Assembly: GCA_001189075.1 (NCBI GenBank)
Contig: LFCN01000006.1
Coordinates: 321,746 to 385,745, forward strand
Direction of reading: 5' to 3'
DNA: 64,000 nucleotides
Source: Parcubacteria bacterium C7867-004
GTDB lineage: Bacteria; Patescibacteriota; Minisyncoccia; Phycocordibacterales; Phycocordibacteraceae
Shown here: piece by piece, positions 1-64,000 of the stretch
Layout: the number at the start of each line of letters is the position of its first letter
How positions within the stretch are numbered: the stretch's first letter is position 1
Program-made: the position numbers and the translations under genes
Notes under the pieces: model-generated
Database searches by the model: none
What the model was told of the DNA's origin: nothing
The model's input: the letters and a program-made list of their open reading frames with translations, nothing else

Positions 1-489
1 ACAGCATTAAAAGAAAAACAGGGTGGGGCAAAAGAACGAGCCAAAGCATTACGAGAAAATGTATTAATTACAGCAGAACAGCTTCTCGGTGCTATTTCTG
101 AACGCGACAGGCTTCTCTTACTTATTGGATTGTACTGGGGAGAAGGTACCAAGCGGGATTTCTCCATAATAAATTCTGACCCAATGCTTCTTAAAACCTT
201 CCTTCAGTCCTTATCCGCACTCAATGTAGCAAAGGACAGAATATCGTTGTCCTTGCGCATCCATAACGATATTTCAGTCTTGGAGGCAAAGGTATTTTGG
301 TCAGATACACTGGAATTTCCGGTAGAAACGATCAATAGAATTGAGATAATTGAAGGTAAGAAGAAAGGAAAGTTGCCGCACGGAATGTGTCGTATACGCA
401 TACGATCCGGCATTCGTGAACGGCTACTCATTCAGAGTGCCATAAGGATTATTGGAAAAAGTAGCCAGAAGAAGCTACTATCCATCTAG
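1..489 (+). CDS. LAGLIDADG-type homing endonuclease-like protein, C-terminal part (ORF enters window from upstream)
   Basis: Frame is open from base 1 (..TAEQLLGAISERDRLLLLIGLYWGEGTKRDFSII..) to TAG at 487-489. IGLYWGEGTK resembles a LAGLIDADG dodecapeptide motif. Region is ~40% GC versus ~57% in flanks. Lies directly 5' of tRNA-Arg on the same strand. Confidence 0.35.
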   Translation, partial: TALKEKQGGAKERAKALRENVLITAEQLLGAISERDRLLLLIGLYWGEGTKRDFSIINSDPMLLKTFLQSLSALNVAKDRISLSLRIHNDISVLEAKVFWSDTLEFPVETINRIEIIEGKKKGKLPHGMCRIRIRSGIRERLLIQSAIRIIGKSSQKKLLSI

Positions 490-510
490 CCTCCTCAGGG
501 AGGTATTCTC

Positions 511-582
511 GCTCTCGTAGTTCAATGGATAGAATAGAGGTTTCCTAAACCTTCGATTCAGGTTCGACTCCTGACGAGAGCA
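511..582 (+). tRNA. tRNA-Arg (anticodon CCT)
   Basis: Cloverleaf by eye: acceptor GCTCTCG/CGAGAGC, D-arm GTTC..GAAT, anticodon stem GAGGT/ACCTT with loop TTCCTAA (CCT), T-arm TCAGG-TTCGACT-CCTGA, discriminator A. No encoded CCA. Confidence 0.8.
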
Positions 583-610
583 CAACTTTAAATGCTATAA
601 TCCAAGAATC

Positions 611-949
611 ATGCCGCAACCGTTCGTAGCCGAAAAGGGGCCGTTACCTTCTGAGACGGTTGCGCCGCAGGGACACTTGCAGGCCCTTCTCGAGGAGAAT
701 CTTGCCGTAGCGAAGGATAATAATCGGCTCCTGCGTCTCATACGCAGGGATGCGATGCTCAACCTGATAGCGAAGATCGTCATCTGGATGATCCTGCTCG
801 GCGTGCCGCTCTTCTTCCTCGGAACGTACATCGGACCGCTTCTGGACGCATTCTCATCCGCCACCTCAGGACAATCTACTCCTGGATCCCTACCGTCGAA
901 GGACCAGCTGAATACTCTTTTGGAGGAATATAAGAGCGTATATCAGTAG
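611..949 (+). CDS. hypothetical small membrane protein
   Basis: 112-aa ORF with a C-terminal hydrophobic helix (IAKIVIWMILLGVPLFFLGTYIGPLL). A TATAAT hexamer at 594-599 lies only 11 nt before the ATG, suggesting a leaderless mRNA. Sits between two tRNA genes. Confidence 0.35.
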   Translation: MPQPFVAEKGPLPSETVAPQGHLQALLEENLAVAKDNNRLLRLIRRDAMLNLIAKIVIWMILLGVPLFFLGTYIGPLLDAFSSATSGQSTPGSLPSKDQLNTLLEEYKSVYQ

Positions 950-1016
950 GGTTTGGGGAGGTGAAAAGCAGGGGGCGGTGTGCTAGAATCGGGGCACCGG
1001 AACCATACGGTACTAC

Positions 1017-1089
1017 GCTTGAGTAGCTCAGTTGGTAGAGCGCGCCCCTGAAGAGGGTGAGGTCACCAGTTCGACCCTGGTCTCAAGCA
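1017..1089 (+). tRNA. tRNA-Phe (anticodon GAA)
   Basis: Acceptor GCTTGAG/CTCAAGC, D-arm GCTC-AGTTGGTA-GAGC, anticodon loop CTGAAGA (GAA), T-arm ACCAG-TTCGACC-CTGGT, discriminator A. Confidence 0.85.
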
Positions 1090-1135
1090 CATCGAAGAAG
1101 TCCGCATACGCGGCAACGGGCGGTATAGTTACAAT

Positions 1136-2215
1136 ATGTTCAAGAAGGGACTGGCGTGGCTTCAGCGGAACGAACGGCACCTCGGTGCCATTGTTTTCGT
1201 TGCTGGATTCGTTACCGACATCCTCACCTTCACATTGCTCGATATCTCTCTCGTGAACCTGGTGTTCGCGGGCTATCTCGCGCTTGCCGCAGTCTGCATT
1301 CTCGTCTCGCATTTCCTGGTCTCGCTTCCGGGACAGGGATCGGTAACAAGACGTACGCTTGCGGTCATCCTTCCGCTCGCGGCGCAGTATCTCCTCGGTA
1401 ACCTTCTCTCCGGGTTCCTTATCTTCTATACCAAAAGCTCGGTACTGCTGGTCTCCTGGCCATTCATCGTGCTCCTCCTGCTTGTCTTCATCGGTAACGA
1501 ATGGTTCAGGAAGTATCGCGACCGTATCGCGTTCTTCGCGGTGCTCTTCTTCTTCTCGCTTTACGCGTATGCGATATTCGCATTGCCGCTTTTCATCCGA
1601 ATGCTCGGTCCGTGGGTATTCATTGGTAGCACCGTTATTTCAGCCGGACTATTCGCACTATTCCTATTCCTGCTTTGGAAGACGGGACGGGCCCGTCTTG
1701 AGCAGTCCCTCATGCCCATAATAGGCTCCACGCTCGCGATCCTCATCGTTATGGTAGCGTCGTACTTCACTGGTCTCGTGCCGCCTATACCGATAACGCT
1801 TAAGGACGGAGGTATCTATCACGGCATCGAGCGGAGCGGAGGAAACTACGTGCTTCTTGCGGAAGACCCGAAGCCGTTCTGGGACATTCGCTCGCCACGG
1901 GTCCACGTCGCGTCCGGAGAGACGGTGTACGCGTTCGCTTCAGTCTTCGCGCCGATACGCTTCTCAACCTCGGTAGTGCACCGCTGGGACCAGTATGATG
2001 AGCGTCAGAAGCGCTGGGTGACGCTCAGTCGGACATCCTTCCCGATAGCAGGAGGCCGTGCAGAAGGGTACCGAGGGTACTCGCAGGCAACCGATCTTGA
2101 ACCGGGTCGGTGGAGGGTTTCGGTTGAGACTCCCGGCGGACAAGTGATTGGCCAGCTTCGGTTCGAAGTTGAGCGGGTTGATGCCCTCCCCGATCTCCAC
2201 AAAGAGATACGATAA
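1136..2215 (+). CDS. polytopic membrane protein with C-terminal soluble domain, function unknown
   Basis: 359-aa ORF. N-terminal about 230 aa form multiple hydrophobic helices. C-terminal about 130 aa are hydrophilic and beta-rich. Followed by a strong terminator. Confidence 0.6.
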   Translation: MFKKGLAWLQRNERHLGAIVFVAGFVTDILTFTLLDISLVNLVFAGYLALAAVCILVSHFLVSLPGQGSVTRRTLAVILPLAAQYLLGNLLSGFLIFYTKSSVLLVSWPFIVLLLLVFIGNEWFRKYRDRIAFFAVLFFFSLYAYAIFALPLFIRMLGPWVFIGSTVISAGLFALFLFLLWKTGRARLEQSLMPIIGSTLAILIVMVASYFTGLVPPIPITLKDGGIYHGIERSGGNYVLLAEDPKPFWDIRSPRVHVASGETVYAFASVFAPIRFSTSVVHRWDQYDERQKRWVTLSRTSFPIAGGRAEGYRGYSQATDLEPGRWRVSVETPGGQVIGQLRFEVERVDALPDLHKEIR

Positions 2216-2218
2216 GCA

Positions 2219-2246
2219 AAAAGGCCCTCTCGGGCCTTTTGGTTTT
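2219..2246. terminator. bidirectional rho-independent terminator
   Basis: AAGGCCCTCTCGGGCCTT hairpin followed by TTGGTTTT. Lies between convergent genes 1136..2215(+) and 2251..2766(-). Confidence 0.7.
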
Positions 2247-2250
2247 ACGC

Positions 2251-2766
2251 TTACCCTGCCTTAACGCGAAGCTTCGTCTGCCGTGCCTTATCGAGCTTCG
2301 GAAGGATGATCGAAAGGAGTCCGTCTTTTGCTCCTGCGGATGAGTTGTCGACATCTACTTCCTGAGGAAGGAGAATCGTGCGGGAAAAGGAGCCCCAGAA
2401 GAGCTCACGGGTGAAGTAGTCGGAATCGCTCACCGAATCACGCTCATCGCGGGATCCTTCGATGACCACCATGTCGCGGCTTATGGAAACATTGAGCTCG
2501 TCAGGACGGACACCGGCGACGAATGCGCGGATAACGATCTCGCCCGGCGTCTGATAGACGTCTACCGGAAGCTGGCCGTCGCTCTGATCATCCTCGACGG
2601 TGTCGAGGATGCTGCGCGCTGAAGCGGATGACTGCACAACTGTCTGCTGGCGGACCGGAGCCTGCATTCCTCCTTGCATCGGCAGGAGCTCGTCGTCGAA
2701 GGAATCGTACCGATCATCAATCGGTGCGACGCCTGCAAGCTTGTCGAAGAAATTACGTTTTTTCAT
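2251..2766 (-). CDS. Hsp20/alpha-crystallin family small heat shock protein
   Basis: 171 aa. Alpha-crystallin domain-like segment VDVYQTPGEIVIRAFVAGVRPDELNVSISRDMVVIEG..FTRELFWGSFSRTILLP..GLLSIILPK. Confidence 0.75.
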   Translation of the reverse strand: MKKRNFFDKLAGVAPIDDRYDSFDDELLPMQGGMQAPVRQQTVVQSSASARSILDTVEDDQSDGQLPVDVYQTPGEIVIRAFVAGVRPDELNVSISRDMVVIEGSRDERDSVSDSDYFTRELFWGSFSRTILLPQEVDVDNSSAGAKDGLLSIILPKLDKARQTKLRVKAG

Positions 2767-2778
2767 GAATAGGAAGGA

Positions 2779-3501
2779 TCAGCAGGTGTTTTTTGGTAAG
2801 CGATGATAGCGGAGATACTTAAGTACTTCGAAGAGTGCGAAGAAGATAACGGCACCGCTCCATACGATGAAGAAAGCGATGAGCGTATAGGAACCGCTAC
2901 CGTCAATTATAAGGAAGTTGAAAAGGGCGTGCAATGAGATGGCAAGGATAAGTCCGACTACTGCGTATGCCGTTCGTATCGGGCGCTTCATGAGGAAGGA
3001 GAAACCGAGTGCGAATCCTATAGCGGACGATGCGATGACGTGCAGGAGGGTCGAACCGATGAAGCGCAGGTTGCCGGTAAGGAATCCCTCGAGGAAGTGA
3101 CCGCCGGAGAATGGGGAGATGAGGAAGAGCGCGTTCTCAAGCGCTGCGAACCCGAGTGCTACCGTCATCATGTAGATAACGAGGTCTACCGATTCGTTTA
3201 CGGCAGGCCGCCAGAGCACGAGAATGGCGGCTAGCACGTATTTCGCGGTCTCTTCGATAGTCGCCCACGCGACAATAACGGGAAGGCCTGCAGGTAGGAA
3301 GAGGACCGCGATACGCTCAAGCGGAAGGACGAGCGATACGGCAAGCATGCCGGCCAGGAGCGCGAGCATAACCATGGTGCGGGGCTCAGGGCAGCGAGTG
3401 TCCTCCTTGATGAGGAAATAGAGCCAGACGAGAGCGGGGAGGATGCCGCCGAGGAAGGCAAAGAGTGCGGTCTCGAGGGAGATCATGCGCTCAGTATACA
3501 A
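2779..3501 (-). CDS. PrsW-family intramembrane protease-like protein
   Basis: 240-aa polytopic membrane protein carrying the PrsW signature elements EETAKY (EExxK), FAALENALF (FxxxE) and HALFNF (HxxxN). Confidence 0.55.
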   Translation of the reverse strand: MYTERMISLETALFAFLGGILPALVWLYFLIKEDTRCPEPRTMVMLALLAGMLAVSLVLPLERIAVLFLPAGLPVIVAWATIEETAKYVLAAILVLWRPAVNESVDLVIYMMTVALGFAALENALFLISPFSGGHFLEGFLTGNLRFIGSTLLHVIASSAIGFALGFSFLMKRPIRTAYAVVGLILAISLHALFNFLIIDGSGSYTLIAFFIVWSGAVIFFALFEVLKYLRYHRLPKNTC

Positions 3502-3546
3502 CGCCCGAGTTGTGTCCTGGTTGGGGTATATGACGAAATAGATCGC

Positions 3547-5679
3547 CTACGCCTTCGTCGAAGGCCACTTGGTAACCATGAGAAGTCCCTGATTCGGCAT
3601 GAGACTCGCCCAGATCTCTTCGGTAACGAACGGCATGAAGGGATGGAGGAGCTTGAGGACATCAGCTAGTAGGGAGCGGAGGAGGTTCTGGCGGGAGGCA
3701 CGAGCTGCTGCATCGCTTCCGGTGAGGATTGGCTTTGAGGTCTCGAGGATATCGTCAGCGAGGCGATGCCAGGCGTAGTGGTAAATCTTCTCGGCAGCGA
3801 GGTAGACACGGTACTCTTCGAGGTCTTTTGTAACGTCAGCAATAAGCGCATCAAGCTCGGCACGGAGTTCCTGATCAACTGAAGTGAGCGGTACTGAGAG
3901 ATCCGCTCCTTCGGTCTCTGTAAGGACGAAGCGGGAGATGTTCCAGAGCTTGTTCGCGAAGTTCTTGTAGCCCTTTATTTTGTCCTCGCGCAGCGCTAGG
4001 TCGGTGCCGGGCGTGTTGCCCACGATAAGACCCATGCGGAGCGCATCGGTGCCAAACTTGTCAGTAAGGTCGAGCGGATTGATGACGTTGCCTTTGGACT
4101 TCGACATCTTTTTTCCATTTGCGTCGTTCACGAGGCCGTGTAGATAGATGGTATGGAATGGCGTCTTCTTTCCGAGATACAGCCCGAAGATGATCATGCG
4201 GGGAATCCACTTGAATACGAGGTCGTATCCGCTCTCCATGACGTCAGTCGGGTAATGGGTGGCATCCTTTCCGTCAGGGAATCCGGTAGTAATAAGCGGC
4301 CACTGGCCTGACGAGAACCAGGTATCAAAGGTGTCGGTATCTTTTTCCCATCCATCGCCGGAAGGCTTCTGAAGGCTCGCAACGATCTCCTCGGTATCGG
4401 TATTCCGATTCCGGAACCAGGCTGGAATCTGGATGCCCCACACAATCTGACGGGAGATGTTCCAGTCGAGAGCGTTCTCCATCCAGTAGCGGAATACTTT
4501 TTCCTGGTATTCGGGAATAAATGTCAGTTCCTTGCGGTCCGCTGCATCAAGCGCCATCTTCGCAAGCGGCGCCATAGTAACGAACCACTGATCCTTTATC
4601 TGCGGCTCGATCATCGTTGCGCACTTGTAGCAGCGCTTAACCACGTTCGTGTACTTCTCATCGGTCGACACAACGAGACCTTTGCTCGCGAGCTTCTCGA
4701 CGATCTTCGCTCGGGCTTCCGTAATCTTCATGCCCTCGAACTCTCCGGCGATTGGGAGGAGCTTGCCGCGCCAATCGATGATCTGCTCCATATCGAGTCC
4801 GTGGCGCTTCGCGATCTCGAAGTCGATCTGGCTGTGCCAGGGGGTGATGGTCATCACGCCGGTACCAAAGTCCATCTCGACCGCCTCATCCTTGATGATG
4901 GTCGCTTCGATCGGGCCGTTGATCCATTCGACCGTGAGTTTGTCGCCATGCTTGTATTCGGCATACCGTGCATCGTCCGGGTGCATCACGACATACTTGT
5001 CGCCGAACTTGGTCTCAGGACGCACGGTGCCGATATCAAAGGGTCCGTACTTGAAGGTGTAGAAGGGAGTGGTCTCTTCAACGCTCTCGGTCTCGACGTC
5101 CGATAGGGAAGTCTGATGCTTCGGGCACCAGTTCACCGTCCGCTTGCCGCGGTATACGAGTCCGTCGTCATGCATCTTCACGAATGTCTGCTGAACGCGC
5201 TCGATGACGTCGGGATCAAGGGTGAACTTCTCGCGGGACCAATCGCAGGAGGCGCCGAGCGCGCGGACCTGGCCCTCCATGTTCTTCTTGTTCATGAGGG
5301 TGAACGCAAGTATCTCCCCATAGAGATCCTTCGGGTCCATTGAGAAGCGGGAACGCCCCTCTTTCTCGAGCTTCTTCTCATACACCACCTGGGTCTCGAA
5401 ACCCGCGTGGTCAGCACCCGGGATCCAGAGCGCGCGATATCCCTGCATGCGACGGAAGCGCGTGAAGAGGTCCTCAAGCGCGATAAACAGCGCGTGGCCG
5501 GCGTGCAGGTTGCCGTTAGCGTTCGGGGGCGGCATGACGATAGTGAAGGGTTTCCCGTTGTGCGCGAGGAGCTCCTCCGGTAGGTTGTCCGGGTTGAAAT
5601 AGCCGCTCTTCTCCCAAGCCTCATAGATGCGAGACTCGGTGTGAGCGGGTTCGTAGGGACCGAGGAATTTATCGTCCAT
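3547..5679 (-). CDS. valS: valyl-tRNA synthetase (short form, 710 aa)
   Basis: Class I aaRS HIGH motif PPPNANGNLHAGHAL and KMSKSKGN. N-terminus SRIYEAWEKSGYF and overall arrangement are typical of ValRS. Lacks the long C-terminal coiled coil. Confidence 0.7.
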   Translation of the reverse strand: MDDKFLGPYEPAHTESRIYEAWEKSGYFNPDNLPEELLAHNGKPFTIVMPPPNANGNLHAGHALFIALEDLFTRFRRMQGYRALWIPGADHAGFETQVVYEKKLEKEGRSRFSMDPKDLYGEILAFTLMNKKNMEGQVRALGASCDWSREKFTLDPDVIERVQQTFVKMHDDGLVYRGKRTVNWCPKHQTSLSDVETESVEETTPFYTFKYGPFDIGTVRPETKFGDKYVVMHPDDARYAEYKHGDKLTVEWINGPIEATIIKDEAVEMDFGTGVMTITPWHSQIDFEIAKRHGLDMEQIIDWRGKLLPIAGEFEGMKITEARAKIVEKLASKGLVVSTDEKYTNVVKRCYKCATMIEPQIKDQWFVTMAPLAKMALDAADRKELTFIPEYQEKVFRYWMENALDWNISRQIVWGIQIPAWFRNRNTDTEEIVASLQKPSGDGWEKDTDTFDTWFSSGQWPLITTGFPDGKDATHYPTDVMESGYDLVFKWIPRMIIFGLYLGKKTPFHTIYLHGLVNDANGKKMSKSKGNVINPLDLTDKFGTDALRMGLIVGNTPGTDLALREDKIKGYKNFANKLWNISRFVLTETEGADLSVPLTSVDQELRAELDALIADVTKDLEEYRVYLAAEKIYHYAWHRLADDILETSKPILTGSDAAARASRQNLLRSLLADVLKLLHPFMPFVTEEIWASLMPNQGLLMVTKWPSTKA

Positions 5680-5784
5680 TATGAAGAGAATATAGCAGAG
5701 ATTATGTCTTCAGGGCACCTGCTGACGATTGACAGTCGAAGTCTCCGTGGTAAGGTCCGCGTGGAGTTTCGAAAGGTATAACCG

Positions 5785-6321
5785 ATGACAAAACGGATCG
5801 ACTGGACCAGGGTATATCGCTCCGGTATCACTGCCTTTGGGGGAGAGCTAGAGAAAGCGGGAATCCTATCGTCGCCTCAAGCGGGTGCGCACAGTTTCCT
5901 CAAGGTCGCCTCGATCGTCAGGATTGAGCGGCCGTTTCCGCCAAATGAGGAAGATGTCATACCGAAGGGCGGGCGTCTCGGCGTGGGTACGCGCGAACTC
6001 ATCGAGGGCGCGCCGTTCAACGACCAGACGGTGGCGTACCTCGCGATCTTGCAGCTGACGACCAGGTCGTCTCCTGCGCGCTATCTCCCCGAGATCGCGG
6101 CCTTTCCTGACGTGGCGCCGTGGATGCTCCAGCACATCCTCACGCCCGATAAAGACCATAGGAACTACCTCCGTCAGCAAGCCACCAGCTGCGTGATCAA
6201 CGGCACAGAGCTCTGGATGCGAAAGGTCGGCGTGGGGACATGGGAGATCGAAGAGCCGCGTCCGCACTTCTCAAGAAGCGAAGGCGGACTCGTGATCGTT
6301 CCGATCGCGTTCCCGATCTGA
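5785..6321 (+). CDS. hypothetical protein
   Basis: 178-aa ORF. Upstream TTGACA..TAAGGT promoter-like pair and AAAGG RBS. Followed by a hairpin terminator. Confidence 0.45.
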   Translation: MTKRIDWTRVYRSGITAFGGELEKAGILSSPQAGAHSFLKVASIVRIERPFPPNEEDVIPKGGRLGVGTRELIEGAPFNDQTVAYLAILQLTTRSSPARYLPEIAAFPDVAPWMLQHILTPDKDHRNYLRQQATSCVINGTELWMRKVGVGTWEIEEPRPHFSRSEGGLVIVPIAFPI

Positions 6322-6326
6322 GATGA

Positions 6327-6357
6327 GTCCGCGGAAGGGATTTCCGCGGGCTTTTTA
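6327..6357 (+). terminator. rho-independent terminator (copy 1 of a near-identical hairpin pair)
   Basis: GTCCGCGGAAGGGATTTCCGCGGGCTTTTTAT. 8-bp stem CCGCGGAA/TTCCGCGG followed by a T-run. Confidence 0.65.
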
Positions 6358-6488
6358 TATGTCATCTCAATGATTCCATTGCCAATTCTTATTTATATTA
6401 TACAATGATTCGGGATACCGTACACCGCTTCGGTTGGGCAACAAGCGGAAGAGGTCTTTCCATAACGCACATCCATCTGTGAGTAACG

Positions 6489-6995
6489 ATGATGCACACC
6501 AGTCATGGAGAGCCGCCGTCGCGTCATCTTCTGGTGATGCACGGCATACTGGTCCGAGTAACGACGGGCGATCAACTGCATCCGCTGACGTTTTTCGAGA
6601 ACCCTGCGTTCTCGTGCGCTGACGCATTCTGGGAGGCACTTGCTCGTTCGGCTCCTCGACCCGGTTTTACGCCCGGAACACCGCACCAGTTTGGCCACGA
6701 GCATTTGAAAAAGCGTTTCCAAGGAGACGCGGTTTCACCGCTCATTCCGCCATCGTGGACCTTGATGAACTTCTGGCACCTCGCCGAGCTCTTGAAACCC
6801 GCGTATACACGGGCACTTCATGAGCAGGAAGATCATTTGCTACCCTTCGGAAATCGGATAATCTGCCCGACCGACGCTGGTTTGGTTCAGATGAGCCATG
6901 TAGAAACGTGGCGCATGGATATGGTCGCCGAGGGGAAGCTCGACTTCCCGGCCCATACGCACCTGGTCGGACTCATCAACAAAGACATCCATTGA
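6489..6995 (+). CDS. hypothetical protein
   Basis: 168-aa ORF with balanced amino-acid composition. Preceded by an AT-rich promoter-like stretch (6360-6420). Stop TGA lies 16 nt before the next ORF's ATG. Confidence 0.35.
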   Translation: MMHTSHGEPPSRHLLVMHGILVRVTTGDQLHPLTFFENPAFSCADAFWEALARSAPRPGFTPGTPHQFGHEHLKKRFQGDAVSPLIPPSWTLMNFWHLAELLKPAYTRALHEQEDHLLPFGNRIICPTDAGLVQMSHVETWRMDMVAEGKLDFPAHTHLVGLINKDIH

Positions 6996-7010
6996 TTGCA
7001 AGGAGTTGCA

Positions 7011-7166
7011 ATGACGTTCAAATCGCTACCGTCACCCGATCCTCCGTTGACGGAGGGGCCGGGGCATCTCTGGGGAGTGCCGATGCCGCTGACTCCGCGC
7101 GGAGAAGAGGGCCCGCACTATCAGATGCCCGCCTTCAAGAAAGCCAAACGTCGCAAACGGCCCTAA
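7011..7166 (+). CDS. small hypothetical protein (51 aa, basic C-terminus KKAKRRKRP)
   Basis: Not in the supplied ORF track because it is under 60 aa. ATG at 7011 is preceded by a consensus AAGGAG Shine-Dalgarno at 6999-7004. TAA at 7164-7166 is followed immediately by a terminator hairpin. Translation: MTFKSLPSPDPPLTEGPGHLWGVPMPLTPRGEEGPHYQMPAFKKAKRRKRP. Confidence 0.4.
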   Translation: MTFKSLPSPDPPLTEGPGHLWGVPMPLTPRGEEGPHYQMPAFKKAKRRKRP

Positions 7167-7171
7167 GGGGT

Positions 7172-7209
7172 CCTGTCCGCGGAAGCGATTCCGCGGACTT
7201 TTCTTTTAT
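7172..7209 (+). terminator. rho-independent terminator (copy 2 of a near-identical hairpin pair)
   Basis: GTCCGCGGAAGCGATTCCGCGGAC followed by TTTTCTTTTAT. About 90% identical over ~35 nt to the hairpin at 6327-6357. Confidence 0.65.
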
Positions 7210-8378
7210 GTAAGTGCGAGGTTCCCGTTTGCTATCATCGTTTGGGAATTGGCGAAGTCATTGTGAAGCGCGCGATAGTAGCCAGCGATGGCGATCATGA
7301 TCGCGTTATCAGTCGTATACGCCCGATCTGGAAGGAAGAGCGCCACCTCCGGATACTCCTCACTGATCTTCTGTGCGAAATACCGACGAAGATGCGTATT
7401 TGCAGAAACGCCACCACCAAGCGCAAGCGTCTTCGCTCCCGTCTCCTCAAGGGCTCGTGCGGTCTTTTTCCAGAGTACCTCCGCGACCGCGTCCTCGAAC
7501 GCATGCGCAAGCTGCTCCTTCTCAAGCTCAGATACTTCTTTTCCTTTTACGAGATACATGACCGCGGTCTTGAGGCCGGAGAACGAAAAATCACAATGCG
7601 GATCAGTAATCATCGGACGCGGCAGCTTGAATGGATTGGTTCCCGTATCCTCTCGGTTACGTTCGGCAAGCTTTGAAATCTCGGGACCTCCGGGATAGGG
7701 AAGACCGAGCATGCGTGCAACCTTGTCGAAGGCTTCGCCAACCGCGTCGTCACGGGTCTGTCCGATGAGTCGATAGGAAAGCCAGGGGTCCATGGAAACG
7801 AGTTCGGTGTGTCCGCCCGAGATAAGCAGACCGAGCACGGGAAGCCCGATATCTTTTATTACTAGTTCGCCATCAGTTTCTATAACAAGTGAGGAGAGCA
7901 GGTGACCTTCCATATGGTTCACGCCTATGAGCGGCTTGTTCCATGCGAGCGAGAGTGCTTTCGCGAAGTTAACGCCAACCCAAAGGGCAGGCTCGAGGCC
8001 TGGACCATGCGTTACGGCAATCGCATCGATATCCGGAATCTCGCTTTCCTTAAGGAATTCGAGTAATTGTTCTGCGAGCTCGAACTCTCGAGACAGGAGC
8101 TCGCCGAGCGTAGTGGTAAGTTCTTCAGAAAGTGCCTGCGTATCCTCATGCAGAAGTTCTGCTTCCTCAAGCGCAGCACCAAGAATAGGAACGAGATTCT
8201 TCGCGTGCTCGCGCTTAGCCATCATAGGAAAGACCCCGCCGTACTCCTTATGGATATCGATCTGCGAGAGTAGCGCGTTGCCGAGTACGCGGAAGTTAGC
8301 CAGACGCTCGTCACCCGAACACTCCAGTATCGAAATAGCGGTCTCGTCGCACGAGGTCTCAATCGCGAGTATCTTCAT
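7206..8378 (-). CDS. tsaD: tRNA N6-adenosine threonylcarbamoyltransferase TsaD (Kae1/Gcp family)
   Basis: MKILAIETSCDETAISIL.. N-terminus, YGGVFP, GVNHMEGH metal-binding motif, GGVSAN. Contains an acidic helical insert of about 38 aa (EDTQALSEELTTTLGELLSREFELAEQLLEFLKESEIP) relative to canonical TsaD. Confidence 0.85.
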   Translation of the reverse strand: MKILAIETSCDETAISILECSGDERLANFRVLGNALLSQIDIHKEYGGVFPMMAKREHAKNLVPILGAALEEAELLHEDTQALSEELTTTLGELLSREFELAEQLLEFLKESEIPDIDAIAVTHGPGLEPALWVGVNFAKALSLAWNKPLIGVNHMEGHLLSSLVIETDGELVIKDIGLPVLGLLISGGHTELVSMDPWLSYRLIGQTRDDAVGEAFDKVARMLGLPYPGGPEISKLAERNREDTGTNPFKLPRPMITDPHCDFSFSGLKTAVMYLVKGKEVSELEKEQLAHAFEDAVAEVLWKKTARALEETGAKTLALGGGVSANTHLRRYFAQKISEEYPEVALFLPDRAYTTDNAIMIAIAGYYRALHNDFANSQTMIANGNLALT

Positions 8379-9216
8379 CAGGAAGAGGTGCCCAAGGGAT
8401 AGGGGAGCCGAAAGGAAGAGAGATGCCTGCTGAGCCGGGATGGCCGTTGCCGCCGTACTTCTGAGCTATCTCCGCTACATTGATATCGCCGTTGCTCCTG
8501 AGCGAGATGCGGAGACCGTCCGCGCGTACCTGGGCGATTAAAGCGACGCCGCCGTGCTTGGTGTAGAGGCCGTTACCGACGTCAGACGCGAATATGGACG
8601 GCGCGCTCGCGAGGTAGCAGGTCATTCCCTCAAAGAGGACAGGTTCGGCACGCTCGACGAGGCTGTCGATTATGAGCGTGCGGTATTCGGCATAGGTCGC
8701 GCCCTTCGCAAGGAGCGTCGCGCGCATCTCGGGATTCTCGAGCTCCTCTATAAGCATGTCCCAGTTCTCGTTGGTGAATGGCTTAGTGTACGCATACGCG
8801 AGTACGGTGCGTGCATCAGGCAGTTTCCAACGATAGAGATCGCCGTCTTCAACGTACTTCAGGAACTCAGGAACGGGAACTTCAGGATGGAAATAGGTCC
8901 ACGCGATAGTTGCACCCGAACGGTTCGCATCGAACACATACTCGGGCATCGAGCGCACGACATCCGCAACGCCCTCGTGATGGTCGAGTACGGTAACCGA
9001 CGCGGCTTCAGCGACGATTGCATCCATAACTTCTTTCGTGTAGCAGAAGTCGATGAAGTACACCTTCGCGCCGGCAAGCTCTGTGGCAGGCGGCTTTCCG
9101 TGGGCGAGCGGAAGATACTCGGCAGTGTCCCCAAACTTCTTCCAGGCCGCATACGCACCGCTGAAGCCGTCGGGACAGTTGCCGTGGTACGCGATAACGG
9201 TGCGGTCTCCTTGCAT
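8359..9216 (-). CDS. DHH-family phosphoesterase (NrnA-like oligoribonuclease/pAp phosphatase)
   Basis: DHH motif LDHHEG and DHHA1-like GNGHPGSAG. Start placed at the internal Met (MQGDRTVIAYHG) so as not to overlap the upstream ahcY stop. Confidence 0.55.
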   Translation of the reverse strand: MQGDRTVIAYHGNCPDGFSGAYAAWKKFGDTAEYLPLAHGKPPATELAGAKVYFIDFCYTKEVMDAIVAEAASVTVLDHHEGVADVVRSMPEYVFDANRSGATIAWTYFHPEVPVPEFLKYVEDGDLYRWKLPDARTVLAYAYTKPFTNENWDMLIEELENPEMRATLLAKGATYAEYRTLIIDSLVERAEPVLFEGMTCYLASAPSIFASDVGNGLYTKHGGVALIAQVRADGLRISLRSNGDINVAEIAQKYGGNGHPGSAGISLPFGSPIPWAPLPDEDTRD

Positions 9217-9220
9217 GGAT

Positions 9221-11436
<2,216 letters not shown>

Positions 11437-11501
11437 ATGGCTCACAGAGTAGCATGCGCAGCAGGGTCTCTTCATCAAGTGCGATATACTTACGGTCTTA
11501 T

Positions 11502-13280
11502 ATGAAAACTATTTGGCGTGACGATCTTCCGCAGACGACGAACCCGCTGCGGTTTTTCCTATTCGCCTCGAAGCCGCACCTGAAGGTAGCCTTGCTCGCT
11601 ACCTTCTTCGTCGTCGTCGCGAGCGTACTGCGAGCGATCATACCGTACCTGTATAAGGTCATCGTCGACCTGGCGACGAGGCTTACGCCCGAGACCTTTA
11701 CGGCAGTCTGGCAGGCGGTGGTGATATTCGTTGTCGTCGGCCTCATGAGCAATCTTGCGTGGCGCTGTAGCGGGTTCGCGGGTATGCGCTGGGCAACCGG
11801 CGTCAGGGCTACTGCGCGTGCAGCACTTTCGTCCTACCTCACGCTCCACAGCTACCAGTACTTCTCCGACCGGTTCGCCGGCTCGCTCTCAAATAAGGTG
11901 AAGCAAGCGGGCGATAGCTCCCGCGGATTTGTCGAGGCGTACCTCTGGCAGTTCCTCTCATTCTTCGTCTCGGTTATCGCGAGCTTCATCGTGGTGTTCG
12001 TCACCAGTCCGATTGTCGGCTTCATCCTGCTCGGGATGTTCGCGGTTATAACACCGCTCAACATTTATTTCGCTCGCGGACGCGTACCGCTTTCGGTAGC
12101 GACCCAGGCGATCGAGACGAAGCTGAACGGCGCATCGGTGGATATGCTCACTAATATCACCGCCGTCCACGAATACGCTCGTCGCAAGCATGAGCTCGGC
12201 ATACTCAAAGGACTCATCCTCGAGCGTCGCGCGAGCGGCCTGCGAAACTGGGGCTACAGCGAGTGGGTGCTCCTCACAAACAACATCATCCAGAGCGTGT
12301 TCACGGGAACGATGCTCCTGGTTGCGGTATATCTCGCGATGAAAGGCATTATCACCCCGGGCGATATCATCCTGCTCCTTGCCATGGTGGCTCTCCTTGA
12401 GGACCAGCTCACCTTCATCGGCAGCCAACTCAACGAGTTCGCGGAGAACTGGGGCACCGTGAAGGAAAGCCTCTCCGAGATAATCGAATTGCATGATGTG
12501 GCCGATACGGAGCACGCGCTCCCGCTTGAGGTAGCTGAGGGCGCGATAGTCATGGATGACGTTACCTTCGCCTATGGTGGCCGCACCGTCTTCGAGAACC
12601 TCACGCTCCGGATCCCCGCAGGTCAGAGAGTGGGCATCATCGGTCGCAGTGGCGCCGGCAAGTCGACGCTCATCAAGATTCTGCTCCGGCATTACGATCT
12701 CTCAGGCGGAGCGATTCGCATCGATGGAACCGATATCAGCTCGGTGACCAAGGAAAGTCTCCGCGCTTCTATCGCGCTCGTGCCGCAGGAACCGGCGCTC
12801 TTCCATCGGAGCATTACGGAGAATATCGCGTATGGAAAACCGGAAGCCAGCAAAGAAGAGGTGGTGCTCGCGGCAACCCAAGCACAAGCACATGAGTTCA
12901 TCGAGCAGCTTCCGCACGGCTATGACACCACGGTAGGCGAGCGCGGCGTGAAGCTCTCGGGAGGCCAGCGCCAGCGGGTCGCTATCGCCCGAGCCCTCAT
13001 CAAGGACGCCAAGATCCTTCTTCTCGATGAGGCGACGAGCGCGCTTGATAGCGAGAGCGAAGTACTTGTACAGAAGGCGCTCCTCACGCTTATGGAAGGA
13101 CGCACTGTTATCGCGATAGCGCACCGGCTCTCGACGCTCCGCGCCATGGACCGATTGGTTATATTCGACGACGGAAAGATTGTGGAGGATGGTACGCACG
13201 ATGAACTGCTCCAGAAGGGAGGTCTCTACGCCGATCTCTGGAACCATCAGGCGGGCGGGTTCCTGGATGACGAGGAATAA
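11502..13280 (+). CDS. ABC transporter, fused permease/ATP-binding protein (ABCB-type exporter)
   Basis: Six-helix transmembrane domain followed by an NBD with Walker A GRSGAGKST, signature LSGGQRQR, and Walker B ILLLDEATSALD. Start taken at MKTIWRDD to avoid overlap with the upstream gene. Confidence 0.8.
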   Translation: MKTIWRDDLPQTTNPLRFFLFASKPHLKVALLATFFVVVASVLRAIIPYLYKVIVDLATRLTPETFTAVWQAVVIFVVVGLMSNLAWRCSGFAGMRWATGVRATARAALSSYLTLHSYQYFSDRFAGSLSNKVKQAGDSSRGFVEAYLWQFLSFFVSVIASFIVVFVTSPIVGFILLGMFAVITPLNIYFARGRVPLSVATQAIETKLNGASVDMLTNITAVHEYARRKHELGILKGLILERRASGLRNWGYSEWVLLTNNIIQSVFTGTMLLVAVYLAMKGIITPGDIILLLAMVALLEDQLTFIGSQLNEFAENWGTVKESLSEIIELHDVADTEHALPLEVAEGAIVMDDVTFAYGGRTVFENLTLRIPAGQRVGIIGRSGAGKSTLIKILLRHYDLSGGAIRIDGTDISSVTKESLRASIALVPQEPALFHRSITENIAYGKPEASKEEVVLAATQAQAHEFIEQLPHGYDTTVGERGVKLSGGQRQRVAIARALIKDAKILLLDEATSALDSESEVLVQKALLTLMEGRTVIAIAHRLSTLRAMDRLVIFDDGKIVEDGTHDELLQKGGLYADLWNHQAGGFLDDEE

Positions 13281-13281
13281 G

Positions 13282-13312
13282 AAAAGGGCCAGCTTTTAGC
13301 TGGCCCTTTTCT
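13282..13312 (+). terminator. rho-independent terminator
   Basis: AAAAGGGCCAGC-TTTT-AGCTGGCCCTTTTC directly after the ABC transporter stop. Confidence 0.7.
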
Positions 13313-13315
13313 GTA

Positions 13316-13392
13316 TGGTGCGCGCTGAGGAATTCGAATCCCCGACCTTCTCAACGTCAATGAGACGCTCTAACCAACTGAGCTAAGCGCGC
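13316..13392 (-). tRNA. tRNA-Val (anticodon GAC), CCA encoded
   Basis: Reverse complement gives GCGCGCT-TA-GCTC-AGTTGGTTA-GAGC-G-TCTCA-TTGACGT-TGAGA-AGGTC-GGGGA-TTCGAAT-TCCTC-AGCGCGC-A-CCA. Confidence 0.85.
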
Positions 13393-13442
13393 ATACAGGA
13401 ACAGTCGCAGGATAGCGCGTTTGACGGTACCATTCAAGCAAT

Positions 13443-14063
13443 ATGCGGATACGCAGGCTTAGGGATATATCGACTGACGCAGCAGCTCTTGAGGCTGCGG
13501 AAGTGCTGCGCGCGGGTGGCATCGTCCTCTTTCCCACCGATACGCTCTATGGGCTTGCCGTGGACGCACTGAACGAAGAAGCGCTTGCACGGCTGAAGGT
13601 GCTCAAGGGAAGGGAAAAGAAAAAGCCGGTCTCAGTTATCGTCCCGTCGCTTGCTGATATGGAAGAGCACGTCTTGCTTCCTCCCGAAGCCAGGCGTATT
13701 GCGGAGGCGCATCTGCCGGGCGCCCTTACCCTCGTGTTGCCGGCACGCGCGCATGTTCCTGAGAGCGTAACGCTCAACGGTGCGCTCGGAGTGCGTATAC
13801 CTGATGACCCATTCGCGCTCGCGCTCGCCCGCGCGTTCGCGGGACCCTTCACCGCTACCAGCGCGAACAAAGCGGGTCATGTAACGCCCATAAGCGCGAT
13901 GGACGTCATCACTCACTTCGGTCCTGACGCTATCGGCATCGACCTCATCATTGATGACGGAGAGCGGGCGGGTGGAAACCCATCGACAGTAGTGACTTTC
14001 GTCGATGGCGTTCCGTACATCATTCGGGAAGGGGTCCTGTCTCGGGAGACTCTAGGTTTTTAG
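13443..14063 (+). CDS. tsaC: L-threonylcarbamoyladenylate synthase (YrdC/TsaC family)
   Basis: 206 aa. YrdC fold motifs GGIVLFPTDTLYGLAVDA and ATSANKAGH. Confidence 0.75.
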   Translation: MRIRRLRDISTDAAALEAAEVLRAGGIVLFPTDTLYGLAVDALNEEALARLKVLKGREKKKPVSVIVPSLADMEEHVLLPPEARRIAEAHLPGALTLVLPARAHVPESVTLNGALGVRIPDDPFALALARAFAGPFTATSANKAGHVTPISAMDVITHFGPDAIGIDLIIDDGERAGGNPSTVVTFVDGVPYIIREGVLSRETLGF

Positions 14064-14069
14064 TAAACG

Positions 14070-14097
14070 CAAAAAACCGCCCAAAAGCGGTTTTTGC
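14070..14097 (+). terminator. rho-independent terminator
   Basis: AAAAACCGC-CCAAAA-GCGGTTTTT after the tsaC stop. Confidence 0.65.
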
Positions 14098-14102
14098 TCG
14101 TG

Positions 14103-14174
14103 TGATCCCACGGGGAATCGAACCCCGATTTCCTGCGTGAAAGGCGGGCGTCCTAACCGTTAGACGATGGGACC
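14103..14174 (-). tRNA. tRNA-Glu (anticodon TTC)
   Basis: Reverse complement: GGTCCCA-TC-GTCT-AACGGTTA-GGAC-G-CCCGC-CTTTCAC-GCAGG-AAATC-GGGGT-TCGATTC-CCCCG-TGGGATC-A. Confidence 0.8.
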
Positions 14175-14226
14175 TTCGTATAGCATCCTACATTTTTAAG
14201 GCTGGAAATGCTAGGATGGCGGGACT

Positions 14227-14314
14227 GGAGGGGTGCGTGAGTGGTTGAAACGACCGGTTTCGAAAACCGGCATGCCGAAAGGTATCGGGAGTTCGAATCT
14301 CCCCCCCTCCGCCA
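14227..14314 (+). tRNA. tRNA-Ser (anticodon CGA), long variable arm, CCA encoded
   Basis: GGAGGGG-TG-..-CCGGT-TTCGAAA-ACCGG-(long variable arm CATGCCGAAAGGTATC)-GGGAG-TTCGAAT-CTCCC-CCCCTCC-G-CCA. Confidence 0.8.
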
Positions 14315-14330
14315 GAGAATAGGAAGTACA

Positions 14331-14366
14331 AAAGAAAAAGGGCGCACGCGAAGATGCGTGCGCCCT
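14331..14366 (-). terminator. rho-independent terminator for the minus-strand gene ending at 14382
   Basis: GGGCGCACGC-GAAGAT-GCGTGCGCCC hairpin with an A-run on the plus strand (T-run on the minus strand) at 14331-14340. Confidence 0.6.
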
Positions 14367-14381
14367 GATCGTTTATATTGC

Positions 14382-15551
14382 TTAACGAGCATAGAACTCC
14401 TGAACGAAGGAATCGATGGTCTCGGGACCCCGGGTAGCGGGGTACGCGAGTTCACCGAGCACGATAGTCCGCGGCGGACGGTTGTCAGCCATGAACTCGA
14501 CGAATCCCTCGCGGTTAGTAGGCCGAAGCCGGTCACGAATCCACTGGAGCGAGACGCTGCCGTAGTCTATCCCGAACAGGTTACTGCTTTGGGACAGGTA
14601 CGGAACGAGAGGCGAACCGCCCGCAAGCACGAAGACGGCATGCGTCGCCGTTCCTGCAAGGCATCCCGCGCGAAGATCGGGCGGCATGTCTCCGGCGATA
14701 AGGAGATGCTCGATCGTGCCCGAGCCCGCAAGCTTCGCAAGCTCGAACTCGATGAGGTTCTCCTTGGAAGCCTCGGGCGGCATCATGTAGAACTGGAGCC
14801 GGTTATCCGATGGCCGGCTCTCGTCCACGATAAGGATGGAATCCATGATCGGCTTGAACTCTCCTATCAGCTCCTCGCGCTGCGCGTCCGTGATCCTGTC
14901 AGATTCGGACGCCCACCGATAGGAATCTGCCATTTCGCCGATGAACTCCTTTACCGCGCTCATCCGCCTCTTGTTCTCCTCGAGCGATACGATCGGATCG
15001 CAGAATTCGAACTGGAATCGGTAGGGAAGCGGAAAGACATCGGTTTTTCCGTCGCGGTAGTTTTGTTCCGATTCGATCGCCGCCAGGAACGCGGACGGAT
15101 CGTCCTTGCTCGGCAGGTCCGCCAGCGCGAACATCTTGTACGCGGCTTCCCGCCAGCCGAGGTGGCTGCGAAGACTCCCGCTCTCGATGTAGGGTCCGGT
15201 ACGACCGTTCCGTGAGTACGAGCCTGTTCCCATGCTCATGATCACGTCTGGGTCGGTGAAGGACCTCCTGCAGGCGATGGTCTCAGGCGCGATGTAGTTC
15301 CTGCTCCCATCCTCACGCTTCCCGAGCAATGGAACCGGACGGGTGAACCCCGCCGCAACCGATGCTAGGTAGAGCGTCTCCGACATGAGCATTTCCGGCG
15401 TCTGCGCTGTCGCGACCATGAACGTGCCGCGAGCATCAAAGAAGTTCCGAACCCTGTTTGCAGCCCTGATTTCCGAGGGTATCGGATGCGAAGTCATAAG
15501 CGTACCGTCGACGTCGCAGACGGCGACGAATTCCAGGCCTGTGCCTGTCAT
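14382..15551 (-). CDS. HAD-superfamily hydrolase (HAD-IIB-like phosphatase)
   Basis: HAD motif I VAVCDVDGTL near the N-terminus and IAGDMPPDL-type motif IV near the C-terminus. About 390 aa. Start chosen at MTGTGLEFVAVCDVDG. Confidence 0.5.
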   Translation of the reverse strand: MTGTGLEFVAVCDVDGTLMTSHPIPSEIRAANRVRNFFDARGTFMVATAQTPEMLMSETLYLASVAAGFTRPVPLLGKREDGSRNYIAPETIACRRSFTDPDVIMSMGTGSYSRNGRTGPYIESGSLRSHLGWREAAYKMFALADLPSKDDPSAFLAAIESEQNYRDGKTDVFPLPYRFQFEFCDPIVSLEENKRRMSAVKEFIGEMADSYRWASESDRITDAQREELIGEFKPIMDSILIVDESRPSDNRLQFYMMPPEASKENLIEFELAKLAGSGTIEHLLIAGDMPPDLRAGCLAGTATHAVFVLAGGSPLVPYLSQSSNLFGIDYGSVSLQWIRDRLRPTNREGFVEFMADNRPPRTIVLGELAYPATRGPETIDSFVQEFYAR

Positions 15552-15612
15552 GAGCAGCCCCCTCCAAAAAAGCGTCCGTGCGGAGAGTAGCACGCGGGTT
15601 ACTTAAGAATTC

Positions 15613-16848
15613 ATGAACGAGATACGGGTGCGGTATACTGGCCTAGCTATGCCGTTTCCTCCAAAGCCCGCCCCTTGTGCCGAATGCGGCGACGGAGCGA
15701 TATTCCACCGGACGACCTACATAAGCATCGTCATCGACGAGTTCCTTTCGCCACTCACGATGCCTAATCCGTTCCTCAGGGGTTTCGCGAAACTGGTCTA
15801 CAAGATCGAGCGGAAGGTAACGCCGCATCTTCTGAACGCGATGATGGATCGGGGCATGGCTCGCCGCGTCACTAAGCACGACGATGATACGCAGCTTCTC
15901 GCGCAGATGCTCTGGAATGAAGCGAAGGAGCGGGGTATCGAGGTAGCGGAATTCCGCCTCTTCAATCTGCCCCGCAACATATTCGTTGCGAAGTATCCGA
16001 ATGGAAGAGATATCGCCTATGAAGGCATACCAGCTCCCGTAGCGGATCTCGATCGTGTTCCGTGGATGGATAACAAAGATGTACTCAAGAAGAAGTTCCG
16101 TGCGCTGGGACTCCCTATTGCCCGAGGTGGCGCGGTATCCAACCTCAAAGAGGCGAAGAAGCTCTTCGCGACGCTCACACCCCCGGTTATAGCAAAACCC
16201 TCCTCAGGGTCAGGATCGAGGCATACGACGCTGCATGTGATGGATGAGGAGGGGCTCGAGAGAGCATTCCTTATTGGTAAGCAAGTTGCTCCTAAGGTCG
16301 TGATTGAGGAGGAGCTCGTTGGGCCGGTGTATAGAGCCACGGTAGTCAACGGACGCTTTGCAGCTGCGCTCAGGCGTGATCAGCCGTATGTGGTTGGGGA
16401 CGGGGTGCATACCGTCGAGGACTTGGTTGCTATCGCGAACGAGCACCCGAAGCGGTCGGGACCGTATTTCCATAAGATGAAACTTGATGAGACGGCGCTC
16501 GAGGAGCTCCGGTGGCAGGATCTTACGCCATCGAGCATTCTTCCTGAGGGGAAGCGAGCACTGCTGCATCAGAAGATAAACTGGAGCGTCGGCGGTACAA
16601 CGGCAGACGTAACCGATGACGTGCATCCGGACAATATCGAACTGTTCGAAGAAGTAGCGAGGGTTTTGAAGGCTCCTATCGTCGGACTCGATTTCATAAT
16701 CGAAGATATCAGCCGCTCGTGGAAAGAGCAGGAGCGATGCGGCATCCTCGAGTGCAACAGCATGCCATTCTTCGACAATCATCATCTGCCGTTCGAAGGG
16801 AAGCCGCGAAATGTAGCGGCACTCATCTGGGATATGAACGAGGAATAA
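15613..16848 (+). CDS. ATP-grasp domain protein (RimK/cyanophycin-synthetase-like ligase)
   Basis: 411 aa. ATP-grasp-like central and C-terminal segments (VIAKPSSGSGSRHTTL..VIEEELVGPVYRATVVNG..IVGLDFIIEDI). N-terminal ~150 aa of unknown fold. Confidence 0.45.
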   Translation: MNEIRVRYTGLAMPFPPKPAPCAECGDGAIFHRTTYISIVIDEFLSPLTMPNPFLRGFAKLVYKIERKVTPHLLNAMMDRGMARRVTKHDDDTQLLAQMLWNEAKERGIEVAEFRLFNLPRNIFVAKYPNGRDIAYEGIPAPVADLDRVPWMDNKDVLKKKFRALGLPIARGGAVSNLKEAKKLFATLTPPVIAKPSSGSGSRHTTLHVMDEEGLERAFLIGKQVAPKVVIEEELVGPVYRATVVNGRFAAALRRDQPYVVGDGVHTVEDLVAIANEHPKRSGPYFHKMKLDETALEELRWQDLTPSSILPEGKRALLHQKINWSVGGTTADVTDDVHPDNIELFEEVARVLKAPIVGLDFIIEDISRSWKEQERCGILECNSMPFFDNHHLPFEGKPRNVAALIWDMNEE

Positions 16849-16971
16849 GCTTCATTGCCCTTTCATCCTCGTCTGTTAAAATTGGAGCATAGGTCGAATT
16901 GCCAGCCAAATTCATTTTGGATGGCTGTATTTTTCACTCTCATGAGGAATGCAGCCGTTCTCCCAACAACT

Positions 16972-17082
16972 ATGATCGATGACACAACTATGGACCCAGC
17001 AGGCGAGGAGGAGACTCCTGTCGTCATGCCTGAGGGCGAGGAGGCAGCTCCTGAGGAGACTGGCGCTGAGGAGGCTGCATAA
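16972..17082 (+). CDS. small acidic Thr/Asp/Glu-rich peptide (36 aa), possible substrate or partner of the upstream ATP-grasp ligase
   Basis: In-frame ATG at 16972 gives MIDDTTMDPAGEEETPVVMPEGEEAAPEETGAEEAA, ending with TAA at 17080-17082. A strong terminator follows 25 nt downstream. No clear SD. The longer TTG-initiated form (16855) is listed in the ORF track. Confidence 0.3.
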   Translation: MIDDTTMDPAGEEETPVVMPEGEEAAPEETGAEEAA

Positions 17083-17105
17083 GCCTGTCTCTCGACAATC
17101 CTATA

Positions 17106-17142
17106 AAACAACCGCGCGCCCTTGGGCGCGCGGTTGTTTTGA
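17106..17142. terminator. bidirectional rho-independent terminator
   Basis: AAAACAACCGCGCGCC-CTTG-GGCGCGCGGTTGTTTT with a perfect 12-bp stem. Confidence 0.75.
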
Positions 17143-17209
17143 CATACCCAGACGCGATAGGTACCTTGAGCTCAAGGCGTAAGCCATAGTTCATTGATTC
17201 GGGGAGACA

Positions 17210-17635
17210 TTGTCCATGCTGGTGGATCCGCTCTTGGTGCATATAGTTCTGAACCCGAGTCCTCTGAAGGATCGGGCCCAAAGCCGAATGGTTGCGCACA
17301 AGGTCTTCGAACAGGCATTCGGCCGCCCGGTGCCCGTGTTCAGGCATGCGTGGCGGAATTCGGATGGCAAACCGGATGCTGAATATCCTCGAGACGCGAC
17401 GGTCTGCTTTATCATGGATATCGTGGATCGGGATCAGGCAGTCCTGAAGCAGATACGTCGCGCGCGCAATGCCGGGGTGTCGCAGATCCATGTGTTCACG
17501 TCGAGAACCAACATCTCGCCTGAGTGCTTCGAACTCGTGACAACGGGAGCCATCGACTGCATCTATTTCACGCATGCGCCGATTCCGTATATCGGTCTCG
17601 GTCTCGCATTCGTGCTCGAAGCTCGAGCGCCCTAA
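17210..17635 (+). CDS. hypothetical protein
   Basis: 141-aa ORF with GGGGAG RBS about 10 nt upstream and protein-like composition. Preferred over the overlapping Arg/His-rich minus-strand ORF 17024..17644. Confidence 0.4.
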   Translation: MSMLVDPLLVHIVLNPSPLKDRAQSRMVAHKVFEQAFGRPVPVFRHAWRNSDGKPDAEYPRDATVCFIMDIVDRDQAVLKQIRRARNAGVSQIHVFTSRTNISPECFELVTTGAIDCIYFTHAPIPYIGLGLAFVLEARAP

Positions 17636-17660
17636 CGGTCCCAAACGGGACTGTTTTCAT

Positions 17661-18584
17661 TTAATGCGCCATCAGCCACTGATAGATATCCTCGAGCGCC
17701 TTCACGGCGTCGCCGGCGGCGATGTTGTTCTGGTGGTAGAGCTCGTCGGTGCAGTCGCCGGCCGCCCATACGCCCTCGACGCTCGTATGCTGGTTCTTAG
17801 GATCAGTTATGACGCGGTTCACCTCATCGAGCGCGACGACATCCTTCGCGTACGCCGTGTTCGGTATGACGCCGATCTCGACGAATACGCCGGTTACGGG
17901 AAGGGTTGTCTCTTCACCGGTATCCCGATGTTTAACTTTCATCCCGGATACGAACTTCTCGCCGAGCACTTCGGTTGGTTCGCTCTTGCAGATGGTCTTG
18001 AAATTCGGATGATTGGTGAGTCGCTCGACCGTTATCGCGTCTCCCTTAAGCGCGTCATGACGGTGAATGAGTGTGACCGACTTGCAGTATGCAAGGAGCT
18101 GCGCCGAGGTCTCGAGTCCCGCGTTCCCGCCACCAACCACCGCAACATCCTGTCCGGCAAAAAGCGGACCGTCGCAGGAAGCGCAGTACGTCACGCCCTT
18201 ATGCTCGAAAGTATCGGCTCCCGGTATCGCGAGCTTCCGGCGGCTTGCGCCTGAGGCAAGGAGCACGGCGCGTGCGTCATAGGTCTTCCCGGCAGCATCC
18301 GTTGCACGGAACCCGCCTTCGATTCTTTCGAGCTTCTCCACGCGCGAGCCTTCAGCGAGCTCGACCATATCGCGCTGGTACGCAGCCAAGTGCTCCTTGA
18401 GTGACTTTGCGAGATCCGAGCCCTTGATGTTCACGGTACCGATCCAGTTCTCGATGCCTTCGGAGACCGTGGACTGGCCGCCGATCTCTTCTGCTATTAC
18501 TACCGCTTTCAGGTACTTACGGGCAGCGTACACTCCCGCGGCGATTCCTGCCGGGCCGCCGCCGACGATTATGAGGTCTTTCAT
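17661..18584 (-). CDS. trxB: thioredoxin-disulfide reductase
   Basis: FAD-binding IIVGGGPAG, redox-active CASCDG, NADPH-binding VVGGGNAGLE, C-terminal AAGDCTD. Start chosen at MKDLIIVGGGPAG. Confidence 0.8.
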   Translation of the reverse strand: MKDLIIVGGGPAGIAAGVYAARKYLKAVVIAEEIGGQSTVSEGIENWIGTVNIKGSDLAKSLKEHLAAYQRDMVELAEGSRVEKLERIEGGFRATDAAGKTYDARAVLLASGASRRKLAIPGADTFEHKGVTYCASCDGPLFAGQDVAVVGGGNAGLETSAQLLAYCKSVTLIHRHDALKGDAITVERLTNHPNFKTICKSEPTEVLGEKFVSGMKVKHRDTGEETTLPVTGVFVEIGVIPNTAYAKDVVALDEVNRVITDPKNQHTSVEGVWAAGDCTDELYHQNNIAAGDAVKALEDIYQWLMAH

Positions 18585-18647
18585 GATGCCTGCAGTATAC
18601 CAAAAGCGCTTTTCCGCGTCTGTGGGAAGCAATAGTATACTTTCTCC

Positions 18648-19262
18648 ATGTCTCCAGAAGGTAAGAAGCAATCGTCGTCACCTAAGGAAGGTCTAAAGGA
18701 GTTAAAAATATCTCTCGTACAACCTGAAGATTTCGAAGGAATACTTGAAGTCCAGTACAAGGCTGCATTAAAGAACTACCCAAACGATGAACTGGGTATC
18801 ACCGCTGACGATATCGATGCGGACTATGTAGAAGCGCGTACCCCAGAAAAGATCCGAGAAGGAGAAGAACGATGGCGGAACCTGCCAGAGAATCTCAATC
18901 AACGCTACTTCGTAGCTAAGAGCGGCGGGAAAGTCGTTGGATTTTGCGTTGTCGACCGATATGAGGATAAGAATCAGGTGAATGGAATTTACATTGACCC
19001 GGACTTTCAAGGCCAGGGTCTCGGTAAGAAGTTTTGGGAGGAAGCCGCGAAATTTTTGGATCCCAGCAAGGACACTGTCGTAATGGTGCTTCCGTATAAC
19101 ACACAAGCAAAGGGCTTCTATGCGACTCTTGGTTTCGAAGAAACTGGCAACCGTGCCAACGATGGAGATGGTACACAGATGAAAAGTGGAGCAGTAATGC
19201 CGGTACCGATAGAGATGGTTCGCAAGTCAGACGCAGTGAACCCGCATCGCTCGGAAGGGTAG
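18648..19262 (+). CDS. GNAT-family N-acetyltransferase
   Basis: Acetyl-CoA binding motif A (QGQGLGKKFWEEA) and motif B (AKGFYATLGF). Local GC looks lower than the flanks. Confidence 0.65.
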   Translation: MSPEGKKQSSSPKEGLKELKISLVQPEDFEGILEVQYKAALKNYPNDELGITADDIDADYVEARTPEKIREGEERWRNLPENLNQRYFVAKSGGKVVGFCVVDRYEDKNQVNGIYIDPDFQGQGLGKKFWEEAAKFLDPSKDTVVMVLPYNTQAKGFYATLGFEETGNRANDGDGTQMKSGAVMPVPIEMVRKSDAVNPHRSEG

Positions 19263-19345
19263 AGCAGGTGTCCGAGCACGGTCTTCGACATCGTAGGTTT
19301 TGCAGCTTCCGAGCTGCTATGTCGAAGTCGGCCCACTGAAACTTA

Positions 19346-19372
19346 AGAAACCGGCTCGCAGGAGCCGGTTTC
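19346..19372. terminator. bidirectional rho-independent terminator
   Basis: GAAACCGGCTC-GCAG-GAGCCGGTTTC between the convergent GNAT (+) and ftsZ (-) genes. Confidence 0.7.
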
Positions 19373-19404
19373 TGCCCTTTCGGGTTACGTATGCGAACGA
19401 AGCG

Positions 19405-20658
19405 CTATTTCTTGTGGCGGCGCAGGAAGTTCGGGATAGCTCCCCAAGCCTCGTCATCCTCTTCAGGAGCGCTCTGGTTGGCGCGCGCTGATGGGGGAAC
19501 GACGCTTTCTTCGCGTGGCTTTGGGGTCGCGGTAACGATAGGCTCCTCGCGACGTACGGGCTCCGGAGCAGGAGCGGGTTCTGGTGCAGGAGTGGCCGGA
19601 CGCGCCTCGTTGAAGATCTTTCCGCGAGTCTCTTCCTGCTGAGCCGGCTCCATAGCAAAGAGGGAACGCTCGATACCGCCCTGCTGGTTCTCGCCCTCGC
19701 CCTCGGGGAAGCCGGTAGCGATGACGATGATGCGGATCTGGCCCTTCTTAAGCTTCTCGTCGCGCATGATACCGAAGATAACCTTCGCGGACTTGTCGAC
19801 GGAGTCGGAGACAACTTTCGCCGCTTCCTGGACCTCGAGGATGCCGAGATCGTCGGCGCCGGCGACAACGAAGAGCACGCCCTTAGCGCCCGTTATAGAG
19901 ACATCGAGGAGCGGGGAGTTAACGGCCTGTGCGGCTGCGTCCTGCGCACGCCTGTCGCCGTCAGCGATACCGATACCCATGAGGGCAGGACCCGCGCCCT
20001 CCATGATGGCCTTGATGTCGTTGAAGTCGGTGTTGATCTCTCCCGGGGTGGTGATGATGTCGGAGACGCCTTCGACTGCCTGGCGGAGGATCTCATCGGC
20101 CAGTGCGAACGCGCTCTTGGCGCTGGTCTGTGCTTCGACGATAGCGAGGAGCTTATCGTTCGGGATGACGATGAACGCATCAACTTCCTTCTTGAGGTCA
20201 GCGAGGCCGCGGTCAGCGATCTCCTTGCGCTGGAGTCCTTCGAATGAGAACGGACGAGTCACAACAGCGACGGTGAGTGCGCCGAGTTCCTTCGCGATCT
20301 TCGCAACGGTGGTCGAAGCACCAGTACCGGTACCGCCGCCCATGCCGCAGGTGATGAACACCATGTCCGAGCCCTGAAGCGCCTCCTGGATCTCCTGGCG
20401 CGTCTCTTCCGCCGCACGGCGTCCGAGATCAGGATTCATTCCTGCCCCGAGACCCTTCGTGAGGTTCTTGCCGATGTGGATCTTCCGCTTGGCGAGCGAG
20501 CGGTGGAGGTCCTGCGCATCGGTGTTGATGGCGATGAACTCCACGCCCTTCACCTTGGAGTTGATCATGTGATTCACGGCATTGCTACCGGAACCGCCGC
20601 AGCCGACGACGCGGATGCGAGCGAACGTTTCGACTTCGGGTTCTACACGCTTGGACAT
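19405..20658 (-). CDS. ftsZ: cell division protein FtsZ
   Basis: Tubulin signature GGGTGTGAS and N-terminal IRVVGCGGSGSNAVNHM. C-terminal Pro/Glu/Ala-rich linker (PAPEPAPAPEP). Confidence 0.95.
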   Translation of the reverse strand: MSKRVEPEVETFARIRVVGCGGSGSNAVNHMINSKVKGVEFIAINTDAQDLHRSLAKRKIHIGKNLTKGLGAGMNPDLGRRAAEETRQEIQEALQGSDMVFITCGMGGGTGTGASTTVAKIAKELGALTVAVVTRPFSFEGLQRKEIADRGLADLKKEVDAFIVIPNDKLLAIVEAQTSAKSAFALADEILRQAVEGVSDIITTPGEINTDFNDIKAIMEGAGPALMGIGIADGDRRAQDAAAQAVNSPLLDVSITGAKGVLFVVAGADDLGILEVQEAAKVVSDSVDKSAKVIFGIMRDEKLKKGQIRIIVIATGFPEGEGENQQGGIERSLFAMEPAQQEETRGKIFNEARPATPAPEPAPAPEPVRREEPIVTATPKPREESVVPPSARANQSAPEEDDEAWGAIPNFLRRHKK

Positions 20659-20801
20659 AGGTAAATGCTGGGCCGATAAGTGAGGTCTGGCTCATCATAC
20701 CAGTACTGTGAGGTCTGGGAAGAGTGACAAGAGGGGAAAGTGTGTCGGAGAAAAAGCACCGTTTCCAGTCTTTTCATACGTATTCGCGGCGGTCTAGTCC
20801 C

Positions 20802-21968
20802 TTACGGCAAGAATTGCTTGAGGAATTTCTGCGCAGTGGCGACGAAATCGATCATGGTTGATTTTTTCGGGGTGTCGGTGTCGCCGGTAAGTCCCCAGAG
20901 CGCAAGGCCATAGGCAACGGCCCAAGTGGCGTCGCGCACTTTCGTCTCCGGCGGAACCTTGAGGTCGGCGATACGGGAAGGAAGGTTGAGGGTTCCTTTG
21001 GCGATATCGATGATGGAGCCCTGGCCGCTCGCTCCTCCGGAGATGATGATGCCGGCAGGGAGCGTGCCGCGACGACCGAGTACCTTGAGATGCTTATCAA
21101 TAAGCTCGAACATGGTACGGAAGCGGGTGGTAACTATTTCCTCGACGCGCTTGCGCGGATACATCGCGCCGCCGAGACGACCGAGCTTGAGGCGCTCCGC
21201 GTCCTCGATGGAGACCTTGAATCCGAGCGCGAGATCGTCGGTGATATTGGTCGAGCCGATAGGGAATACTTTTACGGAAATAGGGAGGCCTTCGTCATAC
21301 ACCACGATAGACACGGTCTCAGCACCAATGTTTGCGAGAACGCAGCCCTTCATCTTCTGGTCCTTGGTGAGAGTCACATAGGAGCCGGCGAGCGGGGAGG
21401 CCATGCGGTCGATAACCTCGACGTCAGCGGCCTCAGCGCATGCGGTGAGGGCCTCTGCGTGCTGGGTAAGGCAGGTGACGAAGAGGTACTCGCCTTCAAG
21501 GCGGGTGCCCTTGAGACCGATCGGCTCTCCGAGCGACTTTGCGCCGTCCACGCGGAAGGAAAGCGGGATCTCATGGAGGATGGTGCGATTAAGGAAATGG
21601 GGTTTCGCTGCCTCGCGCGCCATATCGAGTACCTTCTCGAGATCGAGATCGGTTATCTCCTGGTCAGCGCGCGAGATGATGGTCTCGCCGCTCGCACGGA
21701 TCTCGTCGAGTGAGATGCCGCCGATGGCGAGGAATCCTTTCTTGATGGGTACGCGCGCGATCTGCTCCGCCTGCTGGCGCGCAAGCCTCACTGAGGCCGC
21801 GGCGTCCTCGGTATCGACGACGTACCCGTGGCGCATGCCACGGCTCTCGGCGAGGCCCGTACCGATGATATGAAGTTCCGGCCCCTCCGGCGTCTGCACC
21901 TCTTCTACCACCACGACTTTCGTCTGGTGCGTGCCGATATCAATGCCGGTGGCGATTCGTCGGGGCAT
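20802..21968 (-). CDS. ftsA: cell division protein FtsA
   Basis: Actin-like ATPase. GIDIGTHQTKVVVVE N-terminus and GGASGQGS phosphate-2 motif. Located immediately upstream of ftsZ. Confidence 0.85.
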   Translation of the reverse strand: MPRRIATGIDIGTHQTKVVVVEEVQTPEGPELHIIGTGLAESRGMRHGYVVDTEDAAASVRLARQQAEQIARVPIKKGFLAIGGISLDEIRASGETIISRADQEITDLDLEKVLDMAREAAKPHFLNRTILHEIPLSFRVDGAKSLGEPIGLKGTRLEGEYLFVTCLTQHAEALTACAEAADVEVIDRMASPLAGSYVTLTKDQKMKGCVLANIGAETVSIVVYDEGLPISVKVFPIGSTNITDDLALGFKVSIEDAERLKLGRLGGAMYPRKRVEEIVTTRFRTMFELIDKHLKVLGRRGTLPAGIIISGGASGQGSIIDIAKGTLNLPSRIADLKVPPETKVRDATWAVAYGLALWGLTGDTDTPKKSTMIDFVATAQKFLKQFLP

Positions 21969-22368
21969 GTGAAGAAGAGCGTGAAGAACGATTAGTAAGA
22001 CGCTTGAGGATCAAGCGTTCCTGTCGCTCCATTGTAGTGCCGTGTGCCTGTCCTTTCAAATGCAGACATCCGTGGATAAAGAGGAATCCGACGAATTCAG
22101 TATAGTGCATGCCATAGTCGGGAGCCTGTTTCTTTGCAACCTCGAGACAGATGATGATCTCGCCGCTGTGCTTCCCGGTCTCGTACGAGAGAACATTCGG
22201 CACGTAATCTTTTTTGCGAAGCACTTCATTCAGATGCTTCGCCCGCTTCGTACCAGAAAATACGAGCGACATATCCCAGCCGGGAAGGGTAGCAGCGAGT
22301 GCCTTGGCATACGGAAAGTTCGGCACCGGCTGGCGCGTGAAGTTGCGAGTATCGAGCATGCTCTTCAT
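21940..22368 (-). CDS. ybeY: rRNA maturation endoribonuclease YbeY
   Basis: Zinc-binding motif HGCLHLKGQAH (HGxLHLxGxxH). 142 aa. 3' end overlaps the annotated ftsA start by ~29 nt. Confidence 0.7.
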   Translation of the reverse strand: MKSMLDTRNFTRQPVPNFPYAKALAATLPGWDMSLVFSGTKRAKHLNEVLRKKDYVPNVLSYETGKHSGEIIICLEVAKKQAPDYGMHYTEFVGFLFIHGCLHLKGQAHGTTMERQERLILKRLTNRSSRSSSHAPTNRHRH

Positions 22369-22411
22369 CAGTTCGAGTATAAACGAAAAGAGCGCCGGAA
22401 GGCGCTCTATC

Positions 22412-22672
22412 CTACTTGCGGCCGCGGGTCTTGCGGGCAGCCGGATCGATCTTCCCGAGCTTCACCTGCTCGTTGTAAGCGGCGCGGCGGGCTCCAGCGA
22501 CCATGGCGCGCATGTGGTCCACGTTCTTGGACTTGGTACGTGCGTAATAGCGGCGCTTCCTGAGGGCACGAACGAGACCGAGGCCCTGGCCACGGCGGGA
22601 GAAACGGCGGATGAGCGAGGCTGAGCTCTCGTTCTTACCGCGCTTGACCTCTACGCGTACTGCGTTTTGCAT
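22412..22672 (-). CDS. rpsU: 30S ribosomal protein bS21
   Basis: 86 aa, highly basic. SLIRRFSRR..RKRRYYARTKSK matches the S21 pattern ALRRFKR..RRREFYEKPT. Confidence 0.6.
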   Translation of the reverse strand: MQNAVRVEVKRGKNESSASLIRRFSRRGQGLGLVRALRKRRYYARTKSKNVDHMRAMVAGARRAAYNEQVKLGKIDPAARKTRGRK

Positions 22673-22711
22673 ATCAGGAGAATAGCATAGCGAATAGCCC
22701 TATGTCTAGCC

Positions 22712-23875
22712 TTACGCTACGAGCTTGAGGCGGTCTATAAGACCATCGAGCGGCAGGAAGATCTCGGTGTGGGTGGAGCGCTCCCGGAGGATCACATTGC
22801 GCTCGAGTGCCTCTTTTCGTCCCATGATGAGGAGGTATTGCGGGTCGGCAAGGTCCGCCAGGCGCATCTGCTCTGAAAGCGAAGCGACGCCCATGGCTTG
22901 GGTAAGCGGGATGCGGGCACGGCGGAGGTCGTCAGCCATCTTCATGCTCTCGCGCTTGGCTTCGTCACCGATATGCACGAAGACGAAGCGAGGCGCTCCG
23001 CGCTCTTTCACGGGCGTGACCTGTTCGCGTCCGTCGGAGGCTATGCGGATAACTGCGCCTACCGAATGCACGCCGCTCTTGAAGAACGGGCGCGTAAGAT
23101 CATTGTAGCGGGAGCCCCAGGCGGTCCCGTCCGGCGTCTCAACCGTGAAGCAAGTCTCGGTCCAAGAGGCACCCCGGGAAAGCAGGCTCGGGACGAGCTC
23201 GTACGGCGTGTCGGTGGTCTCAAGATACTCGAGTACCGCCTCGAAGTGCTTGCGGCTCGCTTCCGAGAGGTGATCGGTCGGGCTCGGCATGCCGTCCGCC
23301 TCTTCCTTCATGCAGGCGAGGAGCTCCGCGGCTTCGAATACTTCGCCCTGGCGCGCACGCTCCACGCAATCGGTCGGAAGGATCGGTCCGTGTTTGCGGA
23401 AGAATTGGGTAAGCTCCCGCGCAAAGCGGCTGCGCGTCTCGCGATCGCCCATACTGTTCAATTTCAGATGCGGCTCGGACTTGGAAAGGTCGCCGAGCAG
23501 GGAACGCACGGTGCGGATGAGAACCGCGTCAGCAATAGCGTGCTCCACGCCGAGCACATGGAACTGTATGAGAATCTGCTTCGGTGCGGGACGCCCTGCA
23601 GCGATGTTCGTGTGCCACAGAAAGAGCGGCTGAGTATTAGATGGCGTGATGCCGGCATCACGCACCTGTTTCAGGAGCGAGACAACCTCGCGCGCACTCG
23701 GATCAAGAGCTTCGAGATTGAGTCCGTCGGGATAGGGACCGCGAGCGCCTTTCCCGCGGTTAGCGAGCGCGAGTTGCGAGAGAGGGGTGAATCCATAATA
23801 GTTTCCGACTGCGTGTGCGCGCTTGAGGATGTCGCTCGGTTCACGAACGGCGCGATGTGCAGTGGCGGTACTCAT
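22712..23875 (-). CDS. histidyl-tRNA synthetase-like class II aaRS (divergent)
   Basis: N-terminal GNYYGFTPL, QFHVLGVE (compare HisRS QFHQLGCE), LKLNSMGDRETR (compare LELNSIGSLEAR), and a C-terminal anticodon-binding-like domain PQYLLIMGRKEALERNVILRE. Motif-2 arginines and the RPEGT segment appear substituted. Confidence 0.5.
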   Translation of the reverse strand: MSTATAHRAVREPSDILKRAHAVGNYYGFTPLSQLALANRGKGARGPYPDGLNLEALDPSAREVVSLLKQVRDAGITPSNTQPLFLWHTNIAAGRPAPKQILIQFHVLGVEHAIADAVLIRTVRSLLGDLSKSEPHLKLNSMGDRETRSRFARELTQFFRKHGPILPTDCVERARQGEVFEAAELLACMKEEADGMPSPTDHLSEASRKHFEAVLEYLETTDTPYELVPSLLSRGASWTETCFTVETPDGTAWGSRYNDLTRPFFKSGVHSVGAVIRIASDGREQVTPVKERGAPRFVFVHIGDEAKRESMKMADDLRRARIPLTQAMGVASLSEQMRLADLADPQYLLIMGRKEALERNVILRERSTHTEIFLPLDGLIDRLKLVA

Positions 23876-24423
23876 TGGATTTCGGTAACGGCTCCAGGAA
23901 GGACACCCGTCTTTCCGGCAGGAAGCAGGCGGATGTACGCGCGGCCCATGAGATCTTCCTTCGGAAGGACGCCCCAGGTGCGCGAGTCCGAGCTGCGCGG
24001 ACGATTGTCGCCCATAACGAAGTACTGATCGGTGCCGAGGCTGCGATCGAGCGTGTAGGTAGCGTCTTCTGCTACGACATAGGATTCATCGAGCTCGATC
24101 TCCATGCCATCGGTCTTGGTGATGCTCGTCTTACCTTTGTTTATGTGAACGGTCTCACCGGGAAGGCCGATGATGCGCTTTATATAGAAGACTTTCGGGT
24201 TTATCGGATAGCGGAACACGACGACATCGCCGCGTTTCGGATTCTCGAGACGGTAGGTGAGCTGGTCGACGATGAGATAGTCGCCGCTCTCGAACGTCGG
24301 GAACATGCTGTCTCCCTCAACGACGAATGGCTGCGCAACGAACACGCGTAGTGGCGCGACGATGATAAGGGCAAGGATTGCGAGAAAGAAAATCTCTTTG
24401 AACGCACCCCCGGGAACTTTCAT
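23872..24423 (-). CDS. lepB: signal peptidase I
   Basis: N-terminal TM helix, catalytic Ser box EGDSMFPTF, Lys box YIKRIIGLPGETV, C-terminal GDNRPRSSDSR. Confidence 0.85.
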   Translation of the reverse strand: MKVPGGAFKEIFFLAILALIIVAPLRVFVAQPFVVEGDSMFPTFESGDYLIVDQLTYRLENPKRGDVVVFRYPINPKVFYIKRIIGLPGETVHINKGKTSITKTDGMEIELDESYVVAEDATYTLDRSLGTDQYFVMGDNRPRSSDSRTWGVLPKEDLMGRAYIRLLPAGKTGVLPGAVTEIQ

Positions 24424-24716
24424 GCGCGTATTGTATTCCTCTTAGTTGGCGCGTCAACTTTTCTGCTTCTTGCACGACGCACATCGTATGAAATGCAACA
24501 GGAGCGGGGTCGTCGCAAGCGACGACCCCATCCGAATGCATGCATGAGAAACGATCAGGTTGATAGGGCTTGTCCAAACTCTACACGGGGCCTGTCTCAT
24601 CGGCGTTCTGCAGCAGCATACGGCGCTTCCCCAACGGAAACACGTGAACTCTCCTGCTCGAATCGTACACCCGTTGCGTGCGGGCGCGCAGGTTATCCCC
24701 CTGCTATGATGCGCGC

Positions 24717-25478
24717 ATGAGAATAGAGGAGCTGATGCTCAAGAATCGCGACGGGAAGCGCATGCCGGCAACGGTATCGCTCCCTGACGGGGTGCAGAAA
24801 GGCGTCGCGATTATATTGCACGGAGTAGGCGGATGGAAAGATCAGAATCTGCATGTCGTAGTCGCGTCTACGCTCGCTGAAGAAGGCTACGCGGTGTTCA
24901 GATTTTCGGAATCTGACGCGGTGACGAGCCCGGACGGCGACTTCTTCCACGAGACGATGACCCAATACGGCAAGGACCTGGAAGATGCGATCGCGCACCT
25001 ACAAGAACAGTCCTGGTTCCAGGGCACGTTCGTGCTCATCGGGCATTCCATGGGCGGCTTACTCGCCACGTGGTATGCGGCGAGACATACCGAAGCAGTA
25101 TCGAAGCTCGTACTGCTCGCGCCTGCCATCTCCTGGAAGATGATGTGGTGGGGTCAGTTGCCGTTCGCGCTCCTTACGATCGTCCGCGGGCATGTCATGA
25201 AGCTCGGCATCGACGGGAAGAAGTATCTGCTCAGTCCGTTGTGGTGGCTCGATTTCTTCACATTCGATGGCTATGCGTACGCACGAAAGATAGACGTGCC
25301 GACATTGATCATCTCTGCCGAGCGTGATCATACGGTCGCGAAGCCGCGCGAGCATCGGATCTATACTCGGTTTTTTACAAGCGCCGAGCATTCGACGATA
25401 AGCTGGGCTGATCATGACTTCACGGGGTACGAAAGCGAACTGGCTGATACAATACGGAAATGGCTTACGTCATCCTAG
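24717..25478 (+). CDS. alpha/beta hydrolase fold protein
   Basis: Nucleophile elbow GHSMGG and oxyanion-type HGVGG. Start chosen at MRIEELML. Confidence 0.65.
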   Translation: MRIEELMLKNRDGKRMPATVSLPDGVQKGVAIILHGVGGWKDQNLHVVVASTLAEEGYAVFRFSESDAVTSPDGDFFHETMTQYGKDLEDAIAHLQEQSWFQGTFVLIGHSMGGLLATWYAARHTEAVSKLVLLAPAISWKMMWWGQLPFALLTIVRGHVMKLGIDGKKYLLSPLWWLDFFTFDGYAYARKIDVPTLIISAERDHTVAKPREHRIYTRFFTSAEHSTISWADHDFTGYESELADTIRKWLTSS

Positions 25479-26059
25479 GGCTTGGGAATCCAGGCGCAGA
25501 ATACGCGAAGACCCGGCATAACGCCGGAAGGATGGTCGCGGAGCTTCTTGCGAAAGAGGAAGGTCTTTCACCGTTTACACTTAAGAAGACAGCACAGGCG
25601 CTCGTGTCAGATGGCACTCTCGACGGAGAGAAGACCGTCATCGCGCTCCCGGAAGTATTCATGAATCACTCGGGAAAGACCGCGCTCGCATTGGTGAAGT
25701 CGAAGGCGGCCGCAAAGAAGCTGCTCGTGATCCGTGACGATCTCGACCTCCCGCTCGGCGTCATCAAGATGACCGGATACGGGCGAGGCGCAGGGGGCCA
25801 TAAGGGAATCGAGAGCATCATGCGCGCTTTGAAGACGAAGGACTTCGCGCAGATGAAGATCGGCATCTCGGGATCGACCCCTAAAGGAAAGCTGAAGAAG
25901 GTCTCTGGCGAAGAGAAGGTTATAAGTCACGTCATCGGGAAGTTCAAGCCGGCGGAGGAAGCGGTGCTCAAGAAGACGCTCAAGAAAGCATCGGAAGCGG
26001 CGCGGTTATTCGTCTCCGACGGCATCGAGAAGGCGATGCTCGTCGCCAATACGAAATAA
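25460..26059 (+). CDS. pth: peptidyl-tRNA hydrolase
   Basis: VILGLGNPGAEYAKTRHNAG N-terminus is characteristic of Pth. 199 aa. Confidence 0.9.
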   Translation: MAYVILGLGNPGAEYAKTRHNAGRMVAELLAKEEGLSPFTLKKTAQALVSDGTLDGEKTVIALPEVFMNHSGKTALALVKSKAAAKKLLVIRDDLDLPLGVIKMTGYGRGAGGHKGIESIMRALKTKDFAQMKIGISGSTPKGKLKKVSGEEKVISHVIGKFKPAEEAVLKKTLKKASEAARLFVSDGIEKAMLVANTK

Positions 26060-26116
26060 TTGACCCTGATTCGTTCGAGCGTACACTGCAGCGGTAGCGG
26101 TCCTTGGGAGGACAGA

Positions 26117-26458
26117 ATGGTAAAAGATACGGATCAGCCGCCGGGCATCGCGATACTTCAGGATCATCTAGGCTTTTCCGTCCCCTCTCGACTGCCCGGA
26201 TCGCTCGTTCGTTGCGTAGTGCTCTCATACGGGAACGGCAGTTTCGAATCGATGCGGTTACGTGTGCATATCATCCCGTCCGGGAGGCATCGACTTCCCG
26301 GGTTCGGTCGACGTACACGCCACCATGTCGTCAAGTGGTGGAAATTCCCTTCGGTTGAGAATGCGATTGTCCTTCTCACTATGAAAGAGGCGCGCGATCT
26401 CGAAAAGCAGTTTTCGTTCCTTATGGATGGGATGGGGAATAAGGTTGGAAGGAAATAA
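26117..26458 (+). CDS. hypothetical protein
   Basis: 113-aa ORF starting MVKDTDQ with GGGAGG RBS 8 nt upstream. Ends just before a bidirectional terminator. Composition is plausible but there is no recognisable motif. Confidence 0.3.
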   Translation: MVKDTDQPPGIAILQDHLGFSVPSRLPGSLVRCVVLSYGNGSFESMRLRVHIIPSGRHRLPGFGRRTRHHVVKWWKFPSVENAIVLLTMKEARDLEKQFSFLMDGMGNKVGRK

Positions 26459-26459
26459 A

Positions 26460-26496
26460 AGACGCCCGAAGCGGATGCTTCGGGCGCTTTCTTTGT
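26460..26496. terminator. bidirectional rho-independent terminator
   Basis: GCGCCCGAAG-CGGATG-CTTCGGGCGC followed by TTTCTTTG. Lies downstream of rpsA (-) and of the plus-strand ORF. Confidence 0.7.
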
Positions 26497-26507
26497 ATTA
26501 CGAGCTC

Positions 26508-27641
26508 TTACTTCTTCTTTCCTGCGTATGCGAGCGTCATGCGCTGGTCCTTCGGTTCGAAGAGGGTGATCGTGAACGGGTAGGTCTTGCCGAGCTCGAG
26601 CTCCTCGCGAAGCGTCGATGGGGAAGCGAACTCGCTGATGTGCACCAGTCCGGCGACGCCTTCCTCGATGGAAGCGAGCGCGCCGTGCTTGTTGTACTTG
26701 ATGATGACACCGGAGACTTCCATGCCCTTCTGGTACCGCTCGGACGCGGTCTTCCATGGGTTCTCCTTGAGCGCCTTCACCGAAAGCGATACCTTGCCAT
26801 CCTTCACTTCGATGACCTTCACCTTTACGGTGTCACCGACCTTGAAGAGCGTGCGAGGATCCTCAACGAGTCCCCAATCGAGCTCCGAGATGTGCACGAG
26901 GCCCTCAAGACCCTGCTCGAGCTTCACGAAGACACCGAAGTCGACAGCGCCCGTGACCTCGCCGTCAACGACGTCGCCAACCTGGTACTTGTCGACGAGC
27001 GATGCCTTCTCGTTCTCCTCATCGCCCTGACGCTCGGAGAAGATGAGCTTGCCCTCCTTCGCGTCGGCCGTGATGATTCGGACCGAAAGCATGGTGCCGG
27101 CGAGCTTCTGCAGCTCCTGGAAGATCTTGTCCTTATCACCCTCGGGAACGCGTGGGTAGTGGTCCTTCGTAAGCTGGGACGCAGGGAGGAAGCCTTGGAT
27201 GCCCTGCCACGAGAGGATGAGTCCACCCTTGTTCGCCTCGTCAACCGTGAGGGTGTAGACGGCCTGTGAGGCGATAGCCTGCTCAGCTTCGCTCCAGATA
27301 GCAGCCTGACGAGCCTCCTTAAGGGAAAGCTCGATGTAGCCGTCGAGGCCGGCGGCATCGACAACCTTTGCTGAAATAGTGTCGCCCGGATTCGCCTTGC
27401 GGAGAACGTCTGCGGCGTTGAGGTACTCGCGACCGTAGATGATGCCGGTACCGAATGGCGGGAGGTCGACATAGAGACGACCGCGCACGAGCTCGATGAT
27501 GGTTCCCTCGACGAGGTCGCCGACGCGCGGAGGCACCGGGATCGAATCGATGAGCTTCTCCATCGCGTGACCCTCGGGGATCACGATGGTTGAGACGACC
27601 GGCGGAGCCTTGCGCTCCTGCGTCTGCGTTTCTTCTGGCAT
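26508..27641 (-). CDS. rpsA: 30S ribosomal protein S1 (short, four S1 domains)
   Basis: Repeated S1 OB-fold segments (GDLVEGTIIEL.., GDTISAKVVDA.., GDVVDGEVTGAVDFGVFVKL.., GDTVKVKVIEVKDGKVSLSVKA). Confidence 0.8.
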   Translation of the reverse strand: MPEETQTQERKAPPVVSTIVIPEGHAMEKLIDSIPVPPRVGDLVEGTIIELVRGRLYVDLPPFGTGIIYGREYLNAADVLRKANPGDTISAKVVDAAGLDGYIELSLKEARQAAIWSEAEQAIASQAVYTLTVDEANKGGLILSWQGIQGFLPASQLTKDHYPRVPEGDKDKIFQELQKLAGTMLSVRIITADAKEGKLIFSERQGDEENEKASLVDKYQVGDVVDGEVTGAVDFGVFVKLEQGLEGLVHISELDWGLVEDPRTLFKVGDTVKVKVIEVKDGKVSLSVKALKENPWKTASERYQKGMEVSGVIIKYNKHGALASIEEGVAGLVHISEFASPSTLREELELGKTYPFTITLFEPKDQRMTLAYAGKKK

Positions 27642-27745
27642 GTAGTAATTGGCGGGGCGTCGTGTGCGATGGGTACTAGCTACCGTGAGGCATGCTAGGG
27701 ATAGCCCATTCGCGGCCTATATACGCCCGCGCGATAGGGGATTTG

Positions 27746-27758
27746 TAGCACGGAATGC
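27746..27758 (+). repeat. 13-nt direct repeat TAGCACGGAATGC (copy 1)
   Basis: Exact 13-mer recurs at 28016-28028. Both lie in the 535-nt noncoding interval upstream of rpsA. Confidence 0.5.
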
Positions 27759-28015
27759 ATAAAAAAAGAAGCCCCGGAGGACTTTTGGAAAGATCGGACA
27801 CCCTTACGGCTTGCCGGATGTTCGGGCAGGCCGAGGTGTTTTTGGTGTTGCTCCCTGAGTCACGGCTTCGATCTCGAAAGCGTCGACCGGATGCAGGAAA
27901 CCCCTCCTGCATACGCGGGCGGTGGGGCCGACTATGCCGGCAGTGCGACGGGCATGTGCTATCACGCGCTGAACCTTCTCTAGAACATTCGAACTCAAAC
28001 GAGATGCTCGTATCA

Positions 28016-28028
28016 TAGCACGGAATGC
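28016..28028 (+). repeat. 13-nt direct repeat TAGCACGGAATGC (copy 2)
   Basis: See copy 1. The copies are separated by about 270 nt with no convincing CDS between them. Confidence 0.5.
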
Positions 28029-28138
28029 CAACGTGTCGAGGTGGGTATAAAACGACAAAAGGCTTCCGGTGAGGAAGTCTTTGTACTTGATCCGCAAGCG
28101 AATCAAAGAAAGTTCATAGAAAACCGATGAAGGGCGGG

Positions 28139-28162
28139 TCGGGGGTGGCGCTGGGCCACCCC
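28139..28162 (-). terminator. hairpin terminator downstream of the lipoprotein gene
   Basis: GGGGGTGGC-GCTGG-GCCACCCCC with a perfect 9-bp stem. The minus strand continues with a U-rich tract. Confidence 0.4.
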
Positions 28163-28176
28163 CTCTTCTCCGCGGT

Positions 28177-28557
28177 TCAGGCCGTCATGTGGCCGGAGTC
28201 GTCGGCGCCGCCCAGGTGCACGTGGCCGATGCGTTCGCTCGGCTGCCCGGTGTCGGTCGGCGACGTTTCGGTGATGCCGGAGCCGCTGGCGGTGTCGCCG
28301 AGGCCGTTGTCGATCATCGCCACGTGGCCGCTGTCGGAGCCGTTGCCCACCAGGTCGCTGCGCAGGTCCTTCATCGAGGCGCCGCCCGCGGTGATGCCGG
28401 AGCCGTCGTCCACGCTGATCAGGCCGCTGCCGCCGCTGTCGATGCCGGTCACGCGCGTCGGGTTCTGCAGGGTGCCGAAGCCGGCGGCCATGGAGCGATC
28501 GATACCTGAGCATGCGAGAGCCATCGCGGCCCCCATCATCAAATTCATGGTCTTCAT
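28177..28557 (-). CDS. small secreted lipoprotein, Gly/Ser/Asp-rich with short internal repeats
   Basis: 126 aa. Signal peptide with lipobox MKTMNLMMGAAMALAC-SG. Mature part has ~18-aa repeats (GIDSGGSGLISVDDGSGITAGGAS / SGHVAMIDNGLGDTASGSG / GHVHLGGADDSGHMTA). AGGA RBS 9 nt upstream. Lies in a ~70% GC island. Confidence 0.5.
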   Translation of the reverse strand: MKTMNLMMGAAMALACSGIDRSMAAGFGTLQNPTRVTGIDSGGSGLISVDDGSGITAGGASMKDLRSDLVGNGSDSGHVAMIDNGLGDTASGSGITETSPTDTGQPSERIGHVHLGGADDSGHMTA

Positions 28558-28625
28558 GTCGAAGTCCTCGCTTGCAAGTCGCCTCGTCCATTCGCTCGGA
28601 GTGAGCTAAGGCCGGCAACTTCGGA

Positions 28626-28654
28626 AACGTACCACCTTCTTCATCTATTGTCAA
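28626..28654 (-). promoter_or_regulatory. sigma70-like promoter (TTGACA-17-TACGTT) with shared motif TTGACAATA..GGTGGTA
   Basis: Minus strand reads TTGACAATAGATGAAGAAGGTGGTACGTT about 68 nt upstream of the lipoprotein ATG. The same TTGACAATA-N8-GGTGGTA arrangement recurs at 29178-29206. Confidence 0.45.
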
Positions 28655-28760
28655 CACCCCTGTGGATATGTCGTAATGATGAAGACTGTCCATAAACGAC
28701 TAAAGGACTCACCAAATGGTAAGTCCCGTGAATGATCTGTATTTGAAACGAAAGAGCTTG

Positions 28761-28794
28761 TGCGGGAGATGATTGACGACCACCACCTCCCGCA
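28761..28794 (-). terminator. hairpin terminator downstream of the acidic-protein gene
   Basis: TGCGGGAG-(18-nt loop)-CTCCCGCA followed by a T-rich tract on the minus strand. Confidence 0.35.
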
Positions 28795-28810
28795 CGCGCT
28801 TGCTCAGAGC

Positions 28811-29128
28811 CTATTCCGGCCCGCCGCCGCCCGGCGTCTGCGCCTCGGCAGTGACCGCGTCATCGCCATCGCCGCCATTGACCGACTCGGCCGGCGGATC
28901 GGCTTCAGCGGCCGGCTCGGGCTCGACAGCAGCTTCCGTCGCCGCGACCTCGACGACATCGCTCGCGGCGCCGCCCTTGGTGGAGTCGAGCCCGGCCTCG
29001 CTGGCGTCGGTCGTGTTGTCGCCGCCGCCCGCGCCGGTCTCGACGACGTCGCCGCCCGAGTCTTCGCCCATGGTCATGGAGCAGACGCTGCTGAAGAGGT
29101 GCATCTTGTCGATCGCACGCTTGTCCAT
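28811..29128 (-). CDS. small acidic low-complexity protein (105 aa)
   Basis: Start MDKRAIDKMHLFSSV with AAGGA RBS. Rich in Gly/Asp/Glu/Thr/Ala (..GEDSGGDVVETGAGGGDNTTDASEAGLDST..EPEPAAEADPPAE..GGGGPE). Same island and promoter architecture as the lipoprotein gene. Confidence 0.4.
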   Translation of the reverse strand: MDKRAIDKMHLFSSVCSMTMGEDSGGDVVETGAGGGDNTTDASEAGLDSTKGGAASDVVEVAATEAAVEPEPAAEADPPAESVNGGDGDDAVTAEAQTPGGGGPE

Positions 29129-29177
29129 CGATCTTTGTCCTTGTGTTTGCCCCCAGTTAAGTCCGGGTCGCGAAAGC

Positions 29178-29206
29178 AAAATACCACCCGTATGTAGTAT
29201 TGTCAA
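29178..29206 (-). promoter_or_regulatory. sigma70-like promoter (TTGACA-17-TATTTT) with shared motif TTGACAATA..GGTGGTA
   Basis: Minus strand reads TTGACAATACTACATACGGGTGGTATTTT about 50 nt upstream of the ATG at 29128. Confidence 0.45.
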
Positions 29207-29280
29207 TTTGCGGCCGGCGGAAGGGAATTCGAACGCGTGCGCTCGCGACATGAAGCGCCCTTCATGGTAAAATTGAGGTA

Positions 29281-29925
29281 ATGGTCATCACCCACCACGG
29301 CGGGCAATGCTTCAAAGTTACGCTTGGCGACCTCACCCTCGTCTTCGATCCCGTTTCTAAAGGCGGTACTCTTCCTGCGGTCCGCTTCGGCGCGGACATC
29401 GCCCTTGTTACTCGCAATCATCCCGATATGAATGGCACCGACGAAGTGTCATTTGGCGGCAAGGAGCCGTTCATTATCCGCGGACCGGGAGAATATGAGC
29501 ACTCGGGTGTTACGGTCCAGGGATTTCTCACCAAGAGTCAGTACGGGTTGCCGAAGAGCCAGCTCGACGCGGTGAACACAGTCTATGCGGTTACGCTCGA
29601 GGGCATGACGCTGGTGCACCTCGGTGCGCTCTCCGACACTGTGCTTTCACACGAGGCGAGGGAAGCCATCGATGATATCGATATCCTTTTCGTACCGGTG
29701 GGAGGCGATGGCGTACTGTCTCCGGCAGAAGCGAGCAAGCTCGCGGTCACGCTCCAGCCGAAGGTCATCATCCCGATGCACTGGGAAGGCATGGGCGAAG
29801 CCAAAGCGCTCGACTCGTTCCTTAAAGAAGAAGGAAGCAAGGACGCCGAGAAGGTCGACAAGCTGACTATCAAGAAGAAGGATGTCGCCGACAAGGACGG
29901 TGCTATCATAGTCGTAACGGCATAA
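29281..29925 (+). CDS. MBL-fold metallo-hydrolase
   Basis: 214 aa. Degenerate HxHxDH-like segment VTRNHPDMNG plus downstream His/Asp ligand spacing (LVHLGALSD, IPMHWEG) consistent with a beta-lactamase-fold hydrolase. Confidence 0.5.
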   Translation: MVITHHGGQCFKVTLGDLTLVFDPVSKGGTLPAVRFGADIALVTRNHPDMNGTDEVSFGGKEPFIIRGPGEYEHSGVTVQGFLTKSQYGLPKSQLDAVNTVYAVTLEGMTLVHLGALSDTVLSHEAREAIDDIDILFVPVGGDGVLSPAEASKLAVTLQPKVIIPMHWEGMGEAKALDSFLKEEGSKDAEKVDKLTIKKKDVADKDGAIIVVTA

Positions 29926-29928
29926 CGT

Positions 29929-30294
29929 ATGGCTGACCTCACGTATCACATCGAGCGCCTCCGGGAGAAGCCGCATCATGTGCGTCACGGTATCGCGCTC
30001 GGCGTTGCAGCTGGCTTCACTGCGCTCGTTGCGGTCGTGTGGGCTACCGTACTTGTCTCGGGAGGCACACTCGCGCTCAAGACGAGCGAAGCGACGACGA
30101 ACGAAAACCCCGACGTTCAGGTGAAGCAGGCGATCACGGAAACCAAGTCCGCCTTCTCGAGTCTCATGGGCGCCGCCGGAGCGGCTATGGGCGCCACCTC
30201 AAGCGAAGCGGCGCTCTCCATCGTCACCAGCGCTCGGGAAGAGTCGACTATGAAATCTTCCGATAGCGCGGGGAAGACGGTGATCCCTTTTTAA
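29929..30294 (+). CDS. small membrane protein, function unknown
   Basis: 121 aa. One TM helix (IALGVAAGFTALVAVVWATVLV) followed by a Ser/Thr/Ala-rich tail. Tightly packed between neighbours. Confidence 0.4.
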   Translation: MADLTYHIERLREKPHHVRHGIALGVAAGFTALVAVVWATVLVSGGTLALKTSEATTNENPDVQVKQAITETKSAFSSLMGAAGAAMGATSSEAALSIVTSAREESTMKSSDSAGKTVIPF

Positions 30295-30297
30295 TGC

Positions 30298-32772
30298 ATG
30301 GCTAAGAAAGCAGACAACACGCCCGTACCCGCGGCAGAGCCGCGCGTAAGCATCATCGATCAGTCGATCACGACTGAGATGCGTACAAGCTATCTCGACT
30401 ACGCGATGTCGGTCATAACCTCGCGCGCGCTTCCAGATGTCCGTGATGGACTGAAGCCGGTGCATCGCCGAATCCTCTACGCGATGCGTATGACGGGCCT
30501 TACGCCGACCGCTAAGTTCAGAAAGAGCGCGACGGTGGTGGGAGAGGTGCTTGGTTCCTATCACCCGCACGGCGACGCGTCGGTGTACGACGCGATGGTA
30601 AAGCTCGCGCAGGATTTCAGTACTCGCTATCCGCTCGTGGCGGGACAGGGTAACTTCGGATCGATCGACGGGGACCCAGCCGCAGCCTACCGTTACACCG
30701 AGGCGAAGATGTCGCGCATCGCCGACGAGATGCTCCGTGACCTCGAGAAAGACACTATCGAATGGGCGCCAAACTTCGACGCGTCGAAACAAGAACCGAC
30801 CGCGCTTCCGGCAGCTGCTCCGAACCTGCTCCTTAATGGTGCGCTCGGTATCGCGGTGGGTATGGCAACCAACATCCCGCCGCATAACCTGCGCGAGGTG
30901 GTGGATGCGACGACGACGCTCATCGATAATCCTGACGCGACTACCGACGACCTGCTCGTGCACGTGAAGGGACCCGACTTCCCGTTGGGCGCCATCGCGT
31001 TCAACCAGACCGATATCAAGCACGCGTATACCACCGGCCGCGGGGGCGTTATCGTGCGCGGAGAAGCAGATATCGTCGAAGAGAAGAAGGGGACCAGCAT
31101 CATCATTACGTCGATTCCCTACCGCGTGAACAAGGCGGACCTCATCACTCGGATTGCTGATCTTGTCAGGGACAAGAAATTGGAGGGCATCAAGGACCTG
31201 CGCGATGAATCGACCTCCGATATCCGCATCAACGTAGAGCTGAAGAGTTCGGCATATCCGCAGTCCGTGCTCAATAACCTCTATAAGCACACCGAGCTCG
31301 AGAGCACCTTCCACTACAACATGCTCGCGCTCGTCGACGGCGTGCCGCAGACCCTTTCTCTTAAGGGTATGCTCGAAGCGTTCATTGGACACCGCAAGGA
31401 GGTAGTGAAGCGAAGAACGGAGTATGAGCTCCGTAAGGCGGAGGAGCGCGAGCATATCCTGCTTGGTCTCTCGAAGGCGCTCGACCACATCGAGGAGGTC
31501 ATCAAGATCATCCGCGCGTCCAAAGACGTGCCTACTGCTGATCTCGCACTCCGCAAGAAGTTCGCTTTCTCCGAGCGCCAGACTGCCGCAATCCTCGCGA
31601 TGCGCCTCCAGACGCTCGCCGGACTTGAGCGCAAGAAGATCGATGACGAGCTCAAGGAAGTACAGGCGCTCATCACTCGCCTCAAGAAGATCCTCTCAAG
31701 CGCGAAGAACATTCTTGCGGTGGTGCGAGAAGAGCTCGTCGAGCTCCGCGACAAGTACGGGGATGATCGTCGCACCAAGATCGTAAAGGGCGGCGTGAAG
31801 AATATTTCCATGGAAGACCTCGTTCCGGACGAGGAGTCGGTGCTCGTGCTTACCGCCGGCGGCTACGTGAAGCGGACCAATCCTGAGGAATATAAAATCC
31901 AGAAGCGCGGCGGCGTAGGCGTTATCGACATGTCCACTAAGGAAGAGGACGTGGTGACACATTTCCTTAAGGCGAGCGCACATTCCGACCTCCTCTTCTT
32001 CACTGATTACGGAAAGGCGTACCAGATGAAGATGTACGAGCTGCCGGAGGGCAAGCGCGCGACGAAAGGAAAGTCGATGATGAACTTCCTGCAGCTGGCT
32101 GCTGAGGAGAAGGTAACGAGCGTGCTTGCGGTGCCGAAGGGCTCCGCGCAGGAGGCGCTCTCCGTGTTCTTCGTCACGCAGGAGGGCGTGGTGAAGAAGG
32201 TGGCAGCCAAGTCATTCGCCGACGTTCGTCGTTCTGGCATCATCGCCATAGCGCTCAAAGGCGGCGACAAGCTCGTTTCGGCATCGCTTGCCGGAGACGG
32301 CGACAGCATTTCTATAGTAACGGCCAAGGGTCAGAGCATCCGGTTTGATGAGGCTGATACGCGCGCGATGGGACGCGTTGCAGCCGGCGTCCGCGGCATG
32401 AGCGTGAAGAAGGGCGACCGGATCGTATCGGCTGAGGTAGTACCCGCGATAGCAAAGGGTGCGGCGCTCCTTATCATCATGGAGAAGGGCTACGGCAAGA
32501 AGACTCCGCTTTCCGAATACAAGATCCAAGGACGAGGAGGCTCGGGCATCAAGACTGCGGACGTAACGGCTAAGACCGGCGACATCATCGGCGCGAAGGT
32601 GCTTATCGGCGGCGAGGATACGGCGGTAGAGGAGCTCGTGGTCATCTCAAAGAAGGGGCAGGTCATCCGCTGCACGACGGCTGAGATTCCTTCCCTCTCA
32701 CGCGCGACGCAGGGCGTCCGGGTCATGAAGATGCGCGAAGGGGATTCCATCGCTTCGATGGTCGCCCTCTAG
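30298..32772 (+). CDS. gyrA: DNA gyrase subunit A
   Basis: [18 protein letters not shown], active-site region AAMRYTE-like ([11 protein letters not shown]), and C-terminal beta-pinwheel repeats. 824 aa. Confidence 0.95.
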
Positions 32773-32834
32773 AACTTCTCCGTGCTTGTTAGTTACGGCC
32801 CGCGCACTGCGCGGGCCGTGCTATTTTTAAGGTA

Positions 32835-33365
32835 ATGCATTTCAGCGATCCGAAGAGCAACGTCCTCCAGCTCGGACTGCGCGAGGGTATGAAGGTCGGG
32901 GACCTTGGTGCCGGGTCAGGGCACTATGCGCTCGTAGCGGCTGCGGTTGTGGGCGAAGCGGGTCGTGTGTACGCCGTCGATATCCAGGAGGACATATTGA
33001 AGCGCGTGGCGGATTCCGCTTCAGAGCAGGGACTTCGGAATATCGAGACCGTCTGGGGCAACTTCGAGAAGCTCGGTGGAACCACATTGAGGGACCACTC
33101 GCTTGATGCGGTTATCCTCTCGAACACGCTCTTCCAGCTTGAGCATAAGGAAGGCGCGATCGCTGAGATCAGGCGCGTACTTAAGCCTGGCGGGAGATTG
33201 CTCGTTGTCGATTGGGCGGGTGCGTACGGCGGCATGGGGCCTGCACCGCATCATGTGGTGTCCGAACATGTGGCCGAGGAACTGTTCATCACGGGCGGCT
33301 TTCATAAGGTGAAGGACTTCCGTGCTGGTCCGCACCATTATTCGATCGTCTTTACCGCGCCCTAG
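32835..33365 (+). CDS. class I SAM-dependent methyltransferase
   Basis: Motif I VGDLGAGSGHYAL and motif post-II LKPGGRLLVVDW. Confidence 0.7.
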   Translation: MHFSDPKSNVLQLGLREGMKVGDLGAGSGHYALVAAAVVGEAGRVYAVDIQEDILKRVADSASEQGLRNIETVWGNFEKLGGTTLRDHSLDAVILSNTLFQLEHKEGAIAEIRRVLKPGGRLLVVDWAGAYGGMGPAPHHVVSEHVAEELFITGGFHKVKDFRAGPHHYSIVFTAP

Positions 33366-33366
33366 C

Positions 33367-34674
33367 ATGAAGAACCTCAAGCCATTCCAGATCATCATCA
33401 TGGCCGTATTCGGCCTGATAGCTTTGCTCGGACTCTTCCTGTTCGCGAACTTCAAGGGATTCAGTAGCGGAGTGGCGCCGGTGGGTGAGGTTACCATCTG
33501 GGGAACGCTCCCTGCGGTGCCGATACAGGACGTCATCGGCTCACTCAAACAGACACATCCCGAATACGGGCAGGTGAGCTATGTCGAGATAAAGAAAGAG
33601 ACGTTCTCGGTAGATCTCGCGGAAGCTATTGCGTCTGGAAGCGGCCCTGATCTCCTTATCGTCTCGCAGGAGGAGCTGCTCGCGACCCAGAACAAGCTCT
33701 CGCTCATACCGTCCTCGAAGATCTCGGAACGGACCTTCCGCGACACCTATCTTCCTATCAATGAGCTGTATCTCGTGAATGGCGGCACGCTCGGCATCCC
33801 GTTCGTTGTTGATCCGCTCATGCTCTACTACAACCGCCCCGTCCTCTCGTCAGCAGGAGTCGCGACGCCGCCTTCGACCTGGGAAGCGGTAACGGGGCTT
33901 GCGTCAGCAGTGAACCGCGAGAGCCAGGGACGTACCCTTACGAGCAGTCTTATCGCGCTCGGTACCTACGCGAACATCGAGAACGCGCGCGGCATCATCT
34001 CGCTCTTGTTCCTCCAGTCGGGGTACACCATAACCGAGAAGAATAACGAGGGCATCAAGACTAATCTCACCAATCTTGGCACGGTGTCGACTTTCGGCAC
34101 GACGCCCGCTGAAAGCGCGCTCAACTTCTATACCGAGTTCGCGAATCCGGGGAAAACGGTCTACTCCTGGAACGCGTCGCTTCCGAATAGTCGCCAGGCA
34201 TTCCTCGCGGGCGATCTCGCGCTCTACCTCGGCTACGCTTCCGAGCGAGCGATTCTTTCAGAAGCGAACCCGAACCTGGACTTCGATATGGCAGCCGTAC
34301 CGGTGCAGGGAACTGCAACACTCCGCACCACGTATGGGCGCGCCTACGCGTTTACCATCCCGAAGTCGACGCCGAACTCGACCGGTGCCTACCGCATCGC
34401 GCTTGCCCTTACCGGTAAGGACTCCCTTCCGATGCTCGCGCATGCACTCGGCATGGCACCGGCACAGCGTCAGCTTCTTGCGCCGACCAAGGGCGACCTC
34501 TATGAGCCGGTGTACTTCCCGCAGGCGCTCGTAGCGAAAGGATGGCTGTCCCCATCGACTGCTACCACCGACCGCATCTTTGCTACGATGGTGGGGAACG
34601 TGATCAGCGGGAAGGAGAATGTGCGGGAGGCGCTTTATACGGCTGATCAGTCCCTTAATGCCGCATTAAAATAA
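33367..34674 (+). CDS. extracellular solute-binding protein (ABC transporter substrate-binding, family 1-like)
   Basis: N-terminal signal anchor followed by a ~400-aa periplasmic-binding-protein-like domain. Start chosen at MKNLKPFQIII. Confidence 0.5.
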   Translation: MKNLKPFQIIIMAVFGLIALLGLFLFANFKGFSSGVAPVGEVTIWGTLPAVPIQDVIGSLKQTHPEYGQVSYVEIKKETFSVDLAEAIASGSGPDLLIVSQEELLATQNKLSLIPSSKISERTFRDTYLPINELYLVNGGTLGIPFVVDPLMLYYNRPVLSSAGVATPPSTWEAVTGLASAVNRESQGRTLTSSLIALGTYANIENARGIISLLFLQSGYTITEKNNEGIKTNLTNLGTVSTFGTTPAESALNFYTEFANPGKTVYSWNASLPNSRQAFLAGDLALYLGYASERAILSEANPNLDFDMAAVPVQGTATLRTTYGRAYAFTIPKSTPNSTGAYRIALALTGKDSLPMLAHALGMAPAQRQLLAPTKGDLYEPVYFPQALVAKGWLSPSTATTDRIFATMVGNVISGKENVREALYTADQSLNAALK

Positions 34675-34679
34675 TTTAT

Positions 34680-35096
34680 ATGAGACGAATCCTCTCCTCA
34701 CTGCTACTCGCCTTTCTGTGCTTTGTGAGTATTGTTCCTGCAATTGCGCTCGCGCAGACGGGCGGACAGCCATCGGGAACGGCTCCTACTGGCGGCCAGC
34801 CGTCGGGAACCCCGCCTCCATCGAATGCGGGCTCTGGTCTTGTTAATCCACTCAACAATATCGACTCCCTGCCGGATTTCCTGAACGCGATACTTAATGC
34901 GGTTGTAGACATCGGCAGTATCATCCTGGTCCTCGCGCTGGTCTATACCGGCTTCTTGTTCGTTGCCGCACAGGGAAATCAGGAGAAACTGAGCAGTGCC
35001 CGGAACGCGCTTATATGGACCGTGGTCGGCGGACTCGTTTTGCTCGGCGCTAAGGCGATCGGTCTTGTCATCGAAGCAACCGTTAAGACCTTATGA
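34680..35096 (+). CDS. VirB2/TrbC-like pilin-family small membrane protein (paralog 1)
   Basis: Signal peptide, low-complexity GGQPSGT repeat, then two hydrophobic helices separated by a short polar loop (..LVLALVYTGFLFVAAQGNQEKLSSARNALIWTVVGGLVLL..). Confidence 0.5.
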   Translation: MRRILSSLLLAFLCFVSIVPAIALAQTGGQPSGTAPTGGQPSGTPPPSNAGSGLVNPLNNIDSLPDFLNAILNAVVDIGSIILVLALVYTGFLFVAAQGNQEKLSSARNALIWTVVGGLVLLGAKAIGLVIEATVKTL

Positions 35097-35404
35097 TCAA
35101 GTTCTCTCGGATAGCGTTGCTTGCGGGAACGTTAGTTCTCCTTCCTGAAGTAGCAAGTGCAGCGGAGACTTTTAAGAGTCTTACTGCGAAGATAGTTACC
35201 CTTGTGAACACTGCGGTTGTTCCTCTTATCTACGCCATAGCCATAGTTATCTTCCTCATAGGCATGCTCAGGTTCTTCTTTCTCGGTGGGGAGGAAGGCC
35301 GTGAGAAAGGGAAACAGTTCATGCTCTGGGGCATCATCGCGCTTGTGGTGATGTTCTCGGTCTGGGGCATAGTCAGGCTTCTGCTCACTGCTCTTCCGGG
35401 GTAG
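35093..35404 (+). CDS. VirB2/TrbC-like pilin-family small membrane protein (paralog 2)
   Basis: Signal peptide plus PLIYAIAIVIFLIGMLRFFFLGGEEGREKGKQFMLWGIIALVVMFSVWG. ATGA start/stop overlap with paralog 1. Confidence 0.55.
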   Translation: MIKFSRIALLAGTLVLLPEVASAAETFKSLTAKIVTLVNTAVVPLIYAIAIVIFLIGMLRFFFLGGEEGREKGKQFMLWGIIALVVMFSVWGIVRLLLTALPG

Positions 35405-35453
35405 GTGCATAACATTCCGTCAAACTCATTCCGCCTGCTACCTTTATACATAT

Positions 35454-35867
35454 ATGAAAACATCACGATTTCTGGTTTCCGCGAGTGCGCTCGCTCTCGC
35501 GCTTAGTGCTCCGATTATAGCGTTCGCGCAGAGCGGCAAGATAGGAGGCTCGAGGCTCGATACGTTCCTTCCGAGTATCGTCGATTTCATAAACTCGATA
35601 CTCATACCGTTCATCTTCGCAATCGCTTTCATCGTATTCATCTGGGGTATCTTCCAGTATTTCATCGCGGGTGGCGCGAATGAGGAACAGCGCGACAAGG
35701 GGAAGCAGCTGGCGGTCTGGGGCATCATCGCATTCTTCGTAATGATCTCCGTCTGGGGCATGATCAACTTGTTGGTCGATACCTTCGGTTTCGGTGGACA
35801 GAATGCGCCGAAGCTTCCGACTTTCAAGCCAGCCGCGATGCTCTCAGTGCCGCTTGATGCTGCGTAG
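35454..35867 (+). CDS. VirB2/TrbC-like pilin-family small membrane protein (paralog 3)
   Basis: Signal peptide plus IPFIFAIAFIVFIWGIFQYFIAGGANEEQRDKGKQLAVWGIIAFFVMISVWG. Confidence 0.55.
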   Translation: MKTSRFLVSASALALALSAPIIAFAQSGKIGGSRLDTFLPSIVDFINSILIPFIFAIAFIVFIWGIFQYFIAGGANEEQRDKGKQLAVWGIIAFFVMISVWGMINLLVDTFGFGGQNAPKLPTFKPAAMLSVPLDAA

Positions 35868-35961
35868 CGTTTTCCCCACGCGTCCTCAGGCTCTATTGAC
35901 GTTCACTCATTCCAGTCTATCCTTAGCTTTAGTAGCGAATCGTTACCACTAACCACCCATC

Positions 35962-36327
35962 ATGAAGAAACTCGGATATCTCGTTCTCGCGTTCGTTCTC
36001 TCGTTCCCGGTCTCGGCATTCGCCCAGATTAATGCGACCAATGCTCAGACGTTCAGCAACGGCGCAATCAACCTCATCAACAACGTATTTATCCCGCTCG
36101 TCTTCGCAATCGCTTTCATCGTATTCATCTGGGGAGTATTCCAGTACTTCATCGCTGGCGGACACGACGAGGAGAAGCGCGAGACCGGAAAGAGCCTCAT
36201 GCTCTGGGGCATCATTGGATTCTTCATTATGGTCTCCGTCTGGGGCCTCGTGAACATCCTCCGCGGAACCATTCAGGTTAACAACAGCGTTCCGGACTAC
36301 GCTCCGAACCTCCCAACAAACCAGTAG
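35962..36327 (+). CDS. VirB2/TrbC-like pilin-family small membrane protein (paralog 4)
   Basis: Signal peptide plus IPLVFAIAFIVFIWGVFQYFIAGGHDEEKRETGKSLMLWGIIGFFIMVSVWG. Shares a 34-nt identical stretch with paralog 3. Confidence 0.55.
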   Translation: MKKLGYLVLAFVLSFPVSAFAQINATNAQTFSNGAINLINNVFIPLVFAIAFIVFIWGVFQYFIAGGHDEEKRETGKSLMLWGIIGFFIMVSVWGLVNILRGTIQVNNSVPDYAPNLPTNQ

Positions 36328-36393
36328 GAACTATCCGAGTTTCTCCACTCACGAAGGCCGCGCGCAAGCGCGGCCTTCTGCTATCATTACCGC

Positions 36394-36636
36394 ATGGAAT
36401 ATAAGGAGTTTGTAACTAAAGTGCAGGACGCGATTCTCACACCCATCATCACGCTCCTCGCGCTCGCGGCATTCGTGCTCTTCATCTGGGGAGTCGTGCA
36501 GATGCTCGCGTCCGCAGAAGACCAGGAGAAGCGCCGTACGGGTCAGCAGCACATGATCTGGGGCATCATTGGACTGGTTATCATCTTCGGTACCAACGCG
36601 ATTATCTCGCTCATACGAGCGACGGTGGGTGGGTAG
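36394..36636 (+). CDS. VirB2/TrbC-like pilin-family small membrane protein (paralog 5, no signal peptide)
   Basis: 80 aa. LLALAAFVLFIWGVVQMLASAEDQEKRRTGQQHMIWGIIGLVIIFG. Confidence 0.5.
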   Translation: MEYKEFVTKVQDAILTPIITLLALAAFVLFIWGVVQMLASAEDQEKRRTGQQHMIWGIIGLVIIFGTNAIISLIRATVGG

Positions 36637-36695
36637 TAGATAAAGAAAAGAGCCGTTCCCAAAGGAAACGGCTCCACACACAAAGGACAGGGTTC

Positions 36696-37226
36696 TTACC
36701 CGAGACTCGCGTACTTGACCGGGACTTCTTCGTCCGGCTGGCGCAGGCGATACTCGTACTTCATCCGGATCGGAGTGCCCGTACTGGACTGCACCGCGAC
36801 GCCGAAGTTGTACTTGCAGATCTGGGGATCCCAGGGGATCTTCTTGCCCCCTCCGATCTCGCAGAACCTCCGGTAGGTGATCTCGGTGTCACCCTTGCAG
36901 ATGTTGCCGGGACCGACCTCGCAGAAGACCAAATCGTAGCCCTGCTCGGTCGGGACGTAGGCTGACGTGGTATCTCCAGCCGGAGCCAGGATATCTTGCC
37001 AGCCCCGCGCGAGAGGCGCCTGAGGCCGAATGGCCGCCACGCTCGGGAGCGAATAGCGAGCCTTCTGCAGCTCGGCCATGGTGGCTTTCGACTTCTGCTT
37101 CGAGTCGTGCTCGACGAACATCATCTTGAACTTCGGGATGCCGAAGGCCAGGGTGAGGAGGATGCCGATGGTAACGAGAAGCCTGCCGCGTTTCTTGGTC
37201 GGGGTCGATGTGGTAGTGCTCATCAC
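36696..37226 (-). CDS. membrane-anchored Cys-rich secreted protein, function unknown
   Basis: 176 aa. N-terminal TM anchor, then a domain with several Cys (FCEVGPGNICKGD..FCEIGGGKKIPWDPQICKYNFG). Confidence 0.45.
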   Translation of the reverse strand: MMSTTTSTPTKKRGRLLVTIGILLTLAFGIPKFKMMFVEHDSKQKSKATMAELQKARYSLPSVAAIRPQAPLARGWQDILAPAGDTTSAYVPTEQGYDLVFCEVGPGNICKGDTEITYRRFCEIGGGKKIPWDPQICKYNFGVAVQSSTGTPIRMKYEYRLRQPDEEVPVKYASLG

Positions 37227-38125
37227 GAACCTCCTTTCTTAGCGCCGAATACTTCGACGATGCCTTGCTTGATCGTATCGGCGATGCCTTGCGCACCCTC
37301 GAGACGGATAATATGACGGGTTGCGGTTGCTTTGCCGCGCTCCGTCTGCATGGTCTCCAGGGCCAGCTCAGGCTTCACGCCTTTTGCGCCCAAGTCGTCA
37401 ATCCATGCGATCACCCCCTTGCGTTCCACGCCTTCTGAGACGAGTTGCGCTTCCTCGATCCGCTTGTGAGCGGCCGCCGCGGGAATTTCCGGCGGCGGAA
37501 GGATTTCAGGGATCTCCACCTTGATGACCTCATACCCCAGAAGGGCAGAGGAATCTCCCATCGCGGTCTTGATATCGGCCGCGAGGGTGCTCCACGTTGC
37601 CGGCCTTTCAAGCACCTCAGATTCCTTGCCGGCAATGCCGTCGCGGAACCGGCTTTCGCCGATCTTCATGAGGGACGTGAGTGGGGCGTCAGCGCTGAGA
37701 TTGGTGTGCGGATCAATGACCTTCAGCGTGGCGAAGAAGGAGCCCGTCATCTCGACGTTGTCCGTGGACAACGCTTTGACGTTCTCCGGTGCAGTGGTCT
37801 TGATGCGAACATCCACCGGGTCGAAGCTCATCAGGAAGGGAATCAGCCAGTGATGACCTTCTGACAGCACGAAGCCGGCAATCCGCTCGCCCAGGAATTT
37901 GGGAACTCCGACGAAGCCAACCGCGATTGCGGAGTGCTGTCTGCCGGATTGGAAGATTGCGCCGCCGGCGAGTAGAGTCGGCAGGATGCCGAGGAACCAC
38001 CAGTCCGAGGACAAGCCGGTAATCATCAGCACGATGATCGTGATGACGACACCAGTAATGAGCCCCAGAAAGGCAGATATAATCGCGCCGAAGGCGTTTG
38101 TCGTCAGAGTGTTAACCTTGCGCAT
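37223..38125 (-). CDS. SPFH/band-7 domain membrane protein (stomatin/HflC-like)
   Basis: Two N-terminal TM helices followed by a ~200-aa domain with SPFH-like composition and a C-terminal coiled-coil-like tail. Assignment is by architecture. Confidence 0.45.
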   Translation of the reverse strand: MRKVNTLTTNAFGAIISAFLGLITGVVITIIVLMITGLSSDWWFLGILPTLLAGGAIFQSGRQHSAIAVGFVGVPKFLGERIAGFVLSEGHHWLIPFLMSFDPVDVRIKTTAPENVKALSTDNVEMTGSFFATLKVIDPHTNLSADAPLTSLMKIGESRFRDGIAGKESEVLERPATWSTLAADIKTAMGDSSALLGYEVIKVEIPEILPPPEIPAAAAHKRIEEAQLVSEGVERKGVIAWIDDLGAKGVKPELALETMQTERGKATATRHIIRLEGAQGIADTIKQGIVEVFGAKKGGS

Positions 38126-38226
38126 GAGCGCTTCTCCCGTAACAGACCAAAGGGGGTCTAGAACCTTGCTGACAAGGAGCTAGAATCTAAGTATTATAAT
38201 ACACTTTATGGGAATAAAGTCAAGTG

Positions 38227-38308
38227 TGCCCGGGAGAGGACTTGAACCTCCACCCCCGAAGGGACCTGCTCCTAAGGCAAGCGTGTATACCAATTTCACC
38301 ACCCGGGC
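38227..38308 (-). tRNA. tRNA-Leu (anticodon TAG), long variable arm
   Basis: Reverse complement: GCCCGGG-TG-..-CTTGC-CTTAGGA-GCAGG-(variable arm TCCCTTCGGGGGT)-GGAGG-TTCAAGT-CCTCT-CCCGGGC-A. Confidence 0.8.
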
Positions 38309-38400
38309 AATGCGGATATCCTACCAGGAAAACGCTATTCCTACCCGCGTCCACAGGAATATTGAAAAAGCGATGAACATAGACTACAGTAGTGCTACAC

Positions 38401-38473
38401 GCGCCTGTAGCTCAGTTGGTAGAGCAACTCCCTCTTAAGGAGATGGTCCCTGGTTCGAATCCAGGCAGGCGCA
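38401..38473 (+). tRNA. tRNA-Lys (anticodon CTT)
   Basis: GCGCCTG-TA-GCTC-AGTTGGTA-GAGC-A-ACTCC-CTCTTAA-GGAGA-TGGTC-CCTGG-TTCGAAT-CCAGG-CAGGCGC-A. Confidence 0.8.
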
Positions 38474-38479
38474 CAAATG

Positions 38480-38512
38480 AAGAAAGCGCAGGCTCTGGCC
38501 TGCGCTTTCTCT
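38480..38512. terminator. bidirectional rho-independent terminator
   Basis: AAAGCGCAGG-CTCTG-GCCTGCGCTTT between tRNA-Lys (+) and alr (-). Confidence 0.65.
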
Positions 38513-39653
38513 ATTCCACGACACGCCTGAGGTGCTCGGCGATATGGACGGTTATGACGTACGGGGAGGTCTCGTCCAGCTTCGCGATCTCGGCGATCGA
38601 GTTCGGTTTCTCAGGATCTCGCCCGATAATCACAACCGTATCGCCTCGCTTGGCGTCGGGGATGTCAGTCACGTCTATGGAGGTCATATTCATGGATACG
38701 CGTCCCGCTATAGGAGCCTCCTTGCCATTAACCATGAATGACCCTCGGTTCGAGAGCCCGCGATCGACCCCTTCGAAGTAACCCACGGGAACGGTAGCAA
38801 TACGTGACGCGCGCTTGGCACGGAAGGTGGTGTTGTACCCGACCGCGTCGCCTTCGGGTATCTCGCGAATAGAGGTTATGAGGGCGCGCATCTCAAGCAC
38901 GGGCAGGAGCGTAACTTCGTCGACCGGAGACATATCGTATCCGAAGAGTCCCATGCCGATGCGCGCAGTGTTCATGCAGGAGGAGTCGCTGAACCGTATG
39001 CCCTTGGTTGCGGCAAGATGCCGGTATTCGATTGTACGGAATGCCGCGTCCAGCATTGCGAGCATCTTCTTCCATGACGCTATCTGCTGATTGCTGAACG
39101 AAGGATCTACGTTATCAGCATCAGCAAAGTGCGAACAGACACCAACGACACGCAGGTGCGTATTGGCCTCCAGAAGGGCTATAGCTTCTTCAAGATCAGT
39201 TGGAAGGATGCCATGTCGATGCATCCCGGTGTCGAGCTTTATATGCAGGCGTACGCTCTTGTCTGCGAGCCGGCTGAGTTCCCTCAGCTGCTCTATGTCC
39301 GTAATGGCGTAGTCGACGTTCCGGATGCTGCTGTCCGCGATGTATTCCGGTCGCACGTACCCCATAACGGTTATACGTGACCTGATACCGCTCCTACGGA
39401 GCTTCTCAGCCTCGTAGAGGGAATCAACCGCGAAGAATGCGATATCTTCCGTATCAAGGATCTCGGCAACGGGTATGAGTCCGTGCCCGTACGCATTGCT
39501 CTTCAGTACGGGAGCGATTCTGATATCCGGATAGCGTTCCTGGTATGCATGGAGGTTATGCAGCAGGTTCTTTTTTGAAATGGATACCGTGATGAGCGGC
39601 TCGTGGTAGGCGAGCGTCTTTCGTATCCCTTTGATGATGTGTCGAATATTCAT
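38511..39653 (-). CDS. alr: alanine racemase
   Basis: PLP-binding motif PVLKSNAYGHG near the N-terminus. Two-domain size of about 380 aa. Start chosen at MNIRHIIKG to avoid overlap with tRNA-Leu. Confidence 0.75.
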   Translation of the reverse strand: MNIRHIIKGIRKTLAYHEPLITVSISKKNLLHNLHAYQERYPDIRIAPVLKSNAYGHGLIPVAEILDTEDIAFFAVDSLYEAEKLRRSGIRSRITVMGYVRPEYIADSSIRNVDYAITDIEQLRELSRLADKSVRLHIKLDTGMHRHGILPTDLEEAIALLEANTHLRVVGVCSHFADADNVDPSFSNQQIASWKKMLAMLDAAFRTIEYRHLAATKGIRFSDSSCMNTARIGMGLFGYDMSPVDEVTLLPVLEMRALITSIREIPEGDAVGYNTTFRAKRASRIATVPVGYFEGVDRGLSNRGSFMVNGKEAPIAGRVSMNMTSIDVTDIPDAKRGDTVVIIGRDPEKPNSIAEIAKLDETSPYVITVHIAEHLRRVVE

Positions 39654-39658
39654 GTTGG

Positions 39659-39745
39659 TACCGGGAGTGGGACTTGAACCCACATGAGCCGTTAGGCTCA
39701 CGACGTTTTAAGCGTCGCGTGTATAACCAATTCCACCATCCCGGC
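39659..39745 (-). tRNA. tRNA-Leu (anticodon TAA), long variable arm
   Basis: Reverse complement: GCCGGGA-TG-..-CGACG-CTTAAAA-CGTCG-(variable arm TGAGCCTAACGGCTCAT)-GTGGG-TTCAAGT-CCCAC-TCCCGGT-A. Confidence 0.75.
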
Positions 39746-40226
39746 GCTTCAGTCGAATGTTACTGCCTCTATGCGTTAGTTTCAAACTATGACAATTAGG
39801 GCAAAGAATACGAAGGTTCTCTAATCTATTGTCCGTATTGTCTCCATTTATGTGGTCCAGCTCAATTGGAAGTCTCCCGTCAATACTTTTTTCTGCCCAT
39901 CCACATTCCTCACACTCAGGTTTCTTTAATCCAGCATTAAATAATCGCCTTTTAAGATTCCGCCTCGATCTTCGGCTTCCTGCGATAAAGAGCTCCTCAA
40001 GCGAGTATATCGGTTGCCTAGGAATGCTTATGCCTTTATGCCAAGCCTGACCTTTGAAATGAGATGTATCGATCTGGAATTTGCGAATATAGAAATAGTA
40101 TTGAGCATAATTCCCTCCTGCGGGAACTAAACCCAATTTAGAGATCACTTCTCGAACAGTTATTGACTCAAGCACCGCTTTTCGGATATTAGATTCTTCC
40201 CATCGTCCAGGAATACGAGCGGTCAT
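39708..40226 (-). CDS. HNH homing-endonuclease-like protein
   Basis: C-terminal HNH motif LDHINGDNTDNRLENLRILCPNCHS with Zn-ribbon Cys pair PECEECGW. N-terminal helix-turn-helix-like segment. Region is about 40% GC. 3' end overlaps the tRNA-Leu(TAA) 5' end by about 38 nt. Confidence 0.7.
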   Translation of the reverse strand: MTARIPGRWEESNIRKAVLESITVREVISKLGLVPAGGNYAQYYFYIRKFQIDTSHFKGQAWHKGISIPRQPIYSLEELFIAGSRRSRRNLKRRLFNAGLKKPECEECGWAEKSIDGRLPIELDHINGDNTDNRLENLRILCPNCHSLKLTHRGSNIRLKRRDGGIGYTRDA

Positions 40227-40260
40227 TAGCCATAGGCTAACAACTTCGAGCTAAAATCTA
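39708..40260 (-). mobile_element. AT-rich insertion carrying a free-standing HNH endonuclease gene next to tRNA-Leu(TAA)
   Basis: Abrupt GC drop (about 40% versus about 57%), HNH ORF, and immediate juxtaposition and overlap with a tRNA gene. Confidence 0.5.
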
Positions 40261-40392
40261 TCTCGAGAAAACTTCAAGTATTTATGAGGCCCAGACGGAA
40301 ATCGCATCCGTGCATAGCGGGTTTGCAATCCGCCGCGTTTCTACTTCGCCACTGAGCCGTAGGAGGATGATAACGCGCCTCGGCCGTGTGCG

Positions 40393-40752
40393 CTACGCGC
40401 TTTCCTCAGTGCTTTCGCTGGTAGCTTCAAGCTCTCGGGTAAGCTCTTCCAGATGCTGGCGATTACGCTCCCCACGATCAAGCTCGAACCGGATATAGGG
40501 AAGTCGCGCTAAGCGCGTCGTCTTCTTGAGCTCATTACGGAAAAGGTCCTTGTGGCGCATCAGAAAGGCGAGTGCGTGCCCCTCCTGGGCATCAGGGTAG
40601 ACGCTGACATAGATAGTCGCATCCTTACGGTCCTTGGATACCACCACGCGAGTAGGGGTGATAAGGGTATCGCGTCCCGCCTCACGCGCGATATAGCGCC
40701 CTGCTTGCTCAAGAAGTATGGAAACGGCCCGTTCGTCGCGTGCGCTGCTCAT
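40393..40752 (-). CDS. rbfA: ribosome-binding factor A
   Basis: 119 aa. LITPTRVVVSKDRKDATIYVSV..LRNELKKTTRLARLPYIRFELD matches the RbfA pattern. Lies directly downstream of infB. Confidence 0.75.
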   Translation of the reverse strand: MSSARDERAVSILLEQAGRYIAREAGRDTLITPTRVVVSKDRKDATIYVSVYPDAQEGHALAFLMRHKDLFRNELKKTTRLARLPYIRFELDRGERNRQHLEELTRELEATSESTEESA

Positions 40753-40753
40753 A

Positions 40754-42238
40754 TTAGGTTTCCGTCATGCGGAAAGCGATGAGGGTGTCACCGGCAGCCG
40801 CTTCATACCGGCCCTCAAGCTGGAGACCGAACTCGCCTTCCATCTTTATCTCAGAGACGTCTGCGCGCGCTACCTGCAGGTTCGTGAGCTTCGAGGTGCC
40901 GATCGGCTGGCCGCGACGATCTACCTTCACGAGGTTCCCGACCGTGAGTACGCCGGAGATCCAGCGAGCACCGAGGACCTGCTTGCTGCTGGTGCCGCCG
41001 AATGCCTTAAGGACCTTTGCTTCGCCCAGGATCTCTTCGACGGTTACGCGCGGAGCACGTTCCTTCACGAGCTCCTCGATGCGCTCCTTGAGATCGTAGA
41101 TGATCGAGAAAGTGTCTATGGAAACCTTTGAGCGCTCGGCCCAGTCGCGTCCGGCAGCGTCAGTGCCTACGTTGAAGGCTACGATGAACCCTCCTGCCGC
41201 AGCCGCAGCCTTTACGTCGTTCTCGCCAACCGCGCCGATGCCCTCCTGGATGATCTTGATAACGACACGCTCATGCTCGACTTTCGCGAGCTCATGTTTG
41301 ATGGCGAGGATACTGCCGCTCGCGTCCGCTTTGATAACCAGTGGAAGGGTAGCGATACCGCTCTCGTTCTGCTGCGCAGGAATGTTCTTAATCGACTCGG
41401 GCCGCCCAAGGACCGCGAGCTTCTCAGCTTCCTTCTTGCTATCTGCCGCAACGAAGGGCGTACCAGCCGGGGGAAGCGCATTCCAGTTGGAGATACGGAT
41501 CGGCTGCGCGGGAAGTGCTTCCTTGATACGGTTACCCGCGAAGTCCTCGATGAAGCGGACAGGAGCAAAGGTGTCTCCAGCGATAACGAACTGTCCGGTA
41601 GAAAGCGTACCGTCTTTGATGATCAGTGTCGCAGCGATGCCCTGCTTCGGATCCTGAGAAGATTCGAGTACGAAGCCGGTTGCGGGAAGCGCGCTATCTG
41701 CGGTCAGTTCCGCGAGATCAGCGGTAAGGAGTACGAGGTCGAGAAGCTCCGGAACACCCTCACCGGTCTTGGAGGAGACACCGACGAACGGTATCGAACC
41801 TCCCACGCCTTCGAGATAGATACCGTTCTCGAGTGCGGAGACCTTCGCACGTTCGATATCGGCGCCGTTCTTATCGATCTTCGTGAACGCGACGACGAAC
41901 GGCGTTCCTGCTTCGGTTATCGCCTCGAATGCTTCAAGCGTCTGCGGCTTTACGCCTTCTTCCGCGGCGATAACGAGGATCGCGATGTCCGCTACGGCAG
42001 CGCCGCGTGCACGAAGCGCGCGGAATGCTTCGTGTCCTGGGGTGTCGAGGAAGGTGATTCGACGCTTCGTACCTTCGTGCTCATGCTCAGCTTCGTATGC
42101 GGAGACGTGCTGCGTGATACCGCCGGCCTCTCCCGCCGTTACGTTCGCAGCGCGAATGTAATCGAGCAAGGAAGACTTGCCGTGATCGATGTGACCCATA
42201 ACGGCCACGACAGGTGGTCGGGGAGCGAGTGCCATAGT
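40754..42238 (-). CDS. infB: translation initiation factor IF-2 (short form beginning at the G domain)
   Basis: G1 [18 protein letters not shown]3 DTPGHEAF, G4 TKIDK, and the C-terminal IF2 beta-barrel and C2 domains. About 495 aa. Confidence 0.9.
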
Positions 42239-42294
42239 CCAGTAAATATACCATTTTACTTGCATAAACACAATGTAAGAGGCAGGCTGTACCT

Positions 42295-43473
42295 ATGTTT
42301 TCGAAGAAACGCATCTATCTCGATTGGGCAGCAGCGGCAACGGTATCGCGCGTAGCGAAGGAGGCATGTGCACGCGCGCTCGATTCATTCGGGAATCCTT
42401 CCTCGCCGCACGCAGAGGGCCGTAAAGCGCATGCAATTCTTGAAGATGCGCGCACGCGAATCGCAGCGCTCGCGGGAGTGAAAGCGGATGCAGTCATATT
42501 CACGAGCAATGCTACCGAAGCGAATGCGCTCGCGATCGAGGGGATTGTCCACGCGCATCTGCAGAAGGGAGTGCAGCCGGCAGACGTGCACGTCCTCTAT
42601 CTCCCAAGCGCGCATTCCTCGACCATTGGCGCTGTCGAACGACTGAGGGCGGTCGGTGTCTCGACTGAAGCGCTCACACTCACAAATGCTTCGATTGATC
42701 TAACAGCTCTCAAAGAACAACTTCGTCCCACGACCCTACTTATTGCGCTTGAGGCCGTATGTGGAGAAACGGGAACCCGCTTTGATGTTCGAGGTGTGCG
42801 TCAGGTGCTTGATACCTATCAGAAGGAGAGCGGTACACGCATCTATCTGCATGCCGATGCGAGCCAATTGCCGCTTGCGGAATCGTTCCTTCGCACCCGG
42901 CTTGCCTCTGATACCCTTTCGCTCGATGCACAGAAAGTAGGAGGCGTGCGCGGCGTGGGCGCGCTCATCGCTCCTCGACAGATTCCGCTCTCTCCTATCA
43001 TGAGCGGCGGAGGCCAGGAACGGGGACTGCGACCTGGTACCGAAGCTACCGCGCCCATCGCAGCGTTCGCAGCAGCACTTACAGAGGTTGCCGCTCTGCG
43101 TGAATCGTTCGCAGCTGATTCTTGTCGAAAGCGGGAACGACTTCTCGCACGCATACTGAAAGAGATTCCGAATGCCATTGAAAATGGGGGGTCTTCGCAC
43201 GTCTCGCATATCCTGAACGTATCTCTCATAGGTCGCGACACCGACTACCTCGTAGCGCTTCTGGACGAAGCGGGATTCGCGGTCTCGACACGAAGTGCTT
43301 GTGATAGCGACGAAGAGGGATCGAGGGCCGTACACGCGTACACCACTGATGCGGCTCGAGCCGGTTCGACCTTACGCGTTTCCTGGGGTCCAGGCGTGAC
43401 CGATCGGGAGCTTGACCGGTTCGCGACAAGCCTTATCCACGCAGTTCGATTCCTTGATGCGAACACGCTATAA
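42295..43473 (+). CDS. cysteine desulfurase (class V aminotransferase, IscS/NifS-like)
   Basis: N-terminal YLDWAAAATVSRVAKEA..GNPSSPHAEGRKA and the PLP-dependent fold II arrangement. Candidate catalytic Cys lies in TRSACDS. Confidence 0.7.
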   Translation: MFSKKRIYLDWAAAATVSRVAKEACARALDSFGNPSSPHAEGRKAHAILEDARTRIAALAGVKADAVIFTSNATEANALAIEGIVHAHLQKGVQPADVHVLYLPSAHSSTIGAVERLRAVGVSTEALTLTNASIDLTALKEQLRPTTLLIALEAVCGETGTRFDVRGVRQVLDTYQKESGTRIYLHADASQLPLAESFLRTRLASDTLSLDAQKVGGVRGVGALIAPRQIPLSPIMSGGGQERGLRPGTEATAPIAAFAAALTEVAALRESFAADSCRKRERLLARILKEIPNAIENGGSSHVSHILNVSLIGRDTDYLVALLDEAGFAVSTRSACDSDEEGSRAVHAYTTDAARAGSTLRVSWGPGVTDRELDRFATSLIHAVRFLDANTL

Positions 43474-43480
43474 TTTCGGT

Positions 43481-44227
43481 ATGAACATCGAAGACCTGTC
43501 GAAGACCCAGCTCCTGCTTCTTACCATCCTCGTGAACTTCGTGACCGCTATCGCAACTGCGGTCATGACGGTGACGCTGCTCGATGAAGCGCCGCCCACC
43601 GTCACGCAAACGGTCAACCGGATCGTCGAACGTACGGTCGAGACCGCAGCACAGGCGACCGCTCCGTTGCCGGGCATCGTAACGAAAGAGACGACGGTCA
43701 TCATCAAGGACGAGGATCTCCTGGCGGCAGCGATCAGTGCCGACGCTTCACGCACCGTGCTCATCTACAAGGGTGCGACCACGACCCCGGCGCTTGCGGT
43801 CGGTACGTTCCTCCCGGGCGCTCGCGCTATCGTCACGGCAACGGTTGTCGGCCTCCCAAAAGAAGTCCGCATCGCGTTCCCTGATGGAAGCACTGCCGAA
43901 GCATCGCTTTCAAAGCCAGGGGCGACGCTCACGGTCTACGGCTTCTCAGACACCGCGGTCCTTCCGAAGGTCGCTACCCCTGACCTCATCAAAGCCGCTG
44001 AGCTCAAACAGGGACAGACGCTTGTCGCGCTCACGCGCGACGGTTCGGCTACCACCGGCATTATCTCGAAGGTCACCGCGGATAACGTCTATGCGAACGT
44101 CGCCGGCATCCCGGTAGGCGCTGCCGCAGTTAATATCTCAGGCGACGTCATTGGCATCGCAACAGCTAGCCCGGGCGTATTCGCTACCGCAGATAAGATA
44201 CTCACGCTCCTTTCCGCCGCGCCGTAA
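43481..44227 (+). CDS. membrane-anchored protein with degenerate trypsin-like (S1C) C-terminal segment
   Basis: N-terminal TM anchor. C-terminus NISGDVIGIATA resembles GNSGGPL..GEVIGINTA of DegP-type proteases but lacks the catalytic Ser context. Confidence 0.35.
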   Translation: MNIEDLSKTQLLLLTILVNFVTAIATAVMTVTLLDEAPPTVTQTVNRIVERTVETAAQATAPLPGIVTKETTVIIKDEDLLAAAISADASRTVLIYKGATTTPALAVGTFLPGARAIVTATVVGLPKEVRIAFPDGSTAEASLSKPGATLTVYGFSDTAVLPKVATPDLIKAAELKQGQTLVALTRDGSATTGIISKVTADNVYANVAGIPVGAAAVNISGDVIGIATASPGVFATADKILTLLSAAP

Positions 44228-44273
44228 GAAGGATTTCACTCTCACGTCATTACTCGTATAGGACACTCACCTC

Positions 44274-46967
44274 ATGCCCCCATTCAAGAACTTCACCACC
44301 AAAGCAAAGGAAGCCATCCGCAAAGCGCATGAGCTCGCGATCGAACGGGGACAGAACCATGTTAGCCCCTTGCATCTCCTAACTGCGCTCGTGCACCAGG
44401 AGGAAAGCCTCGTATTCTCGGTGCTCGACCGCATGGATATCGATACGCTCCTTCTTGCCGATACGCTGCTTGAGACGCTTGAGATCCCCGAGACCAGCTC
44501 CACGCTCTCTCCTTCATACAACCTGTACCTCACGCCTGATCTTGCTGAGGCGCTTGAAGCAGCGGCAAAGGTAGCGGCGAGGATGAATGATTCATTCGTC
44601 GGAACGGAACACCTCTTCGTATCCGTACTTGAGCACCCAGGGTCGGCTTCCGAAGTACTCGCGCGCTTCCGCATCGATGCAGAGACCGTTCTTTTGCTCC
44701 TTAAGGAGCTCAAGAATGCGAAAGACGGGGATGTTAAGGAGCCGAAGCGCTTCCGCGCGCTCTCCAAGTACACCCGCAACCTGACCCGCATGGCGGCTGA
44801 CAACGCGCTTGATCCGGTTATCGGGCGTGATCAGGAGATCAGCCGTGTCATACAGATCCTTTCCCGTCGCACGAAGAACAATCCCGTACTCATCGGCGAA
44901 CCGGGAACGGGAAAGACAACCATCGCTGAAGGACTCGCGTCCCGCATCGCTACGGGTGACGTCCCGGAGTCGCTCAAAGGCAAGGAGCTCCTCTCGCTCG
45001 ACCTCGGTCTCATGATCGCGGGCACGAAGTATCGCGGAGAGTTCGAGGAGCGCATGAAGGCGGTTATGAAGGAGGTAGAGAAGTCGGATGGGAAAGTAAT
45101 CCTCTTCGTCGACGAGCTCCATACCATCGTTGGAGCCGGAGCAGCCGAAGGCGCGATGGACGCGTCCAATATGCTCAAGCCCGCGCTTTCGCGTGGCGAG
45201 ATCCGCATGATCGGCGCTACTACCCTTAAGGAATACCAGCAGCACATCGAGAAGGATGGCGCGCTTACGCGTCGCTTCCAGCCGGTCTATGTCGAAGAAC
45301 CGTCCATCGAGGACGCAACCGCTATCCTTCGCGGACTCCGCGACAAGTACGAGCTGTATCATGGCGTGCGCATAACTGACGGCGCAGTTGTTTCCGCGGT
45401 AGAGCTCTCGAGCCGCTACATAACCGACCGCTTCCTTCCCGACAAGGCGGTTGATCTTATCGACGAAGCTGCTTCCGGTCTTCGTATCGCACTTGAGAAC
45501 AAGCCGCCGGCTCTCGAAGAGACCGATCGCAAGATCCGCAGGCTCGAGATAGAGCGTGAGGCGCTGCGTAAGGATGCGGAATCCCTCTCTACGAGCGAAC
45601 GAGGAAACGCTAAGGATGCGAAGGAGCGCATGAAGGGCATTGATACCGAGATTGCTGACCTCCGCGAGAAGACCGGAGAGCTCGAGCTCAAGTGGAAGAA
45701 CGAGAAAGAGGTCCTGGAGAGTATTCGTACGCTTAAGACCGAACTCGATGCGAATCGCGTGCAGGCGGAGAACGCCGAAGCGATGGCTGACCTCGGTACC
45801 GCCGCTGAGATTCGGTACGGTCGCATCCCGATGATGCAGAAGGAGCTCGAGACGAAGCTGAAGCGCTTGAAGACGCTCCAGAAGTCGCGCCGTATCCTGC
45901 ATGAGGAGGTAACGGAGGCTGAGATAGCTGGCGTGGTAGCGCGTTGGACGGGTATTCCGGTAGCGAAGATGCTCGAGGAAGAGGCGTCAAAGCTGGCCCG
46001 GATGGAAGAGGCGCTTCGTGGAGCGGTAGTGGGGCAGGACAAAGCGGTGAAAGCCATCACGGACGCGGTTAAGCGTTCACGCGTCGGCATCAGTGACCCG
46101 AACCGTCCGATTGGCTCGTTCCTCTTCTTAGGACCTACCGGCGTCGGAAAGACGGAACTCTCGCGCCGCTTGGCTGAGTTCATGTTCAACGATAAGGAGT
46201 CGCTGGTGCGTGTCGACATGTCGGAGTTCATGGAGAAGCACTCCATCGCGAAGCTCATCGGCGCGCCGCCCGGATATGTGGGCTACGAGGAAGCCGGTTC
46301 GCTCACCGAGCGCATCCGTCACCGTCCGTACGCGGTAGTGCTCTTCGATGAGATCGAGAAGGCGCATCCAGAGGTCTTCAACATCCTCCTGCAGGTGCTC
46401 GACTCGGGACATCTCACCGACGGCAAGGGACGCAAGATCAATTTCAAGAACACGATCATCGTCCTAACCTCGAATATCGGCGCCGAGTACATCGACCGCA
46501 TGGCTAACATCGGTTTCGCCTCGAGCGGATCGGATGATATGGCTAAATATGAACAGGTGAAAGACAAGGTCATGGGAGCGCTCAAGGACCACTTCCGCCC
46601 GGAGTTCCTGAACCGTCTTGATGACATCGTTATGTTCGATGTCCTCTCCAAGGAGACGCTCATGGAAATCGTCGAGCACCAGGTGAAGGACGTAGTCGAA
46701 CGCCTTGCCGGAAAGCGGATCTCTCTCACGCTCTCTCCTGAAGTACGCGCCTGGCTCTCCGAGAAGGGGTATAACCCGCAGTACGGGGCTCGACCGCTTA
46801 AGCGCGCCATCCAGGAGCACATCCTTACCCCTATTGCCTCGCTCATGGTTGAGCAGGGGGTTATGGAGGGCGGCTCCGTGAACGTGGTGCTGAAGGGCGG
46901 CCAGCCACACTTCGAGGCGCATAAGTCAGTCCGTAAAACGAAGCCAAAAGCCACGCTTGTGTCCTAG
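44274..46967 (+). CDS. clpB: ATP-dependent chaperone ClpB
   Basis: Two AAA+ modules (Walker [16 protein letters not shown] and [15 protein letters not shown]), a long coiled-coil M domain between them, and an N-terminal Clp_N repeat domain. 897 aa. Confidence 0.9.
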
Positions 46968-46995
46968 TTCTGGCCCTGGTATAGTCTGCCTATCT

Positions 46996-47148
46996 ATGTC
47001 ACAGGATCGACTCATCGTACTGCGCTCTGCGTCAGGCCACGTCCGCCGCAGCCGCAAGAATAAGAAGAAGGTAGAGCGCAAGATCGAGCTCAAGAAGTAC
47101 GACCCCAATACCCGCAAACGCGAGGTATACAAGGAAGCCAAGAAGTAA
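46996..47148 (+). CDS. rpmG: 50S ribosomal protein bL33
   Basis: 50 aa. ERKIELKKYDPNTRKREVYKEAKK matches the bL33 C-terminus ERLELKKYCP..HKETK. Confidence 0.65.
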   Translation: MSQDRLIVLRSASGHVRRSRKNKKKVERKIELKKYDPNTRKREVYKEAKK

Positions 47149-47154
47149 GACCAG

Positions 47155-47183
47155 CAACCGCCCGCAAGGGCGGTTTTTGGTTG
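47155..47183 (+). terminator. rho-independent terminator
   Basis: AACCGCCC-GCAA-GGGCGGTT followed by TTTTGGTTGG. Confidence 0.65.
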
Positions 47184-47241
47184 GGGATATCCTCCCGAGG
47201 TCGGTGTACATTCCTCCGTATTCGCTACAGAATGAGCGCAT

Positions 47242-48888
47242 ATGCGTTCACTAAACATTCATCCGAAGCTCCTTCCGACTCTCATCGTCCTCCTTGCCGT
47301 CTTTGTGGGCGTAGGAATCTACTTCTACACCAACCCCGAGACCTTCAAGGAACGCCTGGCCGATTCGCTCTCGACGGATACCGGACTTCCGTTTGATATC
47401 GATCTTGCGAAAGATTCTCTCACGGACGAGGAGAGTCAGGCGATGTGGGAAGCGCGCAACAAGCTCGCCGATTCGCTCGAGGGATATCCAATAGAAGCGA
47501 ATTTCCTTCCGGATCCGGTCCTTGTCCCACACCCTCAGGGCCAGGACTATCTCACACTCTACAAGATAGGAACGATAACGAACGGAGAACTGAAAGGCGA
47601 AACGTTGTATCTCGAATCGGAAGACGGTATGGGTGGTGCGTACTATAGCCGCGCAATTGTCAGGGACGGGAATGTCATCACGCTCCGGGAAAACCAATTC
47701 ACGTTCCCCTATGAGTACGACTTCCCGGAAATCATAAGCATACCCGGCACGCAGCATACGCTGAAGAAAGGAAGCACTGGCTGGTTCCTGTTCGATGAGA
47801 AGACGAAGTTACAATCGGTGTTTACGGATCCTCAGGCGCAGACGCTCTATCGTGCGGACTATGGCCAATGCCTCATCGCCGAGATGCCGGATCATATTGG
47901 CGTCTCCTACGACCTCGATATTCCGTTCGTGACAGAAGAGAGCGGAAAACTATCAGTGCGGCTTCCGAGCGGCTCCTTCTTCGAGGATGAATATGACTTC
48001 TTCAACTTCGGTTGTGGTGCCGGCTGCAGGCTCCTCCGATACGTCGATCCGGTCGAACTTGATCTTCCTGCGCGTCTTGCGCAGGTTGCTACCGATCCGA
48101 AGACGAACGAAGCGGTGTATGGCATCGCATCCAGCGAGGACCGTCGTCTCAAGGAATTGTATGCGGACGAGAACACGCTCGCGTATTTCCGTGAGGATGA
48201 TAACTGGGAGCATACGCCGACCAATAAATACACCTATCAGGAATTCCTCTCGCATAAGCCGCTCCTGTATTGGAAAGACCCGTGGGGAAAATGGATTGAA
48301 TTCCAAAATAAGCGATTCGCGACTGCGGCGGAGAAGTGTAAGCCTGTTATCTATCTGTATCCGCGTACCCCGGGAACGTTCCATGTGGAGGTAGCGCCGA
48401 ACGGTGGATTCACGAAGACCATTCCGGAATACGGCGACGGATGGGATGTGTTCGCACAACCCTCGGGATTGATCACTGATATCGCGAGCGGTCTTACGTA
48501 TCCGTACCTGTACTGGTCTGGCATCGGCATCAATTATCCTGAGATAACGGAAGGCTGGATCGTCCCCAAGGAGGGTGTCGATTCCTTCCTCTCGGAGAAG
48601 CTGTATGCGCTCGGTCTTGAAGGGAAGGAGATCGCGGATTTCAAGGAATACTGGGTACCGCGCCTCTCTGAGAAGCCGTACTACAAGATCTCGTTCATGG
48701 CCCCTCGTACCTTCGAGCAGCTCGCGCCTCTGAGCGTGGCGCCGATAGCGCCCGATACGAAGATTCGCGTGATGATGACCGCGCAGGCTACCGACGGCAC
48801 TGAATCCTTGCCAGTTCAGCATTTGCCGCAGCGCCCAGTACGCAACGGCTTCGTACTCGTCGAGTGGGGCGGCGCGGTGCTGTACTAG
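47242..48888 (+). CDS. membrane-anchored extracytoplasmic protein, function unknown
   Basis: 548 aa. N-terminal TM anchor (LLPTLIVLLAVFVGVGIYFY). Large Tyr/Trp/Asp-rich domain with no recognised motif. Confidence 0.5.
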   Translation: MRSLNIHPKLLPTLIVLLAVFVGVGIYFYTNPETFKERLADSLSTDTGLPFDIDLAKDSLTDEESQAMWEARNKLADSLEGYPIEANFLPDPVLVPHPQGQDYLTLYKIGTITNGELKGETLYLESEDGMGGAYYSRAIVRDGNVITLRENQFTFPYEYDFPEIISIPGTQHTLKKGSTGWFLFDEKTKLQSVFTDPQAQTLYRADYGQCLIAEMPDHIGVSYDLDIPFVTEESGKLSVRLPSGSFFEDEYDFFNFGCGAGCRLLRYVDPVELDLPARLAQVATDPKTNEAVYGIASSEDRRLKELYADENTLAYFREDDNWEHTPTNKYTYQEFLSHKPLLYWKDPWGKWIEFQNKRFATAAEKCKPVIYLYPRTPGTFHVEVAPNGGFTKTIPEYGDGWDVFAQPSGLITDIASGLTYPYLYWSGIGINYPEITEGWIVPKEGVDSFLSEKLYALGLEGKEIADFKEYWVPRLSEKPYYKISFMAPRTFEQLAPLSVAPIAPDTKIRVMMTAQATDGTESLPVQHLPQRPVRNGFVLVEWGGAVLY

Positions 48889-48889
48889 C

Positions 48890-50650
48890 ATGCGCAAAGC
48901 GCTGTTGCTCGTCGCTATAGTCGGCTTATGCGTCGCAGCGGTGCTTGCGGTACACCTTTTCAAAAAGGATTTGCAGACCGTCTACGAGGGGACGCATTAT
49001 GCTTCCCACATGCAGGAGCACTTCTATGGGGATATGGCTTCCGCAGATACGGTATTCACGCCTGGTATCAAGGGCGCCATCGTTTCGCACCATCTCCTCG
49101 TTGCGGATCATATAGCGCAAACGTTCGCGTCGATGACCAACGATCAGGTTAAGACGGTGGTTATCATCGGACCGGATCATTTCTCCCGTGCCTCGGGAAA
49201 AGTATCAGTATCGCGGTATCCGTACGAGACACCATGGGGCAGGGTTGAGCCTGATACGGAAGTGATCGATGGCCTCATTAGCGCGAGGCTCGCCGAGGAG
49301 AACGAATATGTCTTCGAGATAGAGCACTCGATCGGCAGTCTCGCTCCGTATGTCAGGTATCATTTCCCGAACGCGAGACTGGTACCGATCGTTGTCGATC
49401 GCTCTACGTCACCTGAGGACGCAGTAAAGCTGGGAACATATCTAGCAGCTAATCTTGATGAGGGTGCGCTCGTTATCGCAAGCGTTGATTTCTCCCATCA
49501 CCTCGGGACCACGGCCGCCGATTTCCATGACGCGAAGAGTGTTGAGACCGTTCGTGCGTTCGACTTCGCATCGCTCGCGCGGCTTGAGGTGGATAGTCCA
49601 GCGTCCCTATACGCAGTCCTTACGTATCTTGAAGCGAAAGGCGCACAACGCCCCGTTATGTTCGATACGACGAACTCTGCGCGTTTCCTCGGCATTCCGG
49701 ATTCTGATGATGTAACGTCGTACCTCTTCGCTACGTTCGCTGAGGGACCAAAGGAGTCGACGGGCGCGGTTAGCATGTTTGCAGCAGGGGACCTGATGCT
49801 CGGAAGGGATGTCGCGAAGAAGATGGCGCAAGGAACCGACCTGTTCGAACGGTTCCGGGGAGTCGAAGGGAATTTCCTTCGCGGATTCGATATGTTCATT
49901 GCGAATCTCGAAGGGCCGATTACCAATTCGACTGAGTGCCAAAAGAAAGAACTCTCATTCTCCTTCAATCCTTCGGTTACTCCATACCTGAAAAAGAACG
50001 GGCTTACGCATGTAACGCTCGCTAATAATCATTCGAATGATTGTTTCGCAGCCGGTATCTCTGATACCAAGCAGAACCTCACGGAACAGGGCATTCGGTA
50101 TGTGGGTGGCGGAACGCTCGCTGAAAGTACCCGGACGGAAAAGGTCGCCGGGAAGCGAATCGCCATACTCGGCATTGATCGGACCGTCCAGCCGGTTGCT
50201 CCTGGGCTCGTGTATGCACATCTGCGCTCACTTGAAGAGAGTCATGACTATACGATCGTGGAGGTGCACTGGGGGCTCGAATACGAGCTCACCGAGTCGA
50301 CGGATCAGCGTACGCTCGCGCACGGCATGATAGACAGCGGGGCGGACGTCATCATCGGCCACCATCCGCATGTCGTGCAGCCGGTAGAGTCGTATGCAGG
50401 GAAGCCGATATTCTATTCCCTGGGAAATTTCGTATTTGATCAGTTCGGGAAAGAGACCAATACCGGCATGGCGGTCGGTCTGGTGCTCGCTGATGCGGCG
50501 ATAAGCACGTACCTGTTCCCGTACACGATAAACAGTGCGCATCAGCCGGACTTGATGGAGTACAAGGAAGCACAGGCGTATTGCAGCACTCAGGATATTC
50601 GTATCGAACCGTTCGGAAAGGATGCGTGCGCACTGCGCCTCGCTCGTTAA
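48890..50650 (+). CDS. fusion protein: Memo1/AmmeMemoRadiSam-B-like domain + CapA (PGA_cap) metallophosphatase-like domain
   Basis: N-terminal TM anchor. Residues about 60-270 contain GAIVSHHLLVADH..VVIIGPDHF (Memo-family His cluster). Residues about 290-586 contain MFAAGDLMLGRDVA..THVTLANNHSNDC..IIGHHPHV, typical of the CapA/PGA_cap family. Confidence 0.55.
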   Translation: MRKALLLVAIVGLCVAAVLAVHLFKKDLQTVYEGTHYASHMQEHFYGDMASADTVFTPGIKGAIVSHHLLVADHIAQTFASMTNDQVKTVVIIGPDHFSRASGKVSVSRYPYETPWGRVEPDTEVIDGLISARLAEENEYVFEIEHSIGSLAPYVRYHFPNARLVPIVVDRSTSPEDAVKLGTYLAANLDEGALVIASVDFSHHLGTTAADFHDAKSVETVRAFDFASLARLEVDSPASLYAVLTYLEAKGAQRPVMFDTTNSARFLGIPDSDDVTSYLFATFAEGPKESTGAVSMFAAGDLMLGRDVAKKMAQGTDLFERFRGVEGNFLRGFDMFIANLEGPITNSTECQKKELSFSFNPSVTPYLKKNGLTHVTLANNHSNDCFAAGISDTKQNLTEQGIRYVGGGTLAESTRTEKVAGKRIAILGIDRTVQPVAPGLVYAHLRSLEESHDYTIVEVHWGLEYELTESTDQRTLAHGMIDSGADVIIGHHPHVVQPVESYAGKPIFYSLGNFVFDQFGKETNTGMAVGLVLADAAISTYLFPYTINSAHQPDLMEYKEAQAYCSTQDIRIEPFGKDACALRLAR

Positions 50651-50673
50651 AATATTCTTCAGTACGGGAAAAG

Positions 50674-50702
50674 CGGAAAGGCCCGTCCGAAGACGAGCCT
50701 TT
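50674..50702 (+). terminator. putative hairpin terminator
   Basis: GGAAAGGC-(CCGTCCGAAGACGA)-GCCTTTCC after the stop of the preceding gene. No strong T-run follows. Confidence 0.35.
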
Positions 50703-50944
50703 CCGGCGCGCTTACGAACATGTTGGCCGAGGCCGACTCGTTCGCAAGCACCATAGGATACTACAGGAGAGTGATTTTCTCGTCAAGGGATTTTAGGGAG
50801 GAAATGAGGAGGGTGTGGATAACGTGTCGTTCATACTGGGACACTTCAGTTTTATGATTCGTGTGTTATAGTGTAGTGGGGACCGACGCTAACGCATCGG
50901 TAGCCTAATTGTTGAAACTCGCGACCTCAAAGGGGTTTTATTGG

Positions 50945-51682
50945 ATGATACGAACAAGATTGGTGGGCTGCTTCGGCGCGGCCATGGTTCTCGCGCTTGC
51001 GGCGAATGCCCGGGCGGCGACGAACCTCATCGTGAACGGGGGCTTCGAAGCTCCGCTCGCGGGCAACGGCGCCTACTATCAGGCGTTCGGCGGCCAGGAC
51101 ATAGGTGGCTGGACGGTTACTGGGCGGGACATCCTCCTGCTCGACCGCAACTACACGGAGACCGGCCTGGTCTTCAATTCAGCTGCGGGCGATCAGGCGG
51201 CTGACATTACCGGCGCCGGCAACACCAGCGAAGAGGACGGGCTCGAGCAGACGGTGCTCGTCGACCCCGGTCAGCTGTATAGGCTGTCCTTCGACGTCGG
51301 GAACGCGGCGCCGTTCGGCGTGAATTCGTGGGCCTACACGCTCCCGAGCACGGTCCGACTCACCTTCGATGATGGCGATCCTGGGCCGGTGGTGTTCCTC
51401 ACCACCGGCCCGCTCGAGTTCACCAATGCCATCGACAACCCGTCGGGCAGTCCGGGGATCAACTTCCAGAGGTTCTCGGTCGACTATCTCGGCACGAGCA
51501 CCGGTCAGGTGAAGATCCGGTTCTTCAACGGCGTGGGCAACGACAACTACGTCGGCCTCGACAACGTCGTGTTCGAGAAGGTCGCTGCGGCGGTGCCGGA
51601 ACCCTCGTCGTGGGCGCTGATGATCATCGGCTTCGGCGGAATGGGCGCCATGATTCGGCGTCGCCGACTGCAAGCGGCCTAG
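50945..51682 (+). CDS. PEP-CTERM sorting-domain protein
   Basis: Signal peptide (LVGCFGAAMVLALAANARA). N-terminal NGGFE..GW beta-sandwich-like domain. C-terminal VPEPSSWALMIIGFGGMGAMIRRRR is a textbook PEP-CTERM motif (VPEP, hydrophobic helix, basic tail). Lies in an approximately 66% GC island. Confidence 0.6.
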   Translation: MIRTRLVGCFGAAMVLALAANARAATNLIVNGGFEAPLAGNGAYYQAFGGQDIGGWTVTGRDILLLDRNYTETGLVFNSAAGDQAADITGAGNTSEEDGLEQTVLVDPGQLYRLSFDVGNAAPFGVNSWAYTLPSTVRLTFDDGDPGPVVFLTTGPLEFTNAIDNPSGSPGINFQRFSVDYLGTSTGQVKIRFFNGVGNDNYVGLDNVVFEKVAAAVPEPSSWALMIIGFGGMGAMIRRRRLQAA

Positions 51683-51716
51683 CGCCACCAACCAGTTCGA
51701 CTCGTTCGGACTACAA

Positions 51717-51749
51717 GCCTCGACGGCAACGTCGGGGTTTTTATTTTTG
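51717..51749. terminator. bidirectional rho-independent terminator
   Basis: CCTCGACG-GCAA-CGTCGGGG followed by TTTTTATTTTTG. Confidence 0.65.
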
Positions 51750-52274
51750 TATGAAATGCCGGCGTGCTTCTTCCGCGCCTTTAACAAGGAGCTCGAGAGA
51801 CTCGTGCAGGGAAGCTATGTACTCATCTCCGTGCCCAGCAAGGTTAGTGCGAAGTTCATGGTCGCTGACCCAGCGCAGACCCGTTACTTCATTTTCTGGG
51901 TAGGTAAACCCGCTTAGGTCTTTGTCGACAACGGCGAAGTACCACTGCACGAAATAGTATCCGGTACCAGGTTTTCGCAGCACTTTGGGTCCTGAGAGAA
52001 GTTCTTGCACGGAGAGGGTAATACCAATCTCCTCCTGGGTCTCTTTGATGATGTTTATCTCGTAGGTCTCACCTTCCTCAACGGTCCCGGCAACCGCAGG
52101 ACCCCATTTCCCTGGACTGTGTCGTTTGGTAAGCGCACGCTGCGCCAATAGGTATTCGCCTTTTGAGTTAGTTATCCAGAGCGCAGAAACGCGGGATATA
52201 TCGCCCTTGGTCAAGTCGTCGCGCTCCTTCAGACCGATAACGGTATCGTCACGGTCAACGACGGGGATTTTCAT
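51741..52274 (-). CDS. NUDIX hydrolase
   Basis: Nudix box GKWGPAVAGTVEEGETYEINIIKETQEEIGI (Gx5Ex7REUxEExGU pattern). Confidence 0.75.
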   Translation of the reverse strand: MKIPVVDRDDTVIGLKERDDLTKGDISRVSALWITNSKGEYLLAQRALTKRHSPGKWGPAVAGTVEEGETYEINIIKETQEEIGITLSVQELLSGPKVLRKPGTGYYFVQWYFAVVDKDLSGFTYPENEVTGLRWVSDHELRTNLAGHGDEYIASLHESLELLVKGAEEARRHFIQK

Positions 52275-52319
52275 AGAGGAAATTTAGCATATCGATAGTA
52301 AATCAATCGAAGCATCTAA

Positions 52320-52354
52320 TCAAAAAGCCGCTTTGTAGCGGCTTTTTGATTTTG
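52320..52354. terminator. bidirectional rho-independent terminator
   Basis: AAAAAGCCGC-TTTGTA-GCGGCTTTTT flanked by A- and T-runs. Confidence 0.7.
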
Positions 52355-52425
52355 CGGGCCCACTAGGAATCGAACCTAGGACGTCGGGTTTGGAATCCGA
52401 AGTTATACCATTTAACTACAGGCCC
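52355..52425 (-). tRNA. tRNA-Trp (anticodon CCA)
   Basis: Reverse complement: GGGCCTG-TA-GTTA-AATGGTA-TAAC-T-TCGGA-TTCCAAA-CCCGA-CGTC-CTAGG-TTCGATT-CCTAG-TGGGCCC-G. One A-C mismatch at the base of the anticodon stem. G73 discriminator is typical of Trp. Confidence 0.65.
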
Positions 52426-52532
52426 GTATGTTTGAGATCTGCGTACCTTTCACGCACGCTATGCTCACGATACCAGAATCCTAACCAGGGGAAAAGAAGC
52501 GAGCTACCTGCGCTCCGCGCTACAATACACTT

Positions 52533-53564
52533 ATGTATCGGCTTTGGGTCACCGCAGTCTTTGCGTGCGTAATCGCATTGTCCGTACCTGCATACGTATC
52601 TGCCGCTGATCTTCCGCTTCTTACACCCGGTTGGCACATCGTTCCGGATGCGCATGACCTTGATTCGAGTTGCCCGGTAGGTGCACCGCTCGGGTTTGGC
52701 GGCGTACTCCAACTCATCCAGAACCTGATGAATGCCGGTATCTCTATCGGCATCGTCATATCCATCCTGGTTATCGTCTTCTCTGGTTTGCTGTGGATGC
52801 TCACGCCGTTCAATCCCGAGAATCATTCGCAGGCGAAGAAAGTCCTTACGAATGCGGTCATAGGCCTGCTCATTATCCTTTCGGCGTGGCTCATCGTGGA
52901 TTTCGTGATGAAGGTCTTGTATTCGGGTACCGGAGCCGATTCGGGAAAGTTCGGACCATGGAATAAGATACTCGTCGGCGGGAACAAATGCGTAACGGCA
53001 AGCACTGACCTTAAGCCGCTTTTCAGCGGAGACCTATTTACGATCCCAAGCACTGGACCGGCTAACGTTCCTGTGGACGCGACTCAGATAGCAACCGCGC
53101 GAGTAGGTACGGGAGGATGTTCGCCCGAATATATCACCACCATGGCAGGAAAGTCAGGCTCGCCCATAACCCCCTCGAACGCCGCGACGCTTTCTTGCAT
53201 CGCGGTCCATGAGAGTACGTGCGGTACGAGGCTCCTCAATTACAACTGGGGAAAGGGATCAAGTGCGGCAGGACTTCTGCAGGTAACCATCGACAGCCAT
53301 TCTTCCTTCTTTGAGAACGCCACCTGCAGGGCTGCCGCTGGGGTAAGTCCGACGACGGTCCTTAACTGCACGGCAGGATTCAATAAGGGAAATGCGGTTC
53401 CCGGAAGCGCTATAGCAGAGCGCTGCACAAGAGCCGCGAAGGATCCGGCATGCAATGTCGCGCTGGCGCTGCAGGTTCTCAAGTCGGAGGGGTATGGAGC
53501 ATGGACCCATGACCCGAAAAGCAATAAGCAGGAGGCGTGCATCGCCCGCTTCGGGAATGGGTAG
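52533..53564 (+). CDS. VirB2/TrbC-like pilin-type N-terminal module fused to a lytic transglycosylase (SLT-like) domain
   Basis: Signal peptide. Double-TM pilin-like segment GFGGVLQLIQNLMNAGISIGIVISILVIVFSGLLWMLTPFNPENHSQAKKVLTNAVIGLLIILSAWLIVDFVMK. C-terminal domain has the SLT hallmarks AVHESTCG (catalytic E-S) and SSAAGLLQV (GLMQ-like). Confidence 0.55.
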   Translation: MYRLWVTAVFACVIALSVPAYVSAADLPLLTPGWHIVPDAHDLDSSCPVGAPLGFGGVLQLIQNLMNAGISIGIVISILVIVFSGLLWMLTPFNPENHSQAKKVLTNAVIGLLIILSAWLIVDFVMKVLYSGTGADSGKFGPWNKILVGGNKCVTASTDLKPLFSGDLFTIPSTGPANVPVDATQIATARVGTGGCSPEYITTMAGKSGSPITPSNAATLSCIAVHESTCGTRLLNYNWGKGSSAAGLLQVTIDSHSSFFENATCRAAAGVSPTTVLNCTAGFNKGNAVPGSAIAERCTRAAKDPACNVALALQVLKSEGYGAWTHDPKSNKQEACIARFGNG

Positions 53565-53583
53565 CCATGTATACTTATCTGCA

Positions 53584-54144
53584 ATGAAACGCTATCTCCT
53601 CATCGGTCTCGGGGTCCTCATCGTGATCTCTGTAGCGGTTACTGTTGCGTTCATAGTCCTATCGAAGAAAGAGACGCCTCCGCCTCCCCAAGCCCCTGCT
53701 TTGTTCCCTAGCGCTGGCGGAGTCAGCCAGATACGTCCTTCTGACATGGTCCTCTTGGTAGCATCAAAGGCTGGGGGAGATATCGCCGTCCGTGACTTCA
53801 TCAGCGACGATACAACCTTCAACGACCCGTCGAATCCGGATGTCTATTTCATCGCGAGGAGCAGCATCGAATGCTATCCGGACTGCGGTCCGGGAGCGAG
53901 CCAGAGCGCCTTCAACATTTCGTATTTCAAACCGACGAGATCATTCACGATAGCTATCCTCGAGGAACCGATCGGACAATCGAGAATCGATGCGGAGAAC
54001 TATCTTATGAACGTGCTTGGCATTACATCAACTCAGATGTGCGAACTGGATCAGTACACCAGCACTGACACGCAGACGAATCCGGCATTCGCTGGCATTC
54101 CTCTCGGATTTAGCTTCTGTCCAGGCGCGATTAAACTACCCTAA
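53584..54144 (+). CDS. membrane-anchored extracytoplasmic protein, function unknown
   Basis: N-terminal TM anchor (LLIGLGVLIVISVAVTVAFIVL), a Pro-rich linker, and a ~150-aa domain with four Cys. Sandwiched between the two pilin-hydrolase fusion genes. Confidence 0.45.
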   Translation: MKRYLLIGLGVLIVISVAVTVAFIVLSKKETPPPPQAPALFPSAGGVSQIRPSDMVLLVASKAGGDIAVRDFISDDTTFNDPSNPDVYFIARSSIECYPDCGPGASQSAFNISYFKPTRSFTIAILEEPIGQSRIDAENYLMNVLGITSTQMCELDQYTSTDTQTNPAFAGIPLGFSFCPGAIKLP

Positions 54145-54146
54145 GC

Positions 54147-55079
54147 ATGCGTATCCTCTCTCTATTCGTTCCGGTGCTGAGCGCGATAGCATTCGTGCCA
54201 GCGACGGCGTTTGCGGCGAATGCTACGTTCTTCGGGCCGCTCGTTCCTGAGGCGTGCAGGTCTTGTCCGTGCGGGTTCGCGGGTGTCCTGCAGATCATCC
54301 AGAACTTCATGAACCTGGGAATCTCGCTCTCGATCATCATTGCGACGATCATCATCGCGGCAGGCGGGTTCATGTACATCCTGTCCTCAACCAATCCGGA
54401 GAGCCGCAGCAAGGCGAACAAGATGCTTATGAATGCGGTCATCGGTCTGCTTATCGTCCTTTCCGCGTGGCTCATCGTGGACTTCGTCATGAAGAGTCTG
54501 TATGGCGGGCAGTTCGGTCCTTGGAACTCTATCCTTCGAGGCGGAGACGAGTGCGTAGTCTCACGGCCGACCCAAAGGCTTTTCAGCGGGGATCTCTTCG
54601 TGCTGCCCGGCGGGATTACGGGCGGCGGCGTGGAGCAAGGTACGGGAAACGGAACCGGTCCGAACTGCCCGGTTCCAGCTGAATCAACTATGGTAGCGTT
54701 CCCGGCCGAGGCGGTTGCCGGCGGGTCCGGAAAAGCGACCCCTGACACCGTCGCAAATTTCATGGCGATGCGCGAGGCTGCAAAGAAGGATGGAATCGTT
54801 CTGAAAGTAAGCAGTGCCTATCGATCGGATGCAGCTCAAGTGTCGCTCTGGAATAGTCTCGGCAGAGACACGAGCAAGGTCGCGAAGCCCTGCTCGCTGG
54901 GCGGCGGCGGCTCCAATCACAACTCCGGCGCAGCGGTAGATATAGAGGTCGGATGCGGCAATCCGAGCAGCAATTGCAATACGGCCACCTATAAGTGGCT
55001 TAAGGCCAACGGTGGCAAGTGGAATTTCCGAAACGCTCTTCCTACCGATCCTCCGCATTGGTCGCCGAGCGGTACCTAG
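54147..55079 (+). CDS. VirB2/TrbC-like pilin-type N-terminal module fused to an M15 (VanY/D-Ala-D-Ala carboxypeptidase-like) peptidase domain
   Basis: Signal peptide. Pilin-like segment GFAGVLQIIQNFMNLGISLSIIIATIIIAAGGFMYILSSTNPESRSKANKMLMNAVIGLLIVLSAWLIVDFVMK. C-terminal LAS-metallopeptidase hallmarks SAYRS, SNHNSGAAVDI (H..D) and DPPHWS. Confidence 0.55.
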   Translation: MRILSLFVPVLSAIAFVPATAFAANATFFGPLVPEACRSCPCGFAGVLQIIQNFMNLGISLSIIIATIIIAAGGFMYILSSTNPESRSKANKMLMNAVIGLLIVLSAWLIVDFVMKSLYGGQFGPWNSILRGGDECVVSRPTQRLFSGDLFVLPGGITGGGVEQGTGNGTGPNCPVPAESTMVAFPAEAVAGGSGKATPDTVANFMAMREAAKKDGIVLKVSSAYRSDAAQVSLWNSLGRDTSKVAKPCSLGGGGSNHNSGAAVDIEVGCGNPSSNCNTATYKWLKANGGKWNFRNALPTDPPHWSPSGT

Positions 55080-55909
55080 TTCTGGCCGCCGTTCAGCTTA
55101 CGGATCCACGCCTTCTGGTGTCGTGCGTACTGCCAGAGCTTCGCATGGAGTGCCGGTAGAAGGGAATCCTGCGTCCGCTCTCCACGCAGGTATTCACCGA
55201 TAATCCGATACTCGAGTCCGAGTTCCTTAAGGCGTTCATCTCCATAGGCATCCCTCGTTCGTGCAACTTCTTCTATGAGACCGCGTGAGAGCGCTGAAAC
55301 GAGGCGTGTCATGATGCGCTCTCGCAAGATCTCGCGGTCATGATCGATGATGATCCATTCGACTGCGTGCCGTGGTGTGAGGGAATCACGCTCCGGAACG
55401 AGACCGTGCTCGTCGATGATCTCAAGAGCACGCACCAGGCGCCGCTTGTTATTAGGATCGATGCGCGAGGCGCGTCTCGGGTCGCGTTCGCTGATTTCGC
55501 GCATAAGGTCTTCGGTACTCCTCGCCTCGAGTGCCTTTCGTCTCGTCACGTCCTTTTTTGACTCTCCCGGGAGTCCGTACAAAAGCGCATCGAAATAGAA
55601 GTTCGTACCGCCGGCAAGTATCGGGTGCTTTCCTCGTGCACGGATATCCTCTATAAGCTGCTCCGCGTCATGGACGAAGTCTCCGGCGCTATAGACCTCG
55701 TCGGGCATGCGGATATCGATCAGGTGATGGGGAATGCCGTCCATCTCGGCCTCGGTAATTTTCTCTGTACCGATATCGAGCGTCTTGTATACCTGGCGCG
55801 AATCTACTGATATAACCTCGCCGCCATGCTCCTTAGCGAGCGCTATAGCCCGTGCAGACTTGCCGGACGCGGTTGGTCCAATGACGCAGATGAGGGGCGC
55901 GGGGTTCTT
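55076..55909 (-). CDS. miaA: tRNA dimethylallyltransferase
   Basis: P-loop GPTASGKS, followed by VISVDSRQVYKTLDIGTEKIT and DGIPHHLIDI. Start chosen at MKNPAPLICVIG. Confidence 0.85.
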   Translation of the reverse strand, partial: KNPAPLICVIGPTASGKSARAIALAKEHGGEVISVDSRQVYKTLDIGTEKITEAEMDGIPHHLIDIRMPDEVYSAGDFVHDAEQLIEDIRARGKHPILAGGTNFYFDALLYGLPGESKKDVTRRKALEARSTEDLMREISERDPRRASRIDPNNKRRLVRALEIIDEHGLVPERDSLTPRHAVEWIIIDHDREILRERIMTRLVSALSRGLIEEVARTRDAYGDERLKELGLEYRIIGEYLRGERTQDSLLPALHAKLWQYARHQKAWIRKLNGGQN

Positions 55910-55967
55910 CATGCCGGGTTCGTTCGCGGATGGTATCATGCCTCTATCCAAGCGTAACCTTTCATTT

Positions 55968-56630
55968 ATGGCTAAAGAACAGAAGAGCAATTATTGCGAG
56001 TACTGCGGCGACTTCCACGATCCGTTCCGGGAGTACAGTTCTAGTGTGCGCGTAGGCGAGACGGTCCCTGACTACGAGTTCGAAGCCTTCCACAAGGGAG
56101 ACGCGCACACGATGAAATTCTCCGACTTCCGGGGGAAATGGCTTGTGGTTATGTTCTACCCCGCGGACTTCACCTTCGTGTGTCCGACCGAGCTTGAGGA
56201 GATGGCCCTGCTCTATCCGAAGCTCCAGAAGATAAACGCGGAGGTTGTCTCGTTCTCAACTGACACGGTGTTTGTGCACAAGGCATGGCACGACACCTCC
56301 GAGGCCATCAAGAAGATCGCGTTCCCGATGGGCTCGGATCCTTCGGGCAAGATCGCGGACGCGTTCGGCGTGCTCATTGAAGGAGGCGATCTGCCGTTCG
56401 TTCCGGATGAGGGTCTCGCGCTTCGCGGCTCGTTCATCATCGACCCGTCAGGCACGCTCCGCTCCATGGAAGTGAATGACAACTCCATCGGCCGCTCGGC
56501 GAAAGAGACGTACCGCAAGCTGCAGGCGGCACAGTTCGTGGAATCGAATCCGGGACAGGTGTGTCCCGCTTCATGGGAACCGGGAGAGGATACGCTTGAG
56601 CCGGGCATGGGGCTCGTCGGAAAGATATAA
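55968..56630 (+). CDS. 2-Cys peroxiredoxin (AhpC/Prx1 family) with N-terminal CxxC-containing extension
   Basis: Peroxidatic Cys motif FTFVCPTE and resolving Cys near the C-terminus (GQVCPASW). An extra ~30-aa N-terminal segment (MAKEQKSNYCEYCGDFHDPF) precedes the Prx domain. Confidence 0.75.
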   Translation: MAKEQKSNYCEYCGDFHDPFREYSSSVRVGETVPDYEFEAFHKGDAHTMKFSDFRGKWLVVMFYPADFTFVCPTELEEMALLYPKLQKINAEVVSFSTDTVFVHKAWHDTSEAIKKIAFPMGSDPSGKIADAFGVLIEGGDLPFVPDEGLALRGSFIIDPSGTLRSMEVNDNSIGRSAKETYRKLQAAQFVESNPGQVCPASWEPGEDTLEPGMGLVGKI

Positions 56631-56631
56631 C

Positions 56632-56661
56632 GAAAGGCGACCGAATGGTCGCCTTTTTATT
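56632..56661 (+). terminator. rho-independent terminator
   Basis: AAAGGCGACC-GAAT-GGTCGCCTTT followed by TTATTG. Confidence 0.65.
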
Positions 56662-56662
56662 G

Positions 56663-56744
56663 TGCCGGGGGAGGGACTCGAACCCTCGATCCGTTAGGAA
56701 GCGGGTTTTGAATCCGCCGCGTATACCAACTCCGCCACCCCGGC
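56663..56744 (-). tRNA. tRNA-Leu (anticodon CAA), long variable arm
   Basis: Reverse complement: GCCGGGG-TG-..-GCGGA-TTCAAAA-CCCGC-(variable arm TTCCTAACGGATC)-GAGGG-TTCGAGT-CCCTC-CCCCGGC-A. Confidence 0.8.
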
Positions 56745-56811
56745 AATAGATTTCATCCTACTTCACAGCATGTTCTGCTGCAAAGCCAGCGCGCGATGAT
56801 ATAATCGTCGC

Positions 56812-57822
56812 ATGAACATGTTTGGGAACGAGATAAAGCCGGAAACATTCTCCGAGCCGACGAAGTACGACTCAGTGTACTGGGTCGAGGTAGACCGCAT
56901 CCAGCCGAATCCGTATCAGCCACGTCGCGAGTTCGACGAGGAACGACTCAAGGCGCTCGCTGAGTCTATTCGTCAGTACGGCGTGCTCCAGCCGATGGTA
57001 GTGACGCGCAAGGAAGTCGAGAAGCTGGGTGGCGGTCTCCAGGCAGTGTATGAGCTCATTGCGGGAGAACGCCGTCTGCGCGCCTCGAAGCTCATTGGTC
57101 TTAAGGAAGTGCCGGTGGTGATCCGGGCGGGTGAGCAGTCGGACAAGATGAAGCTCGAGCTCGCCATAATCGAAAACCTTCAGCGTGAGGATCTTAACTC
57201 GATCGATCGAGCGAAGGCGCTCGCGCAGCTGGCGGAGGATTTCGCTATCTCGCACGCCGAAATCGGCGCGAAAATTGGGCGCTCACGCGAGTACGTCTCG
57301 AACTCGATCCGTCTCCTTCAACTTCCGGAAGAGATTCAGAATGCGGTGGTTAACAAGGAGCTTTCAGAAGGACATGCTCGTGCGCTCCTGATGCTTAATC
57401 ACAAGACCGAGGAACGCGATACACTTTTCAAGGAGATCGTGCTCAAGAAGACCTCGGTACGCATGGTTGAGCAGATGGCGCGACGGCTCGCGCAGGACAA
57501 GATCCGCAAGCATGACAAGACTCCGGAGATCATGGCGCTTGAGAAGTCCCTCACGGAGACGCTCGGTACTCGTGTGCTCATCGAGAACCGTCCGCAGGGC
57601 GGCCGTCTCCTCATAGAATTCTTCTCGCCGGAAGACCTTTCGCATATCGCTGCCATTCTTGCGCTCCGTGATGAGAGCGATACCCCTGAAGCGCCGATGG
57701 ATAATCTCGATGAAGCATCCTCAATGCCGATCCATTCGAACACGACACAGCTCGAAGGAGCTCCTGCTCCTGCACAGGTTCCCGACGAAGATCTTTACTC
57801 CATCAAGAATTTCGCGGTTTGA
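56812..57822 (+). CDS. parB: ParB/Spo0J-family partition protein
   Basis: ParB box GERRLRA(S), an HTH segment, and the N-terminal LQPMVV region. 336 aa. No parA in the window. Confidence 0.8.
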   Translation: MNMFGNEIKPETFSEPTKYDSVYWVEVDRIQPNPYQPRREFDEERLKALAESIRQYGVLQPMVVTRKEVEKLGGGLQAVYELIAGERRLRASKLIGLKEVPVVIRAGEQSDKMKLELAIIENLQREDLNSIDRAKALAQLAEDFAISHAEIGAKIGRSREYVSNSIRLLQLPEEIQNAVVNKELSEGHARALLMLNHKTEERDTLFKEIVLKKTSVRMVEQMARRLAQDKIRKHDKTPEIMALEKSLTETLGTRVLIENRPQGGRLLIEFFSPEDLSHIAAILALRDESDTPEAPMDNLDEASSMPIHSNTTQLEGAPAPAQVPDEDLYSIKNFAV

Positions 57823-57890
57823 CCTTTTGAACCGGTCGTATTTATATACTCGTGGATGGGCGGTTGCGCTCTCCGACTGGAGGTAGATTG

Positions 57891-58235
57891 ATGCATGGTC
57901 TGGTAGACCTCGACTTCTGCCTCTCAGAAGAGGCGAACCGACTGCAGCGCGTGCTCACCGGTTGTGCTCATGAGCGCGACAAAGATACTCGACCGGCTCC
58001 CCGGAATCTAAAGCCTGAGCGGGAAATGATCACGCGGTTCCGTGCTCTAATCACCCAAGGTTTGCTTGTCCAGCAAGCAAATTGCGATCATGTCCTAACC
58101 ACGCTCCGGATGCTCACTACGCTCAGCTTTGAGCCTAACGGAGAGGGAAGGGTCATCGAGCAGCTGACCTCGCTCTTCATCTTTGCTCAACTGTCCGCGA
58201 AAGCCCCACAGCTCGAAAAACCCCCTGATGCCTGA
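57891..58235 (+). CDS. hypothetical protein
   Basis: 114-aa ORF starting MHGLVDLDF with GGAGG RBS about 8 nt upstream. No motif recognised. Confidence 0.35.
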   Translation: MHGLVDLDFCLSEEANRLQRVLTGCAHERDKDTRPAPRNLKPEREMITRFRALITQGLLVQQANCDHVLTTLRMLTTLSFEPNGEGRVIEQLTSLFIFAQLSAKAPQLEKPPDA

Positions 58236-58253
58236 CGCGCAAGCGCCAGGTAT

Positions 58254-59891
58254 TTATTTTGCCTTCCTGCCTCCTCTCTTCAGCTTCTTCGCTGTCTTCG
58301 CGGACTCTGCCGCTGACGGACGTGCACGGTCGCTCACTTCAAGCCGTGCGCGGATATGGCGACGTGCCATCGACGTGCGCGCATACTCGAGCCACTTGGC
58401 GGTTGGGTGTGCGGACTTGCTCTTGATTATGTCGATGATATCTCCGTTACGAAGCTTCGTATCGAACGTAACAAGCTTGCCGTTCACTTTCGCTCCCTGC
58501 ATGTGGTCTCCCAGATCGCTATGTATGGCGTACGCGAAATCTATCGGCGTCGATTCGGTCGGAAGGTCGATGACATCTCCCTTCGGGGTGAATATGAATA
58601 TGCGATGCGAGAAGAAGTCTGATTTGAGTCCCTCGACGAAATCCTCGGACGCTACTTCCGAGTGCGCCTCCTTGAGGTCCGTGAGCCACTGCGGCACATC
58701 CGGCATGTTGGTGGCACCTCGTGCAGTTGTTTCCATGCTCTTTGCTCCCGGGCGCATGTTGAGGAGTCCGGGAACAAGGTCGCGCACCCAGGGAAAGGAG
58801 AGCCGCTGGAAGGCATTCTTGCTGCTGTCTTTAACGAGCGCTTTGTAAGACATGTGGGACGCGATACCGAACTGCGCACGCTGATGCATTTCTTTGGTGC
58901 GTACCTGCATCTCGACGATGCCAGCTTCGCCGGTAACAACGGTGGTGTGGAGCGACTGGTACCCGTTCGGTTTCGGGAAGGAGATGTAATCCTTGAACTC
59001 GCCCGGCAGCGGCTTCCAGAGGGCGTGTATGACGCCCAGGGCGGTATAGCAGTCGTCGATGGTAGGGACAACTACGCGCAGCGCCGCGATGTCGTGGATG
59101 AGCGTGATGTCATCATTCTTGCGTGCAAGCTTCTGATGCAGGCTCCAGAGGCCTTTCATGCGGATCGAGGTAGCGAAGTCCTTAACGCCCTTTCGGGCGA
59201 GCGCATGCTGCAAATCTTTCTGTACGCGGGCGAGTCCTGCTTCGGTCTCTTTGGACTTGAGCTTTCGTACTTCAACCGCGTGAGCGTAGGCATCGGGATC
59301 GATCGCCGGGAACGCGAGGTCCTCAAGCTCCTTCTTCATGGATCCCATACCGAGCCGGTCCGCGATTGGCGCATAGATCTCGAGGGTCTCGAGCGCGATG
59401 CGCTTGCGCTTCAATTCTGGGACATGCTCGAGTGTAGTCATGTTGTGATACCGGTCGGCGAGCTTGATGATCAGTACGCGAACATCCGCGGAAGTAGCAA
59501 CTAAGAGGCGACGAAGCGATTCCGCATGGCGCTCACCGCCTTGGTACTTGTGCTTTCCGAGCTTGGTAACGCCTTCGACGAGAAAGAGCACCTCCGCACC
59601 GAGTTCGGCTTCGACTTCCTCGGGTGTTGCCTTGGCGTCCTCTATGGCGTCATGGAGAAGCGCTGCCGCTACCGTGCGCGCGTCCATGCCGAGTTCTGCG
59701 AGGTGCTTGGCTACGGCAGCAGGATGGATGAAATACGGTTCGCCGGAGTAGCGGAGGTGACCGGCATGCGCTTTCGCGCCGAAATCATAGGCTTTGAGGA
59801 TAAGTGCCTCGTCGCCCGGTTCGAGCGAACTCATCGACGCGATGATCTCCTTAGCCGTCGTCATGCATGAAGCATACTGCGAACCCGCCAA
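58254..59891 (-). CDS. bifunctional (p)ppGpp synthetase/hydrolase, RelA/SpoT family (short, no ACT domain)
   Basis: HD hydrolase domain (HPAAVAKHLAELG..LLHDAIED), synthetase domain (DIAALRVVV..YQSLHTTV) and TGS domain. 545 aa. The first listed codon is TTG; an in-frame ATG lies 9 codons downstream. Confidence 0.85.
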   Translation of the reverse strand: MAGSQYASCMTTAKEIIASMSSLEPGDEALILKAYDFGAKAHAGHLRYSGEPYFIHPAAVAKHLAELGMDARTVAAALLHDAIEDAKATPEEVEAELGAEVLFLVEGVTKLGKHKYQGGERHAESLRRLLVATSADVRVLIIKLADRYHNMTTLEHVPELKRKRIALETLEIYAPIADRLGMGSMKKELEDLAFPAIDPDAYAHAVEVRKLKSKETEAGLARVQKDLQHALARKGVKDFATSIRMKGLWSLHQKLARKNDDITLIHDIAALRVVVPTIDDCYTALGVIHALWKPLPGEFKDYISFPKPNGYQSLHTTVVTGEAGIVEMQVRTKEMHQRAQFGIASHMSYKALVKDSSKNAFQRLSFPWVRDLVPGLLNMRPGAKSMETTARGATNMPDVPQWLTDLKEAHSEVASEDFVEGLKSDFFSHRIFIFTPKGDVIDLPTESTPIDFAYAIHSDLGDHMQGAKVNGKLVTFDTKLRNGDIIDIIKSKSAHPTAKWLEYARTSMARRHIRARLEVSDRARPSAAESAKTAKKLKRGGRKAK

Positions 59892-59944
59892 CCTGCAACT
59901 TCATGTTCTTAGAAGTGGTATAAGAATATGAAGGGAGTATGTAG

Positions 59945-60106
59945 ATGTCCTTTGTAAAAGTTGCGTGGTGTAACCGCTGCGGCCTCGTTCACCCTCATGA
60001 TGACGAAAAGCCGTGTGCGGAGCAGCTCGAGTACATCATCGAACAATCAAAACCAGAAACCCGCGAGGGTCATCTGGTCGTCCATCACCTGGATCTTGCC
60101 GATTGA
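59945..60106 (+). CDS. small CxxC-containing hypothetical protein (53 aa)
   Basis: Not in the ORF track (under 60 aa). AAGGGAG RBS upstream of the ATG at 59945. MSFVKVAWCNRCGLVHPHDDEKPCAEQLEYIIEQSKPETREGHLVVHHLDLAD. TGA at 60104-60106 is followed by a hairpin plus T-run. Confidence 0.35.
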   Translation: MSFVKVAWCNRCGLVHPHDDEKPCAEQLEYIIEQSKPETREGHLVVHHLDLAD

Positions 60107-60121
60107 TCCGGACCGCATTTC

Positions 60122-60150
60122 ATCCCACGCACGCGTGGGATTTTCTATTT
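60122..60150 (+). terminator. rho-independent terminator
   Basis: TCCCACGC-ACG-CGTGGGA followed by TTTTCTATTT. Abuts the topA stop codon on the opposite strand. Confidence 0.6.
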
Positions 60151-62523
60151 CAGGTACTCTGCTGCCTCCAGAGGGGTGAGTGCATCAGCATCCTGGCTCT
60201 CAGGAAGGTAGATGCGGCGCAGTCCTTTCTTAAGGAAAAGGCCCGCCTTCGACTTGTAAAGTACGAGTGACTTTCCCGTCTTCGGGTGCTTGCCGATCTC
60301 GCGGACGATGTCGACGCCCTTGGGTGGACGCTTGGGCTCCGCGAGGATCTCTACCGCCCGGTCGAGCGTGACAGTATACGGGTCGTCAGGAGTCTTGAGC
60401 GACCTGAACTCGCCGTCATGCCCGACATACGGACCGAAGCGTCCGACGTTCGCCATGATGGGCTTGCTGGTACCGGGATGATTCCCGAGTTCGCGAGGAA
60501 GCGAGAGGTAATGCAGCGCATCAGCGAGCGTGACGCTCGACAGATCGGTGCCCGGCGGGATGCTGGCGCGCTTGAGCGCCTTCTTCGGTCGCCCGCGCGC
60601 TTTCTTTGGCTTACCGGTCTTTGTGAGCTCGATTGGTGCTTCTACTTCAGGAAGCTCCATCTCGACATAGGGTCCGTAGCGTCCGGTCTTAACGAAGATC
60701 GCGCTTCCGGTTACGGGGTCGTTTCCGATAGGCTCGTCGCTCTTAAGCTCGGTGCCGTCTTCCTGACGAGCTCCCACGCAGTCGGGGTACTTCGTACAGC
60801 TCATGAATATGCCGCCACGACCGAGCTTGAACTCCATTGTTGCGCTACAGATAGGGCAGGAGAATTCTTCAGGTACCGGACCGAGTGAGGTGGCTTTCGG
60901 AAGCTTATCTTTTGAGGCTACTTCCTTTGAGAACGGTCCATAGAACTCAGATAGGGTATCCTCATACCCGCGTTCGCCGCGCGCTATCTCGTCGAGCTCG
61001 TCCTCCATCTCCGCCGTGAACTCGTCCGATATGTATTTCGCAAAGTGTTCCTCAAGCCAGCCGGACACAACCATGCCGGTTGCCGTCGGCGTGAGTGTGC
61101 GTCCCGTCTTCTCGACATAGCCGCGATCCTGAATGGTCTTCATGATGGACGCATACGTCGACGGGCGTCCGATACCGCGCTTCTCGAGTTCTTTAACGAG
61201 TCCTGCCTCGGTGTACCGATTGTGTGGCTCGGTCTGCTTTTCGAGCGAACCGAGCGAGATGAGCGTGAGCGCTTCTCCTTCGAGAAGTTTTGGAAGCTCG
61301 ACATCCTCGCCTCGCGCTCGCGTATCGCAGGCAAGCCATCCCGGGAAGATCACGCGAGAGCCATTCGCTGAGAACTGCGGGATTATCGCATCAGCTTGCG
61401 CCTTCACGCTCGTCTTCGAGAGCTTCGCGGAAGCCATCTGGGACGCCAGCGTGCGTATGCGGATGAGCTCATAGAGCCTCGTCTCGTCCGGGGTCGATCC
61501 TGCATTCGTTTTTGTGGGATCGGTAGGACGCACGGCCTCATGCGCTTCCTGCGCATTCTTACTCTTGGTCTTGTACACGCGCGCCTGCGCGTATTCTGCA
61601 CCGAACTCTTTCGTAACCACTTCGAGCATTTTCTTTGCCGCTTCTTCGCCGAGATTCACGGAGTCGGTACGCATGTAGGTGATGTGTCCTGCTTCATAGA
61701 GCTTCTGGGCGGCACGCATGGTGCGTGATGGAGAGAACCCGAGACGGCTCGAGCCCGCCTGCTGCAGGGTGGAGGTGGTGAACGGCGGGCGCGGCTGGCG
61801 CTCCTCGTCGCGCTCGCGGACTTCAGCGACGTGCCATGCGCTAGCGCGTCCGAGCGTAACGATGCGCTCCGCCTCTTCCGCGGTTGCGGGCTCTTCGACG
61901 CAGGTAGCAGGGAATTCGGTTCCGCCTTTCGCTTTGAAGAGCGCGTCGAGGGTGAAGTACGTGACGGGTATAAACGCTTTGATCTCGCGTTCGCGCTCGG
62001 CGAGTATGCGGAGCGCCGGCGACTGTACGCGCCCTGCAGAAAGTCCGTAACGGACTTTCTTCCAAATGAGACCCGAGAGGTCGTAGCCCACGAGACGGTC
62101 GAGCACACGGCGGGCTTCCTGGGCGCGCCTCAGGTGCTCGTCGATAGCACGCGGATGCGCGATAGCTTCCTCGACCGCTGCCTTGGTTATCTCGTGGAAG
62201 ACCACGCGCTGCGGCTTCTTGAGACCTACCGCTTCTTTAACGTGCCAAGCGATAGCCTCGCCTTCGCGGTCGGGGTCCGTCGCGAGGAAGATCTCGTCGG
62301 CCTTGGCGGCTGCGCGTTGGATTTTCTCGATAACCTCCCGCTTATCAGCGGATACGACATAGCGCGGTTTGAAACCGTTCTCGATGTCGACTGCGTCCTT
62401 ATTCGACTTCGGAAGATCACGCACGTGGCCCACGGACGCAAGCACCTCGTAGTCTTTTCCGAGGTACTGCTGGATGGTGCGCGCTTTCGCGGGCGACTCG
62501 ACGATTAGGAGACGTTTAGCCAT
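60145..62523 (-). CDS. topA: DNA topoisomerase I
   Basis: TOPRIM N-terminus MAKRLLIVESPAKARTIQQYLG, active-site Tyr region, C-terminal Zn-ribbon segment (CPICSATM..CTKYPDC). 792 aa. Confidence 0.95.
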   Translation of the reverse strand: MAKRLLIVESPAKARTIQQYLGKDYEVLASVGHVRDLPKSNKDAVDIENGFKPRYVVSADKREVIEKIQRAAAKADEIFLATDPDREGEAIAWHVKEAVGLKKPQRVVFHEITKAAVEEAIAHPRAIDEHLRRAQEARRVLDRLVGYDLSGLIWKKVRYGLSAGRVQSPALRILAEREREIKAFIPVTYFTLDALFKAKGGTEFPATCVEEPATAEEAERIVTLGRASAWHVAEVRERDEERQPRPPFTTSTLQQAGSSRLGFSPSRTMRAAQKLYEAGHITYMRTDSVNLGEEAAKKMLEVVTKEFGAEYAQARVYKTKSKNAQEAHEAVRPTDPTKTNAGSTPDETRLYELIRIRTLASQMASAKLSKTSVKAQADAIIPQFSANGSRVIFPGWLACDTRARGEDVELPKLLEGEALTLISLGSLEKQTEPHNRYTEAGLVKELEKRGIGRPSTYASIMKTIQDRGYVEKTGRTLTPTATGMVVSGWLEEHFAKYISDEFTAEMEDELDEIARGERGYEDTLSEFYGPFSKEVASKDKLPKATSLGPVPEEFSCPICSATMEFKLGRGGIFMSCTKYPDCVGARQEDGTELKSDEPIGNDPVTGSAIFVKTGRYGPYVEMELPEVEAPIELTKTGKPKKARGRPKKALKRASIPPGTDLSSVTLADALHYLSLPRELGNHPGTSKPIMANVGRFGPYVGHDGEFRSLKTPDDPYTVTLDRAVEILAEPKRPPKGVDIVREIGKHPKTGKSLVLYKSKAGLFLKKGLRRIYLPESQDADALTPLEAAEYLK

Positions 62524-62559
62524 GTGTTACTAAGACATACCGCGCATACCTATATATGG

Positions 62560-63273
62560 TCAAGGAACAGCACGCATACTTGCCGCAACCGTCGTGTCTG
62601 TTTTTAGCTCAGGAATACCTAGCACTTCGAGTATATGACTCGGCTCAGATACGAGAATGGCGCCGAGCCGGATGAATAGGTGTCCTCCGAAACCGTGCGG
62701 GTCTCCGATGCGGTGAGGAATACACAGGAGATCGCGGTTGTAGTCAGCGGCAAGGCGCGCGGTTATGAGCGTTCCTGACTTCGGTCCCGCTTCGATAATC
62801 AGTACTGCATCAGCGAGACCTGCCATAATGCGGTTGCGTGACGGAAAGTCCGTGGGTCGCGACATATGACCTGGCTCATGTTCGGAAAGAAGCAGACCGC
62901 CCTTGTGCACGATCTCCTTTGCGAGACCCAGGTTCGTCCGCGGCCCGATAGTGCTATCGTTAAGTCCTGAACCCGGCACAGCGATTGTGTGCATTCCGTA
63001 TGCGAGCGCGGCTCGGTGAGCGACCGCGTCCGCGCCGAGCGCGAGACCGGAAACGATTGATATCGGATATCCTGCCAGTCCCGCTATCATCTCCTCGCAC
63101 GCGTACTGTCCGTAGCTTGAGAGCGCTCTTGATCCCACTACCGCAAGCATCTTAGTTCCGTCTGGAGGAAAGGCACCCTTCATCCACAACCTCTCAGGCG
63201 GGTTCGGTATCTCAAGTAGCTGCCCAATTCCTCGCTCCGCATACTCCTCTTTTTCAATGGTCTCTATTTCCAT
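62560..63273 (-). CDS. dprA: DNA processing protein DprA (Smf) Rossmann-fold domain
   Basis: AVVGSRALSSYGQYACEEM..IVSGLALGADAVAHRAAL..TIAVPGSGL. Classic topA-dprA adjacency. Confidence 0.8.
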   Translation of the reverse strand: MEIETIEKEEYAERGIGQLLEIPNPPERLWMKGAFPPDGTKMLAVVGSRALSSYGQYACEEMIAGLAGYPISIVSGLALGADAVAHRAALAYGMHTIAVPGSGLNDSTIGPRTNLGLAKEIVHKGGLLLSEHEPGHMSRPTDFPSRNRIMAGLADAVLIIEAGPKSGTLITARLAADYNRDLLCIPHRIGDPHGFGGHLFIRLGAILVSEPSHILEVLGIPELKTDTTVAASMRAVP

Positions 63274-63372
63274 TCCCTAAGTATGCAAAACGGAGATAGT
63301 GAAAAGATAAAATATCTTCCCGCTACCGCAGCGCTTTTCCGCTAGGCTGCCGTACCGTACAATGTAGACCAC

Positions 63373-64000
63373 ATGCTCGACATCCATTTTATCCGCGAAA
63401 ACGCTGACCTCGTTAAGGCAGGTGCTGCTAAAAAGCACATAGAAATCGATATCGATCGCCTCCTTGCGGTCGATGACGAGCGCAAGGTCCTGCGTCAGCA
63501 GCTTGATGAGAAGCGCGCCGAGCAGAATCGCGCGAGTCAGACTATTGCGCTTGCGAAGGGAGAAGAGAAAGAGAAGCTGCTCGAAGCGATGCGTTTTGTA
63601 AAGGAAAGCATGCAGGAGCTTGAAGAGAAGTACAAAGCGGCTCTCGAAGAGTGGCAGAAGCTCATGCTGCTTGTGCCTAACCTCCCGGATATGACCGTAC
63701 CGGACGGAGACTCGGATAACGATAATGTCGAGGTGCGCGTATGGGGAGACCGCAAGGAATTCTCCTTTACCCCAAAGGATCACGTCGAGTTAATGACAAA
63801 TAATGGCATGGCTGACTTCGAGCGCGGAGCGAAGGTTGCCGGATTTCGTGGGTACTTCCTTAAGGGGGACGGCGCGATCTTGCAGTTCGGCATAATGCAA
63901 TTCCTGCAGAACCATTTCGTACAGAAGAATGCGAAGGGAGATACATGGATCCCCATGGTGGTCCCGTCTCTGGTGCGGCGCGAAGGATTCATGGGTACTG
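63373..64000 (+). CDS. serS: seryl-tRNA synthetase, N-terminal part (continues beyond window end)
   Basis: MLDIHFIRENADLVKAGAAKK.. followed by a long coiled-coil arm, then ..GFRGYFLKGDGAILQFGIMQF at the start of the class II core. No stop codon before position 64000. Confidence 0.8.
   Translation, partial: MLDIHFIRENADLVKAGAAKKHIEIDIDRLLAVDDERKVLRQQLDEKRAEQNRASQTIALAKGEEKEKLLEAMRFVKESMQELEEKYKAALEEWQKLMLLVPNLPDMTVPDGDSDNDNVEVRVWGDRKEFSFTPKDHVELMTNNGMADFERGAKVAGFRGYFLKGDGAILQFGIMQFLQNHFVQKNAKGDTWIPMVVPSLVRREGFMGT

Follow-up and report, generated by a model that had tools for sequence, protein, structure and literature searches.

Pilin-type membrane hairpins head a lysozyme-like enzyme and an M15/VanY-type peptidase in a three-gene operon of an ultrasmall Paceibacterium

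Parcubacteria bacterium C7867-004 is an ultrasmall member of the CPR/Paceibacteria, with a genome of 778,726 bp and 852 CDS. The window, i.e., the whole stretch of 64,000 nucleotides analysed here, contains a three-gene operon, A-B-C. Gene A occupies 52533..53564 (343 aa), gene B 53584..54144 (186 aa) and gene C 54147..55079 (310 aa), all on the forward strand. These elements had been proposed earlier from the letters and open reading frames of the window (the sequence-only reading), and all of them were found at their places. The intergenic gaps, 19 nt between A and B and 2 nt between B and C, are operon-like, and a scan of the operon for promoters and terminators stayed at the background level. 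The genes around the operon code for ClpB, miaA, a peroxiredoxin, ParB and RelA. The search of the window for VirB4, VirB6 and other T4SS genes found none; elsewhere, the genome does have VirB4, as Table S1 of PMC12102498 records for GCA_001189075.1.

The hydropathy profiles of A and C each show an N-terminus like that of a signal peptide and, behind it, two more hydrophobic segments (4-22, 72-90 and 108-126 in A; 3-21, 61-79 and 97-115 in C). In A, the signal peptide (aa 1-24) leads into a conserved pre-TM segment with Cys47 and then into a VirB2-type two-helix hairpin (aa 55-129; 52695..52919, forward strand), which is the best-conserved part of the family. Its helices span residues 55-90 and 95-129 in the AlphaFold2 model, the mean pLDDT of which is 83. 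The arrangement in C is similar, with a signal peptide (aa 1-23), a Cys-rich pre-TM segment and a VirB2-type hairpin at aa 44-118 (54276-54500). By BLASTP, the two modules are 58% identical over 121 aa (E = 1e-39); the two hydrophobic helices and the conserved post-membrane linker FGPWN..C..LFSGDLF all lie within this alignment. The Pfam family T4SS_pilin (PF18895) is matched by A with 37.0 bits (aa 60-125) and by C with 34.6 bits, against a gathering cut-off (GA) of 26.6; both proteins score below the cut-off of NCBIfam NF045849. The signal peptide and double-TM VirB2-like segment that the sequence-only reading had seen at the head of both proteins are, therefore, indeed common to them. The GenBank version of A (P0001) has 278 aa and starts at M66, and hence lacks the signal peptide.

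It had also been suggested that this module links the operon to an array of pilin-like genes at 34.7-36.6 kb. The five forward-strand genes of the array (34680-35096, 35093-35404, 35454-35867, 35962-36327 and 36394-36636) encode stand-alone PF18895 proteins scoring 33-49 bits, all over the Pfam cut-off. When the N-terminal modules of A and C were compared with the five paralogs by HHalign, a probability of 98% was obtained (E = 3e-13 and 4e-14) over 71-73 columns, covering the whole hairpin. The modules thus belong to the family of the array and are not ordinary signal anchors unrelated to it. The suggestion of a link holds to this extent and not to that of close paralogy: identity between the paralogs and A is just 13-25%, and the link is, therefore, one at the family level. 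Genes for a solute-binding protein and an SPFH protein flank the array, with no T4SS genes at its borders.

A and C resemble the VirB2/TrbC pilins and the PF18895 arrays of Patescibacteria in their Pfam family, in having a signal peptide ahead of a two-helix hairpin, and in a short polar loop (NPE..K). Canonical pilins, however, are small and stand-alone (mature size about 70-120 aa), whereas A and C, with their 343 and 310 aa, add a linker and an enzyme of 180-215 residues downstream of the hairpin. They also carry extra conserved Cys-containing segments that flank the hairpin on both extracellular sides.

In A, the hairpin is followed by a flexible Gly/Thr/Pro linker (aa 130-195) and a lysozyme-superfamily domain (aa 196-343; 53118..53561, forward strand), modelled with a pLDDT above 90. 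A total of 189 homologs were collected, most of which are about 320-360 aa long and span the whole protein. Among 62 homologs, E227 (the Glu of HES; codon 53211-53213) and G247 are invariant, while S228 and Q250 are kept in at least 90%. An SLT-type lytic transglycosylase had been read into this domain. The catalytic Glu, the surrounding motifs and the lysozyme-like fold stand; the family assignment finds no support, as PF01464 (SLT) gave no match among the Pfam profiles and PF18896 (SLT_3) reached 17.5 bits, below its GA of 27. Some homologs from a sister subtype show weak SLT or SLT_3 matches, and a literature search on PF18896/SLT_3 brought up nothing but 'SLT' papers of no relevance. The fold that matches best is that of a C-type lysozyme, at an E-value of only about 2e-3. 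In the alignment with the C-type lysozyme (GH22) profile, E227 falls on Glu35; however, the second carboxylate of the Glu35 + Asp52/53 pair is missing, an Ala ('SSAAG') standing at the Asp of 'STDYG'. Judged by its sequence, A is thus not demonstrably an SLT/GH23 lytic transglycosylase. The lysozyme fold and the single conserved catalytic Glu lead to the prediction that it is a cutter of glycan strands.

The linker of C (aa 119-190) leads to an M15/VanY LAS zinc peptidase domain (aa 191-310; 54717-55076), as had been proposed. It matches VanY (PF02557) with 53.5 bits over aa 199-298, the GA being 25. R226 (54822-54824) and the zinc triad H258 (54918-54920), D265 (54939-54941) and H304 (55056-55058) are invariant in 62 homologs, and D301 is present in at least 90% of them. 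The best PDB matches are the phage L-alanyl-D-glutamate peptidase Ply500 (2vo9; E = 2e-6) and the LD-carboxypeptidase LdcB/YodJ (4ox3), which are soluble or secreted enzymes with no pilin module. The Arg of YRS and the SxHxxGxAxD zinc motif of C align with both. These alignments end before H304, so that its correspondence rests on the motif; the DxxH of C, which lies beyond the aligned region, presumably corresponds to that of Ply500 and LdcB. The protein is identical to NCBI P0121, the name of which, 'Penicillin-resistant DD-carboxypeptidase', stands for a putative activity, and C appears to be closest to a phage L-Ala-D-Glu peptidase and LdcB. Given an M15/LAS domain with its H-D-H triad, Arg and DxxH intact, C is predicted to be a cutter of stem peptides.

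Gene B starts at the ATG at 53584, and its product shows 100% identity and coverage to the database protein P0239. It has a single TM segment and four Cys (97, 101, 153 and 179), in agreement with the TM-anchored four-Cys protein described earlier. Between its N-terminal TM helix and its alpha/beta ectodomain lie about 30 unstructured residues, and no inhibitor fold could be recognised in the protein. The family is large (about 1,900 sequence clusters) and uncharacterised; C153 and C179 are invariant in it, and C97 and C101 occur in most members. B is always found immediately 3' of A.

The synteny of the cassette was checked in relatives. In 24 distinct, non-redundant related genomes, the three genes are found at the same place among housekeeping genes (ClpB...miaA-Prx-ParB-RelA), and the cassette is thus lineage-wide. 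This conservation, like the domain swapping of the third gene described below, had been missed in the sequence-only reading. Both in the window and across about 25 loci, the cassette has neither VirB4, VirB6 nor any other T4SS gene next to it. In this, it departs from what would be expected of T4SS pilin genes, which is to be encoded together with VirB4/VirB6 machine genes, and from VirB1, PrgK and TraG, the genes of which lie inside the T4SS. The earlier likening to a VirB1/PrgK-type wall-opener of conjugation is only indirect, as the neighbours of the cassette, in the window as in the 24 genomes, are housekeeping genes and never VirB4.

A remnant of a phage lysis cassette, in which endolysins would have been joined to a membrane segment of the holin kind, was also considered. 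C matches a phage endolysin PHROG, as does one further class of the third gene (c7; E = 3e-12), and the best solved relative of C, Ply500, is a Listeria phage endolysin. Yet no phage genes are found nearby, the housekeeping synteny is the same in the 24 genomes, the family is large and conserved, and the N-terminal module is a PF18895 pilin domain behind a predicted signal peptide rather than a holin. This origin was rejected on synteny and is regarded as extremely improbable.

Gene 1 of the cassette is lysozyme-like in every syntenic locus. Gene 3, on the other hand, has had its C-terminal domain swapped, and at least six unrelated classes occur among the 24 syntenic cassettes. Only two of the classes have an identity, namely VanY (peptidase) and c7 (phage endolysin family); for classes c3-c6, Pfam, PDB profile searches and pairwise HHalign among the classes gave no significant assignment. 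Motifs in c3-c6 resemble a LAS-like H..D..H or an NlpC/P60-like Cys..His, though these are unproven guesses. With gene 1 always directed at glycan and gene 3 carrying one of several swapped domains, the pattern suggests that the pairing of glycosidase and peptidase may be the selected unit.

Such variability behind a conserved N-terminus, with at least six classes in 24 cassettes, resembles the layout of polymorphic toxins. It raises the alternative that A and C are directed at the host: drawn out of the membrane by virtue of the hairpin, they would be built into or carried on a VirB2-type filament, or else handed to the T4SS, and with their hydrolase domains turned outward would digest the wall of the bacterium on which the epibiont feeds, with B and a class-specific fourth gene as immunity proteins that guard the wall of the producer. 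A gene for a membrane protein, about 140 aa in length, does follow gene 3 in all four class-c6 loci and in none of about 20 others, and B is always directly 3' of A. The endolysin matches of C and c7 fit this alternative, and so does the PF18895 module at the head of adhesin-like Ig-repeat giants elsewhere. Against this, a cognate downstream gene is confined to class c6, and no immunity-like gene follows the VanY gene of the window or classes c3-c5. A minus-strand gene of 171/177 aa between the cassette and miaA was tried as an immunity gene and rejected; it occurs with two different domain classes and so is not class-specific. In favour of the alternative, F-type pilins have their two ends exposed on the outer face of the filament, so that C-terminal cargo could be displayed, and delivery of effectors to hosts has been proposed for the CPR T4SS (PMC11665869). 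A cargo of about 200 aa on each subunit would, however, impede the packing of a filament, any filament of this kind is hypothetical, and the cassette keeps a strictly vertical housekeeping position with no linkage to T4SS genes. A weapon against the host is, therefore, held to be rather unlikely. The known polymorphic toxins (T6SS Tae/Tge and X-T4SS effectors) likewise combine a conserved N-terminal delivery module with swapped wall-degrading domains, but the cassette has no recognised linkage to a delivery system, a partner gene in one class while most, including VanY, are without one, and a fixed single-copy locus where theirs are variable and island-like. The repeated replacement of the gene-3 domain along with a class-specific partner looks more like an effector/immunity arrangement than like a housekeeping assembly factor, which speaks against the wall-opening role in secretion that is proposed below.

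The hairpin behaves differently from the catalytic domain. Within the family of A, the mean pairwise identity is 64.5% in the hairpin versus 35.9% in the catalytic domain; G111, W119 and D123 in TM2 are invariant, and an identity of 60-70% is kept in the hairpin even where the C-terminal domain has been replaced. That the hairpin is conserved beyond the enzyme and retained across the domain swaps argues for a specific role. This bears on the view that A and C are ordinary autolysins for growth and division, with the PF18895 hairpin as a mere membrane anchor of surface proteins and no tie to a T4SS or pilus. For autolysins speaks the core, syntenic site, which in all genomes examined has genes of translation, replication and segregation around it, as does the very small genome, where a dedicated accessory system comes at a cost. 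Large surface proteins of unrelated kinds are anchored by the module as well, and a partner gene dedicated to one class would fit with the existence of autolysin regulators such as IseA. A passive anchor, however, is not expected to be the best-conserved part of a protein, with invariant residues in TM2, and in-situ replacement by six unrelated domains among close relatives is rare for housekeeping enzymes. A precedent from another Patescibacterium, described below, also favours a role in secretion. Simple autolysins are, on balance, thought to be a fairly improbable explanation.

The literature on Patescibacteria gives some context to a secretion role. Most VirB2-bearing Patescibacteria have no recognisable VirB1 (PMC12102498). 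The T4SS and the pilin arrays are essential in the sole genetically tractable Patescibacterium, and the role of the CPR T4SS has been called completely unknown (PMC11665869; PMC12102498). In Southlakia epibionticum, the one relative tested genetically, SEML1_0006 (lysozyme-like/Cys-peptidase) and SEML1_0007, a Hedgehog/DD-peptidase-fold, M15B-like protein, are immediate neighbours of VirB4 (SEML1_0008); all three genes are essential, the pair being needed for epibiotic growth (PMC10633639 supplement). Compared by description, this pair (two lysozyme-like domains and a Cys proteinase in SEML1_0006) shares with the cassette the pairing of a lysozyme fold with a LAS fold in a Patescibacterium. 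It differs in that its proteins are of 643 and 1,113 aa, have no reported PF18895 modules and are encoded in the T4SS operon. A T4SS function of the cassette would, accordingly, lean on the Southlakia precedent.

Outside the Patescibacteria, the nearest counterparts are the VirB1-type T4SS wall hydrolases of Gram-positive systems (PrgK of pCF10, TraG of pIP501 and the CD419 family), which are membrane-anchored and extracytoplasmic and open the wall for secretion with a lysozyme/SLT-type glycan-cleaving and a peptide-cleaving domain (PMC12102498). There, both activities belong to a single polypeptide that has a simple TM anchor at its N-terminus and is encoded inside the T4SS operon, and the peptidase is of the CHAP or M23 type. 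The cassette, in contrast, has two proteins with VirB2-type hairpins, an M15/LAS peptidase and a third protein in between, and is located far from virB4.

A and C can tentatively be read, at a little below even confidence, as a membrane-tethered, extracytoplasmic pair of wall-cutting enzymes tied to the PF18895 pilin/T4SS site. Each enzyme would enter the membrane by way of a Sec signal peptide and a VirB2/TrbC-type hairpin, both ends of which are outside after the predicted cleavage, and would hold its catalytic domain at the end of a flexible linker some 60-70 residues long. The glycan cutter A and the stem-peptide cutter C could then jointly open the wall at a local site. The hairpin, in such a mechanism, would be more than an anchor and would put the enzymes into the PF18895 pilin pool or the assembly site of the Patescibacterial T4SS. 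The pair may thereby fill the role of the VirB1/PrgK/TraG hydrolases of other T4SSs, with B perhaps assisting or regulating A from its own membrane anchor. The cassette itself is a vertically inherited core feature of the Paceibacteria and not a mobile element. Its distance from T4SS genes at all loci compared counts against the wall-opener. So does the presence, in other CPR bacteria, of the PF18895 module at the head of giant surface proteins with Ig repeats, as the module may, therefore, be a general one for export and anchoring and not specific to the T4SS. The A/C pair nevertheless probably serves the T4SS/pilin system.

In the literature searched, there was no mention of pilin-hydrolase fusions, no report of a VirB2-type hairpin as the N-terminal module of large extracellular cargo, and no reported pilus built of PF18895 proteins in any CPR bacterium. 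More broadly, the cassette shows the hairpin in use as such a module in CPR bacteria. A bolder idea, considered quite unlikely at present, is that Patescibacteria possess 'modular VirB2 pilins', in which the hairpin would act as a general loading module and bring cargo to a filament, or some other structure at the surface, that depends on the T4SS and serves for breaching and holding the host. The cargo would be lysozyme, interchangeable peptidases and, elsewhere, 2,000-residue Ig-repeat adhesins, and B and the class-specific fourth gene would serve for self-protection. If true, it would be a new way to weaponise a conjugative pilus and would give a concrete function to the essential CPR T4SS.

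For the wall-opening pair, the cassette may be the missing wall-opener of the T4SS of these bacteria. It is a widespread candidate, the A and C proteins of which would have been counted as 'pilins' in the published survey. It offers three testable proteins, i.e., a glycan cutter, a peptide cutter and the uncharacterised B family, and the in-situ swap of the gene-3 peptidase provides a natural experiment on whether the target is the bacterium's own wall or that of its host.

The cassette at 52533-55079 of the window comprises three plus-strand genes, A (52533-53564, 343 aa), B (53584-54144, 186 aa) and C (54147-55079, 310 aa), and is bounded on its 5' side by an opposite-strand tRNA-Trp gene (52354-52425). 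The spacing is 19 nt from A to B and 2 nt from B to C, and C shares 4 nt at its 3' end with the convergent miaA. A-B-C probably form one operon, a call based on spacing and conserved gene order, as a promoter/terminator consensus scan of the operon gave no signal above background. In GenBank, gene A is recorded as P0001 (278 aa, start Met66), which misses the signal peptide and a conserved pre-TM segment (52533-52727). Since homologs of 320-360 aa span the whole 343-aa ORF, the longer start at 52533 is the correct one.

The sequence-only reading had proposed that A and C share a pilin-like N-terminal module. Indeed, both begin with a signal-peptide-like stretch followed by two hydrophobic segments, and they are 58% identical across 121 residues (E = 1e-39), covering two hydrophobic helices, a short loop (NPE..S.A.K) and the post-membrane segment FGPWN.IL.GG..C...LFSGDLF. 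AlphaFold2 models A (mean pLDDT 83) with a helical hairpin (residues 55-90 and 95-129), then a linker of low confidence and a C-terminal domain of high confidence. The Pfam cut-off for T4SS_pilin (PF18895) is exceeded by A, C and all five stand-alone ORFs of the pilin array at 34680-36636, and profile-profile comparison relates the fused modules to these paralogs with 98% probability along the full hairpin. Within family A, the module is the most conserved part (mean pairwise identity of 64.5%, against 35.9% for the catalytic domain), with invariant G111, W119 and D123 in TM2. The module is a VirB2-type pilin domain and not an ordinary signal anchor. The supposed link to the array holds in part: the family is the same, but the paralogs are distant from A (13-25% identity), so the relationship is one of family level and not of close paralogy.

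No T4SS machine genes adjoin the array. Directly 3' of it, on the minus strand (36696-38125), lie genes for a 176-aa TM-anchored, Cys-containing protein without a Pfam match and for a protein of the SPFH/Band 7 type; on its upstream side the array is flanked by a gene for a solute-binding protein. Further along, in the alr-to-IF-2 interval, an HNH endonuclease gene (39708-40226, minus strand) adjoins the alanine racemase gene (38511-39701). In three relatives (L001, L003 and L004), this interval contains RbfA and no HNH match; the HNH gene may be a selfish insertion.

The C-terminal domain of A had been read as SLT-type. Its catalytic Glu is intact, E227 (in HES) being invariant and S228, G247 and Q250 conserved in the homolog alignment; the SLT label, however, is over-specific, as PF01464 gave no match and SLT_3 (PF18896) stayed below threshold. 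In an alignment of the family profile with C-type lysozymes (marginal E ~2e-3), E227 falls on their Glu35, and Ala stands at the position of their second catalytic Asp. A is, therefore, predicted to be a single-Glu glycan cutter of the lysozyme-superfamily fold, which could be a lytic transglycosylase or a hydrolase alike. The five invariant Cys of the domain fit an extracytoplasmic location.

The M15/VanY assignment of C was borne out. Residues 199-298 match VanY (PF02557) with 53.5 bits against a cut-off of 25, and among 62 aligned homologs R226, H258, D265 and H304 are invariant and D301 nearly so, giving the LAS pattern SxHxxGxAxD ... DxxH with its H-D-H triad. Related structures have been solved for LdcB/YodJ, for enzymes of the VanY type and for the phage endolysin Ply500. 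Since the top single-sequence match is Ply500 (E = 2e-6), an L-alanyl-D-glutamate peptidase, the name given in GenBank, 'Penicillin-resistant DD-carboxypeptidase', is a guess at specificity.

Between them, B encodes a protein with a TM helix at its N-terminus, then a disordered spacer and finally an ectodomain of alpha/beta type, with C153 and C179 invariant; translated from the ATG at 53584, this protein is identical to database protein P0239. An exhaustive profile search returned 1,914 clusters at E <= 1e-3 (1,070 at E <= 1e-10), which rules out B as an orphan. Even the 150th-ranked match is flanked by pilin-lysozyme and pilin-VanY genes and adjoins miaA.

A protein identical to C occurs in Parcubacteria bacterium C7867-004 (GCA_001189075.1, class Paceibacteria, 778,726 bp, 852 CDS), a genome recorded as VirB4-positive (PMC12102498, Table S1). 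Homolog look-ups and an N-module profile scan of GTDB species representatives yielded 24 non-redundant triads. Wherever flanks were read, including those of divergent Kaiserbacteria-labelled triads, the cassette sits between ClpB and miaA-Prx-ParB-RelA-TopA; the triads keep this one chromosomal position, and the cassette is a vertically inherited core locus. This fixed synteny rules out a mobile element or prophage, as well as a phage-lysis remnant. The large ORFs scanned in the window are housekeeping genes (such as those for ValRS-type synthetase, TsaD, FtsZ/FtsA, GyrA, IF-2, ClpB, TopA, RelA, ParB and DprA) or lack a Pfam match, with no T4SS gene among them. The core-genome context favours plain autolysins held by a lineage-typical anchor, a rival explanation that is less likely than a T4SS-linked role.

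The interval from ClpB to the cassette differs between relatives. In the window, the gene just upstream of the cassette (50909-51682) encodes a secreted protein with a PEP-CTERM tail (PF07589) and an HpiC1-like/DUF642/CBM domain; PEP-CTERM sorting normally goes with exosortase systems of diderm bacteria. A membrane-anchored 586-aa fusion of Memo-like and PGA_cap (capsule synthesis/metallophosphatase-type) domains (48890-50650) is preceded by a 548-aa ORF without a Pfam match (47242-48888). Some relatives have a TM protein of 171-177 aa between cassette and miaA (L006:2657-3172 and L007:2709-3242, both minus strand); the two are homologous (E = 1e-13) whatever the gene 3 class, and the gene is not present in the window.

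Across the triads, gene 1 (A) is always lysozyme-like, with two subtypes. Gene 3 (C) keeps its N-module (60-70% identity to C) and varies in its C-terminal domain: VanY in seven triads, classes c3, c4 and c5 in four each, c6 in 3-4, c7 in one, with two triads left unassigned. Pairwise HHalign detected no similarity among classes. For class c7, the match is to a family of phage endolysins (E = 3e-12); Pfam and PDB profile searches gave no significant assignment for c3-c6. A ~140-aa TM protein is encoded directly 3' of gene 3 in all four class-c6 loci (L001:12492-12926, L005:7105-7527, L021:8811-9242 and L034:934-1356) and in none of the ~20 others (roughly 1e-4 by our own Fisher-type count over 24 loci), and no such gene follows the VanY gene of the window. 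The association looks like a cognate-partner signature, with the protein a candidate immunity or regulator partner. Domain swapping and this partner gene both speak for a host-directed weapon, A and C being displayed on a pilus or delivered by a T4SS, a rival explanation that is likewise less likely than the T4SS-linked role.

Taken as a whole, the original observation was confirmed, the genes, the shared module and two hydrolase domains all being present. The export signals and the topology can be regarded as established, as can the intactness of the catalytic residues, the flexible tether and the strong constraint on the hairpin; a glycan-directed enzyme is paired with a variable second enzyme, in the window a predicted peptidase. 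A and C would jointly open peptidoglycan at local sites, steered by the hairpin to a pilin/T4SS context. This T4SS link is suggested by the PF18895 family of the hairpin and by a genome that has VirB4, and a survey reports that a recognisable VirB1 is missing from most VirB2-bearing Patescibacteria (PMC12102498). It also draws on Southlakia epibionticum, in which lysozyme-like/Cys-peptidase and DD-peptidase-fold proteins adjoin VirB4, all three being essential (PMC10633639). The interpretation given in the sequence-only reading is thus supported in part, its tie to conjugation being indirect. Against the T4SS link, the cassette was never seen linked to T4SS genes in the window or the relatives' loci, and PF18895 also heads Ig-repeat proteins of 860-2,500 residues in other CPR bacteria and may serve surface proteins in general. 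It is for these two reasons that the weapon and autolysin explanations stand beside the T4SS-linked one.

Those giants (630-900 aa and 1,840-2,520 aa; L030, L031, L035, L036, L038, L039, L041-L045 and L047) are rich in Ig-like repeats (Big_5, TIG, fn3) and often form an adjacent pair abutting relA, e.g. L036:5152-7845 and 7860-14393. Some of their genomes are mislabelled 'uncultured Gammaproteobacteria'.

In function, the cassette comes closest to PrgK, TraG and CD419, which are VirB1-type enzymes of Gram-positive systems, and, inside the phylum, to the Southlakia SEML1_0006/0007 pair. It differs from these in architecture: a VirB2-type pilin hairpin carries each of two enzymes that are encoded separately, a conserved third protein is added, and all three genes lie apart from any T4SS operon. 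The individual domains are already known, since database entries call the proteins 'pilin' or 'D-alanyl-D-alanine carboxypeptidase family protein'; no mention of pilin-hydrolase fusions was found in the literature searched. The cassette shows the modular use of a conjugative-pilin domain and supplies testable candidates for what the essential T4SS of CPR bacteria and its pilins do.
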